From a virus (Duplodnaviria; Heunggongvirae; Uroviricota; Caudoviricetes): a stretch of DNA of 64,000 nucleotides. Of the stretch, positions 1 to 64,000 are shown piece by piece (the first letter of the stretch is position 1; each line of letters starts with the position of its first letter). The stretch is taken from positions 312,029 to 376,028 of IMG/VR virus record IMGVR_UViG_3300032007_000003; one strand, written 5' to 3'. Below the pieces are notes generated by a model, which saw nothing but the letters and a program-made list of their open reading frames with translations, did not search any database and was not told where the DNA came from. Position numbers and translations under genes: made by a program.

Positions 1-188
1 AATCTTTAAGAACTCTTTTTTACATAGGTTTTCTTGGAATATCTAGTGATGGCGGTGAAATTGGAATTAAAAAACTCATAAAACTTACTACAAATTTCAC
101 AGAGAAAGATATAGACGAAATAGAAGAAGCACTAAATGAATATGGTTGGAAATATAACAAAAAACTAAATAGAATTGAAGGTATATGA
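1..188 (+). CDS. Partial hypothetical protein, paralog family B (ends ...LNEYGWKYNKKLNRIEGI)
   Basis: Open frame from window edge to TGA 186-188, translated by hand. Confidence 0.7.
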   Translation, partial: SLRTLFYIGFLGISSDGGEIGIKKLIKLTTNFTEKDIDEIEEALNEYGWKYNKKLNRIEGI

Positions 189-541
189 GACTACTTAAAG
201 GCAAATTATATAAGTGTGTACATGACTACCCTATTTTATATTATAAAAGAAACTATATAATATTTTCGCCTCTTGAAGATACTATAGTAAACAATACTAT
301 CTTTAATCTAGAGAAATTTCCATCAATAACTTCTCGTCATGGATACACTGTTCTTTGTTCTTTTCTTATAGGGTTTGATGGAAAAATATCATCTAGAAAA
401 CCTTTAGAAACTGGAATCTATGAAGATTGCCATTTTGTAGAAATAGGACTAAGAGAAAGAAATGAAATTAATGAGAAAATAAAAACAAAAAAAGATAAAT
501 TTAAGTATAATCCAATAAAAAACATATTAGAAGTATTATGA
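185..541 (+). CDS. Hypothetical protein
   Basis: Packed + strand ORF with ATGA overlap; no family recognised. Confidence 0.7.
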   Translation: MRLLKGKLYKCVHDYPILYYKRNYIIFSPLEDTIVNNTIFNLEKFPSITSRHGYTVLCSFLIGFDGKISSRKPLETGIYEDCHFVEIGLRERNEINEKIKTKKDKFKYNPIKNILEVL

Positions 542-1044
542 GAGTAACAGATAAATACATTTTCTTTTGGGGAGAATTCCCATCAAATTGGTATAAGTGT
601 CATTTCACCGTAAAGCATGAAGGTAAGGAATTGGAGTTCTTCAATTCTGAACAGTATTTCATGTGGATGAAAGCAATTACATTTTGTGATGATGAAACAG
701 CAGAAAAGATACTTAAGAAGGGGCATAACCCAAAGGCAGCAAAGGCTCTTGGGAGAGAGGTTAAGAACTATGACGATAAAAAATGGGATGAAATTCGTTA
801 TGAGGTTATGGTTGATGCCAATCGTTATAAGTATTCTCAGAGTGAGGAACTGAAAGAGTTATTACTGAATTCAGAGTTTGATGGTAAACACTTTGTTGAA
901 GCCTCACCATATGACCGTATATGGGGTGTTGGCATGGGAGAGTGTGACCCATTAATTGACGATGAAAAGAATTGGAAAGGGCAGAACCTATTGGGTAAAG
1001 CATTAGATGAAGTTAGAGAAGAACTTTTAAATGAAAAGAGTTGA
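538..1044 (+). CDS. NADAR (YbiA/DUF1768) family protein
   Basis: Motifs FFWG..PSNWY, SEQYFM..KA..F.D, KALGREVKNYD, VEASPYDRIWGVG, GQNLLGKAL. Confidence 0.92.
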   Translation: MRVTDKYIFFWGEFPSNWYKCHFTVKHEGKELEFFNSEQYFMWMKAITFCDDETAEKILKKGHNPKAAKALGREVKNYDDKKWDEIRYEVMVDANRYKYSQSEELKELLLNSEFDGKHFVEASPYDRIWGVGMGECDPLIDDEKNWKGQNLLGKALDEVREELLNEKS

Positions 1045-1357
1045 AATTGACATAAACACAAAAGGCATAATTGTTTTTGCAAAAGGCAAAAACTCTTATT
1101 CTGATTGGATATTATTGGTAACAAAGGTAGAAGATATAGATTCATGCGTTTTAAAAATCTATGGGCATATCTTCTACAACATTTCTGAGAAAGAATGGTA
1201 TTTTTCTGAAGGTGACGAAAACTATGCTTGGGGAAACATAAACCATTGGGATTTCTTTGAGCCAACTAAGGAGCAAAAACAAAAAATTGTAGATGCCCTC
1301 AAAGAAAAGGGATATAAATATGTTCCAGTACTCAATAAAATAATATACAAAAGATAA
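1031..1357 (+). CDS. Hypothetical protein, paralog family B
   Basis: C-term PTKEQKQKIVDALKEKGYKYVPVLNKI; close paralog of 1866-2204. Confidence 0.8.
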   Translation: MKRVEIDINTKGIIVFAKGKNSYSDWILLVTKVEDIDSCVLKIYGHIFYNISEKEWYFSEGDENYAWGNINHWDFFEPTKEQKQKIVDALKEKGYKYVPVLNKIIYKR

Positions 1358-1869
1358 TGTACAAGAAAGGACTTTATGAGATAATAGGTTCATATAAGTA
1401 TCAATTGGCAATATGTCGTTATTCATATGAGTGTTTCCAATCCATGAAGTACTACGTTGTTATACGTTATTGTGATATTTTTCATAATGATAGACTATGT
1501 GGATTTGGTGATGGATATTTCATCAAATATGAATACCATTACGATTTCTTGTCAATTGATGAGTTTACCCAATATTTCACCATAGTGGATAACTGTGAGG
1601 AAAATAAAAGGATAAGCAGTCTTCTTAAATGGCTAAGAGAGAAAAGGAGAATAAAGATAACTATAATTCCAGACATTCTAGATGATGGATATTGGTTCAA
1701 TTATTATTTCTTTACTACCTATCCATTCTACACCAAGAATATTGAGGAAAGGGGATTTGAGAACTTTGAATCGGCAGCTAAGAAAGCTATCGAAATGGCA
1801 AAGAAAGCTTGCGTTCAAGTTCATGGTAAAAGTGGTGGAGAATGGCTCAAATACGTTATTGCTAGATGA
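1357..1869 (+). CDS. Hypothetical protein
   Basis: Packed ORF; no family recognised. Confidence 0.7.
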   Translation: MYKKGLYEIIGSYKYQLAICRYSYECFQSMKYYVVIRYCDIFHNDRLCGFGDGYFIKYEYHYDFLSIDEFTQYFTIVDNCEENKRISSLLKWLREKRRIKITIIPDILDDGYWFNYYFFTTYPFYTKNIEERGFENFESAAKKAIEMAKKACVQVHGKSGGEWLKYVIAR

Positions 1870-2204
1870 AAGAGATTATTATATATGAGAATATGAAGCC
1901 ATGTATTGTATATGCCAAAGCAATAGGAGGTGGCTATTCTGATTGGTTAGTTTTTATATCTAAGGTTGAAAAAGAAGATTACCGCCCTTATCTTCATATA
2001 AAAAATTTCATTTGTATGACGGTAGGTAAGGATAAAGATGAAGTCTATTTTCATGAGGATGGGGAAGTAGGATGGGGATATGCAAATTTAAATTGGAATT
2101 TCTATATTCCATCTAAAAAACAAAAACAAACACTAATTAAGGAAATGGCTAAGATGGGATATAAATATATATCTGTTTTAAATAAGTTGGTTAAAAAAAC
2201 TTAA
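1866..2204 (+). CDS. Hypothetical protein, paralog family B
   Basis: YSDW..I.KVE and PSKKQKQTLIKEMAKMGYKYISVLNKL shared with 1031-1357. Confidence 0.8.
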   Translation: MKEIIIYENMKPCIVYAKAIGGGYSDWLVFISKVEKEDYRPYLHIKNFICMTVGKDKDEVYFHEDGEVGWGYANLNWNFYIPSKKQKQTLIKEMAKMGYKYISVLNKLVKKT

Positions 2205-2263
2205 TTAATTTTGTAGTCTCAGTTTTTTTTCGTATCTTTGCATCGTAAGTAAAGAGTAATATT

Positions 2264-2791
2264 ATGCGTACATTAGAAGAAAAAAAGATATTAGTCAATA
2301 CTATTTGTGAGTATATGCCGTATGGACCATGCATTGCAAATGAGGATATTGACAGTGGGTTTCCAATAAGGATTCATGTTGGAGACCTAAGATTGTCTAA
2401 TTATGTTGATGGTTATACTCTAGATAGCAAGATATATGGTGAATGTAAAGCAGATAAAACTGTTATATATCTCCGTCCAATGGATTCCATAACTAAGGAA
2501 GAGGAAGATGTATTAGCAAGTTTTAACTGTTATTACAGTAAAGGAGGGTTATTTTTTAGTTGTGGGCATTCACAAAACGACATTTGTGAAGTTATAGATT
2601 TTCTCAAGTCTAATCTCCTAGATTATCGTGAACTCATTGAGAAAGGTATTGCGAAGCCAATTGGAACTGAGAAGAGGTGGGTGTCTAATGATACACTGAA
2701 AGAAGTGACAACTATTATGCAAAATACACTTGAGGAAGTGAAAAAACTTAGGAAAGATGGACAAAAAAAGAATAGAAGGGTTAAGAGGTGA
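2264..2791 (+). CDS. Hypothetical phage protein
   Basis: ORF downstream of promoter box at 2233; YLRPMDSIT motif. Confidence 0.75.
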   Translation: MRTLEEKKILVNTICEYMPYGPCIANEDIDSGFPIRIHVGDLRLSNYVDGYTLDSKIYGECKADKTVIYLRPMDSITKEEEDVLASFNCYYSKGGLFFSCGHSQNDICEVIDFLKSNLLDYRELIEKGIAKPIGTEKRWVSNDTLKEVTTIMQNTLEEVKKLRKDGQKKNRRVKR

Positions 2792-2972
2792 TATAAACAC
2801 CTTGCTTGGTGATGCTGTAGGGTTGCTTAAGGATATGGAGTCAAAGGCATATGATGAGCGTGAGATTGACCTTATGAAACCAATTTCCAAGGTGAGAAAC
2901 ATCATTCAAGACTATAAGGTGAAAATGGTTAAGGAACTTGATAAGTTATCTAAAATGAAATCTAATTGGTAA
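2757..2972 (+). CDS. Hypothetical helical protein
   Basis: Packed ORF. Confidence 0.7.
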   Translation: MDKKRIEGLRGDINTLLGDAVGLLKDMESKAYDEREIDLMKPISKVRNIIQDYKVKMVKELDKLSKMKSNW

Positions 2973-2973
2973 T

Positions 2974-3420
2974 ATGAGATATAGAATTGTTCAAACTGGT
3001 GAAGGGTTTGTCATTCAGCGTAAGAGGTTTGGGTTGTTTTGGATAAATCATAAACTGCATCATTTTACCGTATGCCGCTACGATTCGAATTGTGTATATG
3101 ACCATAAGATAAACGTTGTATATGATTCTCTAGAAGATGCTATGAGTGAATTAAACGTGATTAAGAAATATCCACTCAAGTTTATGGGTCATATGATATA
3201 TTACGGTATCCAAATTGGCAATGAACCATTATATGTTGATGACCACTCATGCTGTGGCTTAGATAGGTTTGATAGACCTTGCTACAAAATATATTCCAAT
3301 AAAGTTGATGAAGTAAAGGAAAAAATCAAACTAGAGATAGAGGAAGATAATAGGCGTAAAGAAGCTATATTAATGGAGAAGAAGAATAAGGAAATAATTA
3401 ATGTGTGGTATGAAGATTAA
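2974..3420 (+). CDS. Hypothetical protein
   Basis: Packed ORF. Confidence 0.7.
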   Translation: MRYRIVQTGEGFVIQRKRFGLFWINHKLHHFTVCRYDSNCVYDHKINVVYDSLEDAMSELNVIKKYPLKFMGHMIYYGIQIGNEPLYVDDHSCCGLDRFDRPCYKIYSNKVDEVKEKIKLEIEEDNRRKEAILMEKKNKEIINVWYED

Positions 3421-3562
3421 AAAAAGACATGTCTTTGCAGCTATCATTGGTTGTTTATTCTTATGCAAGGAATTCAGACATGGTGTAGCACAAGACTTAC
3501 GTACGCTCTTCGGAGAAGAAAAATAAAATAAATTGAGTTATAACCCTTAAAAATTAAATGGG

Positions 3563-3997
3563 ATGAAAAAGATTATTTTTTTACTGTTTGCTGTTATCAG
3601 TTTTGCATCGTGTGAGTGCCCATATGCTAGTTGGGATGATTATGGATACAGTGAGAGTTCAAAAGGACTTAGTTATACCAATGATTATTTCTGTGCTGAT
3701 AAACTATTAGGCACATGGCAGATGGATTATGGGTGTACCGTTGGTAATATTGAACTAAAAGAAATCAAGTTCTTTGATGGATGGCAGTGTGATATTACAA
3801 TGGCGCAGACAAGGAATCCTGATTGGTACACTGAGACATGGACTTATACCTACTATGGTAATACGATTAAGTTTGCTAGGAACGATGGTAGAACTGTATT
3901 CTCATTTACACTGAAAGGATATACATTCCCAGAGCTTTATCTACAAGACTCATTCGGCAGATACACATGGAGAAAAGTGAGGGCTTATGGATGCTAA
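3563..3997 (+). CDS. Lipoprotein, lipocalin-like domain
   Basis: Signal peptide MKKIIFLLFAVISFASC with lipobox Cys; LLGTW beta-barrel motif. Confidence 0.65.
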   Translation: MKKIIFLLFAVISFASCECPYASWDDYGYSESSKGLSYTNDYFCADKLLGTWQMDYGCTVGNIELKEIKFFDGWQCDITMAQTRNPDWYTETWTYTYYGNTIKFARNDGRTVFSFTLKGYTFPELYLQDSFGRYTWRKVRAYGC

Positions 3998-4361
3998 ACG
4001 TTTTAGAGAAGAATACAAGTATATAACATATTTCTTGAAGGAGATTAGACTCTTCTTACATTGGAAAGAGTACTTGGAAGAAGAAACTAGAAGAGGCAAA
4101 AGCGATGTTTATAGTCCTAGCCAATATGGACGCATTGATGATGTCTTTGGAACTAGTGGTTTCACTCTATTCTTGAGAAGACGTAAAATTAAGTTGATAA
4201 GTTACTCCGTATCTTTGTGGTTCAGAGCTTTTCTAGAAGTCTATGCACCACATATAAAAAGAAGTGGAGATTCACTAGGAGATATGGCTCGTAAAATGAT
4301 AGAGTTCAAGGAAAAAGGTAATCTCAAGGAAATTGTTATAAGGAACGATAAATATGAGTGA
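3987..4361 (+). CDS. Hypothetical protein, paralog family A (N-terminal motif)
   Basis: YFLKEIRLFLHWKEY. Confidence 0.7.
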   Translation: MDAKRFREEYKYITYFLKEIRLFLHWKEYLEEETRRGKSDVYSPSQYGRIDDVFGTSGFTLFLRRRKIKLISYSVSLWFRAFLEVYAPHIKRSGDSLGDMARKMIEFKEKGNLKEIVIRNDKYE

Positions 4362-4710
4362 AGGATATAAGATAATTGTTAGGTTTTTCAAAGAGATTGG
4401 ACTCTACAATGAGTTTAAAGACTACTGTGATGCACATAAGTATTCTAGCGAGAATTTTAACGTTAATACAGATAACCCACTTAGGAACTTTGGCGGTACA
4501 TCAGTCTCTTATTGGATTGAGTGGAAAAAAGGGGTAAAGACACTTCATGGTAATCTCTTTGACCATTTCAAAGCTTGGCTATATATATTCTATCCTGATT
4601 TGTATTACTATCAAGATGCACCTTCTCCAAGAATGTTAGACCGTATAGATAAAGATAAAAAAATAATAAATATAGAATATGAGTATCGTAAGACCAATAA
4701 CGCCAAATGA
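4354..4710 (+). CDS. Hypothetical protein, paralog family A (N-terminal motif)
   Basis: RFFKEIGLYNEFKDY. Confidence 0.75.
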   Translation: MSEGYKIIVRFFKEIGLYNEFKDYCDAHKYSSENFNVNTDNPLRNFGGTSVSYWIEWKKGVKTLHGNLFDHFKAWLYIFYPDLYYYQDAPSPRMLDRIDKDKKIINIEYEYRKTNNAK

Positions 4711-4984
4711 GGCTCAGAGAGAGCTTCCAAATGACGTAATCGAAAAAGTTAACGATTTGATTAGGATGAATTGGAATGGTTCTTCTGCAAGGGTTACAAT
4801 CAAGTCAATTAAGTCTAGTTGTAACTACCGAGAAGGTGATTGGAGAGGAATCTGTAAACTGTTCAGAGAATATGGTTGGGATGTAGAAAGCGATTTTCCA
4901 GGTTACTGTGAATCGTATGATGCATTCCTATTATTCAGAAAGTCTAAGAACTATCATAGTAAAGGTTTAATGATACAGTATTGA
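4679..4984 (+). CDS. Hypothetical protein, paralog of 4986-5306
   Basis: RPITPNE...LPNDVIEKVNDLI vs KPISPKE...LPEHVIKYVNAKI. Confidence 0.75.
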   Translation: MSIVRPITPNEAQRELPNDVIEKVNDLIRMNWNGSSARVTIKSIKSSCNYREGDWRGICKLFREYGWDVESDFPGYCESYDAFLLFRKSKNYHSKGLMIQY

Positions 4985-4985
4985 T

Positions 4986-5306
4986 ATGTGTGGGAATAAA
5001 GCAACAAAGCCGATATCACCAAAAGAAGTTAGAGAACGGATTAAGGAGAGATATAAACTTCCAGAGCATGTTATCAAATATGTTAATGCTAAAATCATTT
5101 CATCATTTAATAGTCAAGATGGAACTGCGTTCTTGAAATGGTATGACTTCTCATGTCATTTTGCTAACGAATCTTATCCTAAGACTCTTATTTTAAATTG
5201 GTTTAATAACATTCCAAACACTTTTGGAAAGGATTGGATTATAACAGAAAAAGATAAGGATTTTGAATATTCACATTTGTATAATTTTAAAGAAAGAAAA
5301 AAGTGA
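4986..5306 (+). CDS. Hypothetical protein, paralog of 4679-4984
   Basis: Shared N-terminal motif with the upstream gene. Confidence 0.75.
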   Translation: MCGNKATKPISPKEVRERIKERYKLPEHVIKYVNAKIISSFNSQDGTAFLKWYDFSCHFANESYPKTLILNWFNNIPNTFGKDWIITEKDKDFEYSHLYNFKERKK

Positions 5307-5602
5307 AAATTGAACAAGAATATTATGTTATTGAAAACAATGGTAAATTCTTCGGCACAGCATATGAAGATGGACATTGTATGGTTGAAAACTATATTGA
5401 GCCATACAACGAATCAGAGTTTTCTGTTAACGTTCCAATGTCAAAAGTGAAAAGAATCAATGAATCATCTAAAAAATATGTTGATGAATATGGTATTGAG
5501 TCTCTTACTTATGGGGGAAATAAAAAACGTTTTCTTGAACAAGTTGGAAATGGTAAGTTAAAGAAAGTTCGTGTAACTACAACAATAGAGTTTATAGATT
5601 AA
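5303..5602 (+). CDS. Hypothetical protein
   Basis: GTG start overlapping the upstream stop. Confidence 0.65.
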   Translation: MKIEQEYYVIENNGKFFGTAYEDGHCMVENYIEPYNESEFSVNVPMSKVKRINESSKKYVDEYGIESLTYGGNKKRFLEQVGNGKLKKVRVTTTIEFID

Positions 5603-5614
5603 AAAAAGAAGAAT

Positions 5615-6160
5615 ATGAACAGGGGAGTAAAAACAATCGTAGTAGTTGGTTTGATTATTATTGTAGCATTAACAATAATCACCACAGTGGGTAGTTATTT
5701 CAATTATAACAACCAAGAGGTTGCTCTTCGTGAGCAAGCTGAAGCACAGCGTGGTAAGGTAGAGGGTGTCCATGATGCAATGTGGAAGATTATCTCTCAG
5801 AAAGCGCAAGTCTCTCAAGATTATCGCACATCATTCGATTCAATCTACACACACATTATCGGTGGACGTTACTCACAAGGTGATGGCACTCTCATGAAGT
5901 GGATTAAGGAAGCTAACCCTAACTTTGATACAAGTCTCTATAAGGACGTGATGGATGCTATCGAGATACAGCGTACACTCTTCAAGAAAGAGCAAGAGCG
6001 AATGCTCGACATCAAGAGACAGCATAGTACTCTGTGTAAGACATATCCAGGAAAGTGGTTCATAACCAATCAGTCTGAGATTGAATACACGATTGTATCG
6101 TCAAGTCAGAGTAAGCAAGCAATGGAAACTGGAGTAGACGATAATGTCAAACTTTACTGA
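5615..6160 (+). CDS. N-terminally membrane-anchored protein (LemA-like architecture)
   Basis: Single N-terminal TM helix followed by a helical/coiled-coil domain. Confidence 0.55.
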   Translation: MNRGVKTIVVVGLIIIVALTIITTVGSYFNYNNQEVALREQAEAQRGKVEGVHDAMWKIISQKAQVSQDYRTSFDSIYTHIIGGRYSQGDGTLMKWIKEANPNFDTSLYKDVMDAIEIQRTLFKKEQERMLDIKRQHSTLCKTYPGKWFITNQSEIEYTIVSSSQSKQAMETGVDDNVKLY

Positions 6161-6485
6161 TAAGAAGAAAGATGCATTTCGTATAGTCTCACGTTTCATC
6201 AAGGAACTAGGGCTATACGATATTTGGCTTAAATATTTGTACGACCCCAAGACTAGCAAAACTTGGATGGATAAGGATGATGAACATTTTTATACTGATG
6301 ATATATTAGGGTGTACAACATTTACTGATTATGTTAATGACCATAAGCCAACGTTTAAAACTCATGGGTATCTCATGTATGAGCTTTTGCAATTCTATCT
6401 TGCGGCATTGAGAGACCCAAAAGGAATTTGTTATCCAGTAAAAATTGATAACGAAAAGAAAAAGATTACATTGTTCGATTATTAA
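6144..6485 (+). CDS. Hypothetical protein, paralog family A (N-terminal motif)
   Basis: RFIKELGLYDIWLKY. Confidence 0.75.
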   Translation: MSNFTDKKKDAFRIVSRFIKELGLYDIWLKYLYDPKTSKTWMDKDDEHFYTDDILGCTTFTDYVNDHKPTFKTHGYLMYELLQFYLAALRDPKGICYPVKIDNEKKKITLFDY

Positions 6486-6497
6486 TAACCATCACAT

Positions 6498-7823
6498 ATG
6501 GAGATAATTATTTATTCATTACCGTTTATCATATCAGTATTTCTTCTTATTTTCTTTAAGAAGTATATTGTATGGTGGGAATATATTTGTTTGATAGGTG
6601 TATCAATCCTATTTACATTCTTGCTTAAGTTAGCATTCATTGCTTCACTTGAGTATGATACCGAGTATCTTGGTGGATATATGACAAAGATTACCCATTA
6701 TGACGAATGGGATGAATGGATACATAGGACGTGTACAAGACGAGTACCTTGTGGGCGAGATAGTAAAGGAAATACTATATATCGAACAGAAACATATGAT
6801 TGTTCATATAGGGAATATCATCCAGAGTGTTGGAAATATACAGATAATCTTGGTAGGGAAGAATATTTCTATAATAAGTCATATTTTGACCGTGCAATGG
6901 CAGAACTTGGATACCCAAAGATGGTATTCAGAGATATGCATCGAAAATACTACAGAATCGATGGTGATGCTCAAGATTACTACTACGATAACACTCCACA
7001 GCATGTAAGAGCATTGGTATGGAAGCATACCTATCAGAATAAGATTCTTGCGTCTCACTCAATCTTCAAGTTTGAGGATATTGGCAATGAGGAAGCAGAT
7101 TCCTTGGGTTTATACAGATATCCAAACGTTGAAGACCATGACCAAGCCGTAATACTTGGGTTCAGAGCTGGAAAAGAGGTACATAAGCAGTTTAAGTATA
7201 TCAATTCAATATATGGTGCTAAGAAGCAGTTTAGAATATATGTGCTTGTGTTTAGAAATAAACCAGTAGAGATATCTGAGAAACAGAAATCTTATTGGCA
7301 AGGTGGAAATAAAAATGAATTTGTTCTTTGTCTTGGTTACAATACCAAGAAAGGTACTATAGATTGGTGTAATCCATTCTCATGGTGTGATAAGCCTGAG
7401 TTGGAGGTTGCTACCAAGAGATTCTTCAGAGACAACCCAAGGATGGATTTGAGTAAATATCCAGTGTGGTTGGAGAAACACATTAATCTCTGGCAGCGCA
7501 AGCAGTTTAGCGATTTCGACTACATCAAGAATGAAATGACAAAGGGGCAGAGCATTGCACTCTTAATTATCATACTCATACTTGACATTTTCGCATCTAT
7601 ATTCCTTATTGGTAACGAGGTAACAAATGAAGATGTATATGACAACTCGTTCATATATGACTTCAAACATTATCAATTCAAAGTAGTAAACAACACACAC
7701 TCATTCTTTAGTGAGTTATGGGAGTTGATATGTGATAGCGTAACTGTTTGGTGGAAATACAGTCTGATACCTACTCTAACCAAGATAGAGGATAGCTATA
7801 AAAACATTCATACTTGGAAATGA
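6498..7823 (+). CDS. Multi-pass membrane protein with large soluble domain
   Basis: Two N-terminal TM helices and one near the C-terminus; 441 aa. Confidence 0.75.
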   Translation: MEIIIYSLPFIISVFLLIFFKKYIVWWEYICLIGVSILFTFLLKLAFIASLEYDTEYLGGYMTKITHYDEWDEWIHRTCTRRVPCGRDSKGNTIYRTETYDCSYREYHPECWKYTDNLGREEYFYNKSYFDRAMAELGYPKMVFRDMHRKYYRIDGDAQDYYYDNTPQHVRALVWKHTYQNKILASHSIFKFEDIGNEEADSLGLYRYPNVEDHDQAVILGFRAGKEVHKQFKYINSIYGAKKQFRIYVLVFRNKPVEISEKQKSYWQGGNKNEFVLCLGYNTKKGTIDWCNPFSWCDKPELEVATKRFFRDNPRMDLSKYPVWLEKHINLWQRKQFSDFDYIKNEMTKGQSIALLIIILILDIFASIFLIGNEVTNEDVYDNSFIYDFKHYQFKVVNNTHSFFSELWELICDSVTVWWKYSLIPTLTKIEDSYKNIHTWK

Positions 7824-8425
7824 AATATTACAGATACCTTAAAGAGATAGAAGAAGTTCAAGATAATAATAGTACAAATTATTTTATCACATATACATTT
7901 GGCGGTAGAACGAATAGATTAAATAATCTTGATACATATAGAAGCAATGATATGTGGTATAATACTAATGACGGAATCTATTCTTTTGAACCACAATACA
8001 AGAAATATAATTTCCATGTTAGCTGGATTTATCAATCTGCTGATGATGGAAAGACCATCATGGATGACGCCAATAATCTCCATGATTTAGAGCCAATTAG
8101 GGACTATTTCTTTGAGGTCAACACTGACCTTGATGCTGCAACTGAGGAATTAATCAAGCTAAAGAGGGAGAAAGGTGCTAAGATTATTATAAAGCCACTT
8201 ATGATGGATATGAGAAGTTATAAGATTATCTATCGTATTGAGTGTAGTGTTATGACTAAAAACAGTAGGTGTTTCTTAAGTACTTGGGATGAAGATACTG
8301 ATGTCTACAACTCAGTTGTTCATTGCTTTAAGAAACTCCGAACAGGTACTCTTAGTGGCTATCACCATAAAATAAAAGAGGTTTTAGAAAAACAGAAAGA
8401 TGAAAGAATACGGAAGCATACCTAG
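7820..8425 (+). CDS. Hypothetical protein
   Basis: ATG at 7820 preferred to TTG at 7814. Confidence 0.7.
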   Translation: MKYYRYLKEIEEVQDNNSTNYFITYTFGGRTNRLNNLDTYRSNDMWYNTNDGIYSFEPQYKKYNFHVSWIYQSADDGKTIMDDANNLHDLEPIRDYFFEVNTDLDAATEELIKLKREKGAKIIIKPLMMDMRSYKIIYRIECSVMTKNSRCFLSTWDEDTDVYNSVVHCFKKLRTGTLSGYHHKIKEVLEKQKDERIRKHT

Positions 8426-9086
8426 GTTTTTCGATGATGGTACACTTCGTGGTGAGCAAGTCGTTGCTTTCAATAAGTTAGATGGGCAGAACTTTAGAGT
8501 TAAATATACCCCGAAGGGAGCTACAAAAAATCAATTCACCATGTTCGGTTCACGTCATCAATATGTGGATGAAAATACTGAGGGTTTTGGCAATGCAATT
8601 AAATACTTTAAAGAACATTATGAGGATGTCTTGAGGGAGATAATTGTAAACAATAGTTGTAAGAAAGGTATTTTCAATGGTGTTGAGGAAATCACGCTAT
8701 TCTTTGAATGGTATGGTGATAACTCCTTTGCTGGATTTCATCAAGAAGGTGATACACTTCGTCTTGCATTGATTGATGTATTTCTCAAGAAAAAGGGATA
8801 TATTGAACCAAATACATTTATTGACCTTTTCTGTAAAAATGAAAGAGTGTTAACTCCAGAGGTGATATATATTGGTAAACTTGATATGGACTTTGTTAAT
8901 TCAATCACAAACAATGATTGGACTAAGGAAGGATGCCAATATCCAAACATCAAAGAAGGAGTGGTTATAAAGCGTTCTACACTCATGAAAGGGCAGAGAC
9001 TACCAATGTGTAAGGTGAAGACAAAATGGTGGCTAGAACAGCTTCATAGTAGGTTTCCAAAGGAAATGTGGAATAAACTTGAGTAA
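8400..9086 (+). CDS. RNA ligase-like nucleotidyltransferase (Rnl2-type)
   Basis: Motif I KLDGQN, III LFFEWYG, IIIa LIDV, IV EGVVIK, V KVK. Confidence 0.8.
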   Translation: MKEYGSIPRFFDDGTLRGEQVVAFNKLDGQNFRVKYTPKGATKNQFTMFGSRHQYVDENTEGFGNAIKYFKEHYEDVLREIIVNNSCKKGIFNGVEEITLFFEWYGDNSFAGFHQEGDTLRLALIDVFLKKKGYIEPNTFIDLFCKNERVLTPEVIYIGKLDMDFVNSITNNDWTKEGCQYPNIKEGVVIKRSTLMKGQRLPMCKVKTKWWLEQLHSRFPKEMWNKLE

Positions 9087-9471
9087 TATGGAAATAATAG
9101 AAAAAAATGCTGGTTTTAAAGCCACTAAACTTGCTTTAATGGAAGGTAAGATGGAACTTGGTTTTTTAGTTTACTCTAAGAAACAACCATTATATGTAGA
9201 GATTCTTTATCTTCGTGTTAATCCAAATTATCGTAGAAATGGATATGGAAAAATTCTAGTAGATGAATTTTTCGAGAAAATTTCTGAATATATTGGAGAG
9301 ATTAGGTTATATGCTGCTGCAAATTATGATGTTAATTCTCTTGCTGGTTGGGATAAATCTAAATTCATCCCACAAGACAAATTAGAGAAATTCTATGAAG
9401 GATATGGCTTTAAGAGAATTAACCCTTGGAAAAATGAAGCATTTCCAGAAATGAATATGTTTAAAAGTTAA
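9079..9471 (+). CDS. GNAT family acetyltransferase
   Basis: Acetyl-CoA motif LRVNPNYRRNGYGKILV and FYEGYGF. Confidence 0.85.
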   Translation: MSNMEIIEKNAGFKATKLALMEGKMELGFLVYSKKQPLYVEILYLRVNPNYRRNGYGKILVDEFFEKISEYIGEIRLYAAANYDVNSLAGWDKSKFIPQDKLEKFYEGYGFKRINPWKNEAFPEMNMFKS

Positions 9472-9555
9472 TTTCTGTTAAAAATTTGTTTTTCTCATTT
9501 TTTATATATATCTTTGCATTGTTAGAAACAATTTTAATTAAATATTTATTAAGAC

Positions 9556-10212
9556 ATGGCAAATTTAAAGGAAAAACTGTTGGGACTTATGGACACTGGT
9601 GTATCACAAGCAATGAAGCTTGTTGATTCAATCAATGAAACCATCGATGGTATCGATTGGGATGAGCAGTTTGAGTCCCTTAATAGTGTGAAGGATTCTC
9701 TCATTGAGAAGGGTAATTCATTACTTTCTGATTTCAATGAGTTGGTAAAGCAAGTTAAGAACAATATCTCTGATTTTGAGGTAAGTGTTCCTTTTGATGA
9801 GTCTATTGGCGAGAAGTTCGAGTCAAAGATTGAGGATGGTAAGCTCATTGTTGAGGTTACATTCAAGGATGACAACACAGAGCGTTCTAATAAGACATGT
9901 GTTTCAATTCCTCAGAACTGTGACATCGAGAAGAAGAGCGAAAAGTATAATTCTCTTGCCAAGACTATGACAGTTATCATTCCAAAGGTTATTAGTGAGC
10001 CAAAGGAAGAGGCAAAGACTGAGAAGAAAAAGAGTACTCGTTACAAGGTTTCTCATGCTGCAACTCCTAAGAAGAGTGTAAAGAAAGAGGAAGTTAACCA
10101 TGCACAAGAGGCTGCTAGCAAGTTGCTCCGCAAGTTTCGTGAGAATGCTAGCAAAACGGTATTGAATCGTGCCCCTAATGGTCGTTTCGTAAAGAGAACT
10201 CCAAGTGAGTAA
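9556..10212 (+). CDS. Hsp20/alpha-crystallin-like domain protein with basic C-terminal tail
   Basis: KIEDGKLIVEV...VSIPQNCDIE...MTVIIPK; own promoter at 9509. Confidence 0.6.
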   Translation: MANLKEKLLGLMDTGVSQAMKLVDSINETIDGIDWDEQFESLNSVKDSLIEKGNSLLSDFNELVKQVKNNISDFEVSVPFDESIGEKFESKIEDGKLIVEVTFKDDNTERSNKTCVSIPQNCDIEKKSEKYNSLAKTMTVIIPKVISEPKEEAKTEKKKSTRYKVSHAATPKKSVKKEEVNHAQEAASKLLRKFRENASKTVLNRAPNGRFVKRTPSE

Positions 10213-10252
10213 TTAAACATTGTTATTTTGTTCATATTGATTGGTAAACATT

Positions 10253-10285
10253 GCCTACTACCGTTTGTGAAAATAGTGGTGGGCT
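10253..10285 (+). terminator. Hairpin after the Hsp20-like gene
   Basis: GCCTACTAC/GTGGTGGGC stem. Confidence 0.45.
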
Positions 10286-10297
10286 TACTTTATATAT

Positions 10298-10371
10298 GAC
10301 ACGATGCTGGAGTGGTCTAACAGGTAGGTCTGCAAAACCTTTCTTCGTGGGTTCAAATCCCACTCGTGTCT
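10298..10371 (+). tRNA. trnC: tRNA-Cys (GCA), CCA not encoded
   Basis: Acceptor GACACGA/TCGTGTC, anticodon loop CT-GCA-AA, T arm GTGGG-TTCAAAT-CCCAC. Confidence 0.92.
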
Positions 10372-10395
10372 CTATGGTTTTTTAATGTAGACAAA

Positions 10396-10701
10396 ATGTT
10401 TGATATATTAGACAAAAACGAATTGACAAGAAAAGAGGTTGTATATCTTGTTATAAAGTTCTTAAAAAGGAAACGTCTTCTTGAAGAATTTTGTGAAGAA
10501 TATAAGGTATACCATAATAACAAAACTTATGACCTTAAACACACAATAGAGAAAGCTGTGTATATGTGTAATTATTTGGAAGAGTTTTTCAAGGATATTG
10601 ATTCTGCTTTTCTGTGGATGGAAACTAGAAAAGGTCATGCCTTTTGGTATAAAATCTCAGAAGAATGGATGAATTATGTGAAAGGCAAACATTTTTTGTA
10701 A
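10396..10701 (+). CDS. Hypothetical protein, paralog family A
   Basis: SAFLWMETRKGHAFW; start moved to ATG 10396 to clear the tRNA. Confidence 0.8.
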   Translation: MFDILDKNELTRKEVVYLVIKFLKRKRLLEEFCEEYKVYHNNKTYDLKHTIEKAVYMCNYLEEFFKDIDSAFLWMETRKGHAFWYKISEEWMNYVKGKHFL

Positions 10702-10720
10702 CTAATTTAAATAAAAAGCT

Positions 10721-11068
10721 ATGGATGCTCCAACATCAGTGAATAAGAAACAATTCTTTTTCTTGTTATACCAATTCATGCTTGAAAATAGAATACAAGA
10801 AGATTGGTTTAATGAGTCAAAAAGGCATAAGGGTAATTCGGAGATATATGGTATTCGATTTTATGTTGGTGATGACTTCAAAACGCATTTAATGAAGAGT
10901 ATTGAAGTCTATAGTCCTTACAATTATGATGGCACTATTTATGGTTTTTTCAGATTTATCCCTTCATGTTTCGATTATTGCTATCGTGATAGCTATGGAA
11001 ATAAAACTAAATGGGGGCTTATATCTGACAAATGGGAAAATAAATACAAACATACAATGTTGTTTTGA
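10721..11068 (+). CDS. Hypothetical protein, paralog family A (divergent)
   Basis: QFMLENRI...WGLISDKWENKY. Confidence 0.7.
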   Translation: MDAPTSVNKKQFFFLLYQFMLENRIQEDWFNESKRHKGNSEIYGIRFYVGDDFKTHLMKSIEVYSPYNYDGTIYGFFRFIPSCFDYCYRDSYGNKTKWGLISDKWENKYKHTMLF

Positions 11069-11071
11069 ATC

Positions 11072-11308
11072 ATGAAAAATATAAGAGAGAAAGCAGATGA
11101 ATATTGTAAATCTACATTGGTTGGCAGTAATTACGTAAAACGCAATGCTTATATCCAAGGTGCAAAGGATGTGTTAAAAGAGCTTTCCATGACGCTTTCA
11201 GTATCAAATGAAGAACATCTTGAGGAAAATATTATGCTATTATATAATGAATTAATGGGGGATATAAGATTGGAGAATGGAACAATTGATGATAATTTAG
11301 AATTTTGA
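11072..11308 (+). CDS. Hypothetical protein
   Basis: NAYIQGAKDVL motif common in small phage ORFs. Confidence 0.7.
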   Translation: MKNIREKADEYCKSTLVGSNYVKRNAYIQGAKDVLKELSMTLSVSNEEHLEENIMLLYNELMGDIRLENGTIDDNLEF

Positions 11309-11397
11309 GTTAAAAAATGTTAGAACGGAGTTAACAAGTTGTTAATTCCGTTTTTTTTATATATCTTTGCATATGTAATATATTGTTAGCTTTTATC

Positions 11398-11790
11398 ATG
11401 ATACAAATAGAGCGTTATGTTGATACAACATGGGATAAACCAAATATAATAACATCTAAGAAAGGAAAATACCTACTAGGTAAATTCCTAATGGAACAAG
11501 GTCTTTTGCAAGAATTCACAAGATGTTTTAAATATTTTGAGAAATATACTAATAGGGGTGAATCTAATATTGTAGATAAACTAACTTATAATGAGATATT
11601 GAATACTTGTATAAAGCGTTTAAAAGAGAGCAATTTACCCTTCTGTGAAATATTCAATTATGATTATGTGTCTATAAGTTGGTGGGTTCCAGCAAGCAAA
11701 ATTGATTGGTTTGATGTACATATGAAATGGAATGACATTATTGATAAAGATATATACATAGACGAGTATAATGAAAGCAAAGAATTATAG
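11398..11790 (+). CDS. Hypothetical protein, paralog family A
   Basis: KFLMEQGLLQEF...WFDVHMKW; promoter at 11362. Confidence 0.75.
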   Translation: MIQIERYVDTTWDKPNIITSKKGKYLLGKFLMEQGLLQEFTRCFKYFEKYTNRGESNIVDKLTYNEILNTCIKRLKESNLPFCEIFNYDYVSISWWVPASKIDWFDVHMKWNDIIDKDIYIDEYNESKEL

Positions 11791-12151
11791 AGATTTATTG
11801 ATAGAAAAACACAACCTTAAGGAGTTTATATGTTACGACATCCCTCAGAAGGAATTAGAACTACTTGTATATAGGTTCTTATGCGAGAATGGTCTTTGGA
11901 TTATAATGGTTGGCGAAGTTAGGCATTATACTAAAAAAGAAATTAGCTCTAAAGAAATATTACGCAGAATGTGTTCAAATTCGTATTGCGTAAGTGATAT
12001 ATTACTCAAAACTGAGAGTATATTTAGTTGGGGTACTGCCATGTATCCTAAGACTAATAAAAATCACTTTTGGAGTGAATTATATGAAAAATGGTGTAAG
12101 TTTCTAACCACTAAATTGCGTTTTTGTAAAATAGTACGTGAAAGATTATAA
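11771..12151 (+). CDS. Hypothetical protein, paralog family A
   Basis: RFLCENGLW...IFSW...FWSELYEKW. Confidence 0.8.
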   Translation: MKAKNYRDLLIEKHNLKEFICYDIPQKELELLVYRFLCENGLWIIMVGEVRHYTKKEISSKEILRRMCSNSYCVSDILLKTESIFSWGTAMYPKTNKNHFWSELYEKWCKFLTTKLRFCKIVRERL

Positions 12152-12198
12152 CCAATAAATTTGGTTTTTTATTTTATTTTTAATATCTTTGCAAAAAT

Positions 12199-12549
12199 AT
12201 GAAAGAAAAACCGTGTAATTATCCTTTTGAAATATTAGATGAAAAGACAATAATTACAAAGAAAGAAGCAAAAGCGTTAATCATCAAGTTCTTAAAACGA
12301 GAAAGGTGTTTCAAAGAAATGATGAGTGAATGTATGTTATACCATCATTTTAAAACTGTAGACCAAGTTTTAAACAATATGGTAAACACTGCTTACCTTT
12401 GTGATTGTTTATTCTATTCGGATAGGATATTTCCTTGGGAACTTGCCAAAATATATCATAGAGCGAATACAGATAGATACTGGGCTAAACTTAGGGATAA
12501 ATGGTGGAAGAAATTGAACTATCCAACTAGGATGACATCTATAATATGA
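12199..12549 (+). CDS. Hypothetical protein, paralog family A
   Basis: KFLKRERCF...IFPW...YWAKLRDKW. Confidence 0.8.
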   Translation: MKEKPCNYPFEILDEKTIITKKEAKALIIKFLKRERCFKEMMSECMLYHHFKTVDQVLNNMVNTAYLCDCLFYSDRIFPWELAKIYHRANTDRYWAKLRDKWWKKLNYPTRMTSII

Positions 12550-12887
12550 GCATGATAGATATAACAGACGCATACAGATTATTATATAAGTTCTTAAAAG
12601 AGGAAGGACTATTACAGACATATTGCGCACGTGTACAAGAGAATAGACTACACAATTTTAATTTCAATATGAAAGGATGGAATGCGAAAAAAATATTGCA
12701 AGATGTAATATTTCAGTATTTACGCCATGAAAATAGTTTAGCTGGCTGTTGTGCTAGACACAACAGTGCCTTTACTTGGGCAGCAACAAAAGAAGGGCAT
12801 GATTATTGGAATAAGGTGTATGAAAAGTGGGAACACTTTTTGAGAAGTAAAAACTTAGAAAAAGAATTTATTAAAAGAGAAATATGA
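12546..12887 (+). CDS. Hypothetical protein, paralog family A
   Basis: KFLKEEGLL...SAFTWAATKEGHDYWNKVYEKW. Confidence 0.8.
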   Translation: MSMIDITDAYRLLYKFLKEEGLLQTYCARVQENRLHNFNFNMKGWNAKKILQDVIFQYLRHENSLAGCCARHNSAFTWAATKEGHDYWNKVYEKWEHFLRSKNLEKEFIKREI

Positions 12888-13573
12888 GAATATGTGCATT
12901 TTCAGATATGCATGGGCAATTAGATTTCAAGATTGAACCATGCGATATCGTAATTATATGTGGTGACATAATGCCACTAAGAATACAGAGTTTTACAGGA
13001 CCAAGTGAGGATTGGCTCAGAACTGTTTTCATACCTTGGTGTACTAATCTACCTTGTGAAAAAGTATTATTCATTGCAGGAAATCACGATTTTATGCTCA
13101 TGCGCCACCCAGACAGAGTACGCTTAATGTTGAAAGGTCAAGACAAGATTACTTACTTGGACTGTGAAACTTTTGAATATAAAGGTAAAACCATATTTGG
13201 CACTCCTTGGTGCAAACCATTTGGAAGATGGGCATTCATGGAGTCATACGAAGAACAAGATAAAAGATATGCAAGATACCTTGATATAATAGATAATGTT
13301 GACATACTAATGTCTCATGATGCCCCATATGGAGTCAGTGATGTATTGCTGCAAGAGGACTGCTTATGGGCTGATGGTAGCCATATAGGGAATGAATCAC
13401 TAAGGAAACTATTGGATGCAGCCAATCCAACTCTCCACCTATTCGGGCATTTACATTCTTGTAACCATGAAAAGACAATGCATAATGATACTGCTGTTTA
13501 TTGCGTATCTTTACTGAATGAAAATTATGAAATGGTTTATAAACCGTTATATATTGAGATAGAAGATGAATAG
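12884..13573 (+). CDS. Calcineurin-like metallophosphoesterase
   Basis: SDMHG, CGDI, AGNHD, SHDAP, FGHLH. Confidence 0.92.
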   Translation: MRICAFSDMHGQLDFKIEPCDIVIICGDIMPLRIQSFTGPSEDWLRTVFIPWCTNLPCEKVLFIAGNHDFMLMRHPDRVRLMLKGQDKITYLDCETFEYKGKTIFGTPWCKPFGRWAFMESYEEQDKRYARYLDIIDNVDILMSHDAPYGVSDVLLQEDCLWADGSHIGNESLRKLLDAANPTLHLFGHLHSCNHEKTMHNDTAVYCVSLLNENYEMVYKPLYIEIEDE

Positions 13574-13733
13574 TTTTGATAAGAAATTCTTATTAAAATG
13601 TAAGAGTTGTGGACATGAGTTTTATCCTTGGAAAGCTCTTGCTGTAACTTCAGACAGAACGAATTGGAAGGAATATTTGTTTTGTCCGAATTGTCATAAA
13701 TTTGAAGATAAAGACAATTTTAGAATTGATTAA
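13566..13733 (+). CDS. Small zinc-ribbon protein (55 aa, not in ORF track)
   Basis: Hand translation: CKSC...CPNC. Confidence 0.7.
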   Translation: MNSFDKKFLLKCKSCGHEFYPWKALAVTSDRTNWKEYLFCPNCHKFEDKDNFRID

Positions 13734-13787
13734 CTTTAATTAACTCTAAAAACTTGTTTCTAAACTAAAAAACCTATATATTTGCAA

Positions 13788-14489
13788 ATGAGGAAATTTA
13801 AGAAGAATTATGAACTAGAGTTAATGATACTCAGAACGTTCTTGAAACATGTTAAGGAATACCATCTATACCATAGATTTAGATGTAGTGTTGGCTTAAA
13901 AAATAGGCGAAAAGACTTGTTCCACATAATAGCTTCTAGGACATTGACAAACTATAATGCTATATGCAAACTTGGTGAAATGGGTTCATACTATATGAAT
14001 GCCGAATCATTGGAAGATATACTTGAAACCATGCGTAGTACACATGGTGGTAAACTTAACATAGAAAACAACAGTAATTGTCAAATGTCACTGATGAATA
14101 TTGTGAATGGATTGGTTCATTCTTGTATTGAATACTCAATTACAAACGACTTCCATATCCTTGAGAAAATTGGAGAGGCTACATTTAATGAGGTTTGTAA
14201 AAACTTATTTGGCGATAAGTTTGAGGATAAGACAAAAGAAATGATGAATCCACAACAATTGGAAATGATGGAGAAATTTGGTAGATTGATGCCACCTCCA
14301 GACATGGCTAGAAAAAGACACAGAGGTGATTATAGAATGCCAAGTGTTGAAGAACGAGAAGCATTTAACAAGTGGCTTGAGGAATATTTAGCTAGGATGC
14401 CAAGAGAAATGGATATGACAGAGCCAACTAGGGTTGCTCAGTATAATCCACCTATCTTCGATTATGATGAAGATTTATATTGGGAATAA
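13788..14489 (+). CDS. Hypothetical protein (family A-like N-terminus), probably leaderless
   Basis: FLKHVKEYHLYHRF; ATG 4 nt after the -7 box. Confidence 0.75.
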   Translation: MRKFKKNYELELMILRTFLKHVKEYHLYHRFRCSVGLKNRRKDLFHIIASRTLTNYNAICKLGEMGSYYMNAESLEDILETMRSTHGGKLNIENNSNCQMSLMNIVNGLVHSCIEYSITNDFHILEKIGEATFNEVCKNLFGDKFEDKTKEMMNPQQLEMMEKFGRLMPPPDMARKRHRGDYRMPSVEEREAFNKWLEEYLARMPREMDMTEPTRVAQYNPPIFDYDEDLYWE

Positions 14490-14510
14490 TTTAGAAACAC
14501 AAATAATATT

Positions 14511-15254
14511 ATGACTGAATTTGGACAAGAGGGACATCCATGTCGAGGAAAGGACTGTAAGGATTGTGAAACTTGTATATTCGATGAGGATTTGTTCTTG
14601 GATAAAGTGAAACCAAATAAAAGAGAAAATATAATGAGTAGTAAATTATGCAATTTTTGTGCGAATTTAGAGAAATCATTTGAACACCGTGAACCTGGTC
14701 GTTTTGATGCAGCTTGTCGTGCTGTAATGTACGATACATGGAACAGTTCACGACCTAGAAGAATTGATTATAATCTCTCACAAACCCAAGACATTGTAAG
14801 ACCAACTTGGTGTCCATTGAACAACAATAAGAAAAATCCAAGTTATGTCTTTGGGGAAATGACCGCAAAAAAATTCGAGAAAGAACAATCGAAAGATGTG
14901 AAGAGTTTACCAGCAGTTCCAACAACACCACCAAAGCCAATTCCAACAGAGGCAGAGGTGTTGGAAGAGTTGAGGAAGAAGCCAGTTGAATCTCTTACGT
15001 ACAGCGAGAGAAGAACGCTTATGAAAGACCTTCCAAAACATCTTAAATGGGATGAAATTGAAGAGGGTAAGACATATGTTATTCCCAAGATAATGACTCA
15101 AGGAAGAAAGATTGTAAAGGTTTCAAATAAGACAAACGGAGTCTGTGTATGCCATGAAATCAATGAAACCACTGGCAATGAATATTCCTATACTTGTAAC
15201 ATATATCCATCAGACCTTGATGCAGTATTTATCACAGAACTTAGAGAATTTTAA
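14511..15254 (+). CDS. Hypothetical protein with Cys-rich N-terminus
   Basis: C..C..C..C and C..C clusters. Confidence 0.75.
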   Translation: MTEFGQEGHPCRGKDCKDCETCIFDEDLFLDKVKPNKRENIMSSKLCNFCANLEKSFEHREPGRFDAACRAVMYDTWNSSRPRRIDYNLSQTQDIVRPTWCPLNNNKKNPSYVFGEMTAKKFEKEQSKDVKSLPAVPTTPPKPIPTEAEVLEELRKKPVESLTYSERRTLMKDLPKHLKWDEIEEGKTYVIPKIMTQGRKIVKVSNKTNGVCVCHEINETTGNEYSYTCNIYPSDLDAVFITELREF

Positions 15255-15259
15255 ATAAT

Positions 15260-15523
15260 ATGGCAGAAAAACGTACTATAGAGAGTTGTAAAGAGGAACT
15301 TAAAAAGATAAAGGCGCATATTCATCCATCTAATCTTAAGGTGAATAAGATTTATCATATTCCTCCAGTAATCACTTTGGAAAGAATGGATATTATGATT
15401 CTTGGAATAGAAGGTGATTTCATTCGTTTCAAAAGAGTTGATAGCAGTACCGATACTGCTGAGAAAAAGATGCATAAAACTTGTATCCTTTCTAGGTTTA
15501 TTGTGAATAAAAGAAAATATTAA
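15260..15523 (+). CDS. Hypothetical small protein (resembles C-terminus of 14511-15254)
   Basis: LKVNKIYHIPPV vs IEEGKTYVIPKI. Confidence 0.7.
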   Translation: MAEKRTIESCKEELKKIKAHIHPSNLKVNKIYHIPPVITLERMDIMILGIEGDFIRFKRVDSSTDTAEKKMHKTCILSRFIVNKRKY

Positions 15524-15590
15524 CTTTTTTTAAGGTGCAAAATTTAGTTTTCTCAAAAAAAAATCATATATTTGCACAAAAAAAGAAAAT

Positions 15591-16106
15591 ATGCTATATA
15601 ATAACTTTGTAGTTTGTATGATGTCTCTTGCTTTCTTTGCTATGATTAATATGATAGTAAATGAGCATTGGACATACATCATTCTTCCAATCGGCATTCT
15701 CATTTGGGGAATATTCAAGTTCTTCGATGATAATGACAGAGAATACCTTACTAAGATGGGGATAGACCCTGATGAGTTTAATGCATTCTTTCCAGATTAT
15801 TATGGAAATTATAATAGACACCGTGAAACATATAAGGGTAATACCAATAACGGAACTGTCAACGGTAATGTTGTAACTTGGGAAATACCTCCAAAGCCAA
15901 ATGAAACAAATGCCACCGATGATATATATGGTGGCTACAATAGAGGTGGCTTTTTCCATCAAGTATATCCTAGGAAGAACCCAGCATATAAGGGAATGGT
16001 AAAGAAATGCAAAAGAAATTTTAAAATAACTGTAGAAGAAAAAAAAGTAGAAAATGAATCAAAAAAAGAACGAGTTTATCACGGCATCAACAGTTTTTTC
16101 AAGTGA
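15591..16106 (+). CDS. Membrane protein
   Basis: Two N-terminal TM segments; promoter at 15567. Confidence 0.7.
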   Translation: MLYNNFVVCMMSLAFFAMINMIVNEHWTYIILPIGILIWGIFKFFDDNDREYLTKMGIDPDEFNAFFPDYYGNYNRHRETYKGNTNNGTVNGNVVTWEIPPKPNETNATDDIYGGYNRGGFFHQVYPRKNPAYKGMVKKCKRNFKITVEEKKVENESKKERVYHGINSFFK

Positions 16107-16199
16107 TTCAGTAGATGAAAAACCTATGGCTGAAAAGATATCAACGGAGATTATGCATCCAGAGGTATATTATGGTTGAACATAAAATTACATATAATA

Positions 16200-16565
16200 A
16201 TGAGTACTAAAGAGACAAAAGTGGAAACTCCTACTGAAGAGAAGTGGGAAGGTAACGTCAAAGAATTAGAGAAGTATGGTGATAAAATGGAACACATTAT
16301 ATCTACCATCCCAACTCCTTTGTTTATCATCTTTGCTGAGTATCTTGGATATGTCAGTCAGTTCAATAAGAAAGCTGAAGATTGGTGTGATGGAAAGGTT
16401 CCAGAGGTACACGTGCAGAAAGTAATGATTGTTGAAGCTAAGTGTATATACCGTCAGATGTGTAAGGACTATGACTTGGATGATATCCAGTATTACTACG
16501 ATAGCTATTACCCGCTTATTCTGAAAGAGTTTGATGATAAACTCGCTAAGATTTGTGAAGACTAA
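16200..16565 (+). CDS. Hypothetical protein
   Basis: Start moved to ATG 16200. Confidence 0.7.
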   Translation: MSTKETKVETPTEEKWEGNVKELEKYGDKMEHIISTIPTPLFIIFAEYLGYVSQFNKKAEDWCDGKVPEVHVQKVMIVEAKCIYRQMCKDYDLDDIQYYYDSYYPLILKEFDDKLAKICED

Positions 16566-16614
16566 GTAAGATGTTGGGCTAGCTCTGATGCTAGCCCATA
16601 ATCATTTATATATT

Positions 16615-16956
16615 ATGCAAGAAGATAGAATTGCCGAATTTGTGAGGAAAAGAAGACCGTCCTCAATTACAAAAGCCGTAGAGCCTAAGAATATAAAAGA
16701 AGTCGAATTACCTTGGTATAAGAAGCCAATTTTAAAAGAAGACTTTCATACTAAAAGAGGTATGGATGGATTGTACTATGCGCAGCATAACGCATGGTCT
16801 AAAAGAACATGGATTGGACCTTATAGTTCAAATGCAGAAGCAGATAAAATAATCGAATCCTACATTATGGAATCACTAAAGGGAAGCCTTGAACATAAAT
16901 CTATGGATTCGGTACATTCAGTGATAATAGAAAATGAAAATTTCTTTACACGCTAG
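16615..16956 (+). CDS. Hypothetical protein
   Basis: Upstream ATG 16588 lies inside a GGGCTAGC/GCTAGCCC hairpin. Confidence 0.65.
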   Translation: MQEDRIAEFVRKRRPSSITKAVEPKNIKEVELPWYKKPILKEDFHTKRGMDGLYYAQHNAWSKRTWIGPYSSNAEADKIIESYIMESLKGSLEHKSMDSVHSVIIENENFFTR

Positions 16957-17200
16957 TCTGTTGTATAAATTTCTAAAACAACAAGGAGTGTTTCAAGACT
17001 ACATAATCAATGTTTGTAAACGTCATAAATGCGATGTCACAAAAAAAAATATAGAAACCATATTGCGAACATGTAATGGTATTGGCGATGCATTTATCTG
17101 GGAAGATACAAAAGAAGGACGTGATTTTTGGAGTAATCTAAATGAAAAATGGCATGACTATGAATGGGTAGAAACTCGTAGAAATAAGACAGAATTATAA
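16934..17200 (+). CDS. Hypothetical protein, paralog family A
   Basis: KFLKQQGVF...DAFIWEDTKEGRDFWSNLNEKW. Confidence 0.8.
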   Translation: MKISLHASLLYKFLKQQGVFQDYIINVCKRHKCDVTKKNIETILRTCNGIGDAFIWEDTKEGRDFWSNLNEKWHDYEWVETRRNKTEL

Positions 17201-17203
17201 TTT

Positions 17204-17449
17204 ATGACTGATTTATTACAAGTTAAACATTTCTATAAGTTCTTGAAAAAAAATAGATGTTTAATACAATTCATAGAAAATATTGTTAGTGAACATCCTG
17301 AGATAAAGGGTAAACCAATTCTAACCATATTAGAAAGATATCCTAGCGTTGGAATTGGATTTATATGGTTGCATACTAGAGAGGGTGCAACCTTTTGGAA
17401 TGAAATTGATAAGAAATGGATTAAATATTATCACGAGATAAATTGTTAA
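17204..17449 (+). CDS. Hypothetical protein, paralog family A
   Basis: KFLKKNRCL...GFIWLHTREGATFWNEIDKKW. Confidence 0.8.
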   Translation: MTDLLQVKHFYKFLKKNRCLIQFIENIVSEHPEIKGKPILTILERYPSVGIGFIWLHTREGATFWNEIDKKWIKYYHEINC

Positions 17450-17521
17450 AAATAGATAATTTTTTTGGTTAATCCAAATTTTTTTCATATATTTGCACAA
17501 GAATAAATAAGAATATCAATA

Positions 17522-18133
17522 ATGAAAATAGGTTTATTACTTGGTTCTTTTAACCCCATTACAATCGCCCACGTAGCAATGGCATCAAACGTTATTGCTA
17601 GTGGACTATGTGATAAGGTTCTATTCGTGGTTGCAAAACATAACCCTTGGAAGAAAGAAGCTCCAGCTCCATTTGAACTAAGATGCCAAATGATTGAGGG
17701 AGCTATTAAACCATTGGGCGATACTTGTGAGGTGTGTAGGTTTGAAGAGAAACATGAAGCTCCAGTTTATTCATATATTCCCATAAATGAGGCTATTGAA
17801 GCATATCCAAATGACGAGATAATCCTCATTGCTGGAACTGACACCATTGACCGTATTCCTCGTTGGAAGAACTTTGAAACCCATATCAAGGACAAGATTG
17901 GGTTTATAGAGGTTTCAAGGGGAGACTACAATAGTATGACTAATGTATCCATGCCATTTGGTTTGTATGTTGGAGTACTAGGAGATAACACCTTGATAAG
18001 AAGACTTTCAATACAAAGAATGGATGTTTCATCAACTATGGTTAGAAATATGGTATCGAAGGGTATGAATCCATATCCTTATGTTACAGAAGGAGTTGCT
18101 AAAATAATCTCAGATAATAAGTTGTATATATAA
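17522..18133 (+). CDS. nadD: Nicotinate/nicotinamide-nucleotide adenylyltransferase
   Basis: GSFNPITIAH (HxGH-like), NPWKK, IAGTD, VSSTMVR. Confidence 0.88.
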   Translation: MKIGLLLGSFNPITIAHVAMASNVIASGLCDKVLFVVAKHNPWKKEAPAPFELRCQMIEGAIKPLGDTCEVCRFEEKHEAPVYSYIPINEAIEAYPNDEIILIAGTDTIDRIPRWKNFETHIKDKIGFIEVSRGDYNSMTNVSMPFGLYVGVLGDNTLIRRLSIQRMDVSSTMVRNMVSKGMNPYPYVTEGVAKIISDNKLYI

Positions 18134-18135
18134 AA

Positions 18136-18654
18136 ATGGAAGAAAAGAAAGAATTTAATAGAGGCGACTTTCTCAAAAGAGATAACAGAAGAGGAAGTTT
18201 CATGATATATGAGGGTAATAACATATCAGATACTTGCGTTAAGAAAATGACATTGGTATGTGCATATGACCCTGAAAAGTATATGCAAACAGAAATGGGT
18301 TATGACCATGTTCCATATCTTGATGTCTCTACAAAAAAACATAGATGTGCTGACACAATTGATACTGAAAAGGAAGATTTTTGGATTAAGTTATGCACAC
18401 CATCCGAGAAAGAAGAAGCAATAAAAATCCTCAAAGAATATGGATATATTTGGGATGAGGAAAATCTTGCAATGGTTGATATCCTAACTGGGGAAATCGT
18501 CAAGAAAATCATTATTCCAGATAATAAGTATTATGGAGAGGTTATTAAACCAATAACAGAAACTTCAAAAAATATGTTGAAACAGTTCTGTCTCAGCAAA
18601 AGTAAACCCATTTATACCCCAAACTATGGAGAGGATTGGGATTGTTGTTATTAA
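18136..18654 (+). CDS. Hypothetical protein with family B-like motif
   Basis: CTPSEKEEAIKILKEYGYIWDEE. Confidence 0.7.
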   Translation: MEEKKEFNRGDFLKRDNRRGSFMIYEGNNISDTCVKKMTLVCAYDPEKYMQTEMGYDHVPYLDVSTKKHRCADTIDTEKEDFWIKLCTPSEKEEAIKILKEYGYIWDEENLAMVDILTGEIVKKIIIPDNKYYGEVIKPITETSKNMLKQFCLSKSKPIYTPNYGEDWDCCY

Positions 18655-18670
18655 TTAATAAGAATGACCT

Positions 18671-18832
18671 ATGGAGAAATACCTTAGATGGCGTTTTATG
18701 TGTGACCCATACGTTAGAAACAAATATGGGCGATACTGTGAAGAGTGGCTTAAAGGTGTCACTGAGGAACAACTTGCATATTTCAAAGAGGAAAGAGAAC
18801 GCCTAGTTAAAATGGGAATATATAAAGAATAA
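18671..18832 (+). CDS. Small hypothetical protein (53 aa, not in track)
   Basis: Hand translation MEKYLRWRF...; fills the gap. Confidence 0.6.
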   Translation: MEKYLRWRFMCDPYVRNKYGRYCEEWLKGVTEEQLAYFKEERERLVKMGIYKE

Positions 18833-18838
18833 ATAACA

Positions 18839-19198
18839 ATGATTAGTGCAAAAGATTTAAGAAGATGTATTGATAACCTAGCAGAACTTAACGCTAGTGC
18901 TGATACTTCCTCCAAACGTCTTATCCTAGAAATTGGATATATTCTTAAAACTGAATTGAATACAGTGGAAACATGGGATAATCAATTTAAGGGAGATAGA
19001 AATCGTGGATATGGAGATATCGATGTTAAGAAACTGCTTGAGGATAACACACAACTCTTCAATGAAAATAAACAATTACAAGACCTCAATATGAAGCTTA
19101 AAGAGGTCATTGATAAACGAATACCAAATGTAGAAAAAGGTATCAGTGAAGTCAATAGAAAGTTTAATTTAATGTCTGAAACTATTAATAAATTGTAA
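18839..19198 (+). CDS. Hypothetical coiled-coil protein
   Basis: Heptad-rich C-terminal half. Confidence 0.7.
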   Translation: MISAKDLRRCIDNLAELNASADTSSKRLILEIGYILKTELNTVETWDNQFKGDRNRGYGDIDVKKLLEDNTQLFNENKQLQDLNMKLKEVIDKRIPNVEKGISEVNRKFNLMSETINKL

Positions 19199-19260
19199 AA
19201 AACTCGTAATTTATCAAGAAAAAATTTGGTATTTACGAGTTTTTTTCATATATTTGCATT

Positions 19261-19443
19261 ATGGCAAAAGAAAGTGTTTTAAAAGAAGCCATCGCTAAAC
19301 TAAAATATAATAGCGGTGTCCTAAAGGAGAAAAGAACTAAGTGTTCATCTACCAAAGAAGTGGCTGAGATTGATAAACAACTCGCTCAGAATGATAGTAT
19401 GATACTTGATTATGAATATAGAATTAAACATAACTTGGGATAA
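19261..19443 (+). CDS. Small hypothetical protein, probably leaderless
   Basis: ATG 5 nt after -7 box at 19249. Confidence 0.7.
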   Translation: MAKESVLKEAIAKLKYNSGVLKEKRTKCSSTKEVAEIDKQLAQNDSMILDYEYRIKHNLG

Positions 19444-19445
19444 AT

Positions 19446-19817
19446 ATGAATAAAGAAATTATGAGCAACCCATCAGAGGGTATCTTTAAGAAAATTGGTA
19501 AAGCAATATCTAATTTTTTAAAATCAGAACTATTCAAGTTTATAGTGTTCATCTTCATTTTATGCGGAATTGTAGCATTGGCACTTTCATATTTGGTGTG
19601 GCAAGATAGAAAGGACTATCCCTATGGAGAGTATGAAATGACTTATCGTGTGTATTATAATGAAAACAATGTGAAGGAATATACCATCACGCATAATAGA
19701 CCAATCATTGTTCGTTCAAATAGAGGTAGTAATGAGGTCTATAAATACAATAGTGGTATTATTGTTCAAACAAGTGCCCCAATTGAAGTTGTAAAATACG
19801 TAAACCATAAGAAATAA
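19446..19817 (+). CDS. Single-pass membrane protein
   Basis: TM FIVFIFILCGIVALALSYLVW. Confidence 0.7.
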   Translation: MNKEIMSNPSEGIFKKIGKAISNFLKSELFKFIVFIFILCGIVALALSYLVWQDRKDYPYGEYEMTYRVYYNENNVKEYTITHNRPIIVRSNRGSNEVYKYNSGIIVQTSAPIEVVKYVNHKK

Positions 19818-19822
19818 CAAAT

Positions 19823-20056
19823 ATGAAAAAACTCTTATCACTCTTAGTCTTCTGCGCATTGCTGATTGCATGTGCAGAGAAGAATCCAGATGGCTCTATC
19901 AAGTTAGATGTAGGTGCTGATAACCCACATACTACCGTCATTGATTCATGCGAGTATATCGTTTGGGGTCATGGTTTGACTCATAAGGGAAACTGTAAGT
20001 ATTGTGCAGAAAGGAGAAAACAAGAGATTAAGAAAATAATTGAGAAATCATATTGA
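19823..20056 (+). CDS. Small lipoprotein
   Basis: MKKLLSLLVFCALLIAC lipobox; CEY..GH..THKGNCKYC. Confidence 0.7.
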   Translation: MKKLLSLLVFCALLIACAEKNPDGSIKLDVGADNPHTTVIDSCEYIVWGHGLTHKGNCKYCAERRKQEIKKIIEKSY

Positions 20057-20057
20057 C

Positions 20058-20909
20058 ATGACTAGAGAAGAAAACATCGCAGTTTATAGCAACACAATGT
20101 CTGTTGTTAAGAAGGGAGGATACATATCGCCAAATGATAAGGTGATTCAATTCCCAAATCCAAAAGCAATGATTGATGGAACTAAGTTCTATGGCAAGAA
20201 AGTTGTTAATGACTATGATTCCATCCCAAGATATGATACTGAAGTTAAGGTCATTAACCAAGATTGTATCTATGCTGCAAAAGACCTTATCGATAAGGGT
20301 TTTAACCCATGTGTGTTGAACATGGCATCATTCTCAACTCCAGGTGGTGGGGTCATTAAAGGTTCATCAGCACAAGAGGAAAATATCTTCAGACGTACAA
20401 ATATCTTCCAATCACTCTATCAGTTCCACTCAATTGGTGAGAACTATGGAATTGAACAAAAGGAAGAACGTTATCCACTTGATTATAACTTTGGTGGAAT
20501 TTATACACCTCATGTAGTTGTGTTCAAAGGTGGCTCAGATACACGTTATACGCCTCTAGAAGAGCCTTTTGAGATTGCTGTGGTATCAGTGTCAGCAGTT
20601 AAGAATCCAACGCTTAAAAACGGAAAATTAGAGCCTTGGGTGATTGATACTACCAAGTCAAAGATAAGACAGATTCTTGATATTGCACTTGAGAATGGAC
20701 ATGATTCGCTTGTGCTCAGTGCATTCGGTTGTGGCGCATATAAGACACCTCCTACTGAAATGGCAAAACTGTTCAAGGAAGTTATCGAAAGCAAAAACTA
20801 TAAGGGCGCATTCAAGGTGATACACTTTGCAATCATCAATGTTGCATCTACAAATGGTAGCCATAATCCAGAGGGGAACTTCCAACCATTTAAGGATATA
20901 TTAGGTTAA
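20058..20909 (+). CDS. TIGR02452/DUF2263 family macrodomain (microbial PARG-like ADP-ribose hydrolase)
   Basis: VLNMAS..TPGGG...GS.AQEE.IFRRT; LVLSAFGCGAY..PP. Confidence 0.88.
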   Translation: MTREENIAVYSNTMSVVKKGGYISPNDKVIQFPNPKAMIDGTKFYGKKVVNDYDSIPRYDTEVKVINQDCIYAAKDLIDKGFNPCVLNMASFSTPGGGVIKGSSAQEENIFRRTNIFQSLYQFHSIGENYGIEQKEERYPLDYNFGGIYTPHVVVFKGGSDTRYTPLEEPFEIAVVSVSAVKNPTLKNGKLEPWVIDTTKSKIRQILDIALENGHDSLVLSAFGCGAYKTPPTEMAKLFKEVIESKNYKGAFKVIHFAIINVASTNGSHNPEGNFQPFKDILG

Positions 20910-21403
20910 TGAATAAATTATATGTGCCATACATTTCTACTGAAAGCGTATTGGGACGTGGCAAAGAATATACCGAGGAAGAGATAGAACGTGGGTTTAA
21001 GACAAAGAAACTCTTCATGAAATTCATTGGGGAGCATAACCTTAAGAAACGTTTATATGACTCGCTCATACAGAAAGTATGGTGTAAGGGTCAAATCAAC
21101 TTTAGCACGTTTATCTATTTACCAGGTGATGCATTCCAGATGAATGTGCAGCCATTGTTCCCATACATCAAGAATGGAGAACCTAATGGATACTGGTTTG
21201 ACAGTGAATATGGTATCTTATCTCAGAAGTGGAGATTCTATCTGTTGGAACACTTGAAGGAAGTTGCGTCATTCAAGGAGGTTTCTCATTACAAGAAACA
21301 ACTTAGGAATGACATTTCCTTTAACGGTACGAAGGAAAGCAAGGAGCTTGAGGCATTATTCGCCAAGCATAGCATTCCATTCCAACGAAAAGAAATTGAT
21401 TAA
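20909..21403 (+). CDS. Hypothetical protein (family A-like)
   Basis: KFIGEHNLKKR...ILSQKWRFYL. Confidence 0.65.
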   Translation: MNKLYVPYISTESVLGRGKEYTEEEIERGFKTKKLFMKFIGEHNLKKRLYDSLIQKVWCKGQINFSTFIYLPGDAFQMNVQPLFPYIKNGEPNGYWFDSEYGILSQKWRFYLLEHLKEVASFKEVSHYKKQLRNDISFNGTKESKELEALFAKHSIPFQRKEID

Positions 21404-21405
21404 TA

Positions 21406-22104
21406 ATGAATAACTCTGTAAAATATAGTAAATGGAAAGAGGAAAACCCTAATTACTCTAAAGATTGGTATCAAGCCAATAAAGAGAAGATTAGGGAATC
21501 AGCCAAGAAGAAATACCAAGAAAAGGTTACAACAAAAATGGAACAAGCTTCTGCACTTCTAAACGATGAAGAGTGGAAGCCCATTCCTAATTTCGAAAAC
21601 TATAGAATAAATAACAAAGGAGTGGTTCTTAATAAATTTGGTAAAGAACTAAAACCTGGAAAAATCCCTTCAACTGGTTATCTTCACGTCTCTCTTTCCA
21701 ATAAAGAAGTAAAAGGAAAACATTTCTATATTCATCAATTGGTATGGATAGCATTCAATGGTGAAATACCAAATGGATTGTTAGTATGTCATAGGGATGC
21801 AAATACTGAGAACAATTCATTGGATAACCTCTGTCTAATGACACATAAGGAGAATTTGAATAAGCCAGAAACGATTGAGAGATTTAAGAAGAGTCAAAAG
21901 CTCTATCCTAGAACTCGAAACGGAAAGAAGAAAAAGACCGTCTATCAGTTTGACCTCGATGGCAACTTTATCAAAGAATGGGAAGGTGTTAAGACAACCG
22001 AGGAAGCTGGTTTTTCATCCTCTTGTGTTTCCTTATGTTGCACTGGCAAATATAAGAAACATAAAGGATTCATTTGGTCTTATAGTAATAAATTAGAAAA
22101 TTAA
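21406..22104 (+). CDS. NUMOD4-HNH-NUMOD1 homing endonuclease
   Basis: EEWKPIPNFENYRINNKG; HQLVW..F; CHRDANTENNSLDNL; VYQFDLDGNFIKEW...CCTG. Confidence 0.88.
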   Translation: MNNSVKYSKWKEENPNYSKDWYQANKEKIRESAKKKYQEKVTTKMEQASALLNDEEWKPIPNFENYRINNKGVVLNKFGKELKPGKIPSTGYLHVSLSNKEVKGKHFYIHQLVWIAFNGEIPNGLLVCHRDANTENNSLDNLCLMTHKENLNKPETIERFKKSQKLYPRTRNGKKKKTVYQFDLDGNFIKEWEGVKTTEEAGFSSSCVSLCCTGKYKKHKGFIWSYSNKLEN

Positions 22105-22120
22105 ACTAAAAACTAACATT

Positions 22121-22657
22121 ATGGAGAACGTAAGAGAAGGAAGTCTAATGCAAGAGATTGAGCTTGCATTGGAGAAAGCAAAAGGAGAGAAAGCTAAAAT
22201 TATAGCTGCTAACAAGGAGGCTGAAGTACCAGCTAACCTTAATGAAAGAATTAAGAGCCTTGTGCTTATTAAGTCAGAGCTTATCCGTGAGAACAGAAAA
22301 CATTTCATGAACTATGAACTCACAAGAGAGGCTGAGATTGAGGAACTTAATAAGATGGCTAATGCACGTGAGCAGAATGTTAAGGACTATACAGATAATG
22401 GTAGACTTGAGTTGGCAGAGGCTGATGCAAAGGAATTGGCACTCATTAAGGAGTTCTTACCATATGTTCCAGAAGGAGAGGAATTGGAGGAATTTATTAA
22501 TAACATGATAGACACATACCTTTCTGAACAAGCAGAAGGTTATGCACCTTCAATGAAGGATATGGGTAAAATAAAGGCTTTGGTTAATGCTACTTATCCT
22601 ACTGTGAATGGTAATGTCATCAAAGATGTATTAATGGGTAGAATAAATGGGAACTAG
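22121..22657 (+). CDS. GatB/YqeY domain protein
   Basis: GRLELAE...ELALIKEFLP...SMKDMGKI. Confidence 0.8.
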   Translation: MENVREGSLMQEIELALEKAKGEKAKIIAANKEAEVPANLNERIKSLVLIKSELIRENRKHFMNYELTREAEIEELNKMANAREQNVKDYTDNGRLELAEADAKELALIKEFLPYVPEGEELEEFINNMIDTYLSEQAEGYAPSMKDMGKIKALVNATYPTVNGNVIKDVLMGRINGN

Positions 22658-22973
22658 AGAATACAATATAATTACATCGAATAAGGGAGTCGCAGATAGT
22701 GATTCCCCTTCTTCAGTTAATAAAGAAACACTTGAGAAACTTGCTAAAAATGTACTAACAAATATGTCAACTAAAGAACTAAAGGAAGATGAGGGCGATG
22801 TCCTTTGTAAAATGGTTATAAAGGGTAAAGCATCTAGACTAAAAATTATAGTGGATAGAGTATTAGATACATATTATGAATCAGCCTATACCTCTGGAGG
22901 AATACACCATCCAGAGATAAACAAAAACCTTAAAATGACATTCATGATTCAAGAAGCTCAAGAAGAAAAATAG
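22647..22973 (+). CDS. Hypothetical protein
   Basis: Packed ORF. Confidence 0.65.
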   Translation: MGTREYNIITSNKGVADSDSPSSVNKETLEKLAKNVLTNMSTKELKEDEGDVLCKMVIKGKASRLKIIVDRVLDTYYESAYTSGGIHHPEINKNLKMTFMIQEAQEEK

Positions 22974-23018
22974 AGAAATAAATTTGGTTATCTCAGATTT
23001 TTTCCGTATATTTGCATC

Positions 23019-23315
23019 ATGAACTTTAAAGATATTAGCAATATACTCAAACAAAAAGGTTTCTACGGTTTTACAGTTAAAAGAGGAAACCATAAACTCA
23101 CATATACATTCAGAAGCATATCACGCTTCTGTGTGATGATTGTCGTAGAGGTGATTAGAGTCAATCCTGAGACGTTTGGGTGTAAAACTATGGTTGGTAG
23201 AATAACTATCAATGGGCAAGAAATTAATGACCTTAGAGAGCTTAAAAAAGCCTTTAAAAATGACATTCATGTGTTCCATAAAAAGGAATTCGTTAAAACC
23301 TTTAAACAAGCTTAA
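23019..23315 (+). CDS. Hypothetical protein, probably leaderless
   Basis: ATG 5 nt after -7 box at 23007. Confidence 0.7.
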   Translation: MNFKDISNILKQKGFYGFTVKRGNHKLTYTFRSISRFCVMIVVEVIRVNPETFGCKTMVGRITINGQEINDLRELKKAFKNDIHVFHKKEFVKTFKQA

Positions 23316-23441
23316 AACCTATGATTTCACTAAAACAAGTTAATACTGTATTAACAGCTATCGGAACTGCCATTACCACATTTGAAATAATGATGAAAAC
23401 ATTCAAGTGGTATGAAAATAAACATAAAAAGAAAGAAGACA

Positions 23442-23801
23442 ATGAGTGAGAATTTTAAAGTGAGGATGATTAGAACACCATCCTATGAAGATGAATCCAT
23501 ATTCATTATAATGGATAGGTTACAATCATTTTCCATTGAAAATCATACCTATTTTCTTGGCTGCAAACTCTATGTCACCAATCCAGGAGCTGACCGAAGT
23601 CGTAGAAATGGTGAAAAGATAGATAGTGACTTGATACTGAGAGGAAATGGTTATGACCCTATTCATAGAACCCAAGAGGATGTTTTTGAATTACCTACAA
23701 TTAGGGAATATACTAGATTTACAAACTTGTTAAAGAAAAACGGGTATTTCTACAATAGAAAGAAAGGTACATTAACAAAAAATGGGAGACTTGTTGGTTA
23801 G
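23442..23801 (+). CDS. Hypothetical protein, family B
   Basis: PTIREY...LLKKNGYFYNRKKGTL; start moved to ATG 23442. Confidence 0.7.
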   Translation: MSENFKVRMIRTPSYEDESIFIIMDRLQSFSIENHTYFLGCKLYVTNPGADRSRRNGEKIDSDLILRGNGYDPIHRTQEDVFELPTIREYTRFTNLLKKNGYFYNRKKGTLTKNGRLVG

Positions 23802-23815
23802 TCTCCCATTTTTAT
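23779..23815. terminator. Hairpin between convergent genes, about 75 nt downstream of the putative DGR variable region
   Basis: AAAAATGGGAGACT/AGTCTCCCATTTTT inverted repeat. Confidence 0.7.
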
Positions 23816-23888
23816 TAGGGAACGATATACCTGTTGACTCCAAATATCAATAATGTATAACTATTTGGTTGGTTTGGGAAGAGAACGA

Positions 23889-24650
23889 TTAATTCTCTGC
23901 CAAAACCCCACGAACAAGGCAGCCGAAGTAGCGGAAGCTGCCGTTACCCCAGTAAGCCCTGCCACTGAAAGAGCGCAAGTTGTAGGCGACATGCCTACTA
24001 TCAGTGCTAAGAGAACTAGACCAATAGTCACCGTTACCGCCTACGCCGTTGACACTGCCATCGAAACACTTGCCAGCAGCAGGGAAGAATAATGTCTTGG
24101 AACTATCTGCTTTATCTGTGCATAATATACCATATACATTGTTAACTTGAGTCCATGCAGTGTTTACGGCAGCACCAAGAGCTTGGAATTCAGCAGTTGT
24201 TGGCATACGCCAAGAGCCACCCCAATTAGCAACAGCGGCATCATCAGAAGCCTCAAGTACAGTCTTACCGTCAGTTGCATTGTACTTGGTCATTCCTGTA
24301 GCACCTGGTGAGCTTGTACCATTACCGTACTTATAGTCTGCCCAACCAAAGTATTTCTGTCCTTCACCACTACCTACTTGTTCAGCAGTATAACCTTGTG
24401 TGTCACCCCAAGCAAAGTATAAGCCATAATCACTTGGCTGCGAAGCACCAATGTTCATTGTTGCCCACTTGATGCCACCAATCTCAACGAAATCGTGACT
24501 TGGTGTTGGAGGTGTTGGTGAACTTGGATTGTAATGCACTGTATTGTTATCCACAGTAAGTGATACATTTGGTAGAATAAAATTAGCAGTATCTGCTGTA
24601 TAAGCATTATACTGACTCATTGTTTCAAATTTCTTTAAATATTTACTCAT
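23889..24650 (-). CDS. CLec-fold (Fib_succ_major/FGE-like) protein, probable DGR target
   Basis: WATMNIGA, GLYFAWG, WGGSWRMPT..E, FFPAAG, YWSSS, C-terminal RYFGCLVRGV; C-terminal region rich in C-ending codons. Confidence 0.75.
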   Translation of the reverse strand: MSKYLKKFETMSQYNAYTADTANFILPNVSLTVDNNTVHYNPSSPTPPTPSHDFVEIGGIKWATMNIGASQPSDYGLYFAWGDTQGYTAEQVGSGEGQKYFGWADYKYGNGTSSPGATGMTKYNATDGKTVLEASDDAAVANWGGSWRMPTTAEFQALGAAVNTAWTQVNNVYGILCTDKADSSKTLFFPAAGKCFDGSVNGVGGNGDYWSSSLSTDSRHVAYNLRSFSGRAYWGNGSFRYFGCLVRGVLAEN

Positions 24651-24664
24651 AATTTTCTAATATT

Positions 24665-25810
24665 TTATTTTTTTATTGTTTTTATATAAATATCAATCGC
24701 CTCTCTTATTATCTTTCCAATTCTATTATTCGATTCACCATACGGATAACGCATTGCATGATAAGCTGCCAAGTTGCCAGCTGCACGTTCTTGTGGTGCA
24801 TAGACAGCCCTATCCCTTGTGTTTCTAAAGTCTCTATAATAATTGAATTTGTCTTGCTGATTTGCCAAGTGAGGGACAAAGATAGTCTTTTGACCATTGT
24901 TATATTGGATTGGTGTATCATCCTCATCGTCCAAATCCTCATATGATTCTGGTCCGTAGTTACCATCAATGTAATCTTGCACCGTACAAGCTGTTATAGT
25001 TCCATCATTTCTCCAATCCTCAAATACCATGTGGTACTGCAACATGTCTTGTACATTTAACCCACTCTTCTCTTGAAGATTACGCAAGATATACTCAAGT
25101 GTAGTAGGGTCAGGTTGTTCACTCTCATAGAATCCAATCATTTCCTTCTCTGGCCATACTCTACCTTCACTGTTACCCAATTCAAAGTAATCGTAAAAGT
25201 CTGTGCCAATTTGTCGCATTGCTTCATCGATTCCGTCTCTATCACTGAAATCATAACCATCTGCAAGATTATCGCTTAAATATTCATATATTTCACTGCT
25301 ACTTGGGACGTTTGTGTTACCTTGGGTAACATTCTCTACGAACTCCCTAACATATTCATAGATGTCAACTGGTCCACTAACTTGGTCTCTTATTTCCTCT
25401 ATGAAATCATCCAAGTCTCTTGAGTCATATTCCGATACCCACACATCATCTTCTTCATTGTATTGATATCCGTATTCTTGGAAGTTAGATACGAAACCTT
25501 CCATAGCATCTGAAAGCTGATAAGCCTCATCATCTATCTGCTCACTCATTGAATCATTAAAATACTGCTCTGCACATTGCCCACAAGCGTTAGCATGAGT
25601 TGTCCAAGGCTCTCCTATAGCGAACTCCATAGTACCATTATAGTCTATAGGCCAGAAGCCAAATGGGAAACCATAGTCACCATTCCAATCAGCAGAATAT
25701 ACTTCTCCAGTTTCCTCATTCTCAAAATAAGGATGGTCAGTTCCAGCACAGAATTCTTTCTCGCTGTATATCTCGTTCAGCTTACTTTCCCTTATATGTA
25801 TTTTCTTCAT
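24665..25810 (-). CDS. Acidic hypothetical protein, 381 aa
   Basis: Long minus-strand ORF; IRESKLNE and IIREAI motifs at the termini. Confidence 0.8.
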   Translation of the reverse strand: MKKIHIRESKLNEIYSEKEFCAGTDHPYFENEETGEVYSADWNGDYGFPFGFWPIDYNGTMEFAIGEPWTTHANACGQCAEQYFNDSMSEQIDDEAYQLSDAMEGFVSNFQEYGYQYNEEDDVWVSEYDSRDLDDFIEEIRDQVSGPVDIYEYVREFVENVTQGNTNVPSSSEIYEYLSDNLADGYDFSDRDGIDEAMRQIGTDFYDYFELGNSEGRVWPEKEMIGFYESEQPDPTTLEYILRNLQEKSGLNVQDMLQYHMVFEDWRNDGTITACTVQDYIDGNYGPESYEDLDDEDDTPIQYNNGQKTIFVPHLANQQDKFNYYRDFRNTRDRAVYAPQERAAGNLAAYHAMRYPYGESNNRIGKIIREAIDIYIKTIKK

Positions 25811-25895
25811 CTTTATTCATTTAAGAATTATTAACGATAAATATTTGGTTATTTCAAAAATATTTCATATCTTTGCATCAGAAATAAAATAAAAT

Positions 25896-26126
25896 ATGGC
25901 TAATACAGTTAAAATACGTGGATGGATTTGTAGAAGCGAAGGATATAATCATATTGAGTTCTACGATACAAAACCAATTAGAGTGTGGGGCGAACACATT
26001 AATCATTGGACATATTCTGAAGTTTGCATGATACATATATTGCCATTGGAGATAATGCCAACGCTTGAATGGGAAAACGAACCAATTGAAGTGACATTAA
26101 CATTGTCAGTAGAACCCATAATATAA
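25896..26126 (+). CDS. Hypothetical protein
   Basis: Promoter at 25868; ends PIEVTLTL. Confidence 0.7.
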   Translation: MANTVKIRGWICRSEGYNHIEFYDTKPIRVWGEHINHWTYSEVCMIHILPLEIMPTLEWENEPIEVTLTLSVEPII

Positions 26127-26183
26127 AATATCTTATTGAAAGCCAACATACCTATATAATATATAAAGGTCACTGTAACAGTA

Positions 26184-26230
26184 AGGCATACTCTTCACAT
26201 GAAAATGTGAGGGGTGTGCCTATTTTTTTT
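26184..26230 (+). terminator. Rho-independent terminator
   Basis: AGGCATACTCTTCACAT-GAAA-ATGTGAGGGGTGTGCCT followed by a T-tract. Confidence 0.8.
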
Positions 26231-26382
26231 ATTGTTTAATTTAAAGTTTTAATTATTATGACAGACGAAGAAATTAGAAGACACGAAGAGTGGTATCGTC
26301 ATTATTTTGGTTATTCACATTTAACACCTGAAAGAAGATGTAAACGTGGAGCATTGACAGACCAATCAAAATATTGATGAAA

Positions 26383-26529
26383 ATGACCTTGGATGAAGGA
26401 ATAAAACATTGTAGGGAAAAAGCCTCTACTTGTTCTATTAAAGAATGCGCTGAAGACCATCTTCAATTAGCTAAATGGCTTGAAGAACTTAAATTGTTAA
26501 GGTTAAACTCTGTTAAAAAATTGGATTGA
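26383..26529 (+). CDS. Small hypothetical protein (MTLDEGIKHC...HLQLAKWLEELK)
   Basis: Hand translation, 48 aa. Confidence 0.65.
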   Translation: MTLDEGIKHCREKASTCSIKECAEDHLQLAKWLEELKLLRLNSVKKLD

Positions 26530-26580
26530 TTCTTGGTCAACCCAATTTTTTTTCGTATCTTTACACCAAAAATAGATTAT

Positions 26581-26781
26581 ATGGATAAATCAACTTTAAT
26601 TGCAGCAGAAAAAGCAGCAGACTATGAATATCGTAAGTTCTTCGATATGGGAGCAACAATAGAAGATTGCATAAACGCAGCTAAAGAAACTTATGAACAT
26701 ATAGCTGGAAAACCAATGGAAGACCCACTTGGATTCTTTGGTTATGACGAAGAAACATATGAGGAAATGAAATACCAATAA
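26581..26781 (+). CDS. Hypothetical protein
   Basis: Start moved downstream of promoter at 26556. Confidence 0.7.
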   Translation: MDKSTLIAAEKAADYEYRKFFDMGATIEDCINAAKETYEHIAGKPMEDPLGFFGYDEETYEEMKYQ

Positions 26782-26788
26782 AAATAGA

Positions 26789-26995
26789 ATGGAGAAGAAT
26801 AAGGATAAAAATAGAATCCATATATTAGTCGTTGATGTTAGTTTTAGCTATGGTGCTGACTTTCATACTGAAAAGGTAAACGGCAAACTGAATGAGATTC
26901 AAAACGCTGGTGGTGTTGTCATTGCTATGGAAACGCACCCAATGGTGTTTGCTGGCGATTCTAAGTTTAGAACAATAATAACATATAAGATATGA
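26789..26995 (+). CDS. Hypothetical protein
   Basis: Packed ORF. Confidence 0.7.
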   Translation: MEKNKDKNRIHILVVDVSFSYGADFHTEKVNGKLNEIQNAGGVVIAMETHPMVFAGDSKFRTIITYKI

Positions 26996-27672
26996 ATAAC
27001 ATTTACGACCCATTTAAAGCGACTGTAGAGTCAATCTTGGAAATGTGCGAGAAATACGGCTCTTTCGAGTCAATCTCTGAAGATGAACGTGTAAGAGCTA
27101 ACGATTTCCTCAACAATATCCGTGTGAAATGCAAGGATGCCATTGAGTATGACAAGCTCTTTCTAGCCAATATGGATAAGGACTTGAAGAACGCAGTTGA
27201 TTCCTACTACCATATGCATGCGGATAAGAATCTTGACTACATGTTCTTAGCCAAGACAGCCTCTCACTTTATAAACTGGGAGAGACGCAAACTAGAGAAA
27301 GAGTTAGACGATGACTTGGAGAAGGAAATCTTGAAGGAGTGGCGAAAACACGCTTTCTATCATTCGGATTACCACACAGACATTGTGCAAGTTCTTTTTA
27401 CTGGCTATCAAGACATTGCTCGTCATTTCGCTAATTGGCAAAAATCTACAGCCCAACTTGAGAAGTTGGTTAACACTAGCTATGAAAATGGCTATAAGCA
27501 GTGCAAGGAGGATATGATGAAGAATGCTATTAATGCTGAAATCATTGAAGTTGAGGACGTTAGCTATTCAATGAATGCACATACCCATCTTGAAATCTCC
27601 ACTGATGAAGACTTGGAGAAAAACTATAAGGATGGTGATAAACTTAATCTTATAATTCTAAAGAAAGAGTAA
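26992..27672 (+). CDS. Hypothetical protein
   Basis: Packed ORF. Confidence 0.75.
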   Translation: MNNIYDPFKATVESILEMCEKYGSFESISEDERVRANDFLNNIRVKCKDAIEYDKLFLANMDKDLKNAVDSYYHMHADKNLDYMFLAKTASHFINWERRKLEKELDDDLEKEILKEWRKHAFYHSDYHTDIVQVLFTGYQDIARHFANWQKSTAQLEKLVNTSYENGYKQCKEDMMKNAINAEIIEVEDVSYSMNAHTHLEISTDEDLEKNYKDGDKLNLIILKKE

Positions 27673-28011
27673 ATGTTTAAGGATTTTGAAGACTTTTGGA
27701 AGAATTCTGGTATCTTAGACACTGATTCATACAGATGCATAGCTGAAACGTATGAATTCACGAAAGATAACATACCACAAGCATTTGAAAGCTTCGGAAG
27801 GAATTGCTATACGTGGGGGCAGTCAGAGTCATTCGACCTTGGCAAAAGGTATGGACGTGCTGACATGATTGAGACAATGCTCACATTCTTCGAAATGATT
27901 AAAACTGCTGATGATATTAGTGTCATGAAAAAAATGATTGATACCATATCTGCTAGATATGCAGCCAAGATAGAAGAAGATGAGAATGGATTTCCAGTGG
28001 AGAAAACATAA
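27673..28011 (+). CDS. Hypothetical protein
   Basis: Packed ORF. Confidence 0.7.
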   Translation: MFKDFEDFWKNSGILDTDSYRCIAETYEFTKDNIPQAFESFGRNCYTWGQSESFDLGKRYGRADMIETMLTFFEMIKTADDISVMKKMIDTISARYAAKIEEDENGFPVEKT

Positions 28012-28091
28012 ATAAATGTTAAAAGTTGGGGTAATATTTTGTTATCTCAACTTTTTTTCGTATCTTTACAAAAAAAAAAAAGAAATAAATT

Positions 28092-28553
28092 ATGTGTTGG
28101 GTAGGTGAAGCAAATAATAGAAAAATAGCAAAAGAGGACATCAAGACAAAGAAAATTGTTGAGTCGATTGGTGGATGTTATCTCGCTTATTATCAAAAGT
28201 GGTTTGGTTATGAACTAGGCAAGACATATACTGCCAAAATATCTCCACGTGAATGGGTAAATGCTGATACTAAACGTGTAATTGATGTTGGTCTTCATTC
28301 CTATGCTTGGGATATGGAAGTGAAAAGAATGTGCGGTGGTGATATAAAGGTTAAAAGTCTTGGATATCTAGGTGGAACAACCACATTCATTAATCGTCAT
28401 AGCCCCTTAAGCCCAAACTACAAGATTGTTGTAGTGGAATGTACAATACCAAAGGGTACTGTCTATTGGGAAAATGCCGTTGGCGAGATTGTAAGTGAGA
28501 ATCTTATTATTGAGGGAGAAATAGAAATTGAAGATGACTGTAATTTTTGCTAA
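28092..28553 (+). CDS. Hypothetical phage protein
   Basis: GLHSY and ECTIPKGTVYW..GEIVS motifs; promoter at 28061. Confidence 0.75.
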   Translation: MCWVGEANNRKIAKEDIKTKKIVESIGGCYLAYYQKWFGYELGKTYTAKISPREWVNADTKRVIDVGLHSYAWDMEVKRMCGGDIKVKSLGYLGGTTTFINRHSPLSPNYKIVVVECTIPKGTVYWENAVGEIVSENLIIEGEIEIEDDCNFC

Positions 28554-29088
28554 TAATCACGATGTCGATTGTGAGACCTTACCAAAAATATGGGAGGGAC
28601 AGCCAAATGTCAACCTTATTGAGATTACCAAGGATTCAGAAGATTGGGAGGATAAGGTTGATGAAGCCATTGCAAGCGAGGAAGATACACTTATATTCGC
28701 TGGTCATGGCACAGAGAATGGTTTGCTCTTTCCAAACTTTGATAAGGGAATGTATATTCTCCATGAGAACAATGTACATCTTATCAGAGCAAAGAACGTA
28801 ATCTGTGTATGGTGCTATGCTGCAAACTTCTGTGAAGACCATCACCTCAAGGCATTTGCAACATCAATGTTTATTTCAAATGTAGCAGAGGCTTGGGATA
28901 ATTGTATCTATGGGTATAGTGATGAAGACATTGCTATGAATAGCAGAAGATTTGATTGTGAGCTTGGAAGACTATTGGAAGAGAATGTTCCACTCAGAGA
29001 ATGGTGTGGAAAGCTTATCAAACACATGGATGCTGAGAATGCAATCGATATGTTTAACAGACAAGGCGTAATGTATATCGAAGGATGA
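28528..29088 (+). CDS. Hypothetical protein, possible caspase/CHAT-like fold
   Basis: LIFAGHG followed about 30 aa later by VICVWC. Confidence 0.45.
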   Translation: MKMTVIFANNHDVDCETLPKIWEGQPNVNLIEITKDSEDWEDKVDEAIASEEDTLIFAGHGTENGLLFPNFDKGMYILHENNVHLIRAKNVICVWCYAANFCEDHHLKAFATSMFISNVAEAWDNCIYGYSDEDIAMNSRRFDCELGRLLEENVPLREWCGKLIKHMDAENAIDMFNRQGVMYIEG

Positions 29089-29249
29089 AACAAGATGATT
29101 ATTATGCTTGGTGGATTGCACCAGTGGTGCTCTTATTATTTACATTCCCTTGGATTCTCATGTTCATTGGAATACCAATGCCAATAGCAATGGGAATATA
29201 CGCTGCTTGTGTATTTGTGGGTTCTGTATGGTATTCTTGCAAAGATTAA
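29085..29249 (+). CDS. Small membrane protein (54 aa, not in track)
   Basis: Hand translation, two hydrophobic segments. Confidence 0.6.
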   Translation: MKQDDYYAWWIAPVVLLLFTFPWILMFIGIPMPIAMGIYAACVFVGSVWYSCKD

Positions 29250-29254
29250 GAGAT

Positions 29255-29614
29255 ATGAAAAATAAAGATGTAAAAATGATAGATAGAATCATTAGTGTAT
29301 TAGACCTTACCAAATGTCTTGGGCAGTCTGAGTATGATGAACTCGTAGAATGGCTCAATGCTCTTAAGGTTAAATGCATTGATGGTTGGAATAAGCAGAG
29401 CGAGAAAGACCTTTTCAATGAATATGTTGACTGGTCTTCAACCTATTATGCTGTCATTATGAAGGATTTCTCAGAAAGGGTTGTGGTATCATATGCTGAT
29501 GAAAGTTCTGATGGTAGTCGTAACAGCTATTTTGATTTCGTAGGCTCTAATGATGTAGTGGAATTCGATGATATTCTGTTTTGGAAGGAAATTGGAAAAC
29601 CAAATACAAAATAA
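29255..29614 (+). CDS. Hypothetical protein
   Basis: Start moved to MKNKDVK. Confidence 0.65.
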   Translation: MKNKDVKMIDRIISVLDLTKCLGQSEYDELVEWLNALKVKCIDGWNKQSEKDLFNEYVDWSSTYYAVIMKDFSERVVVSYADESSDGSRNSYFDFVGSNDVVEFDDILFWKEIGKPNTK

Positions 29615-29618
29615 ACAT

Positions 29619-29891
29619 ATGAATAAAATTAAATTAGAAACAGAACATATCTTTGATTTCAAGGGTGATTACAAATTAGCAAAATATCCACCTAAAAAGG
29701 ATGGATATTATATAACTGTTAAATGCGGTCTTGGAGGTATCTATACTAATTTGAATGAATGGACACAAGGCAAATGGATGGTATTATCAACTGATGACTC
29801 TGATGTTATTGCATATTCTAAAGAACAAGTATCTAAAGAAGATGTTAAAGAATGGCTGAATAATAAACTTGAAAAATATAGAAATAAATAA
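29619..29891 (+). CDS. Hypothetical protein
   Basis: PPKKDGYYITV motif; start moved to MNKIK. Confidence 0.7.
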   Translation: MNKIKLETEHIFDFKGDYKLAKYPPKKDGYYITVKCGLGGIYTNLNEWTQGKWMVLSTDDSDVIAYSKEQVSKEDVKEWLNNKLEKYRNK

Positions 29892-29893
29892 CT

Positions 29894-30250
29894 ATGGCAA
29901 CAATTAAAGAAGATTACGTTAGTTCTGAAATCGCAGAACTATTGAGAGAAAAAGGATTTGATGGCAAAATACACACAACCTTTGATGAAGAAGGTTATAC
30001 ACAACCATCTATCACGCTACAGATGGCAATGAAGTGGCTGAGAATTGAACATAATATTCATATAGAACCTCATATTGTAAAGACTAAGTGTAGTTATGGA
30101 TATATGCCAAATTATATTGATTTGAAAGAATTAAAACAGCATTTTCCATTTGATGAATTTGATTTTGCAAATGCAGATAAATATGTTTGTTTAACTCCAG
30201 ATAAGGCTTGTGAAGTAACAATAAAATATTGTCTTGAAAGAATAATTTAA
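29894..30250 (+). CDS. Hypothetical phage protein
   Basis: EDYVSSEIAELLREKGF...PSITLQMAMKWLR. Confidence 0.75.
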   Translation: MATIKEDYVSSEIAELLREKGFDGKIHTTFDEEGYTQPSITLQMAMKWLRIEHNIHIEPHIVKTKCSYGYMPNYIDLKELKQHFPFDEFDFANADKYVCLTPDKACEVTIKYCLERII

Positions 30251-30252
30251 AT

Positions 30253-30483
30253 ATGAATTATACTGGTAATGTATTTGACTATCATAGTTTAGATGGGTCT
30301 TATGAAAGGGCTATGGATAATTGGACAAGGATTGCATATGCGTTAGACCCAATAGAAATAACCGAATATCATAGGGAAAAATATAAGCAAAGACTATCCG
30401 AGTCCACTAAGACTACTGTAGTTTTATTATTGATTAGCATCATGGTGATAAGTACTATTTTATTAAGTTTTTATTTAATTTAA
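30253..30483 (+). CDS. C-terminally anchored membrane protein
   Basis: Hydrophobic C-terminus. Confidence 0.65.
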   Translation: MNYTGNVFDYHSLDGSYERAMDNWTRIAYALDPIEITEYHREKYKQRLSESTKTTVVLLLISIMVISTILLSFYLI

Positions 30484-30491
30484 AAATAACT

Positions 30492-31087
30492 ATGGATTAT
30501 TATGAGTTTATGTATAGAATTGAGCACAATGATGATTCTGTGCTAAATCTCCCAGAAAGTGGTATTGGAGACGTTCTAGACCCTTGGGATGAAGAATCTT
30601 GTGACGATTTCTTTTTAAGTTCAGACCCTTATATTCCATTATATTAAAAATTAAAATGAATACTATGGCAAGATGGTGTTTACGATTAGACAGGTCATTA
30701 AATGATGACAATAGGTGGAATTTCGGTTGTACTGATGAATGGGGTACGCATCATTCATGTGAAGGATGCTCGCATAACAAATATATGGGTGATGGAAAAC
30801 CAATATCAATTTAATTTGAATAACTATGGCAACAATTAAATATACTTCATGTGATTATAATTGTTTTAGATGTATTTTACCTTGTACAGAACGTGATAAA
30901 TCAGTAAATTATGTTGACTTACAAAGATATTCATCCCAAAGATAAGGTTCTTATTGAGTCATTCTCAAATGTATGCCGTACTATAGAAGAAGTTAAAATA
31001 GTAGCTGAAAACTATTTTGTGACTACAGAAGGAAACAAATATAATTATATCGTTATTAAAAAGATAGTAAAAGATGGCAACAATTAA
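30492..31087 (+). CDS. Run of four micro-ORFs (30492-30647, 30665-30814, 30826-30945, 30911-31087)
   Basis: Hand translations of 51, 49, 39 and 58 aa filling a gap in the track. Confidence 0.5.
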
Positions 31088-31424
31088 AAGTTATACAGAC
31101 ATAGAACAAAGTCATAAGTTGGCAGGGATACTGCCAAATGAAAGTGCAGATATGCATAGTGAAGCTGTAGATGATGAAGGAGATATGGTATTTATTATTG
31201 TAGATGGTTTAGGAGATAAAACTAAACCAAACTATGGTTCACCTGTATGGAGTCTTGCAGCATTGCTTGATGTTTTGCCAAATGGAACTAACATAAGTAC
31301 CCCTGACCCCCTCAATAAAGTTAGGTATAGTTGCTGGAACGATTATGATATAACTTATGCAAGCAATCCAATTGATGCTTGTGTTGCTATGATAGAACGT
31401 TTACACGAACTTAAAATGTTGTGA
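31074..31424 (+). CDS. Hypothetical phage protein
   Basis: YTDIEQSHKL...PVWSLAALLDVLP. Confidence 0.75.
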   Translation: MATIKSYTDIEQSHKLAGILPNESADMHSEAVDDEGDMVFIIVDGLGDKTKPNYGSPVWSLAALLDVLPNGTNISTPDPLNKVRYSCWNDYDITYASNPIDACVAMIERLHELKML

Positions 31425-31426
31425 TT

Positions 31427-31600
31427 ATGATACAGTATAGGAAATCAGATGGAACTTTGGGTGAATTTCGTTCTGACAAACTTTATTCTATTGAAGCCAA
31501 AGAACATACTTTTACAGTAACTCTTAGGCATTACGGATGGGATGAGTATGACTGGGCGAATGAAGAAATAACTGATATAATTGAACTTAGAATTGGGTGA
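31427..31600 (+). CDS. Small hypothetical protein (57 aa)
   Basis: Hand translation. Confidence 0.55.
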   Translation: MIQYRKSDGTLGEFRSDKLYSIEAKEHTFTVTLRHYGWDEYDWANEEITDIIELRIG

Positions 31601-31602
31601 TT

Positions 31603-32199
31603 ATGAAAGAACTTAGTATAGAAGAAAAGGCAAAAGCCTATGACGAGGCTTTAAAAGTTTTGCATAAATACGATGGCGCAAACATAATGTTTTCACAATC
31701 TTTGAAAGAGGAAATGTTCCCAGAACTTGCAGAGTCAGATGATGAGAAGATAAGGAAATTTATAATTGAGATTTTTAAAGATTCTCAACGAAACGGAGTT
31801 TCGCAAGTAATAATGCTAGAACAATTCGATAAGATATTTGCTTGGCTTGAAAAGCAAGGTAATCTCATCGTGGAATTGCAAAAAACTTATGTTGAAATAG
31901 GTAGATTAGTAAAAGAAAATTGTTATCTAAAAGAAAAACAAGGTGAACAGAAGTCTGCCGAGTGGGGTGAAGAGGATGAACACTTATTTCAAATCGTAAT
32001 TGACATTTTAGACAGAGAAAATCATTTGGGAAACATATCACATACAGATTTAATTGCTTGTGTAAGAAAACTCAAATCCCTCAAGCCTCAGTCACAGTGG
32101 AAACCTAGTAAAGAACAGATGTCGTTTCTAAAAGGATATGCTGAAGAAGATATGGTTCTTCAATCTCTTTATAATGATTTGAAAAAACTAACAGAATAA
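31603..32199 (+). CDS. Hypothetical phage protein
   Basis: EEKAKAYDEAL...FPELAESDDEKIRK...QWKPSKEQM. Confidence 0.8.
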   Translation: MKELSIEEKAKAYDEALKVLHKYDGANIMFSQSLKEEMFPELAESDDEKIRKFIIEIFKDSQRNGVSQVIMLEQFDKIFAWLEKQGNLIVELQKTYVEIGRLVKENCYLKEKQGEQKSAEWGEEDEHLFQIVIDILDRENHLGNISHTDLIACVRKLKSLKPQSQWKPSKEQMSFLKGYAEEDMVLQSLYNDLKKLTE

Positions 32200-32203
32200 A
32201 GAT

Positions 32204-32398
32204 ATGAAATATAGAATAAGGTATATAGATTCGTCTTTATTGTTTTTTACTCCGTTTTCATTTTTGAATATGGGTGGATGTGACCATTGGGTGATAGAAG
32301 CCAAAAAACATTGGTGGAACAAATGGAAAACCATACACAGTTATGATAACAAGAAAGAAGCAGAGAAAAAATTAAAGAAACTAGTAAATCATAAATGA
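32204..32398 (+). CDS. Hypothetical protein
   Basis: Packed ORF. Confidence 0.65.
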   Translation: MKYRIRYIDSSLLFFTPFSFLNMGGCDHWVIEAKKHWWNKWKTIHSYDNKKEAEKKLKKLVNHK

Positions 32399-32505
32399 AT
32401 TAGTTAACATGAACTAAATAATGTTAAAAGTTGGGATAATATTTGTTTATCTCAACTTTATTTTATATATTTGCGCCAAAGTAAAATATTAATTAAAAAT
32501 GGAAG

Positions 32506-32907
32506 ATGGGTAGAATAGCATTTAGACATTGGAAAGCTGTTAGATGTAAAAAAACAGATGGTAGAGAGTTCATAGCACTTTACCAAGGTCCTATAGGCTG
32601 CAAAGAAAGTGGAGGACATGTGGTATGGGATGGCAAAGACCAATACTTCATTGGTGAAAAAAGAGGTGATGTAATAATGGATGCCACAGAAGAAGAGGCT
32701 GAAGCCATCTATAAGAAGATAGAAGATGACTTCGAATACATGTTTACACACCCAAAACCAGCCAATGTTAAGAACGATAAAAAAGCAGAAATACCAAAAT
32801 TGAAAACTAAACTGAAACCAGAATTCTTGGTTACAGAAGTTGAAGTTCCTAAACCAAAGGTACTATCCGATTTTGAATTACTTATAGCAGATGTTGGAAT
32901 GATATGA
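32506..32907 (+). CDS. Hypothetical protein
   Basis: Promoter at 32466. Confidence 0.7.
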   Translation: MGRIAFRHWKAVRCKKTDGREFIALYQGPIGCKESGGHVVWDGKDQYFIGEKRGDVIMDATEEEAEAIYKKIEDDFEYMFTHPKPANVKNDKKAEIPKLKTKLKPEFLVTEVEVPKPKVLSDFELLIADVGMI

Positions 32908-33128
32908 AATTAGTTTATTTTTTAATCGATTGGTGGAAGGAAAGAAAATATCTAGAGGATGTTAAGAAACTCCTACGTCATAAACGTGAGAGACTCCGTT
33001 TCCATAAGAAGAAAATCAAGACCATCATAAAGCATAATGGGAGAAAACATAGTATCAAAACCCATCGTTACATGGTTAATAAGTTAACAAGGGAGATTAA
33101 AGGTATTAAAGAACATTTTAAAAAATAA
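32904..33128 (+). CDS. Basic hypothetical protein
   Basis: Packed ORF. Confidence 0.65.
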   Translation: MKLVYFLIDWWKERKYLEDVKKLLRHKRERLRFHKKKIKTIIKHNGRKHSIKTHRYMVNKLTREIKGIKEHFKK

Positions 33129-33131
33129 TAT

Positions 33132-33476
33132 ATGGCAAAAAGTAATTTTACAAAAGGAGATTATGTAAGCTGTAAGAAATGGAGTGGAGCACCCTTCTTG
33201 GGCATCTATGAACACACCTATAATGATAGCTCACATAGCGTTGTAGATGTATCTAGCGGCAAACGATTTAATATCCACAAGGATGATATCAAGATGGCTT
33301 CAGAGGAAGAAGTTAAGGAAATTAAGAAATTGTCCAAACAGAATAACGTTAAACCAATGGACAATGTTCCTGATACATATACGGTAGGAAAACCACCAAA
33401 GAATACTTCAGCACCAACAGCAGCAACAATAAAGGTGAATGAGGAATTGGAAACAGCAATGGAAGCAACTGAATAA
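33132..33476 (+). CDS. Hypothetical protein
   Basis: Followed by hairpin AAAGGGTGAAC/GTTCATCCTTT. Confidence 0.7.
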   Translation: MAKSNFTKGDYVSCKKWSGAPFLGIYEHTYNDSSHSVVDVSSGKRFNIHKDDIKMASEEEVKEIKKLSKQNNVKPMDNVPDTYTVGKPPKNTSAPTAATIKVNEELETAMEATE

Positions 33477-33584
33477 AGGGTGAACAAAACAATGTTCATC
33501 CTTTTTTGTTTTTTTAACTTTTCATTCTTGCATTCCAATTATTTTTTCCATATCTTTGCCCTATATTGGATATAATATACAAAT

Positions 33585-33926
33585 ATGAGTAAACAAATCT
33601 TAGAAGATACACAAGACGTATTGACAAATTGTATAATGGCAATTAATGACTTTACAAAGGAGAACCTTAATGAACACATTGCATTCATGAAGAAAGCAAT
33701 AACACATCTGCATGATAACGTAATAACACAAGAGGCTCTACATAAAAGCAATAATGCCGTTATAAATGAATTGCTAGGGAAAATTAATAAAAATATCATA
33801 GCATTCTCAAGAGCAGCATTGGATAACCTCACAGTGGAAAACTTTGAGGATAAAAAACCTATGCTAGTAGCTTGGCTGTCATATTACGAAAAACAAGTAA
33901 TCAACTTCTTGAGTAATGAAAAGTGA
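33585..33926 (+). CDS. Hypothetical helical protein
   Basis: Promoter at 33551. Confidence 0.7.
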   Translation: MSKQILEDTQDVLTNCIMAINDFTKENLNEHIAFMKKAITHLHDNVITQEALHKSNNAVINELLGKINKNIIAFSRAALDNLTVENFEDKKPMLVAWLSYYEKQVINFLSNEK

Positions 33927-34149
33927 TTTCAAACTTGTAGCCTTTGCCTCGAATCATAATGGTAATAAAATCTTCTGTAGATTGATGTATAACAAAAAAA
34001 CAATGGCAAAAGGCTTCTATGACTTCGATAAAGAAAAATTCTTCGTAACAAAATACGTTAAATCTAACTTTGTACAAGGAATGGGAAAAAATACAGTTAA
34101 GAAAAACCTTGTAGAACTATTAAATATTGACTATGACTGGAACATGTAA
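33916..34149 (+). CDS. Hypothetical protein
   Basis: Packed ORF. Confidence 0.65.
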   Translation: MKSDFKLVAFASNHNGNKIFCRLMYNKKTMAKGFYDFDKEKFFVTKYVKSNFVQGMGKNTVKKNLVELLNIDYDWNM

Positions 34150-34153
34150 TTTA

Positions 34154-34450
34154 ATGCTAATATATAGCCGTGATGATAAAAACAACAGATGGTTGACACG
34201 AAGAGACAATATATATGAGGGACAAAAAGAATATAGAAACCTTGTAAGAATTGACCATTTCGATGAACCATATTGTTCCCCTTCGGAAATAAGAAGTTTA
34301 TTCACTGATGGAGAGAATAAGCGTCTTAGCGTACTAGATACAGACGTTCCCACAAAATTAGACATAGAAGGATATATCACAGTGTCAAATATGCTGCGTA
34401 AAAGTAAATATAAGTTTAACAAGAAAACTCAAAAATTAGTTGATAAATAA
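34154..34450 (+). CDS. Hypothetical protein, family B
   Basis: MLRKSKYKFNKKTQKL. Confidence 0.7.
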   Translation: MLIYSRDDKNNRWLTRRDNIYEGQKEYRNLVRIDHFDEPYCSPSEIRSLFTDGENKRLSVLDTDVPTKLDIEGYITVSNMLRKSKYKFNKKTQKLVDK

Positions 34451-34451
34451 T

Positions 34452-35012
34452 ATGGATATCGATATTACACATCAAATATTGGGATTCTTTAATAATGTCG
34501 CTGACCTTACATGCGATTACGTTGATAGAATCGAACTTAACCCAATAAGATTGTATGGCAACTTCTATGTTACTGGATTTAAACGCAACTTCTATTATGC
34601 AACATCTATAGAAGTTCACATAAAAGAATTGAGAAAACTGAAAATAAACACAGATTCAGCAATAGCAGATGATGAAGAAGGATACTACTTCATGGAACCA
34701 GACAATGACTTATGGCTACCAATTACTATGCTGTCTGAAAAGCTAATGCAAAATGCACTCAATACATTCATGGATAACTTCGATAAAGTAAAAGACTTCC
34801 ATGTGCTAGATGTTACCTATAAAGAAAAAGGTGATGATAATAAACATATGGAAACAATACTCTACCAAAATAAAAGAACTGCATACAAAGACGCTATTAA
34901 ATTTAGAAAAGAAAATGAACAATGTTCTACCAAATTCCATACCTTTACAAACGAAAACTGTAAGGAACATAAATTGACAGATTTCGAAATTCTAACAGCA
35001 GCAACAGAATGA
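34452..35012 (+). CDS. Hypothetical protein
   Basis: Packed ORF; ATG 34452 preferred. Confidence 0.7.
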   Translation: MDIDITHQILGFFNNVADLTCDYVDRIELNPIRLYGNFYVTGFKRNFYYATSIEVHIKELRKLKINTDSAIADDEEGYYFMEPDNDLWLPITMLSEKLMQNALNTFMDNFDKVKDFHVLDVTYKEKGDDNKHMETILYQNKRTAYKDAIKFRKENEQCSTKFHTFTNENCKEHKLTDFEILTAATE

Positions 35013-35461
35013 TAATTACAAACAATACAACTTGTCTATTACTCTCAATTAAGGAGATTCCATACTTAGGAATTAAAATAGGTGTGGTACCAGTAATATT
35101 GAAGGAGAAGGAAATTACATTCTATCCAATCTTCAACAAGACATTGTATGAGTATGCCGCATATTATCATTATAGGTCTATTCTAATTGATGACCCAACT
35201 AGTGAGGTTGGAAGAATAACAAATTTCTACTTTGATGACATTGAGACAAAAAGCGATGAGAGAATAAAACACTACTACGATAACTTTAGTGGCACACACT
35301 ATTTCCTCTCAAGAGACAAACAACTCATTAAGGAAATGGTGCATAATAAACTGTTTCGCTGGAAACAGAAAAAATTGCTCAAAACCCCAGACTTTGATTT
35401 CACTCAAATAAACTTTACATACAAACAAATCATATGTGATTTAAAACACGCTAGAATATGA
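35009..35461 (+). CDS. Hypothetical protein
   Basis: Packed ORF. Confidence 0.7.
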   Translation: MIITNNTTCLLLSIKEIPYLGIKIGVVPVILKEKEITFYPIFNKTLYEYAAYYHYRSILIDDPTSEVGRITNFYFDDIETKSDERIKHYYDNFSGTHYFLSRDKQLIKEMVHNKLFRWKQKKLLKTPDFDFTQINFTYKQIICDLKHARI

Positions 35462-35829
35462 GCAAGATAACACTCAATAAGGGACAATTCTATAAGCTGA
35501 AACAGTATAAATATGATAGAGAATACGTAGTCATATGCCCTTCAAAAGACTTTACATTGAAGGAAGATTGCTATTATGATACAATCCCTTCACTCTTCAA
35601 GGTCACTGGTTATGGCAAACGTAAGAAACTCCATCCATATTCAACATATAGAATAGAGAAAGGCAAACTTATAAAGTGTGGCTGGGTAGTCGATGTCACA
35701 ATATACACAGGAAACTATAAAATCATTAAGCCATTGTCTATAAAGGATTGCACACAGCTTAATATGCTCCTTAGAGAAAATGGCTTTGTCTTCAATAAAA
35801 AGGTGAATAAATTAATCCGATTAAGATAA
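35458..35829 (+). CDS. Hypothetical protein, family B
   Basis: LLRENGFVFNKKVNKLIR. Confidence 0.75.
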   Translation: MSKITLNKGQFYKLKQYKYDREYVVICPSKDFTLKEDCYYDTIPSLFKVTGYGKRKKLHPYSTYRIEKGKLIKCGWVVDVTIYTGNYKIIKPLSIKDCTQLNMLLRENGFVFNKKVNKLIRLR

Positions 35830-35899
35830 ATTAACGTGAGATATTTGTCTATCTCACGTTTTTTTTATATATTTGCAAGTATAATAGGGATAATAAAAA

Positions 35900-36373
35900 A
35901 TGGAATTAAACGAAAAGACAATAAAAGTAGGAGATAGTTTATATTACTTGAATATACTGCAAGATAAGGATTATGGTCATTGGTGTTTTTTAATCACTGT
36001 GGCTAATATAACCTATCTTGAGAAAGATACAAGCGGTCATTACTATTTTGTAAAGTTTAAGACACCTTGGGCAAACCAATTCATCTTGACACAAAATAAT
36101 TGGCGACATAGACAAGGACAACTGTGGAATAATGAGTTGATTGGAAATAATAAACCAATCGTTAAATTAAAAGAATATAGGGGAACTTTCCAAAATGAAT
36201 GGTCATTCTTCTGTCATTCCTTCAAAGACTTAACCAAAATCCTCAAAGAAACTGTCTTTAACGGAAAAGGCAACGAGGTAACGAAGAGAAAAAGAGAAAA
36301 AATGTATAGAGAATTAGTCAAACAATGGACTAAAACAAATTATAGAGAAAATTTTGAGATAAGATTAAAATAA
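35900..36373 (+). CDS. Hypothetical protein
   Basis: Promoter at 35868; IKVGDSLYY start shared in style with neighbouring genes. Confidence 0.7.
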   Translation: MELNEKTIKVGDSLYYLNILQDKDYGHWCFLITVANITYLEKDTSGHYYFVKFKTPWANQFILTQNNWRHRQGQLWNNELIGNNKPIVKLKEYRGTFQNEWSFFCHSFKDLTKILKETVFNGKGNEVTKRKREKMYRELVKQWTKTNYRENFEIRLK

Positions 36374-36377
36374 TGAA

Positions 36378-36743
36378 ATGAATAAAGATATACATATACT
36401 CTTTGACCAAATAACCTTTATGCCACACTGGAATAAAGCACTAGAGCAAAATAGATGCCCAATACAAATAATACAAGAAGGTAATACAAAATGGATTTCA
36501 TTGTTAGATAACATTGACTTTAAATGCGCAGCGTATAGAAACATAACCCTATTCCAAATTGGTAATAGATTGGTAATAAATATTCACAAGTTAATGGAGG
36601 GAAAACAATATGCTAATTTTGATGATGGAGATATTATTAGAAACCCAACAATGGAAGAGTATCTAATCATTGCAAGAAAATTTAAAGAACACGGAATTAT
36701 ATTCAATAAAAAAAAAGAAATCATTAATTTAAATTTTTTATAA
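36378..36743 (+). CDS. Hypothetical protein, family B
   Basis: NPTMEEY...KFKEHGIIFNKKKE. Confidence 0.75.
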   Translation: MNKDIHILFDQITFMPHWNKALEQNRCPIQIIQEGNTKWISLLDNIDFKCAAYRNITLFQIGNRLVINIHKLMEGKQYANFDDGDIIRNPTMEEYLIIARKFKEHGIIFNKKKEIINLNFL

Positions 36744-36745
36744 CT

Positions 36746-37123
36746 ATGTCAAATAAAAGTAGAAAAATGAAGCGTGATATGCGCTCAGACAAGAGATTCA
36801 TCTTTAATTGTATCCTTAACTTCGGTATCGATTCATCTAAAGCCGATATAATGGGCGATAATCCATTGGAGGATAAAGTCTATACTAAACGCATTAACCT
36901 CGATTCAGACTATGAGGGAGGACTACATATTAAAGCAGTATCACTCACTAGCGATAACCCTAACTTTACCGATTCAAATAACACAGATATATCCATCCGT
37001 AAAGTGAGAATCAATACACAAAATAGAAACGGTAAATGGGTAAACATCTTCCTCAACGAAGCTCCTACCAAACTAGTAAACGCTATCGCTGAGAAACTCT
37101 TCATTAAATATGCTGAAGATTGA
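36746..37123 (+). CDS. Hypothetical protein
   Basis: Packed ORF. Confidence 0.7.
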   Translation: MSNKSRKMKRDMRSDKRFIFNCILNFGIDSSKADIMGDNPLEDKVYTKRINLDSDYEGGLHIKAVSLTSDNPNFTDSNNTDISIRKVRINTQNRNGKWVNIFLNEAPTKLVNAIAEKLFIKYAED

Positions 37124-37520
37124 AAAAGGTAAAAAATATGTGATGGTGAGAATCGATAAAATGTATATCGGAATACACGCAATAAGGGTGGTAAACCGAC
37201 CAGATTTCTCATCACCTAGCATATTATTGAACTATAGAGTGATTGGAGATAATGGGCTGTGCTTTGGGGACAGCCCAATCCATTCTACTTGTTTGTTCGC
37301 AAACCTATGCACACATTACGAACATTGGGTCACTCTAGCACACGGATGGGCTTTAGTCGATTCGAGAGAAAATGCTCTCAAGTATTGCAGAAAAGCAATC
37401 CTATGGGAATTCTATAGGGACGATATACTGCCATTTAGACAGAATATGCAAGCATATGGATGGCTGTGTTGTTCAACATACCAAAAGGCATTAATACAAT
37501 TGAAAACATTAAAATTATGA
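37110..37520 (+). CDS. Hypothetical protein
   Basis: Packed ORF. Confidence 0.65.
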   Translation: MLKIEKGKKYVMVRIDKMYIGIHAIRVVNRPDFSSPSILLNYRVIGDNGLCFGDSPIHSTCLFANLCTHYEHWVTLAHGWALVDSRENALKYCRKAILWEFYRDDILPFRQNMQAYGWLCCSTYQKALIQLKTLKL

Positions 37521-37547
37521 CAATTGGATGTTTAAACTTCTTGTAAT

Positions 37548-37934
37548 ATGGAACTCCTTAACATAAAAAATAAATTCAAAGGAAATAGATTCTATTACTG
37601 TAACTTCTTGGTAACTAACTACTATGAAGTGCAACCAATTCTGAGAAAAATCTATATCAGAATGGCAACATATGTGGGAGATAATATCATACTAGTAGGA
37701 CAAGACTTTAGAATAGAACTGCCAATAAAACAATTGGTAACTAATAAATCATTCGCTATACAACCTAATAAATATACCATTATTAGCACACAAAAACAAG
37801 AAATTGAAAGATTTATCAAACACTATTATTCTAAAGGCACTAACGTAAGAGAAAGATGGGATAATAAATCATACTATTCATCAAATAGTAAAAGAAAATA
37901 TAATACACTCCTACAACAACTTAAAAGGTTATAA
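37548..37934 (+). CDS. Hypothetical protein
   Basis: Packed ORF. Confidence 0.7.
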   Translation: MELLNIKNKFKGNRFYYCNFLVTNYYEVQPILRKIYIRMATYVGDNIILVGQDFRIELPIKQLVTNKSFAIQPNKYTIISTQKQEIERFIKHYYSKGTNVRERWDNKSYYSSNSKRKYNTLLQQLKRL

Positions 37935-37938
37935 AAAC

Positions 37939-38361
37939 ATGGAAGAAAAAATCCTTAATTTCGATAATATATCAAAAGGAAATATAGATGTCTATGTCTA
38001 TATCAATGGCATGTATCCACAAAAAGGAACATTAACTGGCTTCTTTAATTTCAATAAAAACAATACATACACAGATGATGTATCACTTATGGTACATTCA
38101 CATGGTACATTCCATCTACTAACATTCGATGTCCTTAAAGTGTCCGATAATAATACAGACCACCTAGAAATTAAATACAATAATAGAAGACCAACTTTCA
38201 TAACAACATCAAAAATGACTATGAAAGACTATATGAGAAAAGATTTGCTCACTAGCCCACTATCATGGATTGGTAAACTAAATATACAATCTAACTTCGA
38301 TAGAAAAAGAAAAGCAAAAGATATATATCAAGAATTTATAAAATATATCAAAAACCTATGA
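37939..38361 (+). CDS. Hypothetical protein
   Basis: Packed ORF. Confidence 0.7.
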   Translation: MEEKILNFDNISKGNIDVYVYINGMYPQKGTLTGFFNFNKNNTYTDDVSLMVHSHGTFHLLTFDVLKVSDNNTDHLEIKYNNRRPTFITTSKMTMKDYMRKDLLTSPLSWIGKLNIQSNFDRKRKAKDIYQEFIKYIKNL

Positions 38362-38636
38362 CACAAGAAGATAAAAATAGAATCATTACACTACTCAAAA
38401 ACTATAATAACGTCTCAATATTAATAGCAGACCTACTTAACCCCATTAACGATGTAATGAAAAAATATCAATGCTCAACAGAAGAAGCATGCAATATAAA
38501 GTTTAAAGCAGAAGACTACCTCAAAAACTATGGATGCCTCACAATAGACTCCACTACTAAAGCTGTGAAGAATATTGTCGAAAACATAAAAGTGGAAGAA
38601 GAAATTGAAACTCCAGTACCAACGGATGCAAGATGA
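38358..38636 (+). CDS. Hypothetical protein
   Basis: Packed ORF. Confidence 0.7.
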   Translation: MTQEDKNRIITLLKNYNNVSILIADLLNPINDVMKKYQCSTEEACNIKFKAEDYLKNYGCLTIDSTTKAVKNIVENIKVEEEIETPVPTDAR

Positions 38637-39046
38637 TAACATACGATTCATTAAACAGCAATAAAGATTATTACGCTGTATATGTACCAATACATGACGA
38701 TGTGCCACATCTATTAGTGCCACTCAAGGTAGAATTCAGAGGCTTCTACTCAGACACTTTCCGTAATTGTAAATACCTAAGAGTCATAAGCTCAATGCGC
38801 ACTACAGAATATAAATGTGCACTAGAAGATAATACCTTTATAAAAGGGAGTATGAAACCAACCAATATGCTACAACTCACAGCATACCAATGTACATGGC
38901 TTCCAAAAGGAAAACTCTATGTCACAGAAGATAAATCACTCTTGACAAAATATATCAGAGGCTTCTATAGAATAGAATTCCATCGTGGAAGAATAACAGC
39001 TAGAGGAACATACCAAAAAGTAATGAACACACTTAAACAATTATAA
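38633..39046 (+). CDS. Hypothetical protein
   Basis: Packed ORF. Confidence 0.7.
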   Translation: MITYDSLNSNKDYYAVYVPIHDDVPHLLVPLKVEFRGFYSDTFRNCKYLRVISSMRTTEYKCALEDNTFIKGSMKPTNMLQLTAYQCTWLPKGKLYVTEDKSLLTKYIRGFYRIEFHRGRITARGTYQKVMNTLKQL

Positions 39047-39053
39047 AATAACT

Positions 39054-39446
39054 ATGTATTATTACCAAAGCTCGGTTGACGGTAGACAAACCTACCAAGA
39101 GAACCCAGAAGGAACACTAGAGGAGAGAACAAAAAAACTATATAAACTCCTTAAAGAACATAAACTATTCGGAATATATATCACAACCATTTCTGTAAGA
39201 CCAAAATATATCTATGACATATTACAAGAATGGCTGTGGATTGCTACAACACCAATCGGAATAATGATTTCTGAACATTACGAAGAATTCATACAAGATG
39301 GAACATTTAATATCAATAGAAAAGAACTATTAGAAAAATATAATGATACACTTTCAAGACTCGATGAAGAATATCTAGTGAACCTCATAGAATATATGAG
39401 AAGATACTTCAACTCAGAAAGAGGACGAAACGTAAAATTAATCTAG
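39054..39446 (+). CDS. Hypothetical protein
   Basis: Packed ORF; KLLKEHKLF resembles the family A N-terminus. Confidence 0.7.
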   Translation: MYYYQSSVDGRQTYQENPEGTLEERTKKLYKLLKEHKLFGIYITTISVRPKYIYDILQEWLWIATTPIGIMISEHYEEFIQDGTFNINRKELLEKYNDTLSRLDEEYLVNLIEYMRRYFNSERGRNVKLI

Positions 39447-39450
39447 AACA

Positions 39451-39747
39451 ATGATTATTAATGAGAAATCAAAGAGAATCATAAAACTCACAAAAGAAAA
39501 AAAACTATATCCGCAGTTTAGAATATTATTGCAATGGCTACACTTTGACGTGGATAAAGCTAGAACACATCATAGAGGATATATGCTCCCAAAAACACAT
39601 ATCCTCTTTAAATTCCTTACAGCTGTGAAGAATGAAAATAATACAGAACTTATCAAAATATTACAAAAATTTAAAAAGGTTCAACCAACATCAGAAAAAC
39701 AAATCCATAACTTTAAAGCTTTTTTCCTATATAAACCAAGAAGATAA
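39451..39747 (+). CDS. Hypothetical protein (family A-like N-terminus)
   Basis: KLTKEKKLYPQFRILL. Confidence 0.7.
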   Translation: MIINEKSKRIIKLTKEKKLYPQFRILLQWLHFDVDKARTHHRGYMLPKTHILFKFLTAVKNENNTELIKILQKFKKVQPTSEKQIHNFKAFFLYKPRR

Positions 39748-40010
39748 TGAGAAAAAGAAACTATAAAAACTTCATACAAACTCTAAAATCATATAACCTA
39801 TATGTGACCTTTAGAGTTCTAATACATGGAAGAATAAAATGCCAAGGACTAGACCCAAGAAACAAACTGCTCATACAACTTAAACAAGCAGAACTAATAC
39901 AAGACTTCGAAACACATTCTTGGAGCACTACACGTATCATATCATTCCTTGGGGCAGTCAAAAAAGGATTAATAAAAGGAAAACACTTTACCATAAATAA
40001 CGCACTATGA
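39747..40010 (+). CDS. Hypothetical protein (family A-like N-terminus)
   Basis: QTLKSYNLYVTFRVLI. Confidence 0.7.
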   Translation: MRKRNYKNFIQTLKSYNLYVTFRVLIHGRIKCQGLDPRNKLLIQLKQAELIQDFETHSWSTTRIISFLGAVKKGLIKGKHFTINNAL

Positions 40011-40471
40011 CACAACTAGAAATAATAAAACTACAAGAACAAAAGAGAAAAATAATACTTCTCTTTAAAGAATATAAAATATACCCACAATTCAGAGCCG
40101 TAGTAAACCTTATGGCTGCTATAGCTGACTATACATGGAGATTGGATGATGTCCCAGAATTCTTTAAAACAAATTCTAATCCATATAATAATAAACAAGA
40201 AAAAACACACATCGGACAACTAACTAAAGAAGAAATAGAATCACTCCTAGAATGGATTACAAAGACATTTAAAAATGTAAGAAACCTAGTGATTGATAGA
40301 GAACAAAATAATCTAACACAACAAGAAATAATTGACAAATACTATAATATGGTCGATAAATATGGTAATATAATAGTATCACCATTACTCAGAACTATAG
40401 CTGAAATACCCTCTAGATTATACCTCATGCAAACATATAAACAATTAGAAAATACAACATATAACACATAA
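40007..40471 (+). CDS. Hypothetical protein (family A-like N-terminus)
   Basis: LLFKEYKIYPQFRAVV. Confidence 0.7.
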   Translation: MTQLEIIKLQEQKRKIILLFKEYKIYPQFRAVVNLMAAIADYTWRLDDVPEFFKTNSNPYNNKQEKTHIGQLTKEEIESLLEWITKTFKNVRNLVIDREQNNLTQQEIIDKYYNMVDKYGNIIVSPLLRTIAEIPSRLYLMQTYKQLENTTYNT

Positions 40472-40850
40472 ACGCACCGTAAATATGAACTACTACCAAA
40501 AATTTTCGTAGAAAATGATTGTAACTAACTGTAAATCAGTAAGATAAAAATAAGCATTTTTGAATAATTTTTTTGGTATGTTCTATACGTTTATATAAAG
40601 GACTTATACCAAAAATTTTCGTAGAAAAATGATGGGATATATTGAGTGAATATAGATAAGTAAGATAGAGGGTAATAATATATGAAAATAACTATGAAAA
40701 TTTGCATAAATTTGTGTGAATTTGTGTAAAATCTGTACGAATAAACTGTTGTGTTTATATTCCAGAAAAAAATTCCAGAATGAGTGAAGATGGTTTGTTA
40801 ATAATATATAAAAGTTATTAAGAATATTTGGAGAAATGATTTTTTTTCCA
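40472..40850. other. Candidate replication origin
   Basis: 22-bp direct repeat (40494, 40607), long hairpin 40570-40615, AT-rich AATTTG tandem, G/C skew flip. Confidence 0.5.
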
Positions 40851-40885
40851 TATATTTGCAATGATATATAAAAATGTAATTATAG

Positions 40886-41629
40886 ATGTCGAAAAAGATA
40901 AAGATACCTTTGGATAATATGAGGCATGCTCTTCATGATTTATTTCATGAGCATCTTGATGAGATATATGAACTTAGCAAGATAAATAGGAGCAGACGTA
41001 GCAGATATGATTGGGCTGAAGATGATGAAGTCCAGTGGTTGATGCAGCAAGGTGTTATATTTCCTAGGACGGAAGATGAGTTAGCCAATTTCTATGGTGA
41101 TGAAGATGACGATGATTTCGATAACGTCTGGCCTCCAACATCCACTTCTCATGAGAAGCGTAAGGGAAAAGTTCTTGACCCTTATGGAAATTATTGGGAT
41201 ACATTGGAATCCATGAAGGAGAAGAAGAGTAAGAAGAAACATAAGAGGGGTAGCAGAGGTAAGAGTAGAGCTAGGGTAATTGATATTACCACTCCTTATA
41301 GTGGTGAAGAGACAGACCCAACCGAATTGGATTATGATGCGATTGATACTAGCGGTATTGAAGATGGTAAGGTGATATGGTATTATCCAGATTACAGAAA
41401 CAAGAGTGATAGATTAGAGTTCAATACTTTAAGCGCATTCAGTGATTTTTGTTCTGAGGAAGGTTATCATGTTCCTGGTGATGTTGGTATGGAGATTGCT
41501 TATAGGCGTATGAGTCATACATGTTTAGACCCTCAGTTACGTGAAGAGGGGATATTTCAGATTGTTGCAGATGAGTCATATGCTGATATGATGTACAGTG
41601 TATGTCCAGTTCAAGAATTAAGTCAATAA
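40886..41629 (+). CDS. Hypothetical protein, paralog of 41639-42196
   Basis: VIWYY...FNTLSAFSDFC vs CIYFY...YYTLKAFEKFL; promoter at 40851. Confidence 0.8.
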   Translation: MSKKIKIPLDNMRHALHDLFHEHLDEIYELSKINRSRRSRYDWAEDDEVQWLMQQGVIFPRTEDELANFYGDEDDDDFDNVWPPTSTSHEKRKGKVLDPYGNYWDTLESMKEKKSKKKHKRGSRGKSRARVIDITTPYSGEETDPTELDYDAIDTSGIEDGKVIWYYPDYRNKSDRLEFNTLSAFSDFCSEEGYHVPGDVGMEIAYRRMSHTCLDPQLREEGIFQIVADESYADMMYSVCPVQELSQ

Positions 41630-41638
41630 GAATATAAT

Positions 41639-42196
41639 ATGGCGAATTTAAATAAGGAATTAAAGAAGTTGTTTTTTGCTCATTTAAAGAGGGTAGCTGA
41701 AGAGAAGAGCAAGCCAAATACTAGTAGTAATGTTGGATATTGTGGTGGTATGACACCTCCAGTAACGCATAGACCTCCTTATCAGCCCAATTTATTTAAT
41801 AATGATTATTATATGGGCTGCATATACTTTTATGAATGGTCTGATACTAGTAGGAATCCTAAGACCTACTATACATTAAAGGCATTTGAGAAGTTCTTGA
41901 ATGATTGTCAGATATATTTAGTTAGTTGGCAGCGTGAGGTGATAAGTCACATGAAGCATCCCTATATTGCTTGCAAGAAGGGCGAGAGGGATATTATAAT
42001 TAGGAATAGTTTCACAGAGTTATCCAAGGCTATTGAGGAGGGTAGTAAGAGTACTGTCCCTTTTACTCAAAATAAGGGTAGTGAGGATAGAGAACCATAT
42101 AATGTGGCTATTACTAGACCACCACATATGAGACATATGGAAACGGTATTTGAACCAGAGGGAAGATGGGGTGAAGAAGGATGTTGGTTTGGGTAA
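41639..42196 (+). CDS. Hypothetical protein, paralog of 40886-41629
   Basis: Shared domain as above. Confidence 0.8.
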   Translation: MANLNKELKKLFFAHLKRVAEEKSKPNTSSNVGYCGGMTPPVTHRPPYQPNLFNNDYYMGCIYFYEWSDTSRNPKTYYTLKAFEKFLNDCQIYLVSWQREVISHMKHPYIACKKGERDIIIRNSFTELSKAIEEGSKSTVPFTQNKGSEDREPYNVAITRPPHMRHMETVFEPEGRWGEEGCWFG

Positions 42197-42220
42197 ATAG
42201 ACTTAAAAAAGTACAAGGGC

Positions 42221-42430
42221 ATGGATAAGATAAGGCTTGAATTTACATTTAAGGGTAGAAAGAATACCTATTTCAGACGAATAGATGTATTCGGTAAGCC
42301 TCTTACCACTACCAATATTAATAGTGCCAAGTTAATAAAGGAATCTGAAGTACCTTCAATCCTTAAATTGATGATTAAGGAATATGGTAAGGAAAGTATT
42401 ACAGATGTTAAACCAATAAAAAAAGGATGA
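42221..42430 (+). CDS. Small hypothetical protein
   Basis: ORF between repeat copies 1 and 2. Confidence 0.7.
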   Translation: MDKIRLEFTFKGRKNTYFRRIDVFGKPLTTTNINSAKLIKESEVPSILKLMIKEYGKESITDVKPIKKG

Positions 42431-42458
42431 GTATATTTGTTTATACCCATCCTTTTTT
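42417..42458. terminator. Bidirectional terminator
   Basis: AAAAAAGGATG...CATCCTTTTTT between convergent genes. Confidence 0.75.
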
Positions 42459-42491
42459 ATTGGACTTAAAAAAGTACAAAAGTGTTGTTTA

Positions 42492-42710
42492 TTAGCAAGG
42501 TACTACAGTATATTCCATAGTTTCTAATTCTTGATGTTCTTTTTTAAGATGATGTACAAGGAATTCCAATTCAGTTTTTGCATTCCATTCACCTAGAGAG
42601 CCATAATTATATGCTTCTTTTACATCAGTGGTAAATGTTACCTCTCCATTATCGATGTCGAATGATTTAATCATTAGTCCATCATTGTTTTTTGCTACGC
42701 CTTTTGCCAT
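42492..42710 (-). CDS. Small hypothetical protein, paralog of 42757-43026
   Basis: IKSFDIDNGEVTF...HLKKEHQELE. Confidence 0.75.
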   Translation of the reverse strand: MAKGVAKNNDGLMIKSFDIDNGEVTFTTDVKEAYNYGSLGEWNAKTELEFLVHHLKKEHQELETMEYTVVPC

Positions 42711-42756
42711 AATTATATAATATGTTTAATATAGATTAGACTTAAAAAAGTACATA

Positions 42757-43026
42757 TTAATCCCAAGCTACAGCAGTATCTTCTTCTTCAGCTACTAGGT
42801 CTCCATCCTCATCCCATTCGCTATCTATAGATACATACTCTAGTTCTGGATACTTCTCCTTGAAATGGAATTTAATATAATCCATTTCTGATTCAGCGAA
42901 GAATCCTTCATCTTCAAAATGTGCTCCGTCTCTTGATTTTTGGAATGTCAATGTCCCATTGGCACTATCAACGTCTTTAATCCACTTGATAGGTTTGTTA
43001 GGTTCACTAATTTTAAAATACGCCAT
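42757..43026 (-). CDS. Small hypothetical protein, paralog of 42492-42710
   Basis: IKDVDSANGTLTF...HFKEKYPELE; minus-strand promoter box at 43101-43108. Confidence 0.75.
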   Translation of the reverse strand: MAYFKISEPNKPIKWIKDVDSANGTLTFQKSRDGAHFEDEGFFAESEMDYIKFHFKEKYPELEYVSIDSEWDEDGDLVAEEEDTAVAWD

Positions 43027-43357
43027 AATATATCTGTTTTTTGTTAAGTTAATATTATTATCTTATTCCATATTCAAACAGAATATAGAATATGCTAATG
43101 CAAAGATATAGAAAATATTTTAGATAACCAAATAAATTAACTATTATTTGGATATATTATGTACTTAAAGAAGTACAAAGTGTAAGTAGATACATATTTT
43201 TTGCTAACACTTTGAAAATTTTCCGTATGTACGTCTGTGACACTTTGATAAGTAAATGGCGTGTTTACCTCCAAAATGTCATAATTAAGACTTAAATAAG
43301 TACAATGGCAACGTTGTTACCATTGAACATCAGTGAAATGATGCACAAACACCCTCT

Positions 43358-43714
43358 TTATTGGGGGTGTTTGTTTGAAAATGCTTGAACTTTTTTGAGA
43401 TACCTCCATACATCTTTTATTTCCTCTTCCGTGAGCATATATATGGAGCAATATGGGTCAGATTGTGTGGATACCTTATAATTAGGATACCAATGAATGA
43501 GAATACATCCCAATGTTTGTGGGTCTATTTCAATCATCTGCACGTATAGGTCATTAATCTTCAGTTGATTGGAATCAATACGAATACCATTTACTTCAAC
43601 TTTCGGAAATAAATGAGTAAGCGTTTCCCTTACTTTGTTCACAAGCAAGAGGGTATCATCGGATACCCTATATAACTTCTTTCTCGTTTCGTTTAATTCA
43701 ATTGTTGATGTCAT
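43358..43714 (-). CDS. Hypothetical protein
   Basis: Minus-strand promoter box at 43751-43758. Confidence 0.7.
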   Translation of the reverse strand: MTSTIELNETRKKLYRVSDDTLLLVNKVRETLTHLFPKVEVNGIRIDSNQLKINDLYVQMIEIDPQTLGCILIHWYPNYKVSTQSDPYCSIYMLTEEEIKDVWRYLKKVQAFSNKHPQ

Positions 43715-43960
43715 ACCAAATCTGTTAAGAAATAATTGTTATTTGCGATGCAAATGTACGAAAAAAAATTGGAATAGCCAAATAATAATGGATTTATTTT
43801 AAATTTAATTTTCCCCTATATAATATATTATAAAAGGTATATATGGTTTTTGTAAAGAAAGTGGAAATATTTTCAATTGAACGTAATTTTTTTGGTTTTT
43901 TTCTTGGTTATGTGCTGGGAATTTCGTATCTTTGCATCGCAAACAAAAATTTAAGGAGTT

Positions 43961-44383
43961 ATGAAGTTTACATTGAATGGAAGAGAGTATGAGGATTATC
44001 AGTTGAGCAATGAGCAGATTGTTGAATTGATTGAGGGCGACCATGATGTTACTGATATGGGTCATGAGTTTCTCATGAAGAAAGTATATGAGCGTTTCAA
44101 GTATGAACTTTGCCCTAAGAGTGGTGAGGACAATGATGATGTGTTTGCACGTTTCTTTGGCAACTTTGTTAATGGCAAATGCCATGATAAGAAAAAGGTT
44201 GCAGATTTAATGTGCTGTGAACATAGATATTTGCAAAATGAAATGTTCAAGGTGTGCATGGAATACATCAAGAAGTTGGCTGAAAATGCCTCTAAGGGTT
44301 ATTATGACCCTCGCAATCAGTATGCAGCACAGACCTCAAAGAAGATTATTGATTATTTTAAGGAAATAGATTATCCTTATTAA
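43961..44383 (+). CDS. Hypothetical protein
   Basis: Own promoter; AAGGAG upstream. Confidence 0.8.
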   Translation: MKFTLNGREYEDYQLSNEQIVELIEGDHDVTDMGHEFLMKKVYERFKYELCPKSGEDNDDVFARFFGNFVNGKCHDKKKVADLMCCEHRYLQNEMFKVCMEYIKKLAENASKGYYDPRNQYAAQTSKKIIDYFKEIDYPY

Positions 44384-44482
44384 AAATCATTAATGAATTG
44401 AAGATTTCTGAGAAAAAATTTGGTAGATTCAAAAAGTTTTCGTATATTTACATCATAAAGCAATTAAAAGGATTTTAGAGAT

Positions 44483-44797
44483 ATGATACAGATTACAGCA
44501 ATTACGTTAAATGATGATAAGTACGCATCAAGGGATATTGATGTGATGGTATGTTCATCAATAGATAGTGCCAAAGAGATTATTCTTGATGGTATCAACA
44601 AGCATTTTGATGGTGAATGGACATCATTGGAAGAGGCTGCAAGTGATTTGAATGACGAGTTAGATGGTTGTGGTTGGATTGAGAAAGAGAACAAGTTCTA
44701 TTGGAATGACAATGGCAAAGGTGAGGAATACTTTATTAGTAGAATCAATGAAAGAGTAGTAAACATTAATTATCAGCATATTGGTTCTATATATTAG
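44483..44797 (+). CDS. Hypothetical protein
   Basis: Own promoter. Confidence 0.8.
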   Translation: MIQITAITLNDDKYASRDIDVMVCSSIDSAKEIILDGINKHFDGEWTSLEEAASDLNDELDGCGWIEKENKFYWNDNGKGEEYFISRINERVVNINYQHIGSIY

Positions 44798-44943
44798 AGT
44801 TAATTTGTCAAGAAAGTGGAAAAAATACTATAAATCTAAAAAAAAATTGGTTTTTTGTTTGGTCAATTCGAAATTATTTCGTATATTTGCATCGTGAAAC
44901 AATTAAATCAGTTATTAACAATTAAAAGAAAAGGAGAAAAGTT

Positions 44944-46041
44944 ATGAGCGCAATGATTGAGATTACAGAGAGAGGTGCAAGTTTTGCTGAGAATGGTAAG
45001 CGTGAGCGTGCTTGGCATGGACTTGGACAAGTGGTAGATGAACCAATGTTCGTTAAGGATGCACTTAGGCTCTGTCATGCTGATTACAATGTAGGCTTGC
45101 AGCCAGTAGTTGCTCTGAGTGAGGAGTTACGTGCAGCTATGGAGAATGGCACTTTCATCAACGCTGCAATGCTGAAAGAGTTACTTGTGGACAATACTAT
45201 GGCTACAATGCGTCTTGATACCAACAAGAGCCTTGGCATCGTATCTGACAAATATGGAATTGTTCAAAACGAATCTGCCTTCCAGTTTGTGGATATGTTT
45301 TGCAGTGGTAAGTTCGCTGATAGAGACAATACCCCAGTGATTGAGACTTGTGGCGTGCTTGGTAAGGGTGAGCGTGTATTTGTCACTGCAAAGTTCCCAC
45401 AGAGCATTGTGTTGGACGCAAAGCGTGATGACCTTGTGGATATGTACGTAGTATTTACTACCTCACATGATGGCACTGGTTCAGTTCGCTGCATGGTTAC
45501 TCCAGTACGTGTTGTATGTAACAATACGCTGAATTGGGCAATGAAGAACAACATCGGACGTATTGCATTCCGTCACTCTTCGAAAGTTATGTCACGTCTC
45601 GATTTGCTCAACGCTGAGAACGCAGAGTTTGCTTATAAGGCTCTGAATGTGGCTGAGACCTATGCTAACTCACTCTCACAGAGTTTTGAGCACTTGCGCA
45701 ACATCAAGTTGGCTGAGAGAGACCTTGATAACATCATCGCCCAAGTGGTTTTGGCTCCAGATGCTGCAAAGGATTTCTTGGAGAATCACGACATCTTCAG
45801 CGACAACATCAAGACTCGTGGACGCAACATCTTCTTAGGTGTTAAGGAGTGCTTGGAGAGTGGTGTAGGTCAAGAGGGTCAAGAGCGTGGCACTGCTATG
45901 TGGCTGATGAACGGAATGACCTCTTACTTTCAGAATGAGGCCACAGAGCGCAGCGAGGAAATCAAGTTCGATAGCATCATGGATGGCAACATCTACAAAA
46001 AGGTGCAGAAGACCTTTGACCTCTGCCTCGCAGCAGCCTAA
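44944..46041 (+). CDS. DUF932 family (phage/plasmid-like TIGR03299) protein
   Basis: AWHGLG, LGIVSDKYGIVQN..AF, SHDGTGS...TPVRVVCNNTL, RHSS. Confidence 0.88.
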   Translation: MSAMIEITERGASFAENGKRERAWHGLGQVVDEPMFVKDALRLCHADYNVGLQPVVALSEELRAAMENGTFINAAMLKELLVDNTMATMRLDTNKSLGIVSDKYGIVQNESAFQFVDMFCSGKFADRDNTPVIETCGVLGKGERVFVTAKFPQSIVLDAKRDDLVDMYVVFTTSHDGTGSVRCMVTPVRVVCNNTLNWAMKNNIGRIAFRHSSKVMSRLDLLNAENAEFAYKALNVAETYANSLSQSFEHLRNIKLAERDLDNIIAQVVLAPDAAKDFLENHDIFSDNIKTRGRNIFLGVKECLESGVGQEGQERGTAMWLMNGMTSYFQNEATERSEEIKFDSIMDGNIYKKVQKTFDLCLAAA

Positions 46042-46046
46042 AAAAA

Positions 46047-46078
46047 TTAAGGGGAGAACGAAATTTCTCCCCTTTTTT
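46047..46078 (+). terminator. Rho-independent terminator
   Basis: AAGGGGAGAA/TTCTCCCCTT followed by a T-tract. Confidence 0.85.
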
Positions 46079-46114
46079 CTTCTTTGTAAATATTTATAAT
46101 AAAATATCATTATT

Positions 46115-46762
46115 ATGAATAAAAGAAGAGATAATATTTACATTTATTTATGGGAAGAATTTAATACAATATATATAGGTAGAAGCGTTAATCCTAAATG
46201 TAGGCATTCCCAACATAAAACAAGAGAAACTGAAAAGACTTATCAATTTAGTAGCAAACATCATGTTGAACACCCTAAAATGATTATAATTGAGAATGAT
46301 TTAACTGTTGAAGAAGGTGTTGAACGTGAAAAATATTGGATTGATTATTACAAAGAAAATACTGATTATTTTGTATTGAACAAGTCACATGGTGGAGAAA
46401 CAGGATTGTTAGGTGAATATGATGTTAAAAGAAGAGAAGAATGGCAGAAACAATATTACAAAAAAAATAGAGAAAAGATACTTGCTAAGGCTAAAAAATA
46501 TCGTGAAGAACATAGAGAAGAACTTAATGAAAAAGATAAAATTCGTTATTATAAAAAAAGAAAGCCATATCAACCATTAACAGATGAAGAAAAAAAAATA
46601 AAGCAAAAAGAATATCGTGAAAGAAATAAGGAAAAAATAAAAGAATATAGAAAAAATAATAAAGAAAAATTTCTTCAATATAAGAAAAAATATCGTGAAA
46701 CACACAAAGAAAAGATTAAAGAAGAAAATAAAAAATATTATGCTAAAAGAAAAAATAAATAA
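46115..46762 (+). CDS. GIY-YIG endonuclease with Lys/Glu-rich repetitive C-terminus
   Basis: IYIY...IYIGRSVNPKCRHSQH; E...REKYWI..Y...LN; tandem KEYRE.NKEKI repeats; very AT-rich. Confidence 0.8.
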   Translation: MNKRRDNIYIYLWEEFNTIYIGRSVNPKCRHSQHKTRETEKTYQFSSKHHVEHPKMIIIENDLTVEEGVEREKYWIDYYKENTDYFVLNKSHGGETGLLGEYDVKRREEWQKQYYKKNREKILAKAKKYREEHREELNEKDKIRYYKKRKPYQPLTDEEKKIKQKEYRERNKEKIKEYRKNNKEKFLQYKKKYRETHKEKIKEENKKYYAKRKNK

Positions 46763-46805
46763 GATTTTTCTTTGTTAATTGAAATAAATTCCGTATATTT
46801 ACACT

Positions 46806-47177
46806 ATGGTAAACAAGTTATATAGAATAAGGGTATATATTCCAACAGAAGAGATTGGTTTACTTATGAATGATGCGGTAGATACCAAAGCATTCAAGTT
46901 AAACAATAGTTATGATGGCATGAATGGTATGCTTGCTATCTATGATGGGGAGTGTAATACTAAGGTATTGATATTCCTTATTTCTATGGGAGTATTATAT
47001 TTCCCATTGGATAATTATGGTGATTTCATTATAACTTGTCCTAATTGTGGGGAGAGGATAGATGATGATATGATATTAACCATCTATGATGAAAATCTAT
47101 TAAGTGGCTATAATATTCTTTGTAATAGAGAGGATTGTGGCACACAGATGGCTAATGTGGAATTTCTAAACCAATAA
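46806..47177 (+). CDS. Hypothetical protein with C-terminal zinc-binding motif, probably leaderless
   Basis: CPNC...CNREDC; ATG 5 nt after -7 box. Confidence 0.75.
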   Translation: MVNKLYRIRVYIPTEEIGLLMNDAVDTKAFKLNNSYDGMNGMLAIYDGECNTKVLIFLISMGVLYFPLDNYGDFIITCPNCGERIDDDMILTIYDENLLSGYNILCNREDCGTQMANVEFLNQ

Positions 47178-47448
47178 GGATATGAATAATAAGAAGAAAA
47201 AGAAAAAATCATTTCTTAGCAAATATACTAAGATGGATTGTTTAACACTTGGCTTCTTCATTGGTTTGGCTTGTGGCTGTTTATTATCATTAATATAAAA
47301 ATGGTGTAATCTATAGGGGTTACACCTTTTTTTGTAAATAAAGTGGAAAAATATTAATATAAATTGAAAATAATTTGGATTTTGTTTGGCCAGTTGAAAA
47401 TAATTCCGTATATTTGCACCACAGAAAACAATTAAATAGATTAAAATT

Positions 47449-48270
47449 ATGTTAGGTTACAACAAAGCAAAGCAAGAGTTAGGAATTAGCTACTTAGGTA
47501 GCGTAGCACAGAGCATGAAGATGCGTTTATCCTTTGAGCATGGCACAATGACCTATTGTTTGTACCTCGCCCCTTGGAATATGAGTGGGTATAATGTATG
47601 TCCCAAAGGTCAGCATTGCAATGAGTTCTGTTTGAATGGTAGTGGACAGAATAAGTGTGATGAACTTGCAAGAGGTGTGGAAGGTTCTAAGATTAATCGT
47701 TCACGCATCAAGAAAACTCGTCTGTTCTATGAGAATAGAGGCTTATTCATGGATATGCTTACTCATGAGATAGAGAGTAAGAGAGCAAAGGCAAAGCGCA
47801 TGGGTTATGGTTTTAGTGTCCGTCTCAATGGCACAAGTGACCTTTCACCACTCGCATTCAGAGACCCCAAGACTGGTAAGAACATCTTAGAGTTGTTCAA
47901 CGATGTAGTTTTCTATGATTACACGAAAGTCTATAATAGAATACACCTTTTAGGTGAATACCCCAACTATGACCTCACATTCAGTTATGATGGTTATAAC
48001 TGGGACGAGTGCGAAAAGTTCTTACAGAACGATGGTAAGGTAGCGGTAGTGTTCTATTCTGAAAAGGGTATCTTACCCAAGAAGTTTAGGGGTTATGATG
48101 TGATAGATGCAAACGACTACGATATGCGTTATTTAGACCCCAAGCGTTCTATCATGGGATTGCATTACCATAAGACTGCAAACGATTATAAGAGTGGACA
48201 TTTTGTAGTACCAAATACACCATTCGTAATTAATCTTGACAAAGAGAGTGATGTGGATTGGGGATTTTAA
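47449..48270 (+). CDS. Gp88-like phage protein
   Basis: LYLAP...VCP...C..FCLNGSG; VRLNGTSD; FYDYTK; NYDLTFS; DLRYLDP-like motif. Confidence 0.75.
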   Translation: MLGYNKAKQELGISYLGSVAQSMKMRLSFEHGTMTYCLYLAPWNMSGYNVCPKGQHCNEFCLNGSGQNKCDELARGVEGSKINRSRIKKTRLFYENRGLFMDMLTHEIESKRAKAKRMGYGFSVRLNGTSDLSPLAFRDPKTGKNILELFNDVVFYDYTKVYNRIHLLGEYPNYDLTFSYDGYNWDECEKFLQNDGKVAVVFYSEKGILPKKFRGYDVIDANDYDMRYLDPKRSIMGLHYHKTANDYKSGHFVVPNTPFVINLDKESDVDWGF

Positions 48271-48358
48271 TTCCCCACCACATTTTCTAAGAAAAAATTT
48301 GGTAGATTCAAAATAATTTCGTATATTTACATTGTGAAACAATAAAGGAGATTGAGAT

Positions 48359-48601
48359 ATGAGTAAGAAAAGTATAGTTAATGAGATTACCGCCAAACTT
48401 GCAAAGTTAGGTGTGCCCAAAGATGGGTGTCATAATTTGGATATTGAGTTATCAAATGGTGATAAGTTGGCTTGGGTTGGTTATCGTCAGATGATGGTAA
48501 ATATCAAAATTGGTAATGCTCTTTATAGAAATAAGAGATTTCCTCTCTATTCAAAGGGAGTTGATGTCAATATGCTGAATTTGATTAATAGCAAATTATG
48601 A
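48359..48601 (+). CDS. Hypothetical protein
   Basis: Own promoter. Confidence 0.75.
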   Translation: MSKKSIVNEITAKLAKLGVPKDGCHNLDIELSNGDKLAWVGYRQMMVNIKIGNALYRNKRFPLYSKGVDVNMLNLINSKL

Positions 48602-48771
48602 GTGATAAAGTAATAGAGACCATATATTATATATTACTCATATTATTGGTTATAAGTGGCACATGGGCTATACATTGTTGTCCTTAACAAAAATTAACAA
48701 GATTCCTTTGGGAGTCTTGTTTTTTTTGTATATCTTTGCCAAAGTAATAAACTAATAAATTAATAGTAAAA

Positions 48772-49113
48772 ATGGTAGATAACGAAAGTAAAATTTGGGA
48801 AAAACTATGTGGCAAGAAAATTGGTACTGAGAAACTTTCGATAGAGGGTTTTAAGAATCAGATACCATTTGAGATTTTTGATGGCTATGCGTATTGTGAG
48901 AATTATAAGGGTCACAGATATGACATGAGTTATCCACAACTTAAAGCAGTAAGAGAGAGTGAAGAAATGGCTACTGCTGTTATGGATTATATCAACAAGA
49001 TAAGTGATAAGAAACTTGAAAGTGTTGATGAGATTGGTGTTATTCATTGTTTAATTGCTTTCAACACATTGTATCGTGATGGTGTTGAAATCGTACCAAA
49101 GAAAGTAGCATAA
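48772..49113 (+). CDS. Hypothetical protein
   Basis: Own promoter. Confidence 0.75.
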   Translation: MVDNESKIWEKLCGKKIGTEKLSIEGFKNQIPFEIFDGYAYCENYKGHRYDMSYPQLKAVRESEEMATAVMDYINKISDKKLESVDEIGVIHCLIAFNTLYRDGVEIVPKKVA

Positions 49114-49118
49114 GGATT

Positions 49119-49292
49119 ATGGCAAAGTTTACAATACAATGTAATTTCAATGCGTCTTACACTACCGAGGTAGATGCAAAAGATGAGGGCGAAGCACTTG
49201 AAAAGGCTCGTAATAAAGCAGAAGAAGCGGATTTGAAAGAGTTTGTAATTTGTGGTGAGCGTGAATCACAGATACTTAGTAGGGGAGATTAG
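49119..49292 (+). CDS. Small hypothetical protein (57 aa; EVDAKDEGEALEKA)
   Basis: Hand translation; resembles 49473-49685. Confidence 0.7.
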   Translation: MAKFTIQCNFNASYTTEVDAKDEGEALEKARNKAEEADLKEFVICGERESQILSRGD

Positions 49293-49329
49293 CGTTTCAT
49301 AGTTTTTTATTGTTTTATATTAGTTGTTC

Positions 49330-49367
49330 CATGTGGGGTTGATGAGTGTTCATCGACCCCATTTTTT
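49330..49367 (+). terminator. Rho-independent terminator
   Basis: TGGGGTTGATGA-GTGT-TCATCGACCCCA followed by a T-tract. Confidence 0.85.
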
Positions 49368-49472
49368 GTTAAAAAGGGTTAAAATCCCAGAGTTTTTCCT
49401 CAATTTCCTTTGTTAATTCAAAAAGATTTCGTATATTTGCACCATAGAAAACAATTAAAAGGAGATTTAGAT

Positions 49473-49685
49473 ATGAAGAAGTATTGGTTATTAAACGTGA
49501 CTGGTGTCGGTGGTTATTCCATCATGGTACACTGCGAAGCAAACACAATTGAAGAAGCACTCTGCCAAGCAGCAGAAGCAGACCTCTTTGATGATGAAAT
49601 TGATGCTGAAAACGCTTATGGTGAAGAAGCAGATGAAGATTCTATTAAACATTTCAAAGAGCACAATTTGGTAGTTGAACTTTAA
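49473..49685 (+). CDS. Small acidic hypothetical protein
   Basis: Start moved to MKKYW after AAGGAG. Confidence 0.75.
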   Translation: MKKYWLLNVTGVGGYSIMVHCEANTIEEALCQAAEADLFDDEIDAENAYGEEADEDSIKHFKEHNLVVEL

Positions 49686-49690
49686 GAGTT

Positions 49691-50146
49691 ATGGTAGAAG
49701 CAAAGTTAAGAGTTGAAATGTTAGAGAATAGAGAGGGTAGCAAAAACCCATTCTACGGCTCTACATTGGTCAAAAAAGTGGTTGAGGATATTCATATCCA
49801 TGACTTTGACAAACGCAGCGATATTGCCCCTTGTGGTGTTAATGCCACAATCGCCATTGATACTGAGGTGATACTTGGCGAGGGTGAAGAACACTTAAAG
49901 ACAAAGAGAGTGTTTGACATTAGAGTGAATAGGTTCTATTTCGACCATGAGGGTAGTGGCGGTTATCTCGCTTTCTTCTCAATCGAGGAAAAGGTTTATG
50001 AACTCTTTGTAAATTTCGAGGGTAAGCACATCACCAATATTACACTTTCAGAGTGGTTGCAGAGTGGTAGTTTTGAAGATGGTGACGATGCGGATAATGT
50101 CTATAATGCAAAGGATTTTACTATTATCAATATAATAGAAAGTTAG
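49691..50146 (+). CDS. Hypothetical protein
   Basis: Packed ORF. Confidence 0.75.
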   Translation: MVEAKLRVEMLENREGSKNPFYGSTLVKKVVEDIHIHDFDKRSDIAPCGVNATIAIDTEVILGEGEEHLKTKRVFDIRVNRFYFDHEGSGGYLAFFSIEEKVYELFVNFEGKHITNITLSEWLQSGSFEDGDDADNVYNAKDFTIINIIES

Positions 50147-50151
50147 GGAAT

Positions 50152-50301
50152 ATGGAAGAAGCAATACAAGACATCAGAGATTGGGCTGAGAAGTATGGTG
50201 ACGCTGCTTGTCTTAACAGACTACTCGACATCATGGCAGACCAAATGAAAATCGCTGAAGTGAAGAGATTAGCAAACGAAATATGGGAATATAACCATTA
50301 A
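50152..50301 (+). CDS. Small hypothetical protein (49 aa)
   Basis: Hand translation. Confidence 0.6.
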   Translation: MEEAIQDIRDWAEKYGDAACLNRLLDIMADQMKIAEVKRLANEIWEYNH

Positions 50302-50420
50302 ATGTTAAAATGGGTTAAAACGCCAGATAAAATTTGGTTAGTTCAAAAATAATCCGTATATTTACACCACAAGAGAAATAAATAACATTATTAATAATTA
50401 AAGAATAGGAGATTAAAACT

Positions 50421-50969
50421 ATGGCAAAAGAGACAAAGAAAACAACGATTGATGCACGTGTACGTGCAATTGCAGAGAGTGGTAGTGGTAAGGGTGTTGG
50501 TATGCCCAAGTGGTTTACTTTACCGCAGAATAAGGACAAGCGTGACCTCCATATCAACATCTGTAAGAAACTCGCTGAGTTGTCCAACGCACATAACAAC
50601 TACCCCATCACCTACTTGGTGTATTTCGCTGTGGGCAAGAACGCACACCGCCTTTGCACATTCCTTGGTGGTTATGAGAAGATTGACGAGAAGAAAGCGG
50701 AGACTATCTTCAAGTGGCTTACGCTGTTCGCCAAGCATCACAAGAACGAAAAGTTGTTCAAGAATCCCAATGTCGCCCATGCGCTGTGTCGTTTCTACGA
50801 CAAGTATAGCACCAAGACAAAGGATTTCAAGGCCGCTCTCGATGCTTCTGAATCCAACCCCAACATTGACGTGAAGAACGCTAAGATGTCTGTTGAGACA
50901 CTTGGTATCGCCAAGAAAGTTGAGGTTGTTGCAGAGGAAATGGAAATGGCTATGGCTGCTGTCGAGTAA
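50421..50969 (+). CDS. Basic hypothetical protein
   Basis: Own promoter and terminator (TGGTGGGG/CCCCACCA near 50980-51005). Confidence 0.8.
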   Translation: MAKETKKTTIDARVRAIAESGSGKGVGMPKWFTLPQNKDKRDLHINICKKLAELSNAHNNYPITYLVYFAVGKNAHRLCTFLGGYEKIDEKKAETIFKWLTLFAKHHKNEKLFKNPNVAHALCRFYDKYSTKTKDFKAALDASESNPNIDVKNAKMSVETLGIAKKVEVVAEEMEMAMAAVE

Positions 50970-51085
50970 GACAAAGTTATGGTGGGGTGAAATAATCCCC
51001 ACCAACTTTTCTGAAAAAAAAGTGAGATTTTTCTTGGTCAATCCAAATTAATTTCGTATCTTTACATCGTTAAAGCAAAAGAGTT

Positions 51086-51304
51086 ATGGGTACATACGAA
51101 ACAGAGTTGGGTTACATCGTAAGAGAGACCCTTGGTGGTTTGGAAGTCACAGAGGACGATAAGGTCATTTGCACACTCGATGGCAAGACCCTCGAAGACT
51201 ATCGTGACGAGAACGAAAATATTGATGATGATGCACTCGAAGCAGACATCCGTGAGGTGGAAGAAGCAGAGGATTTCTTAGCCTATCAGAAGGAATACTG
51301 CTAA
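51086..51304 (+). CDS. Small acidic hypothetical protein
   Basis: Own promoter. Confidence 0.75.
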   Translation: MGTYETELGYIVRETLGGLEVTEDDKVICTLDGKTLEDYRDENENIDDDALEADIREVEEAEDFLAYQKEYC

Positions 51305-51418
51305 CAAATGTTAATGAGTGCAAATTTCTACAAAAAAATTTGGTAGTTTCAAAAAATTTTCGTATATTTGCATCGTGAAACAATAACAAAGTATTAATAA
51401 TAAAAAGGTAAAAGCAAA

Positions 51419-51592
51419 ATGAGTGGACAGAAGAAACTCAATCGAGCGATTCGAAACAACCGAGTGGTAGCAATGCCCTCGAAGAAGAAAGAAGTGCCGA
51501 TTCTTGACCGAGACGGACAGAACGTTCTTGATAAGGATGGAAAGCCTCAAGTAGAAACTATTCAGCTTTACAAAATCAAGAAGTTGAAGTAA
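51419..51592 (+). CDS. Small basic protein (57 aa, not in track)
   Basis: Hand translation MSGQKKLNRAIRNNR...; own promoter at 51363. Confidence 0.7.
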   Translation: MSGQKKLNRAIRNNRVVAMPSKKKEVPILDRDGQNVLDKDGKPQVETIQLYKIKKLK

Positions 51593-51600
51593 TGATTGTC

Positions 51601-51930
51601 TAACTTACTAAAGAGGAAAGATAATGGAAAGACCTCCGCCCTCATAAGGGATTAAGTTTAGGAATATGTTTTTAGAAAAATTGCCGATAAACTTTAAGGG
51701 GAGAACATTTAAAGGCGAGATTGCCCCTATGCTCGCAAACATCGAAGTGATGATTAGAGACCGACCCTAAGTAAAGAATATTTACCACCTCTACCCATGT
51801 CAATGTGCATGGCTTGGCAAGGTCATAAGACCGAAAAAAATAAATACAAGTAATAGAATATATAGTGAGGTGGGAAGTGCCGCCCCAAGCGTTTGCGCTG
51901 TCTTTGGCTGCAATCCCCCTCACACTTTTA
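51601..51930 (+). ncRNA. Candidate structured RNA(s)
   Basis: Three-way junction at 51602-51658, H-type pseudoknot at 51697-51736, hairpin at 51865-51922. Confidence 0.4.
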
Positions 51931-51933
51931 ATA

Positions 51934-52056
51934 CGCCCTATGATGTGGTTAAGATTGGGATAATCTATAGTAATGCCCTATCAAGACTGACATACGTTGC
52001 ATAATTAAAACGTTCAATGGTTGTGTGATAGATTGATTCGATTCAGTATAGGGTAC
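51934..52056 (+). ncRNA. Candidate tRNA-like RNA with long internal arm
   Basis: GCCCT/AGGGT ends, GATTCGATTC T-loop-like element, CTATCA/TGATAG arm. Confidence 0.35.
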
Positions 52057-52061
52057 AAAAT

Positions 52062-52148
52062 GCGCCCATAATTCAGTTGGTAGAAATCGTGCCGATGTTT
52101 ACATCTTGTGTGCTCGTATGCCGTAGGTTCGAGTCCTACTGGGTTGCA
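52062..52148 (+). ncRNA. tRNA-like RNA or degenerate tRNA without a canonical anticodon arm
   Basis: D arm ATTC-AGTTGGTA-GAA, perfect T arm GTAGG-TTCGAGT-CCTAC, bulged acceptor GCGCCCA/TGGG(T)TGC. Confidence 0.65.
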
Positions 52149-52219
52149 CTTATGCTCGTTTTGCGTTGTGGTAACGCTCTTTGTTTTCCATAATTTGAAT
52201 TGTTAGGTTTTTAGTTTTG

Positions 52220-52260
52220 ATTGGGTGATGTCGTGAGACATTGCCCAATTTGTGTTTTTT
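52220..52260 (+). terminator. Rho-independent terminator
   Basis: TTGGGTGATGTC-GTGA-GACATTGCCCAA. Confidence 0.8.
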
Positions 52261-52334
52261 AACATAAAAAATTTGGTAGATTCGTTATTTTTTCGTATAT
52301 TTGCATTGTAAAACATTAAATAAGGAGATTGATT

Positions 52335-52628
52335 ATGAGAGTTAAGCATTTCGCTGGCTATGGTTCAGTTGAGGTAAAGAAAGTCTTGAAGAAGGCTATC
52401 ATCAACGGATACGGAGAAAATAAGACAAAACTCATTTTGCGTGTAAAAGGTAATCACGAGTGGGGTATTGTTCGTAATGACATCTTTGATGTTAGAGATT
52501 GGATATTCAATAAGTTTGAAAAGAACTTTAATGGTGATGATTATGACATCTATATGGATGTTCAAGACGAATACATCAAGGAAAATGGTATTGATGTTGA
52601 GGTAGCAACTTATACATTTATATATTAA
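52335..52628 (+). CDS. Hypothetical protein
   Basis: Own promoter; AAGGAG. Confidence 0.8.
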   Translation: MRVKHFAGYGSVEVKKVLKKAIINGYGENKTKLILRVKGNHEWGIVRNDIFDVRDWIFNKFEKNFNGDDYDIYMDVQDEYIKENGIDVEVATYTFIY

Positions 52629-52703
52629 AAAGCGTTAAAAAGTTTGGTGGTGTGAAAAATATTCTGTATATTTACACCATCAAATATTAAATAAGGAGAT
52701 ATT

Positions 52704-53507
52704 ATGGCAGATTTAAATTTAGTTGAAAGAGCAAACAAAATTATCACATTCCGTAAGTATATTCGTGAGGAGTGTCGCAAAAAGGGTTTGGAATATCCAT
52801 CAGATGCTAAGATTTCCGAATATATTGCCGATTGTGGTGGTGACGAGTGTGTATATGACCTCAACGATTTCATGGGCGACTATGAGAATAAGATTGGTAT
52901 TTTCAAAGACCCATTCGATGATTTCAAGGCAGAGGTATCAAAGCACGATTGGGTTAAGACTACTGATGAAGAAATGCGTGACTTCATTACAGAGCAAGGT
53001 TACAATGTACGTGGTTTCTTGCGTTGCAAAATCATTGGTAGCTATAAGCCACTGGAGAAAGACATTCTCGTTGCTACGCTCTCAAAGCTGACTACCCCTC
53101 AATTAGTTCAGTTGTGGAACAAATTCATTGAGGAAAGTGCTGTTTATGGCGAGGATTCTTATATCTATGACCTCACCAAGCAAGACGATGTAAATTTGCT
53201 TCGTGGTGGCTTAAAACCATCTGAATGGGCAAAGGTTGTGGGCTTTAAGTGTCGTTATGTGTCTTGGCACAATCTCAATGATGGCAGACTGCTCAAATAT
53301 GACGATGAAGGCATCAAAGGTGTGATTGTTGGCTATTGGAGTGACATTTTCCCTCGTCTCATGGTTTGGAGTGAGTTGTACGATACGATTGGTGAGGGTA
53401 AGGATGGGATTGCTTACTTTGACTTCATTGTACGACCAATCATCTGTAAGTATCTTGGGTATGAATATGACCCACAGAGAGGAACATTTGAGGAAATTAA
53501 AAAGTAA
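52704..53507 (+). CDS. Hypothetical protein
   Basis: Own promoter; AAGGAG. Confidence 0.8.
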   Translation: MADLNLVERANKIITFRKYIREECRKKGLEYPSDAKISEYIADCGGDECVYDLNDFMGDYENKIGIFKDPFDDFKAEVSKHDWVKTTDEEMRDFITEQGYNVRGFLRCKIIGSYKPLEKDILVATLSKLTTPQLVQLWNKFIEESAVYGEDSYIYDLTKQDDVNLLRGGLKPSEWAKVVGFKCRYVSWHNLNDGRLLKYDDEGIKGVIVGYWSDIFPRLMVWSELYDTIGEGKDGIAYFDFIVRPIICKYLGYEYDPQRGTFEEIKK

Positions 53508-53794
53508 ATTCACTATGTTTGGAATATTTCTGCTTTTCTGTATGGCTGTTATGGTGTGGGACATTACAAGTGACCCACACTATACCACCAAAATGAAAGA
53601 TTTGGAGGAGGATTAAAAATGGGTTATAATAAAGAATTGGCATCTGCTTGTCACCTTTTGTTTGCTTATGCCTCAGAGCATAAAGAAGATAAAGAGCTTG
53701 AGGCAATAGCAAATAAGTTTGATAAAATTCTATACAATAGAAAATAAATCCATAATAATTTGGAATTGTCGATATTTATTTATATATTTGCAAT

Positions 53795-54082
53795 ATGAGT
53801 ACAATAGGACAGAATTTTAAACAAGCAATCAATAATAACTTTAAGCATAACATGATTAATCGTGATGCTGAAAGTATCTTCACTGCTCTTAACATTGGAG
53901 TTAAGGATAGTGATAACATGGTTGTGCTTCCAAAGGTTGAAAAAATTGAATTAACTAAGATTGATGACTTACACGATAAGTTATCATTATCTTGGGATGA
54001 CTATAAGACAGAGGGAGTAATAACATGGAGACCATCGAAAGTTGAAAACTCAAAAGCAATGGTTTTCTGTAATATCGAGTAA
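53795..54082 (+). CDS. Hypothetical protein, probably leaderless
   Basis: ATG 5 nt after -7 box. Confidence 0.75.
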   Translation: MSTIGQNFKQAINNNFKHNMINRDAESIFTALNIGVKDSDNMVVLPKVEKIELTKIDDLHDKLSLSWDDYKTEGVITWRPSKVENSKAMVFCNIE

Positions 54083-54158
54083 GTTTTTAATGAAATTAAA
54101 TAATTTTTTCACTCCCAATGTCCGTGATGGATGGTTTGGGAGTGTTTTTTTTATATGA

Positions 54159-54242
54159 GCCACGGTGGGGAAACTAGGTTAGACCCAGCAGACTTAAAAT
54201 CTGCCGCTGTAAAGCATCCCAGTTCGAATCTGGGTCGTGGTA
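54159..54242 (+). tRNA. trnL: tRNA-Leu (TAA), CCA not encoded
   Basis: Acceptor GCCACGG/TCGTGGT, anticodon arm GCAGA-CT-TAA-AA-TCTGC, long variable arm, T arm CCCAG-TTCGAAT-CTGGG. Confidence 0.93.
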
Positions 54243-54389
54243 CATAAATTTAATCTCCTTTTTCAAGTGGGAAATGTTAAAGATTGTTAAAATCCAGACA
54301 TTTCTCACTAATTTTTTTGGTAGATTCATTATTTTTTCGTATATTTGCATCACAAATAAGAACAATTTAAAAGAAAAGGAGATTAGATT

Positions 54390-54638
54390 ATGAGAAAGTA
54401 TCAAGAAGAAATTTACAATGCCCTTGTAAGCAAGAAAAAGGCTTGGGGTGGTAGTAATTCAGTTGTGAACACTGATAAGAATATCACAGAGGTATTCTAT
54501 TATGGCAATAGAATTGCGGTTATTAACCACAACACTAAGAGCGCAACGTTTGACAACTGCGGTTATACCAATGCTTCTACAACAGCACGTATCAACGCTT
54601 GCAAGATATATTGCGACAATTATGGTTACACCTATTAA
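54390..54638 (+). CDS. Hypothetical phage protein
   Basis: VFYYGNRIA...GYTNASTTARINA; own promoter. Confidence 0.8.
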   Translation: MRKYQEEIYNALVSKKKAWGGSNSVVNTDKNITEVFYYGNRIAVINHNTKSATFDNCGYTNASTTARINACKIYCDNYGYTY

Positions 54639-54651
54639 AGTAGATTGAGTT

Positions 54652-55095
54652 ATGGTATTCGATAGAAACATAGAGTTAAAAGAAAAGCAAGAAAAGTTGC
54701 TTGCTGAACTCCGTAAGATAGTTGGTAGGGGATTTGTATTCTCCGAAGCCTATTTAAAGCAATGTAACTGGGAAAGTAATCGCATTGGTGAGGGAGAAAG
54801 ACAATTTGGCAAAGTAACCAAGAAATACGTTTATGTGCCTTGCAGAGCGATTTATACTACAAATGATGATGGCACGGAGTATGGCGCAAAGATTTTGAAG
54901 TATTCTGTATGCACAACGCAAGGGAATACAGATAAGATTGCATTGGAAGACTTATATGTCAAGGATTTGGAAAAGATTATCAATGACATTAAGTTTGCTA
55001 TTTGGTGGGAGAAAGATGTAAGAATGAAGAAAATTGAGGCTGAAATGGCAGATTGCCAGAAGTATGTGGATTTATTTGATAAATTCTTGAAATAA
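54652..55095 (+). CDS. Hypothetical protein
   Basis: Packed ORF. Confidence 0.75.
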   Translation: MVFDRNIELKEKQEKLLAELRKIVGRGFVFSEAYLKQCNWESNRIGEGERQFGKVTKKYVYVPCRAIYTTNDDGTEYGAKILKYSVCTTQGNTDKIALEDLYVKDLEKIINDIKFAIWWEKDVRMKKIEAEMADCQKYVDLFDKFLK

Positions 55096-55304
55096 TAAAT
55101 AGATTCATTATATTTATAGTATATTCCAAGGGAATTATGAGGGATTCCCTTGGATTTTTAAGGAGATAACCTTTTTAAATCAATAAGGATTGGTATTGGG
55201 GAATGCCAATCTTTATTTTTTTTTTTGAAAATTTCTTCAGATTTTCTTGGTCAATTCAAAATAATTTCGTATATTTGCATCGTAAACAAATAAAGAATAA
55301 GATT

Positions 55305-55700
55305 ATGAGTAATTCAAAAGTTAGAAAGCAGTTAGAAGCACGGAGTAAGAATGAGAAGTTGTTGGAAGCCTACAAGAAAAAGGCTGACCTCATCCTCAAC
55401 TATCAGATGTGCAAAGCATACTATAAGGATAGTGGTCTTTCTATCCTCGCCATTGTAGAGAAAATCTTAAAGATGAAGTATAACTTGCCTTGGCAAGAAA
55501 AACTGATTCGTAAGGCTCTAAATGAGGCGAGAGGTAAGACAAATGCAACTATCACTATTCCTCAGTTTAAATATGAGAAAAAGGTGCATGATATTCTTGC
55601 CGAGTTTGTTGAAAAGAACTTGAATAAGATGGCACGAGAGACATCTACAAGGGGATTGTACCCACTTGCATTTATCGATATGGTAGAGAAATTTTCATAG
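55305..55700 (+). CDS. Basic hypothetical protein
   Basis: Start moved downstream of promoter 55270; terminator GTGGTGACTAGG/CCTAGTCGCCAC follows. Confidence 0.75.
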   Translation: MSNSKVRKQLEARSKNEKLLEAYKKKADLILNYQMCKAYYKDSGLSILAIVEKILKMKYNLPWQEKLIRKALNEARGKTNATITIPQFKYEKKVHDILAEFVEKNLNKMARETSTRGLYPLAFIDMVEKFS

Positions 55701-55873
55701 TCGTAATCTTTTTTGTTTTTGGACGTGGTGACTAGGTAATCAATCAAAGCCTAGTCGCCACTTTTTATTTAAAAAAATGTTAAAATCCAGATTTTTATAC
55801 GAAAAAATTTGGTAGATTCGTTTTTTTTCCGTATATTTGCACCACAGAAAACAATTAAAAGGAGATTAGGAAT

Positions 55874-56593
55874 ATGGAATTAAGTGAGATTAAAGCAATT
55901 GTTACGAACAACTACTCAAAGCAGTATCGTGCTCATGTAGTTAATGGTGGCTCTAAGGTTGTTCGCCTTTGGCAGACAGATGATGGACGTATTGCCATCA
56001 TGAGCAAGGGAAGAAAGAAATATGGACATGAGTTATCATTATGGTACGACCATTATGACGAGTGGACAGATTTACGTCTCGTTGAGCACAAGGAATTTGA
56101 CTACTACAAGCGTTTCGTTAAGCGTGCTAATGATGCCTTGAAGATGCTGAATGAGAGTGGTTTGTGGACAGACATCAAACAGAGTATTGAGCATTTCTTT
56201 ACACTTTCAGAGGCTGAACAGAAAGAATTGATAAACGACATTATAACAGATTCTTATGAATTGTTTTATAGTGAAGTTTACAAAGAAAATGGTAAGTATG
56301 CCTGGGTGCATAGTTATCAAGTATTTGAAGCCTTTGTGAGAAAGACGTGTTGGAAGTCTATTGCATGGCACAGATGGGAACGTGAGGAAATGAGCAAGCG
56401 AGTTGCTGAGTGCATCAAGAATGGTGGCAAGTTTTCAAGACGTTGGGAAAATGGCTATGATAACACAGTCGAGGTTGCAAATCTCAATGGTGAGAAACTT
56501 GCATGGTATTCAGAGGAATACAGAGGTTGCGGAAATGGACATTATTACTTGATGTTTGATGCTACTCATGCAATATTCTATGAGGACGATTAA
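55874..56593 (+). CDS. Hypothetical phage protein
   Basis: C-terminal WYSEEYRGCGNGHYYL; own promoter. Confidence 0.8.
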   Translation: MELSEIKAIVTNNYSKQYRAHVVNGGSKVVRLWQTDDGRIAIMSKGRKKYGHELSLWYDHYDEWTDLRLVEHKEFDYYKRFVKRANDALKMLNESGLWTDIKQSIEHFFTLSEAEQKELINDIITDSYELFYSEVYKENGKYAWVHSYQVFEAFVRKTCWKSIAWHRWEREEMSKRVAECIKNGGKFSRRWENGYDNTVEVANLNGEKLAWYSEEYRGCGNGHYYLMFDATHAIFYEDD

Positions 56594-56680
56594 AAAAGGG
56601 AGAAAAAAACTCCCTTTTTCCTTGGCTATTTAAAATAAATTCCGTATATTTACATCACAAAACAATTAAAGATTAGAATT

Positions 56681-57070
56681 ATGGAATATACAATGAAGAA
56701 AATCGGTAGCAAATATCCGAGCAACGCTATCCTCAAGGAAATGTATCAAACCATTATGCTCTACATTAAGGGCAAAGGCAATATGTTTGCCATGACAGAG
56801 AAGTGTCGGCAGTATTTCACTTGGGGTGCAAATGCTTTCAAGTATATCGTCTCAGAAGATGGCTGCTATGGCATTCAGTTCAATGTAACTGGTCTGCTTC
56901 ACAGAGGTCGAGTAAGAATTTACTACAATATCGGTTCTGATTATTTCGATGTTGAATTGCTCCGTGCAAGGAAAGATGAAATGGTTTGGGGTGCTGAAGA
57001 TATTGATTTTGAGCAACTGCATAACATTCTTCATCGGCACATCGAAAGAACTGATGATGTAGAATGTTAA
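56681..57070 (+). CDS. Hypothetical phage protein
   Basis: GIQFNVTG..HRGRVRIYYN.GSDYFDVE; own promoter. Confidence 0.8.
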   Translation: MEYTMKKIGSKYPSNAILKEMYQTIMLYIKGKGNMFAMTEKCRQYFTWGANAFKYIVSEDGCYGIQFNVTGLLHRGRVRIYYNIGSDYFDVELLRARKDEMVWGAEDIDFEQLHNILHRHIERTDDVEC

Positions 57071-57137
57071 AAACGTTAAATTGTTTGGCGGAATGAAAAT
57101 AATTCCGTATCTTTACATCACAAAACAATTAAAGATT

Positions 57138-57536
57138 ATGGCAGATTTAAAGAGTTTTATTAAGAAGTGGGATGGTCGTACCTTAGAGGACGATGGTGAG
57201 TATATATCAAAGGAATTTCATTCATTCCAAGTGAGTTTCTTTAACGCAATGAGAAAGATTGCTGCATCCCTTGGTGGTGAGGTTGTTAACCCTTGCTATG
57301 GTCATTATGATATGTGTGGCTTTGTTAAGAGAGGCGACAAGTATGTGTTCTTTAACTATTCCAATGGTTGTGGTCGTGGCGGCAGAAGTCACGTTGCATT
57401 GAAGAACGATGGCAATTGGCTCACTCCAATGTATTGTAGAACAGCCAAACACGATAAGGATTGGACTGGTGGAAGCAATAACAATTGCTACTTTGAAGAT
57501 TGTGAGAGCGTTATCGAGAGACTATTAAATTCTTGA
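57138..57536 (+). CDS. Hypothetical phage protein
   Basis: GHYDMCGFVKRG..YVF; YCRTA.HDKDWTGG.N; start moved to MADL. Confidence 0.8.
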   Translation: MADLKSFIKKWDGRTLEDDGEYISKEFHSFQVSFFNAMRKIAASLGGEVVNPCYGHYDMCGFVKRGDKYVFFNYSNGCGRGGRSHVALKNDGNWLTPMYCRTAKHDKDWTGGSNNNCYFEDCESVIERLLNS

Positions 57537-57538
57537 TT

Positions 57539-57661
57539 ATGGCAACATTACATATATATTGGGATGATGATGTAACCGTTGAGTTGCGTTATTTCCCATC
57601 AGAAAAGAGTGCAAAGCAATACGCTAAACGCAATGGTGTTGTAGATTATAATATTGATTGA
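57539..57661 (+). CDS. Micro-ORF (40 aa)
   Basis: Hand translation. Confidence 0.55.
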   Translation: MATLHIYWDDDVTVELRYFPSEKSAKQYAKRNGVVDYNID

Positions 57662-57715
57662 ATTGTTAAAAACGTTAAATTGTTTGGTGGAATGAAAATA
57701 ATTTCGTATATTTAC

Positions 57716-57970
57716 ATCGCTTAAGAGAAATAAACGTGGGTCAAAAAACTGCCAATGTTCTGCGCAGATTGGTAGTGGTGGTGCAAGTTATGGTATTTGT
57801 GACGATAATCCGTCTTGTACGATAATTTTCAAGTTGCATCACATTTCCCACATTTTATAAGATATAGGGCAAGAATGTGTTGAAAGATGGGATTGGGTAG
57901 CCATCGCAAAGAGGGGATAAGGATTGCCCGCACGAAAGCAAAATCAAACCCCCCATGTCTTGTCTTTTTT
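57716..57970 (+). ncRNA. Candidate structured ncRNA with its own promoter (two domains)
   Basis: Promoter at 57707, no ORF, multiple long stems, T-tract at 57965-57970. Confidence 0.65.
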
Positions 57971-57997
57971 GAATGATTTTTCAATCAAATCTCCTTT

Positions 57998-58034
57998 CCG
58001 ACCTCCAAGTGTTAAAAAATTGCACTTGGAGGTT
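57998..58034 (+). terminator. Hairpin/terminator
   Basis: ACCTCCAAGTG/CACTTGGAGGT. Confidence 0.75.
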
Positions 58035-58110
58035 ATTTTTATACGAAAAAATTTGGTAGATTCAAAATAATTTCGTATATTTGCATCAGAAATAAAAAAG
58101 ATTAGAGATT

Positions 58111-58350
58111 ATGGGAATGTTTTGTAACAATGACAAAAAGCACTACTGCGGAAGATACAAGGGTATTGATGTATGGCAGTATGGTAGCATGATAGGAAAT
58201 AATTGGTATGGTGATTTCTATGTTACCATTCCGAGGGGAGCAACAAAGCGGAACATGAAAGTTAAGGATAGTGTGTGCCGTTCTCTCGATGCCGTTAAGG
58301 AGTATATTAACAACCATTTGGAAGAACTTAAAAAGGAGAGCGCAAAATGA
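58111..58350 (+). CDS. Hypothetical protein
   Basis: Own promoter. Confidence 0.75.
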   Translation: MGMFCNNDKKHYCGRYKGIDVWQYGSMIGNNWYGDFYVTIPRGATKRNMKVKDSVCRSLDAVKEYINNHLEELKKESAK

Positions 58351-59024
58351 GTGTAAGGAGTGGAAAAGAAACAAAGCGTACCCCAATGGAACTTTATAAG
58401 GGGTATCGTGTTATCAAGGTGACGAAAATCGAATATCATCGTTGCCTTTGGGATGAAAGCCGATTCGATAAAGATTGGATTGATAAGAAAGAAGTGCATT
58501 TTGATTTCTGCAAAGAGGGTAACGAGAAACTCCCATCGCAGGATTATAATGTGCAAGCAAAGAACGTTGAGGGCTGCAAAGAAGCAATAGATAAGTTCCT
58601 CAATGGTGATAACAAGGGTAATGGTGACATCTACTATACTCATGCGGAATTTCAGAAGTATGTTAAATCACCCAATAATAAGTGTGATTATGGCTACGGC
58701 TACGATTCTCTTATGAGAGTGATGCGAGAGCACCAAAAGGCTGATAAGCGTATGAAATGGTTTCTCGAAGAGAGATTGCATGACGCAAATTTCCATCCTG
58801 AGGGCGATATTCTTTCCACTTGTGACTATGCCAAGTTCGAGGAATATGTAACCAATACAAATCCTTTTAAGGAGAAGTTTGAGGTTTATACCAAGACGCT
58901 TAAAAAGCGTATCAAAGACCCAAAGAGCCTTGAAGATGGTTTAAATAAGGTGATTAGCGATTACCTTGCAAGTCAAGGAATAAAAGATACATCTGTGGTG
59001 GTGAGATTCTGTGAAGAATGGTAG
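58347..59024 (+). CDS. Hypothetical protein
   Basis: ATGA overlap. Confidence 0.8.
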   Translation: MSVRSGKETKRTPMELYKGYRVIKVTKIEYHRCLWDESRFDKDWIDKKEVHFDFCKEGNEKLPSQDYNVQAKNVEGCKEAIDKFLNGDNKGNGDIYYTHAEFQKYVKSPNNKCDYGYGYDSLMRVMREHQKADKRMKWFLEERLHDANFHPEGDILSTCDYAKFEEYVTNTNPFKEKFEVYTKTLKKRIKDPKSLEDGLNKVISDYLASQGIKDTSVVVRFCEEW

Positions 59025-59159
59025 CCATAACGAAGTTAAGTATGTGAATGTTTGTTAAGTGGGAAGAGATTATTTTTATATTAATTTCTTCCCATTTTAT
59101 TTGGCTAATTGAAATAAATTCCGTATATTTACACCATAACAATTAAAAGGATATAAGAT

Positions 59160-59381
59160 ATGGATATTAAAGAAGTAAGAAATAATCTCATTAAGGATTT
59201 GGAGAATGAATACACTCCAACTGAAATAGAGTTGATTGACATCCGTTTGGACGAAATCGCTGAAATGGAACACATGAGTCTTGAAGACTTGGACTACTAT
59301 TGCACAGCCAATTCAAGCGAAATGTTTGCTTGCATCTTTGATTATAAGGAGTTTAATAAAAAGAACTTTGAAGTAGATTGA
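59160..59381 (+). CDS. Small acidic hypothetical protein
   Basis: Own promoter. Confidence 0.75.
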   Translation: MDIKEVRNNLIKDLENEYTPTEIELIDIRLDEIAEMEHMSLEDLDYYCTANSSEMFACIFDYKEFNKKNFEVD

Positions 59382-59384
59382 GAC

Positions 59385-59615
59385 ATGAAATACGGAATGA
59401 CAATTGAGTATAACAACTCAGACCCAAAGTATATCAATGACATTACAACTTGGGGTGATGTGTTGGACACTCTCAGACATAGATTAGACCAATTGACAAT
59501 TAGAGTTCACATCTATAAGTGGTCAAGTAATAACAGATGTCTTGGGCATAGATGCGTTACAATGGGCAATCTCTATTTCGTGGCTTGCTCACCAACTGAT
59601 AAGATATTAATATAA
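59385..59615 (+). CDS. Hypothetical protein
   Basis: Packed ORF. Confidence 0.65.
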   Translation: MKYGMTIEYNNSDPKYINDITTWGDVLDTLRHRLDQLTIRVHIYKWSSNNRCLGHRCVTMGNLYFVACSPTDKILI

Positions 59616-59633
59616 ATTTAAAATAAAGTAACA

Positions 59634-59858
59634 ATGAGAAGAATTGCGATTATTGACCATGCGACTCACGAGTTGATGGTTGAAGATGTGAACGAAACCG
59701 AGTTAGAAAAGTATGGCGGTGACGAACAAGCCTACATTGATGACAATTACACCTTTGAGGGTGATTATTCGTGGGACTGGATTACTGATGCCCAATACTT
59801 TAACGAGGATGGTGATATTATTGAGATTGATTTCGATGAAATAGGTGACATTTATTAA
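59634..59858 (+). CDS. Small highly acidic protein
   Basis: D/E-rich, 74 aa. Confidence 0.75.
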   Translation: MRRIAIIDHATHELMVEDVNETELEKYGGDEQAYIDDNYTFEGDYSWDWITDAQYFNEDGDIIEIDFDEIGDIY

Positions 59859-59945
59859 ACGTTAAATCTGAGTTGATTTTTTGGTTAATTCAGATTTTTT
59901 TCGTATATTTGCACCAAGAAATAAATAAATAAAGGAGATTAGATT

Positions 59946-60341
59946 ATGTGGTTTAACAACAAATTCAACAAAGACAACACGATTCACTTTGATGTGGAAG
60001 AGTGGGTTTGCACAGATGTAGACGAATGTCAGTTCTGTAGAAAGATTAGTGATACGGAGTTTGAGTACATTCAGTTGAAGAATGACGATTTGAAGAAATT
60101 CGTTGAGACATTTCACTTGGGCAACAAACATTTGCTTTCAGTTCTGAATGACCGCACCACAATCGCTGATTGGTATCAGAGTGAGACAGATGTGAACGAT
60201 TACGATGCGGAGCAGATTGGTGAGTATCTTTCGCCTTATGGCGGTATTCTTGATGGTGTGACTGATGATGTCGAGCGCAATCAGTTGATTGCAGAGTGTA
60301 TTTTTGAAACTGATGATGTAGCAAACGATTGGTATGAGTAA
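59946..60341 (+). CDS. Acidic hypothetical protein
   Basis: Own promoter; TDVDECQFCRKI...IAECIFET. Confidence 0.8.
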   Translation: MWFNNKFNKDNTIHFDVEEWVCTDVDECQFCRKISDTEFEYIQLKNDDLKKFVETFHLGNKHLLSVLNDRTTIADWYQSETDVNDYDAEQIGEYLSPYGGILDGVTDDVERNQLIAECIFETDDVANDWYE

Positions 60342-60600
60342 GAATGTTAAAGTAGTCTATTATGTGGACATTGACGATAATACGAAGGGGTGTTTGTGTG
60401 CTATTCCGTCTGATAAAGATTTGCGTGATAGCTGCATAATCCAAAAGGTAGCTGATGAAATCAAGTCAGTATTTGAGCCAATACACCAGCTAATGGGAGA
60501 GCATTCTGTTGACCTTGCCAAAGCGGTTTGCCATCATGGATATTCAAATATCTTTGAGTATGAATTTGGCGTTGAAGAAGTGCCACTCATTGAGTGTTAA
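60334..60600 (+). CDS. Hypothetical protein
   Basis: Packed ORF. Confidence 0.7.
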   Translation: MSKNVKVVYYVDIDDNTKGCLCAIPSDKDLRDSCIIQKVADEIKSVFEPIHQLMGEHSVDLAKAVCHHGYSNIFEYEFGVEEVPLIEC

Positions 60601-60679
60601 AAATGTTAATTCCCTTGGTCAATTCAAGGGAATTTCGTATATTTACACCATCAAATAATAATTAAAAGGAGATTAGAAT

Positions 60680-61141
60680 ATGGCAAAGAAGATTTTTACA
60701 AGCAAGATGATTCCCGAACTTGTCTATAAGGTAGTAGGTGAGGATTGGCTTGATGGCAAGACCTATGTGGTTTGTTTCCAAGAAATGAAAGATGGTGATG
60801 GTGATGTTTATCATCTTGAAGTGGAATACCATAAGGATGAGAATAAATTCACTTATACAAGGGTATATGCTTATGAGAATGTTCATACTGCATCCATAAG
60901 TGCTACATTTAAGAATCAGTTTGAGGAATACATCATGCAGCAAGTAGGCGAATTGCGTGAGGGCAGTTTCATCAACGTTCAGAGTGTTCCACTTGAATTG
61001 AAGTTGGAGATACCAAAGGAAACAAGCGTTGGTGAGGTGCATGAGTTCCTAAGAAGCCTTAAATTTGAGGTGGTTCATACAATGACACCAAAAGACGAGA
61101 AAAAGATAAGGATATTGGAGATAAAGAATAAAAAATTGTAA
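60680..61141 (+). CDS. Hypothetical protein
   Basis: Own promoter; AAGGAG. Confidence 0.8.
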   Translation: MAKKIFTSKMIPELVYKVVGEDWLDGKTYVVCFQEMKDGDGDVYHLEVEYHKDENKFTYTRVYAYENVHTASISATFKNQFEEYIMQQVGELREGSFINVQSVPLELKLEIPKETSVGEVHEFLRSLKFEVVHTMTPKDEKKIRILEIKNKKL

Positions 61142-61242
61142 CAATAAAAGTGTGTGGTGTGCGAGTACAAAATATCATTACGATTGAGTACCGCACCCCC
61201 ATAATGGGAAAATTAATATAAAATTAAAATAAAACAAGAACT

Positions 61243-61521
61243 ATGGCAAAGGAGTTAGCAAAGATGCGGTCAATCCGCACAATGCAAGTTGAGGTACGCA
61301 CCTCATTAAACAATCGTGAAGAAGCAAATAAGGCTATTCGTTTGGAGATTGCCCCCATTTGGACACCCAATAAGGAGGAACGCTCAGAACGTTTAACGAA
61401 TCTGACAAAGGCTCTTGTTGAGGGTCGTGCAAAGGTACGTGACTATCAAAAGGGGCTGCGTGAATTGAAGCACGAGTTGAAATCAACAAATCGTGCTTAT
61501 GACCTCTCAAAAGGGGAGTAA
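61243..61521 (+). CDS. Basic coiled-coil hypothetical protein
   Basis: Intact ORF. Confidence 0.75.
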   Translation: MAKELAKMRSIRTMQVEVRTSLNNREEANKAIRLEIAPIWTPNKEERSERLTNLTKALVEGRAKVRDYQKGLRELKHELKSTNRAYDLSKGE

Positions 61522-61615
61522 ATGTTAAAAACACTAAATTAACTGGAGAAATTGGATTAATCGTTTGGTTAATCCAATTTTTTTTCGTATCTTTGCATCA
61601 ATAAAATGAAATAAT

Positions 61616-61906
61616 ATGGAAGAGTGGAAAGTTATAGAGTTTGAACCTCGTTATGAGGTATCTAACATGGGTAGGGTGCGTAATCGTAACACTGGTCGTA
61701 TTCTCACTACCAATCCTACCAAGTCACATAAGAGACCGCAAGTTTGGCTTTACAATGACTATCACGGAACAACTTGTCAGTACTCTCTTGCAAAGGTTGT
61801 GCTTTCTACATTTAATCAGAATGTGGATATGTGGGGTACAAAATGTGTGTATCATCGTGATGGAGACATTATGAATTGCAAATTGGAGAATCTCTATGTA
61901 AAATAA
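61616..61906 (+). CDS. NUMOD4-motif protein with degenerate HNH
   Basis: EEWKVIE..PRYEVSNMGRVRN; HRDGDIMNCKLENL; lacks the usual HRLVA histidine. Confidence 0.75.
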   Translation: MEEWKVIEFEPRYEVSNMGRVRNRNTGRILTTNPTKSHKRPQVWLYNDYHGTTCQYSLAKVVLSTFNQNVDMWGTKCVYHRDGDIMNCKLENLYVK

Positions 61907-61974
61907 TGGAGATTTTCCTTGGCTAATTCAAAATTATTCCGTATATTTACATTGTTAAAACAAAAAGGGTTAAT

Positions 61975-62241
61975 ATGAAGAAAAAATTAGAACAAGAAGT
62001 TAAAAAGATTGACAAGAAGCTTAAGCGTGGCGACAGAATTGAGTTGCTATATGATGGTGAGGAAATTGCTCGTTATGACTTCACAGAGAGGTCTATTGAT
62101 TGCAAGACACCTTTGCAATGGCTGCGTGGCTGCTTTGTATTTGAGATTGACCTTAAGGGTCGTGACATCAGCAAGGTTGCGCTTAAGCATAATAAAGCAA
62201 TCAATCTATCAATTGGTAATTGTGGGATTACTATAATCTAA
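61975..62241 (+). CDS. Hypothetical protein
   Basis: Own promoter. Confidence 0.75.
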   Translation: MKKKLEQEVKKIDKKLKRGDRIELLYDGEEIARYDFTERSIDCKTPLQWLRGCFVFEIDLKGRDISKVALKHNKAINLSIGNCGITII

Positions 62242-62248
62242 AAAGAAT

Positions 62249-62578
62249 ATGGATAAAGAAATTACAATAGGAATTGAGAAATTGATTGCAATGTTTGTCG
62301 TTGCAAAGGGTGAGTTTAATGGTGAAGAGTTTGAATATTTCCCAAAGTTACCAAAGCCATTCAGCGAGAATTTAACAATCAAGTTTACAGAGTGTGTGTT
62401 CAAGGGGGATTTGTTATCACTCCGTGTTAACAACCAATTTGGTGTTGAACTTTGGTTTATTGATAACAATGAGGAACAATACTATTTTGATTGGGAAGCA
62501 ATAAATATGTATGCTCCAACACTTGCAGCAATCGTATTCACGCACATATTTGATATGATTGAGAACATTGAAATCTAA
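62249..62578 (+). CDS. Hypothetical protein
   Basis: Packed ORF. Confidence 0.7.
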   Translation: MDKEITIGIEKLIAMFVVAKGEFNGEEFEYFPKLPKPFSENLTIKFTECVFKGDLLSLRVNNQFGVELWFIDNNEEQYYFDWEAINMYAPTLAAIVFTHIFDMIENIEI

Positions 62579-62639
62579 AAAAATGTTAAAATGAGGAAAA
62601 TTATTTGGTAATTAAAAAAAACAAATATATCTTTGCAAT

Positions 62640-62882
62640 GTCAGCGAGACAGAAATAAAGTAAGGTGATTAGGAATAAAATACCTCCTTTCTGTAAATAG
62701 GTTTTTGATACGTTCCTCTCAAAGATTCTCAGCGGAGAACACCTTACTTTTTCAAGGATATATTTGGAAGATACCAGAGGAGAACTATCCGCAAGGGTAG
62801 ATGTAGACAAATGGGCATTAAGTTCGTGCTTGATGTGCTTCTTCGGAGGCTTCGTGGTGTGCAAATCCCACTCTTCCAACAA
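62640..62882 (+). ncRNA. Candidate two-domain ncRNA with its own promoter; 3' domain tRNA-like
   Basis: 11-bp AAAGTAAGGTG/CACCTTACTTT stem; TTGGAAGA/TCTTCCAA acceptor-like stem, GCAA and TTCG tetraloop hairpins, T-arm-like element. Confidence 0.7.
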
Positions 62883-63033
62883 ATCTAATCTTTTTAATTG
62901 TTACTGATTCTTGTCGTTGTGGGTGATAGCAATTCGGCTATCACCCTAATTTATTTGTTAATATATCTTAATAAGTTTGGTCAATTAAAAATAATTTCGT
63001 ATATTTGCACCATAATTAAAAAGAGAATAAGAT

Positions 63034-63303
63034 ATGGCAAGAAGAAATATTGAGCATTTGTCTCGCATTGTGAGTAGTACAGAGGGCAACGAGGGGAGAA
63101 AAGTATTTCAATTGATTGGTTTCCCTAATGAAAAGGGTGACTACACTTCAAATGTTGTACGTTGTGTTCCCAAATCCATTGCAAAGGCTATGCGCTATTA
63201 TGGTACATTCACAGATGATGAAATAAGGGTTATCAATGCGCTTTCTGTCGGTGCTTATAAGAATTGGGGTGCTGAAAAGTGTATGGTGGTTAGAATAGCA
63301 TGA
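63034..63303 (+). CDS. Hypothetical protein
   Basis: Own promoter. Confidence 0.75.
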   Translation: MARRNIEHLSRIVSSTEGNEGRKVFQLIGFPNEKGDYTSNVVRCVPKSIAKAMRYYGTFTDDEIRVINALSVGAYKNWGAEKCMVVRIA

Positions 63304-63361
63304 TTAAAAAATGGGATAATCTTTTGGTTATCTCAATTTTTTTTCGTATATTTACACAGTT

Positions 63362-64000
63362 ATGTTAAAGAGATTAGAGTATTCAGATTATCAGTTGGAC
63401 ATATTCGATGCAGTAGAGAATGGTAGTGAGAACATTGCCATTAATGCTGTGGCTGGTAGTGGCAAAACCACAACTATTGTTTCCGCTTGCAGACGATTAA
63501 AAGAGAAAGAACGTAATGTTATATTCCTTGCGTTTAATAAACTCATTGTAGAGGAATTAAAGACCAAATTAAAAGGGTTTGCAGAAGTATCTACATTACA
63601 TGCTTTTGGGTATCACATTCTTAAGAAGTATTATAATCACCCTCAATATAAGATGTTTATCAAGGTGGATGATTGGAAGTATCATAAGTATGTGAAACAA
63701 AATGTATTTGGATTATCCAATATAATTACACCAAATACAGACGCTGCAAAGATATTTGGCTTCTGTTGTAATGTATCAAAGTTATATTCACTTGCAAGGG
63801 TTAACCTCATTCAGTATAGTGAAAACAATTTGTCAAAGTTAAGAGAACTATGTGATGAACATAATCTATTGACATTGTATGACGAGGTTGAGGTATGCAA
63901 TGAAATGCTTAAGACAGCATATAAGATGCCACAAGACCTTGTAATTGATTATACGGATATGATTGTATTACCATTGTTCCATAAGGATGCAATACCAACT
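63362..64000 (+). CDS. UvrD/Rep-like SF1 helicase (5' part; runs off the window)
   Basis: Hand translation: YQLDIF...NAVAGSGKTTT (Walker A), LAFNK, STLHAFG, IDYTDMI. Confidence 0.88.
   Translation, partial: MLKRLEYSDYQLDIFDAVENGSENIAINAVAGSGKTTTIVSACRRLKEKERNVIFLAFNKLIVEELKTKLKGFAEVSTLHAFGYHILKKYYNHPQYKMFIKVDDWKYHKYVKQNVFGLSNIITPNTDAAKIFGFCCNVSKLYSLARVNLIQYSENNLSKLRELCDEHNLLTLYDEVEVCNEMLKTAYKMPQDLVIDYTDMIVLPLFHKDAIPT

What the first reader, a model, noticed from the sequence alone, without database searches (positions are those of the whole stretch)
57716..57970. Second stand-alone structured ncRNA cassette
Seen: a full promoter module (-7 box 57707) is followed by about 250 nt of non-coding sequence ending in a T-tract. 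Domain 1 is closed by GTGGG/CCCAC (57736/57847). It holds an ACTGCCAAT/ATTGGTAGT hairpin and a long bulged arm (GTGGTGCAA/TTGCATCAC, GTTAT/ATAAT, GTA/TAC, GACG/CGTC). Domain 2 is closed by AGGGCAAGA/TCTTGTCTT (57866/57958) and holds GATGG/CCATC and GGGG..GATT..AATC..CCCC arms. An RNA occupying a slot in the gene-cassette array implies it is the functional product. Domain 2 carries tokens (GGGCAA, GAAAGA-TGGGA, CGCAAAG) that loosely recall c-di-GMP-I aptamers; a nucleotide-signal sponge role is speculation.
Basis: partly seen in the sequence, partly recalled or inferred. Interest (0 to 1): 0.7.

Follow-up and report, generated by a model that had tools for sequence, protein, structure and literature searches.

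The report
Shuffled structured-RNA cassette in jumbo phage
This giant bacterial virus has a protein-free early gene made of two separate folded RNAs found in no RNA catalogue; related viruses mix and match them with other RNA modules, and my best but unproven guess is that they are decoys against host proteins.

Summary
Real, but not one two-domain RNA and not a c-di-GMP aptamer. The window is from a 412-kb T4-like phage with Bacteroidota-type promoters. 57719-58042 is a promoter-to-terminator unit with no conserved ORF. Unit A (57736-57851) is a three-way junction with an invariant palindromic loop (CUGCGCAG) and an arm carrying swappable nested modules. Unit D (57866-57966) is a three-way junction with a loop-loop pseudoknot. 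Both covary (D: 17 of 29 pairs in 36 homologs; A: 11 of 26 in 18). Relatives arrange these and further units in 16 architectures, including D alone between promoter and terminator, which argues against a riboswitch. No Rfam, phage or plasmid match, and only one weak, probably chance, bacterial pattern hit. Nearly all copies come from one narrow phage clade. No expression data were obtained. Best guess (0.4): early trans-acting decoys or inhibitors of host proteins, swapped like the protein cassettes around them. The scan's first readers noted similar RNA islands and trailers on related DNA (e1-5641724, e1-5427902).

The parts
57683..57714 (+). Bacteroidota-type primary-sigma promoter: -33 TTTG (57683-86) and -7 box (57707-14); inferred +1 near 57719
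   Evidence: Sequence; consensus TTTG/TANNTTTG with the -7 element at -12 to -5 from PMC6847099; part of a repeated module, 52 of 55 nt identical to the one near 57064-57118. Start site inferred, not measured.
57736..57851 (+). Unit A: three-way-junction chassis. P1 57736-40/57847-51, linker YCAAAA, P2 57748-56/57768-76, arm stem P3 57778-86/57834-42
   Evidence: z -3.64; 18 distinct homologs, 95% of cells paired, 11 of 26 pairs changed on both sides, 0 of 500 shuffles as high
57760..57767 (+). Self-complementary loop octamer CUGCGCAG in the 11-nt P2 loop; candidate kissing or dimerisation site, or protein site
   Evidence: Present in 17 of 17 A units found without requiring it while the stem covaries; self-duplex -13.5 kcal/mol; only copy in the genome. 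Dimerisation is inferred.
57801..57824 (+). Nested module z at the tip of the A arm: 4-bp hairpin plus conserved 10-nt strand; optional
   Evidence: Present in 14 of 18 A units; its four pairs never vary, so they are not proven by covariation
57852..57865 (+). A/U-rich linker between units; candidate processing or recombination joint
   Evidence: Similar linkers join A-B, A-D and C-D in relatives; an AGATA-type word precedes 14 of 40 distinct D contexts. Role inferred.
57866..57966 (+). Unit D: three-way junction. P1 57866-77/57955-66, GUUGAAA 57879-85, P2 57886-90/57901-05, GCAAAG 57906-11, P3a 57912-16/57951-54, internal loop AUAAG 57917-21 with AAACC 57946-50, P3b 57922-25/57942-45
   Evidence: 36 distinct homologs, 92% of cells paired, 17 of 29 pairs changed on both sides, 0 of 500 shuffles as high; model R1 scores it 95 bits
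57894..57930 (+). Loop-loop pseudoknot in D: 57894-98 pairs with 57926-30
   Evidence: 92% of cells paired, 2 of 5 pairs changed on both sides in alignment A1; all 47 distinct D copies, in 20 loop-pair types, keep a run of 4 or more complementary bases, including divergent D' and L183
57971..57998 (+). 3' trailer complementary to the SD-to-ATG leaders of the phage's own early genes
   Evidence: Duplexes of -20.5 to -15.5 kcal/mol with six early leaders; 0.25% of random genome windows reach -16; anti-SD word follows D in 32 of 48 contexts, and the opposite-strand ORF it would start is not conserved, 0-115 aa
58000..58042 (+). Intrinsic-terminator-like hairpin (13 bp) with T-rich tail, directly before the next promoter (-33 at 58052, -7 at 58076)
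   Evidence: z -7.0; a hairpin of different sequence sits here in most homologs

Best explanation
An early phage gene whose products are RNAs. Shown: two conserved folds, no conserved protein, unit-wise shuffling among relatives, and position in the hypervariable early cassette array of a T4-like jumbo phage. Inferred: host RNA polymerase makes a ~325-nt transcript early in infection, and it either stays whole or is trimmed at the A/U-rich linkers into closed-stem units. Inferred, weakly: each unit acts in trans as a decoy or inhibitor of a host RNA-binding protein or defence complex, as pseudo-ToxI and rAcrVIA1 do. D would be a compact fold with conserved single strands. A would be a dimerising chassis that displays swappable payload modules. 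Phage lineages would swap units as they swap the small protein genes around them. The targets are unknown.
For: Covariation in A and D. 16 architectures, including D alone, D before A, and nested x/y/z/w/v modules in A. D alone between promoter and terminator in L185 and L139. No fixed neighbouring protein. Sits among repeated promoter modules in a phage with a gp23-type capsid, the setting described for PeSL cassettes of adaptive genes (PMC4122927). Absent from more distant complete relatives, as expected of lineage-specific adaptation. Precedents: pseudo-ToxI (PMC3475682), Racrs (PMC10651486), and rAcrVIA1, which mimics structure without sequence homology (PMC12948488).
Against: No host RNA or protein target was identified. 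The D core has no convincing match in 185,579 prokaryotic genomes (one weak hit lacking P3) and no Rfam family matches, so mimicry of a known host RNA is not shown. None of the ten neighbouring proteins tested has a Pfam or PHROG family, so the anti-defence character of the region rests on analogy. D is single-copy in all five complete genomes tested, unlike amplified pseudo-ToxI arrays.
Confidence: 0.4

Rival explanations
1. Unit D is an aptamer that soaks up a small molecule, such as a nucleotide immune signal or alarmone, and the other units are aptamers for other ligands.
For: D has the same outline as purine and c-di-GMP-I aptamers: a tight three-way junction with P2 and P3 held together at their tips (PMC4744006; purine riboswitch from own knowledge). 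Junction strands are conserved even in D'. It is expressed without an expression platform.
Against: The GEMM defining features fail. The conserved strands could simply be tertiary contacts. One ligand per 100-nt RNA is a costly sponge (inference). A literature search found no natural precedent.
Confidence: 0.17
2. The folds are cis stabilisers or processing signals, and the working part is the antisense trailer, which damps translation of the phage's own early genes as it accumulates.
For: The trailer pairs strongly with early leaders and follows D in 32 of 48 contexts. D also sits at the 5' or 3' end of protein-coding transcripts.
Against: Similar inverted leaders end other cassettes that have no D (seen by eye). 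One third of D contexts lack the trailer. A stabiliser does not explain several different unit types or nested payloads.
Confidence: 0.13
3. The units are assembly modules. A and C join through their palindromic loops into RNA dimers, chains or cages that scaffold or sequester something.
For: Invariant palindrome in A. Unit C carries a loop with the same UGCGCA core in 10 of 11 copies. Short natural RNAs such as manA form cages (bioRxiv 10.64898/2026.07.01.735769), and ROOL and GOLLD form homo-oligomers (PMC12286853).
Against: An invariant palindrome fits a protein site equally well, and no compensatory palindrome variant was seen. D, the unit found most often here, lacks it. This rival is compatible with the best explanation rather than excluded by it.
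Confidence: 0.12
4. D, or a nested module, is a new self-cleaving ribozyme that processes phage transcripts.
For: Size, pseudoknot and conserved core fit the general form of small ribozymes (own knowledge). One copy lies 7 nt before a tRNA-Ser-like gene (L183).
Against: The hammerhead core and NUH site are not present and no Rfam ribozyme matches. A lone ribozyme between promoter and terminator (L185) would have little to process.
Confidence: 0.08
5. The region is explained by a small protein, for example the 51-aa minus-strand ORF 57829-57984 that has a Shine-Dalgarno, or is non-functional filler.
For: An SD plus start codon does lie on the minus strand at about 57984-57995.
Against: That ORF is 0-115 aa and mostly 4-14 aa in homologs. 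Indels break frame in both A and D, and the three plus frames hold stops in 31-36 of 36 homologs. Covariation argues for selection on structure.
Confidence: 0.03

Closest known systems
PeSL promoter/stem-loop cassettes of T4-like hyperplastic regions (PMC2839356, PMC4122927)
   Same: T4-like phage; repeated terminator-plus-early-promoter modules bracket variable cargo that is gained, lost and swapped between relatives.
   Different: The described cargo is protein genes. Here it is structured RNA, and shuffling also occurs below cassette level, between units and inside the arm of unit A.
Phage RNA decoys: pseudo-ToxI of phage TE (PMC3475682), Racrs (PMC10651486), rAcrVIA1 (cited in PMC12948488)
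   Same: Phage-encoded non-coding RNAs proposed or shown to act in trans on host RNA-binding defence proteins.
   Different: No resemblance to ToxI or to Rfam CRISPR repeats, no tandem amplification, larger and more complex folds, several unrelated units per transcript, and no known target.
c-di-GMP-I (GEMM, RF01051) and purine riboswitch aptamers
   Same: Three-way junction with a P2-P3 long-range contact; AAA and CGCAAAG words flank P2.
   Different: Watson-Crick kissing loops instead of GNRA tetraloop and receptor; the ligand-contact bases cannot be mapped; no expression platform; mostly at 3' ends or alone; no covariance-model match.
Oligomerising phage-associated RNAs: GOLLD, ROOL (PMC12286853) and manA (bioRxiv 10.64898/2026.07.01.735769)
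   Same: Structured non-coding RNAs of unknown function; unit A has a loop suited to intermolecular pairing.
   Different: No Rfam match; much smaller than GOLLD or ROOL; a string of independent units in an early cassette array, not one ornate RNA in a tRNA island.

Membership tests
c-di-GMP-I (GEMM) riboswitch | P1, P2, P3 three-way junction | tested here: met
   feature list from PMC4744006
c-di-GMP-I (GEMM) riboswitch | GNRA tetraloop on P2 docking in a receptor in P3 | tested here: not met
   The P2 loop is 9-10 nt and pairs with the P3 loop with compensatory changes
c-di-GMP-I (GEMM) riboswitch | Ligand contacts G20, A47, C92 and the interhelical C-G pair | tested here: inconclusive
   An A follows P2, but the 5' junction reads GUUG, the 3' junction is mostly AU, and the GGGCAA token is in variable P1; no reliable mapping
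c-di-GMP-I (GEMM) riboswitch | Covariance-model match to RF01051 | tested here: not met
   No match in the genome at E<=1, none in the region at E<=10
c-di-GMP-I (GEMM) riboswitch | Lies in a 5' UTR with an expression platform | tested here: not met
   Mostly last unit before a terminator; alone in L185 and L139; ahead of an ORF in only a minority
c-di-GMP-I (GEMM) riboswitch | Binds a cyclic dinucleotide | not testable with these tools
   Needs in-line probing or ITC
Hammerhead ribozyme (type I) | CUGANGA, GAAA and NUH core | tested here: not met
   D has GUUGAAA and GCAAAG and no conserved NUH at the P3-P1 joint (core consensus from own knowledge); no Rfam hit
Type III antitoxin mimic (pseudo-ToxI) | Tandem short repeats resembling the host antitoxin | tested here: not met
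   No internal or genomic repeat of the region; single copy; no Rfam hit
RNA anti-CRISPR (Racr) | Solitary copy of a host CRISPR repeat | tested here: inconclusive
   No Rfam CRISPR-repeat hit, but the host is unknown and its repeats could not be compared
RNA anti-defence decoy in general | Binds and inhibits a host defence protein | not testable with these tools
   No target or assay available
PeSL-type cassette array | Repeated stem-loop plus early-promoter modules flanking variable cargo in a T4-like phage | tested here: met
   gp23 capsid; repeated promoter modules; hairpin 58000-58034 before promoter 58052; cargo differs between relatives
PeSL-type cassette array | Recombination occurs within the repeated module | not tested
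   Breakpoints were not mapped
tRNA, tmRNA or Y RNA | Cloverleaf, tag ORF, or Ro60 partner gene | tested here: not met
   ARAGORN and Rfam find none here; no TROVE gene in this genome, though a host Ro60 partner is not excluded

The most novel reading that the evidence does not exclude
A combinatorial arsenal of phage RNA effectors. Independent folded RNAs, and a dimerising chassis with plug-in payload modules, are swapped between phage lineages like anti-defence protein genes, and each neutralises a different host defence protein or immune signal. D may be the first natural RNA sponge for such a signal.
Probability: 0.3. Interest if true: 0.9.

Novelty: new variant of a known kind. Interest (0 to 1): 0.66.

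Why it matters
Few phage counter-defence RNAs are described (pseudo-ToxI, Racrs, rAcrVIA1). Here one clade of jumbo phages carries at least six uncatalogued unit types plus nested modules, in the genome region where adaptive genes turn over. If they act on host defences, anti-defence catalogues built from proteins miss a layer, and the units would be baits for finding unknown RNA-binding defence systems of Bacteroidota. Whatever the function, D (about 100 nt, covarying pseudoknot) and A (palindromic loop, arm that tolerates inserts of 0-150 nt) are new, small, directly testable RNA folds.

Tried and rejected
Rfam at gathering and E-value thresholds: nothing relevant. BLAST against GenBank phages and PLSDB plasmids: only a 33-nt chance hit in two Bacillus phages. 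Bacterial genomes by exact D-core pattern: one Acidobacteria hit that lacks P3 and scores 22.5 bits, taken as chance. I could not run the covariance models over Bacteroidota host genomes because no handle to one was obtained. Models R1 and R2 over more distant T4-like records: one weak R1 hit (20 bits) in 29, none for R2; the neighbouring 129-aa protein is also absent there. A dedicated protein partner was rejected because neighbours vary; Pfam, PHROG and Atlas give no function for them. Phage Ro60 and bS21 genes are absent. Short word resemblances that I recalled from memory (RNase P, the 23S L1 stalk and GTPase centre, retron msr, SRP Alu) were not supported by Rfam at E<=10 and were dropped. 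Paper searches found no description of these RNAs; the Fremin 2021 candidate set could not be compared by sequence.

Full report
Setting. The window is part of one 412,435-base virus record with 34% GC and 54 ARAGORN tRNA calls. It has a T4-like gp23 capsid gene and a terminase. Its capsid has no close named relative; the best GenBank matches are about 40% identical over half the length. The right third of the window is an array of small genes, most behind a near-clonal promoter module that fits the Bacteroidota TTTG/TANNTTTG consensus (PMC6847099). A Bacteroidota host is inferred from this. The layout matches the PeSL cassette arrays in T4-like hyperplastic regions (PMC4122927). I recall several of the sample series as rumen metagenomes, but no tool confirmed that.

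Observation. Domain 1 folds better than all 200 shuffles (z -3.64). Domain 2 does not (z +0.66), and its comparative structure without the pseudoknot is 2.9 kcal/mol above the minimum, so its evidence is comparative. The T-tract at 57965 is kept in only 12 of 43 homologs, while a 13-bp hairpin with T-rich tail at 58000-58042 (z -7.0) lies directly before the next promoter. The transcript is therefore most likely about 57719-58042. No Rfam family matches the region or seven homologous loci.

Homologs. Neighbouring proteins led to syntenic loci in related jumbo phages. A pattern from domain 2 found 8 viral and 68 metagenome stretches, most of them true homologs by model R1. In 36 distinct copies unit D is a three-way junction: 92% of cells pair, 17 of 29 pairs change on both sides against a shuffled mean of 10 (0 of 500), and sliding the partners drops pairing to 42-52%. 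The loops of P2 and P3 pair. All 47 distinct copies keep at least four complementary bases, in 20 loop-pair types with G-C to A-U and G-C to U-A swaps. Caveat: the strands around P2 were in the search pattern, so their invariance is partly by construction. Divergent D' copies, found by synteny and by the model, still keep UGAA, GCAAA, AUAAGG and CAAC. Unit A, in 18 distinct copies, has 95% of cells paired and 11 of 26 pairs changed on both sides. Its loop octamer is present in 17 of 17 copies found without requiring it, although all came from loci fetched for D or its neighbours.

Modularity. This is the main new result. A and D are not one RNA. Relatives show 16 architectures: D alone, A-D, C-D, A-B-C-D, A-B-C-D-E, D-A, D-A-E, D-F and others. 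The arm of A ranges from a bare hairpin (78-nt unit) to three nested modules (232 nt); the window copy carries only module z. Thirteen other loci, some near-duplicates, are ORF-free from promoter to next promoter, and L185 and L139 hold D alone. Others place the array in the 3' end of a protein gene or ahead of one, with no fixed partner. Some contigs have two D-type copies in separate cassettes (L150, L004, L120). Units B, C, E and F were recognised by sequence and closing stems only; I did not test their covariation. D is single-copy in this genome and four close ones; A is in three of those four. Both are absent from more distant complete relatives, with capsid identity 56-81%, apart from one 20-bit R1 hit. 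One D copy lies on a short contig with no detectable protein match to this phage, 7 nt before a tRNA-Ser-like gene (L183).

No protein explains it. Unit lengths vary in all three frames, and the three plus frames hold stops in 31-36 of 36 homologs. The minus-strand SD and start codon open ORFs of 0-115 aa with no common product.

Trailer. Following notes e1-5427902 and e1-5419583 on other genomes, I tested 57971-57998. It pairs with six early leaders at -20.5 to -15.5 kcal/mol, a level reached by about 0.25% of random windows, and an anti-SD word follows D in 32 of 48 contexts. Similar inverted leaders end other cassettes too (by eye), so the trailer belongs to the cassette design more than to D. 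It may be regulatory or a relic of inverted modules.

Mechanism. Shown: conserved folds, no ORF, unit-level shuffling, narrow range, early-type promoter. Inferred: early transcription and possible trimming at A/U-rich linkers. Most likely function, at 0.4: trans-acting decoys or inhibitors of host proteins. The grounds are the location among fast-turnover early genes, the independence from any downstream gene, and precedents for phage RNAs that block defence by mimicry (PMC3475682; PMC10651486; rAcrVIA1 in PMC12948488). No target was found, and the D core has no convincing copy in bacterial genomes. Rivals are a ligand sponge (0.17), stabiliser plus antisense trailer (0.13), RNA assembly through palindromic loops (0.12, compatible with the best reading), a new ribozyme (0.08) and a small protein or filler (0.03).

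Comparison with known families. D shares the outline of c-di-GMP-I but fails the tetraloop-receptor, model-score and location tests, so it is not a member; whether it binds a ligand is open. It is not a hammerhead, tRNA, tmRNA or tandem antitoxin mimic. The cassette is a PeSL-type unit with RNA cargo. Ten paper searches found no description of these RNAs; most subscription papers are not in the library. The scan's first readers noted similar RNA islands in related genomes (e1-5641724, e1-5642014); those notes are unchecked and are not counted as support.

Verdict. Real and uncatalogued, with strong comparative support for structure and weak support for any one function. I class it as a new variant of a known kind (two new RNA families as cargo of a known cassette design) and score interest 0.66, with a 0.3 chance of the bolder reading.

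Noticed in passing
window 51590-52150 (+): Second ORF-poor RNA island with several closed-stem units and tRNA-like pieces; the matching island in relative G004 is about 1.4 kb with many more units.
   Followed up: partly
window 62640-62882 (+): Third promoter-driven RNA cassette of two units joined by a similar A/U-rich linker; the second unit is tRNA-like with a T-arm; the first varies in G004.
   Followed up: partly
G000 about 3.5 kb beyond the window end (-); L119, L120, L280, L281, L284, L285: Unit F: another chassis RNA (GGUAG/CUACC closing stem, fixed hairpins, one variable arm), present in more than one place per genome and sometimes directly after D.
   Followed up: partly
window 54245-54262, about 52170-52200, 62880-62905, 49295-49315, 55695-55720: Inverted leader-plus-start sequences just before terminators in both RNA and protein cassettes; only 54253 and 57989 carry the full anti-SD word.
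   Followed up: partly
window 44932-60680: Early genes have strong GGAG Shine-Dalgarno leaders although Bacteroidota ribosomes normally hide the anti-SD (PMC7797042); no phage bS21 gene was found.
   Followed up: partly
L183:253-444: A divergent D copy 7 nt upstream of a tRNA-Ser(GGA)-like gene on a contig with no protein match to this phage.
   Followed up: partly
L127, L135, L136 upstream of D: D follows a long, very acidic ORF of about 250 aa with no match in G000; a possible DNA mimic.
   Followed up: no
window 20040-20909 and 8400-9086: Microbial-type PARG (PF10021, TIGR02452 family) and an RNA ligase (PF09414); both could repair damage done by host defences.
   Followed up: partly
G000 276410-276486 (outside the window): A tRNA with CUA anticodon, a possible amber suppressor, although window genes read normally in code 11; several tRNA calls carry insertions.
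   Followed up: no
window 57539-57661 (+): A 40-codon ORF just upstream of the RNA promoter, below the 50-aa list; a homolog at 68% identity is in L166.
   Followed up: partly
L001:3739-3868 and other unit C copies: Unit C has a hairpin loop with the same UGCGCA palindrome core as unit A (10 of 11 copies) and a UAAGG..CAACUCC motif like D', so the units may share building blocks.
   Followed up: partly

Follow-up and report, generated by a model that had tools for sequence, protein, structure and literature searches.

The 64,000-nt stretch of phage DNA analysed here (the window; C1:312029-376028 of a 412-kb virus record) carries on its plus strand an RNA element made of two modules, a leader with a hypervariable arm (domain 1) and a tRNA-shaped unit (domain 2) which, judged by its sequence, derives from a Bacteroidales tRNA-Tyr. 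The identity of this RNA is regarded as practically certain. The initial annotation had described a novel tRNA-mimic RNA, and this description was upheld: its helices covary, the D/T elbow is retained, the anticodon loop has been lost and no Rfam family matches. Domain 2 belongs to none of the decoding tRNA-Tyr, YrlA and GOLLD groups. The features of the element, and of one related gene elsewhere in the genome, are as follows.

62604-62635, plus strand: Bacteroidota-type promoter (-33 box 62604-62607, -7 box 62628-62635)
62639-62651, plus strand: short 5' hairpin at the inferred transcript start, seen in the sequence; relatives have a similar post-promoter hairpin
62657-62750, plus strand: domain 1, leader three-way junction closed by P1 (62657-62667 with 62740-62750)
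62668-62723, plus strand: hypervariable P2 arm ('cargo'), about 20-123 nt among leaders and mostly unrelated in sequence between lineages
62682-62692, plus strand: exact 11-nt copy of the Bacteroidota 16S rRNA 3' tail (A1534-U1544), including the anti-Shine-Dalgarno (anti-SD)
62724-62740, plus strand: conserved P3 hairpin with an AGCG-type loop, stacked directly on P1
62764-62880, plus strand: domain 2, tRNA-Tyr-derived unit (123 bits with model R1)
62764 (U-1), 62765-62771 with 62872-62878 (acceptor), 62879 (A73) and 62880 (C74), plus strand: ends of domain 2
62774-62814, plus strand: D arm of host tRNA-Tyr type, with a 3-bp stem (62774-62776 with 62812-62814), G13.A22, G15 and elbow bases A18-G19
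62780-62803, plus strand: 24-nt insert between D-loop positions 15 and 16, with conserved purine-rich ends, a variable hairpin and a GNRA loop
62816-62835, plus strand: remodelled anticodon arm, 7-bp stem with a 6-nt UUCGUG loop and no anticodon
62837-62850, plus strand: long variable arm followed by a tRNA-Tyr-type UUC linker, C48 opposite G15
62854-62871, plus strand: T arm, 5 bp with one bulge, and a G55 loop as in the phage's own tRNA-Tyr
62921-62946, plus strand: intrinsic-terminator-like hairpin, conserved in position among relatives and missed by the initial annotation
L164:8762-9188 (C1:273761-274187): GOLLD-like gene of divergent sequence, scoring 79 bits where the gathering score is 150

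The carrier is a giant phage of rumen bacteria, and the RNA runs with matches came from bovine gut or bovine metagenome samples. Its 412-kb genome contains 54 tRNA calls, a tmRNA and one GOLLD-like gene. From the Bacteroidota -33/-7 promoter type, together with tRNA likeness, we infer that the host is a Bacteroidales bacterium. The element lies near the end of a promoter-gene cassette array in the window, and in four other complete genomes the domain-2 unit is found at the corresponding position; the family has 2-5 copies per phage genome. In the second copy of the present genome (C1:273259-273379), the acceptor contains mismatches and contact 18-55 is mixed (A18/U55), which is seen nowhere else in the family. 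In five genomes, 8-10 of the 20-24 promoter-led cassette genes had an SD-like AGGAG 4-18 nt before the start, which is unusual for a Bacteroidota host; such cassettes were located at 43900-63360 of the window and in L418-L421. The tRNA complement of the phage had peculiarities of its own. A tRNA with a CUA anticodon (amber suppressor type) was found at L164:11411-11486 (C1:276410), even though TAG was the stop in 43 of 487 crude ORF calls, and long variable arms were present in tRNAs for Met, Gln and Asn, besides a tRNA-like gene of 122 nt that has a large additional arm (L164:10328-10409, L166:8791-8876, L163:16254-16340, L165:2116-2237).

The -7 box at 62628, from which a dedicated promoter had been proposed, was confirmed as part of a Bacteroidota -33/-7 promoter, a type with 43 sites on the plus strand of the window, and in relatives the same promoter stands in front of the leader. 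The earlier view that the element contains no credible ORF was also sustained. Two mechanical ORFs overlap it (93 aa on the minus strand and 47 aa on the plus strand), and neither is conserved as a frame, because lengths differ between family members in all three frames (67/51/51); protein coding was therefore rejected. Each domain folded better than its shuffled versions (z -2.44 and -2.67), whereas the whole 251 nt reached only z -1.8. RNA libraries of four studies contained contigs with the locus or with domain-2 relatives, and one contig of a relative spanned P3 and domain 2. This evidence consists of assembled contigs from four runs (X1, X3, X4, X6), in which rare forms are dropped and depth is unable to rank expression. 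Moreover, a near-identical contig in X1 had a depth equal to that of the upstream gene and started inside the promoter, so that it may derive from DNA or read-through. The stretch from promoter to terminator is thus described as a putative transcription unit, for which the RNA contigs are no proof of a dedicated transcript.

A D-arm pattern search recovered 44 viral stretches, some of them by chance, and at least 118 metagenomic stretches, and a profile search gave 169 distinct parsed members of the domain-2 family. The family appears to be restricted to phages: no member was found by exact pattern in GTDB genomes, and model R1 run on 151 host-family genomes found none, its sole hit being a tRNA-Tyr. 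No meaningful match was obtained among 50,697 isolated phage records. Over the element, Rfam 15 gave no match at E<=5 and ARAGORN made no tRNA call, and a search of the openly accessible literature by topic and motif retrieved no published description of the family. The domain-2 unit is mostly leaderless and stands in tandem arrays with 3-5 nt spacers, which corrects the previous picture of a single RNA with a tRNA-like 3' domain. Two other small structures were seen beside family copies in relatives and were absent in the window: immediately 3' of the unit, another tRNA-shaped RNA of a different kind whose central part varies (L170, L094, L004, L113, L169 and others), and a conserved small hairpin directly 5' of many copies (L002, L003, L037, L134 and others).

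Comparison of family members gave strong evidence for the cloverleaf. Among 66 diverse members, 99.7% of cloverleaf cells were paired, against only 34-44% in slid controls, and 22 of 29 pairs changed on both sides; these cells count sequences rather than events, with kinship ignored. All arms covary, with a 7-bp acceptor and a 5-bp T stem. The tertiary contacts behave likewise, in that contact 18-55 covaries (A18.G55 in 162 members, G18.U55 in 6, mixed in 1), contact 13-22 covaries (G13.A22 in 163, A13.C22 in 6), and G19-C56 and G15-C48 are maintained across the family. The covarying arms and contacts therefore indicate that the RNA very probably keeps the tRNA L-shape. The A18.G55 elbow variant also recurs among phage tRNAs of the L163/L164 cluster, where every tRNA with G55 in the T loop (Tyr, Leu-UAG, Arg-UCU and two Met) has AG for GG in the D loop.

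All the stems named in the initial annotation were found in place, and several of them could be redefined. The arms of domain 2 are present, although its 3-bp D stem had been missed and the GCAA hairpin proved to be part of the D-loop insert; the 8-bp acceptor-like stem does pair, and is in fact U-1, a 7-bp acceptor and the discriminator A73. The expected marks of tRNA processing are almost invariant (U-1 in 166 of 169 members, A73 in 169 of 169, C74 in 168 of 168). The first pair is U1:A72 in 168 of 169 members and G2:C71 is also fixed, while acceptor pairs 3-7 vary freely. The observation that there is no canonical 7-nt anticodon loop was correct: a 6-nt UUCGUG loop on a 7-bp stem is present in 131 of 169 members, the window copy included, and all seven pairs of this stem covary. 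The D-loop insert measures 20-43 nt across the family, and its hairpin loop is GNRA in 135 of 169 members. The insert ends and the UUCGUG loop are new invariants, absent from host tRNA. A kink-turn or loop-E at the insert was rejected, since it would need A18, which covaries with 55. A resemblance of G11 variants to the sarcin-ricin loop over 10 nt was explained as the result of an 11-24 swap on an ancestral tRNA-Tyr sequence, and the D arm, on inspection, did not match the core consensus of the hairpin ribozyme.

With the insert removed, six host tRNA-Tyr genes ranked first among 266 host and phage tRNAs, a set whose host side is dominated by Ile and Ala. When model R1 was applied to the phage's own tRNAs, tRNA-Tyr again came first (50.8 against 37.8 bits). 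A resemblance to phage tRNA-Cys in the T arm had been pointed out, which turned out to be superficial, and an origin from tRNA-Cys was rejected because tRNA-Tyr scores far higher. The host tRNA-Tyr has a nearly identical D arm, and the A13.C22 variant is also seen in a host tRNA-Tyr; the phage's own tRNA-Tyr shares U1:A72, G2:C71 and the G55 T loop with the family. Furthermore, intermediates exist, namely four members with a canonical GUA loop and 26 with GUA but G33, and insert-less copies of the family in L155. Domain 2 resembles the class II tRNA-Tyr(GUA) of Bacteroidales (RF00005) in its cloverleaf and D/T elbow, D stem, D-loop flanks, 13.22 pair, G15-C48, long variable arm with UUC linker, A73 and 7/5 acceptor/T stems. 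It differs in the 24-nt enlargement of the D loop, in U1:A72 where the host tRNA-Tyr has the bacterial G1:C72, in the A18.G55 elbow, and in the UUCGUG loop on a 7-bp stem in place of a 7-nt loop with U33 and GUA; neither ARAGORN nor RF00005 called it a tRNA.

YrlA-type Y RNAs (RF02553) are phage or bacterial non-decoding tRNA mimics that keep the D/T elbow, and in this respect domain 2 is like them. Unlike YrlA, however, it has no RF02553 match and a canonical order of arms, and no Ro60 (TROVE) gene was found in the phage genome. A weak YrlA-like match does occur at L164:5469-5578 (29.5 bits), equally without a TROVE gene, and similar weak matches are present in three relatives. Allo-tRNA and tRNA-Sec are defined by 8/4, 9/3 or 8/5 acceptor/T stems, whereas the split in domain 2 is 7/5; cleavage at -1 could make the acceptor 8 bp. 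As for GOLLD, no RF02032 match was obtained over the element. Most leaderless members nevertheless recall the neighbour tRNAs of GOLLD (RF02032), 69 of 109 having a GOLLD-like RNA no more than 1.5 kb downstream, and a family copy precedes such an RNA in each of the six genomes examined. In the present genome it is the second, partly degenerate copy that precedes the only GOLLD-like gene, by about 380 nt. In contrast, the window copy is a separate unit about 100 kb away, and none of 23 leader-led copies had a GOLLD-like gene within 1.5 kb. The IMG/VR-derived motif DNAVirus_1423, which sometimes overlaps tRNA-Tyr calls (PMC10690425), is a possible counterpart, set beside the family by description only.

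Sequence comparison indicates that the leader is a second module, separate from the tRNA-like unit. P1 pairing is kept in 37 distinct leaders, and P3 shows double-sided changes in four of five stem pairs and in the closing pair. All 37 lie between a promoter and a domain-2 family member, and no leader lacking a following tRNA-like unit came up in a leader-first scan; eight leader-pattern matches in unrelated contigs were rejected, being without P1 and promoter. The AGGAA/TTCCT stem described earlier is present at its site, although it is lineage-specific and unconserved among leaders. The core consensus of the hammerhead ribozyme was not matched by domain 1 on inspection. In L108 and L160, the P2 arm contains two tandem near-identical hairpins, an arrangement such as might be expected of a protein-binding sponge.

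The P2 arm of the window copy carries the 16S-tail copy; the tail sequence was taken from host genomes and numbered by our own count. This 11-mer occurs once in 412 kb, and the chance of finding it in a 57-nt arm is about 3e-6. It was present in two of 37 leaders, those of the window and L170, between which it is the best-kept block. In L170, its flanks have diverged and it lies in an open loop, while it is partly paired in the window copy. We regard the copy as real and probably selected. Matches of other leader cargos to rRNA (8-12 nt at scattered sites) were at chance level, an anti-SD-like 10-mer in L155, within a short reading frame, was left uncounted, and a loose scan for P1 with an anti-SD gave only chance matches. 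A precedent is provided by OLE RNA, a non-coding RNA whose anti-SD mimic in P6 binds bS21 (PMC12054373). In OLE, however, a large RNA of Bacillota, the mimic measures 6 nt and forms part of an SD-like duplex, whereas here a perfect 11-nt copy of the host 16S 3' tail is placed in a variable phage arm and is not kept across the leader family.

We tentatively propose that domain 2 is released by RNase P and acts as a non-decoding decoy of tRNA-Tyr against a host defence nuclease, a reading to which we give somewhat less than even confidence. According to this proposal, the promoter would give rise to a precursor of about 310 nt, from which host RNase P and 3' trimming with CCA addition would produce a 115-nt tRNA-shaped RNA and the leader. 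Such processing is suggested because the elbow, U-1, A73 and C74 are invariant and the spacers are short; RNase P and RNase Z both read the tRNA elbow (PMC4810234). The host tRNA-Tyr body (D stem, elbow, long variable arm and A73) is kept in the 115-nt RNA, as sequence and covariation show. With its anticodon loop replaced and the 24-nt insert in its D loop, this RNA would be unable to decode and would presumably be excluded from the ribosome. It could then tie up a host defence nuclease that targets tRNA-Tyr (Septu/PtuAB, for example), with tyrosine decoding sustained by the tRNA-Tyr, TyrRS and RtcB of the phage itself. The leader may serve as a scaffold for the display of short, exchangeable motifs, which in this lineage would be the 16S 3' tail.

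Previous studies have documented that Septu (PtuAB), in E. coli, and retron-Eco7 cut the variable arm of tRNA-Tyr, and that T6 escapes Septu by amplification of tRNA-Tyr (PMC13096335, PMC12673091). The decoy proposal is consistent with the presence of 2-5 copies per genome, with the intact tRNA-Tyr, RtcB, CCA-type enzyme and TyrRS encoded by the phage (the last a TIGR00234 match, with a TyrRS-class gene in all six genomes, the window phage and five relatives), and with adjacent ptuA-ptuB pairs in the likely host family. Anticodon nucleases had originally been suggested as the enzymes to be decoyed; this is unlikely, because the anticodon loop is the very part that has been replaced; a nuclease cutting the variable arm fits better. 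The anti-defence tRNA-Tyr genes of T5/SP15 and T6 are comparable in being phage-borne, in having a tRNA-Tyr body with an altered variable arm, and in their strong promoter or raised copy number (PMC11555353, PMC12673091, PMC13096335). Those tRNAs decode, however, and the T5 type needs its anticodon, which domain 2 does not possess. Indeed, the rescue by T5/SP15 from retron-Eco7 is lost on anticodon change, so that this tRNA acts by replacement and not as a decoy (PMC11555353). Other observations also weigh against a decoy. The invariant insert ends and the UUCGUG loop go beyond what a plain decoy needs and, being absent from host tRNA, indicate a specific partner; PtuB exceeded the cut-off in only 6 of 151 sampled host-family genomes; cutting of tRNA-Tyr is known for E. 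coli Septu, and Bacteroidota ptuAB is known here from genes alone. The many leaderless copies just upstream of GOLLD-like RNA, the ambiguous origin of the RNA contigs, and a host assignment based on promoter type and tRNA likeness point in the same direction.

The position of those copies supports a different role, in which the unit is a processing signal and/or a partner for neighbouring RNAs: an RNase P cut would set the 3' end of the leader and free the GOLLD-like RNA, and the released unit might be cargo or adaptor of GOLLD. This role is possible, if on the unlikely side. The invariant RNase P marks, the copy preceding GOLLD-like RNA in every genome examined and the constant association of leader with unit agree with it, as does the proposal that GOLLD cages hold phage tRNAs (10.1101/2024.12.08.627333). 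However, the distance of the window copy and of all leader-led copies from a GOLLD-like gene does not, and up to five tandem copies, a conserved insert and the UUCGUG loop would be superfluous for punctuation. It is less probable that the unit is a ligand or substrate of TyrRS, either as a tyrosylated non-ribosomal carrier or as an inhibitor of host TyrRS that shifts charging to the phage TyrRS and tRNA-Tyr. Bacterial TyrRS reads A73 and the long variable arm (PMC1934993), both of which are retained in the family; TyrRS is the only synthetase found in the phage, where the I/L/M/V, G/H/P/S/T and D/K/N classes were searched for and not found; and the phage tRNA-Tyr has the same first two acceptor pairs as the family. 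Nevertheless, 131 of 169 copies have lost the anticodon, a main determinant, and the family's first pair is other than the bacterial G1:C72. In addition, the tRNA-Tyr genes of G002 and G004 have C1:G72 with a divergent TyrRS, yet family copies there keep U1:A72, so that the family does not track the resident TyrRS. The C1:G72 pair of these two tRNAs (L453:16155-16241 and L455:17803-17889) is of archaeal/eukaryotic identity, and the TyrRS in L431 and L430 has GIHH/GVHH where that of the window phage has HLGH; they are possible natural orthogonal pairs.

Similarly doubtful is a modulator directed at the ribosome, in which the unit would bind through its elbow and the 16S-tail copy would titrate bS21, bS18 and bS6 or pair with phage SD sequences. 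The 11-mer is exactly the 16S stretch held by these proteins (PMC7797042), its occurrence by chance is improbable, it is better kept than any other block shared with the L170 leader, the OLE precedent exists, and AGGAG precedes 10 of 23 promoter-led cassette genes against 1 of 52 elsewhere. On the other hand, the copy is confined to two leaders and the AGGAG enrichment also occurs in three relatives without it; pairing of the cassette SDs reaches only -8 to -9 kcal/mol, compared with below -13 kcal/mol in rpsU control (PMC9976891); the motif is partly paired in the window copy, unlike in L170; and no bS21 gene was found in the phage. Quite improbable, in our estimation, is a combination in which RNase P divides one transcript into two decoys, the tRNA-Tyr mimic, which would block a defence nuclease that cuts tRNA-Tyr, and a scaffold with swappable bait. 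In this lineage, that scaffold would offer the 16S 3' tail to draw off bS21, bS18 and bS6 and unmask the anti-SD, and host ribosomes would then favour the SD-bearing cassette genes of the phage. A working tRNA, either directly or after splicing out of the D-loop insert, is very unlikely. Removal of the insert would restore a normal tRNA-Tyr D loop, the phage has RtcB and four members keep the canonical GUA loop, but 131 copies, including that of the window, would still have the 7-bp stem and 6-nt loop. No contig skipping the insert was found in the four runs, where rare forms are dropped on assembly, while several read through it, and the phage tRNA-Tyr is intact. A decaying tRNA pseudogene, for which the mismatched second copy might speak, is hardly credible: covariation in every arm already contradicts decay, as do the invariant new motifs and the fixed position in four other complete genomes.

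In conclusion, the known counter-measures to tRNA-cutting immunity are working replacement tRNAs, from which a pure RNA inhibitor would differ. If the domain-2 RNA is a decoy, its conserved, multi-copy tRNA-Tyr body, with decoding given up and two new invariant motifs gained, would represent a different strategy. The 169 natural variants reveal what is retained of the tRNA-Tyr body, which is relevant to the unresolved recognition by PtuAB (PMC12673091), and the family also offers a handle on GOLLD. If the 16S-tail copy is functional, the phage would have an RNA directed at the pocket of the Bacteroidota ribosome in which the anti-SD is sequestered.
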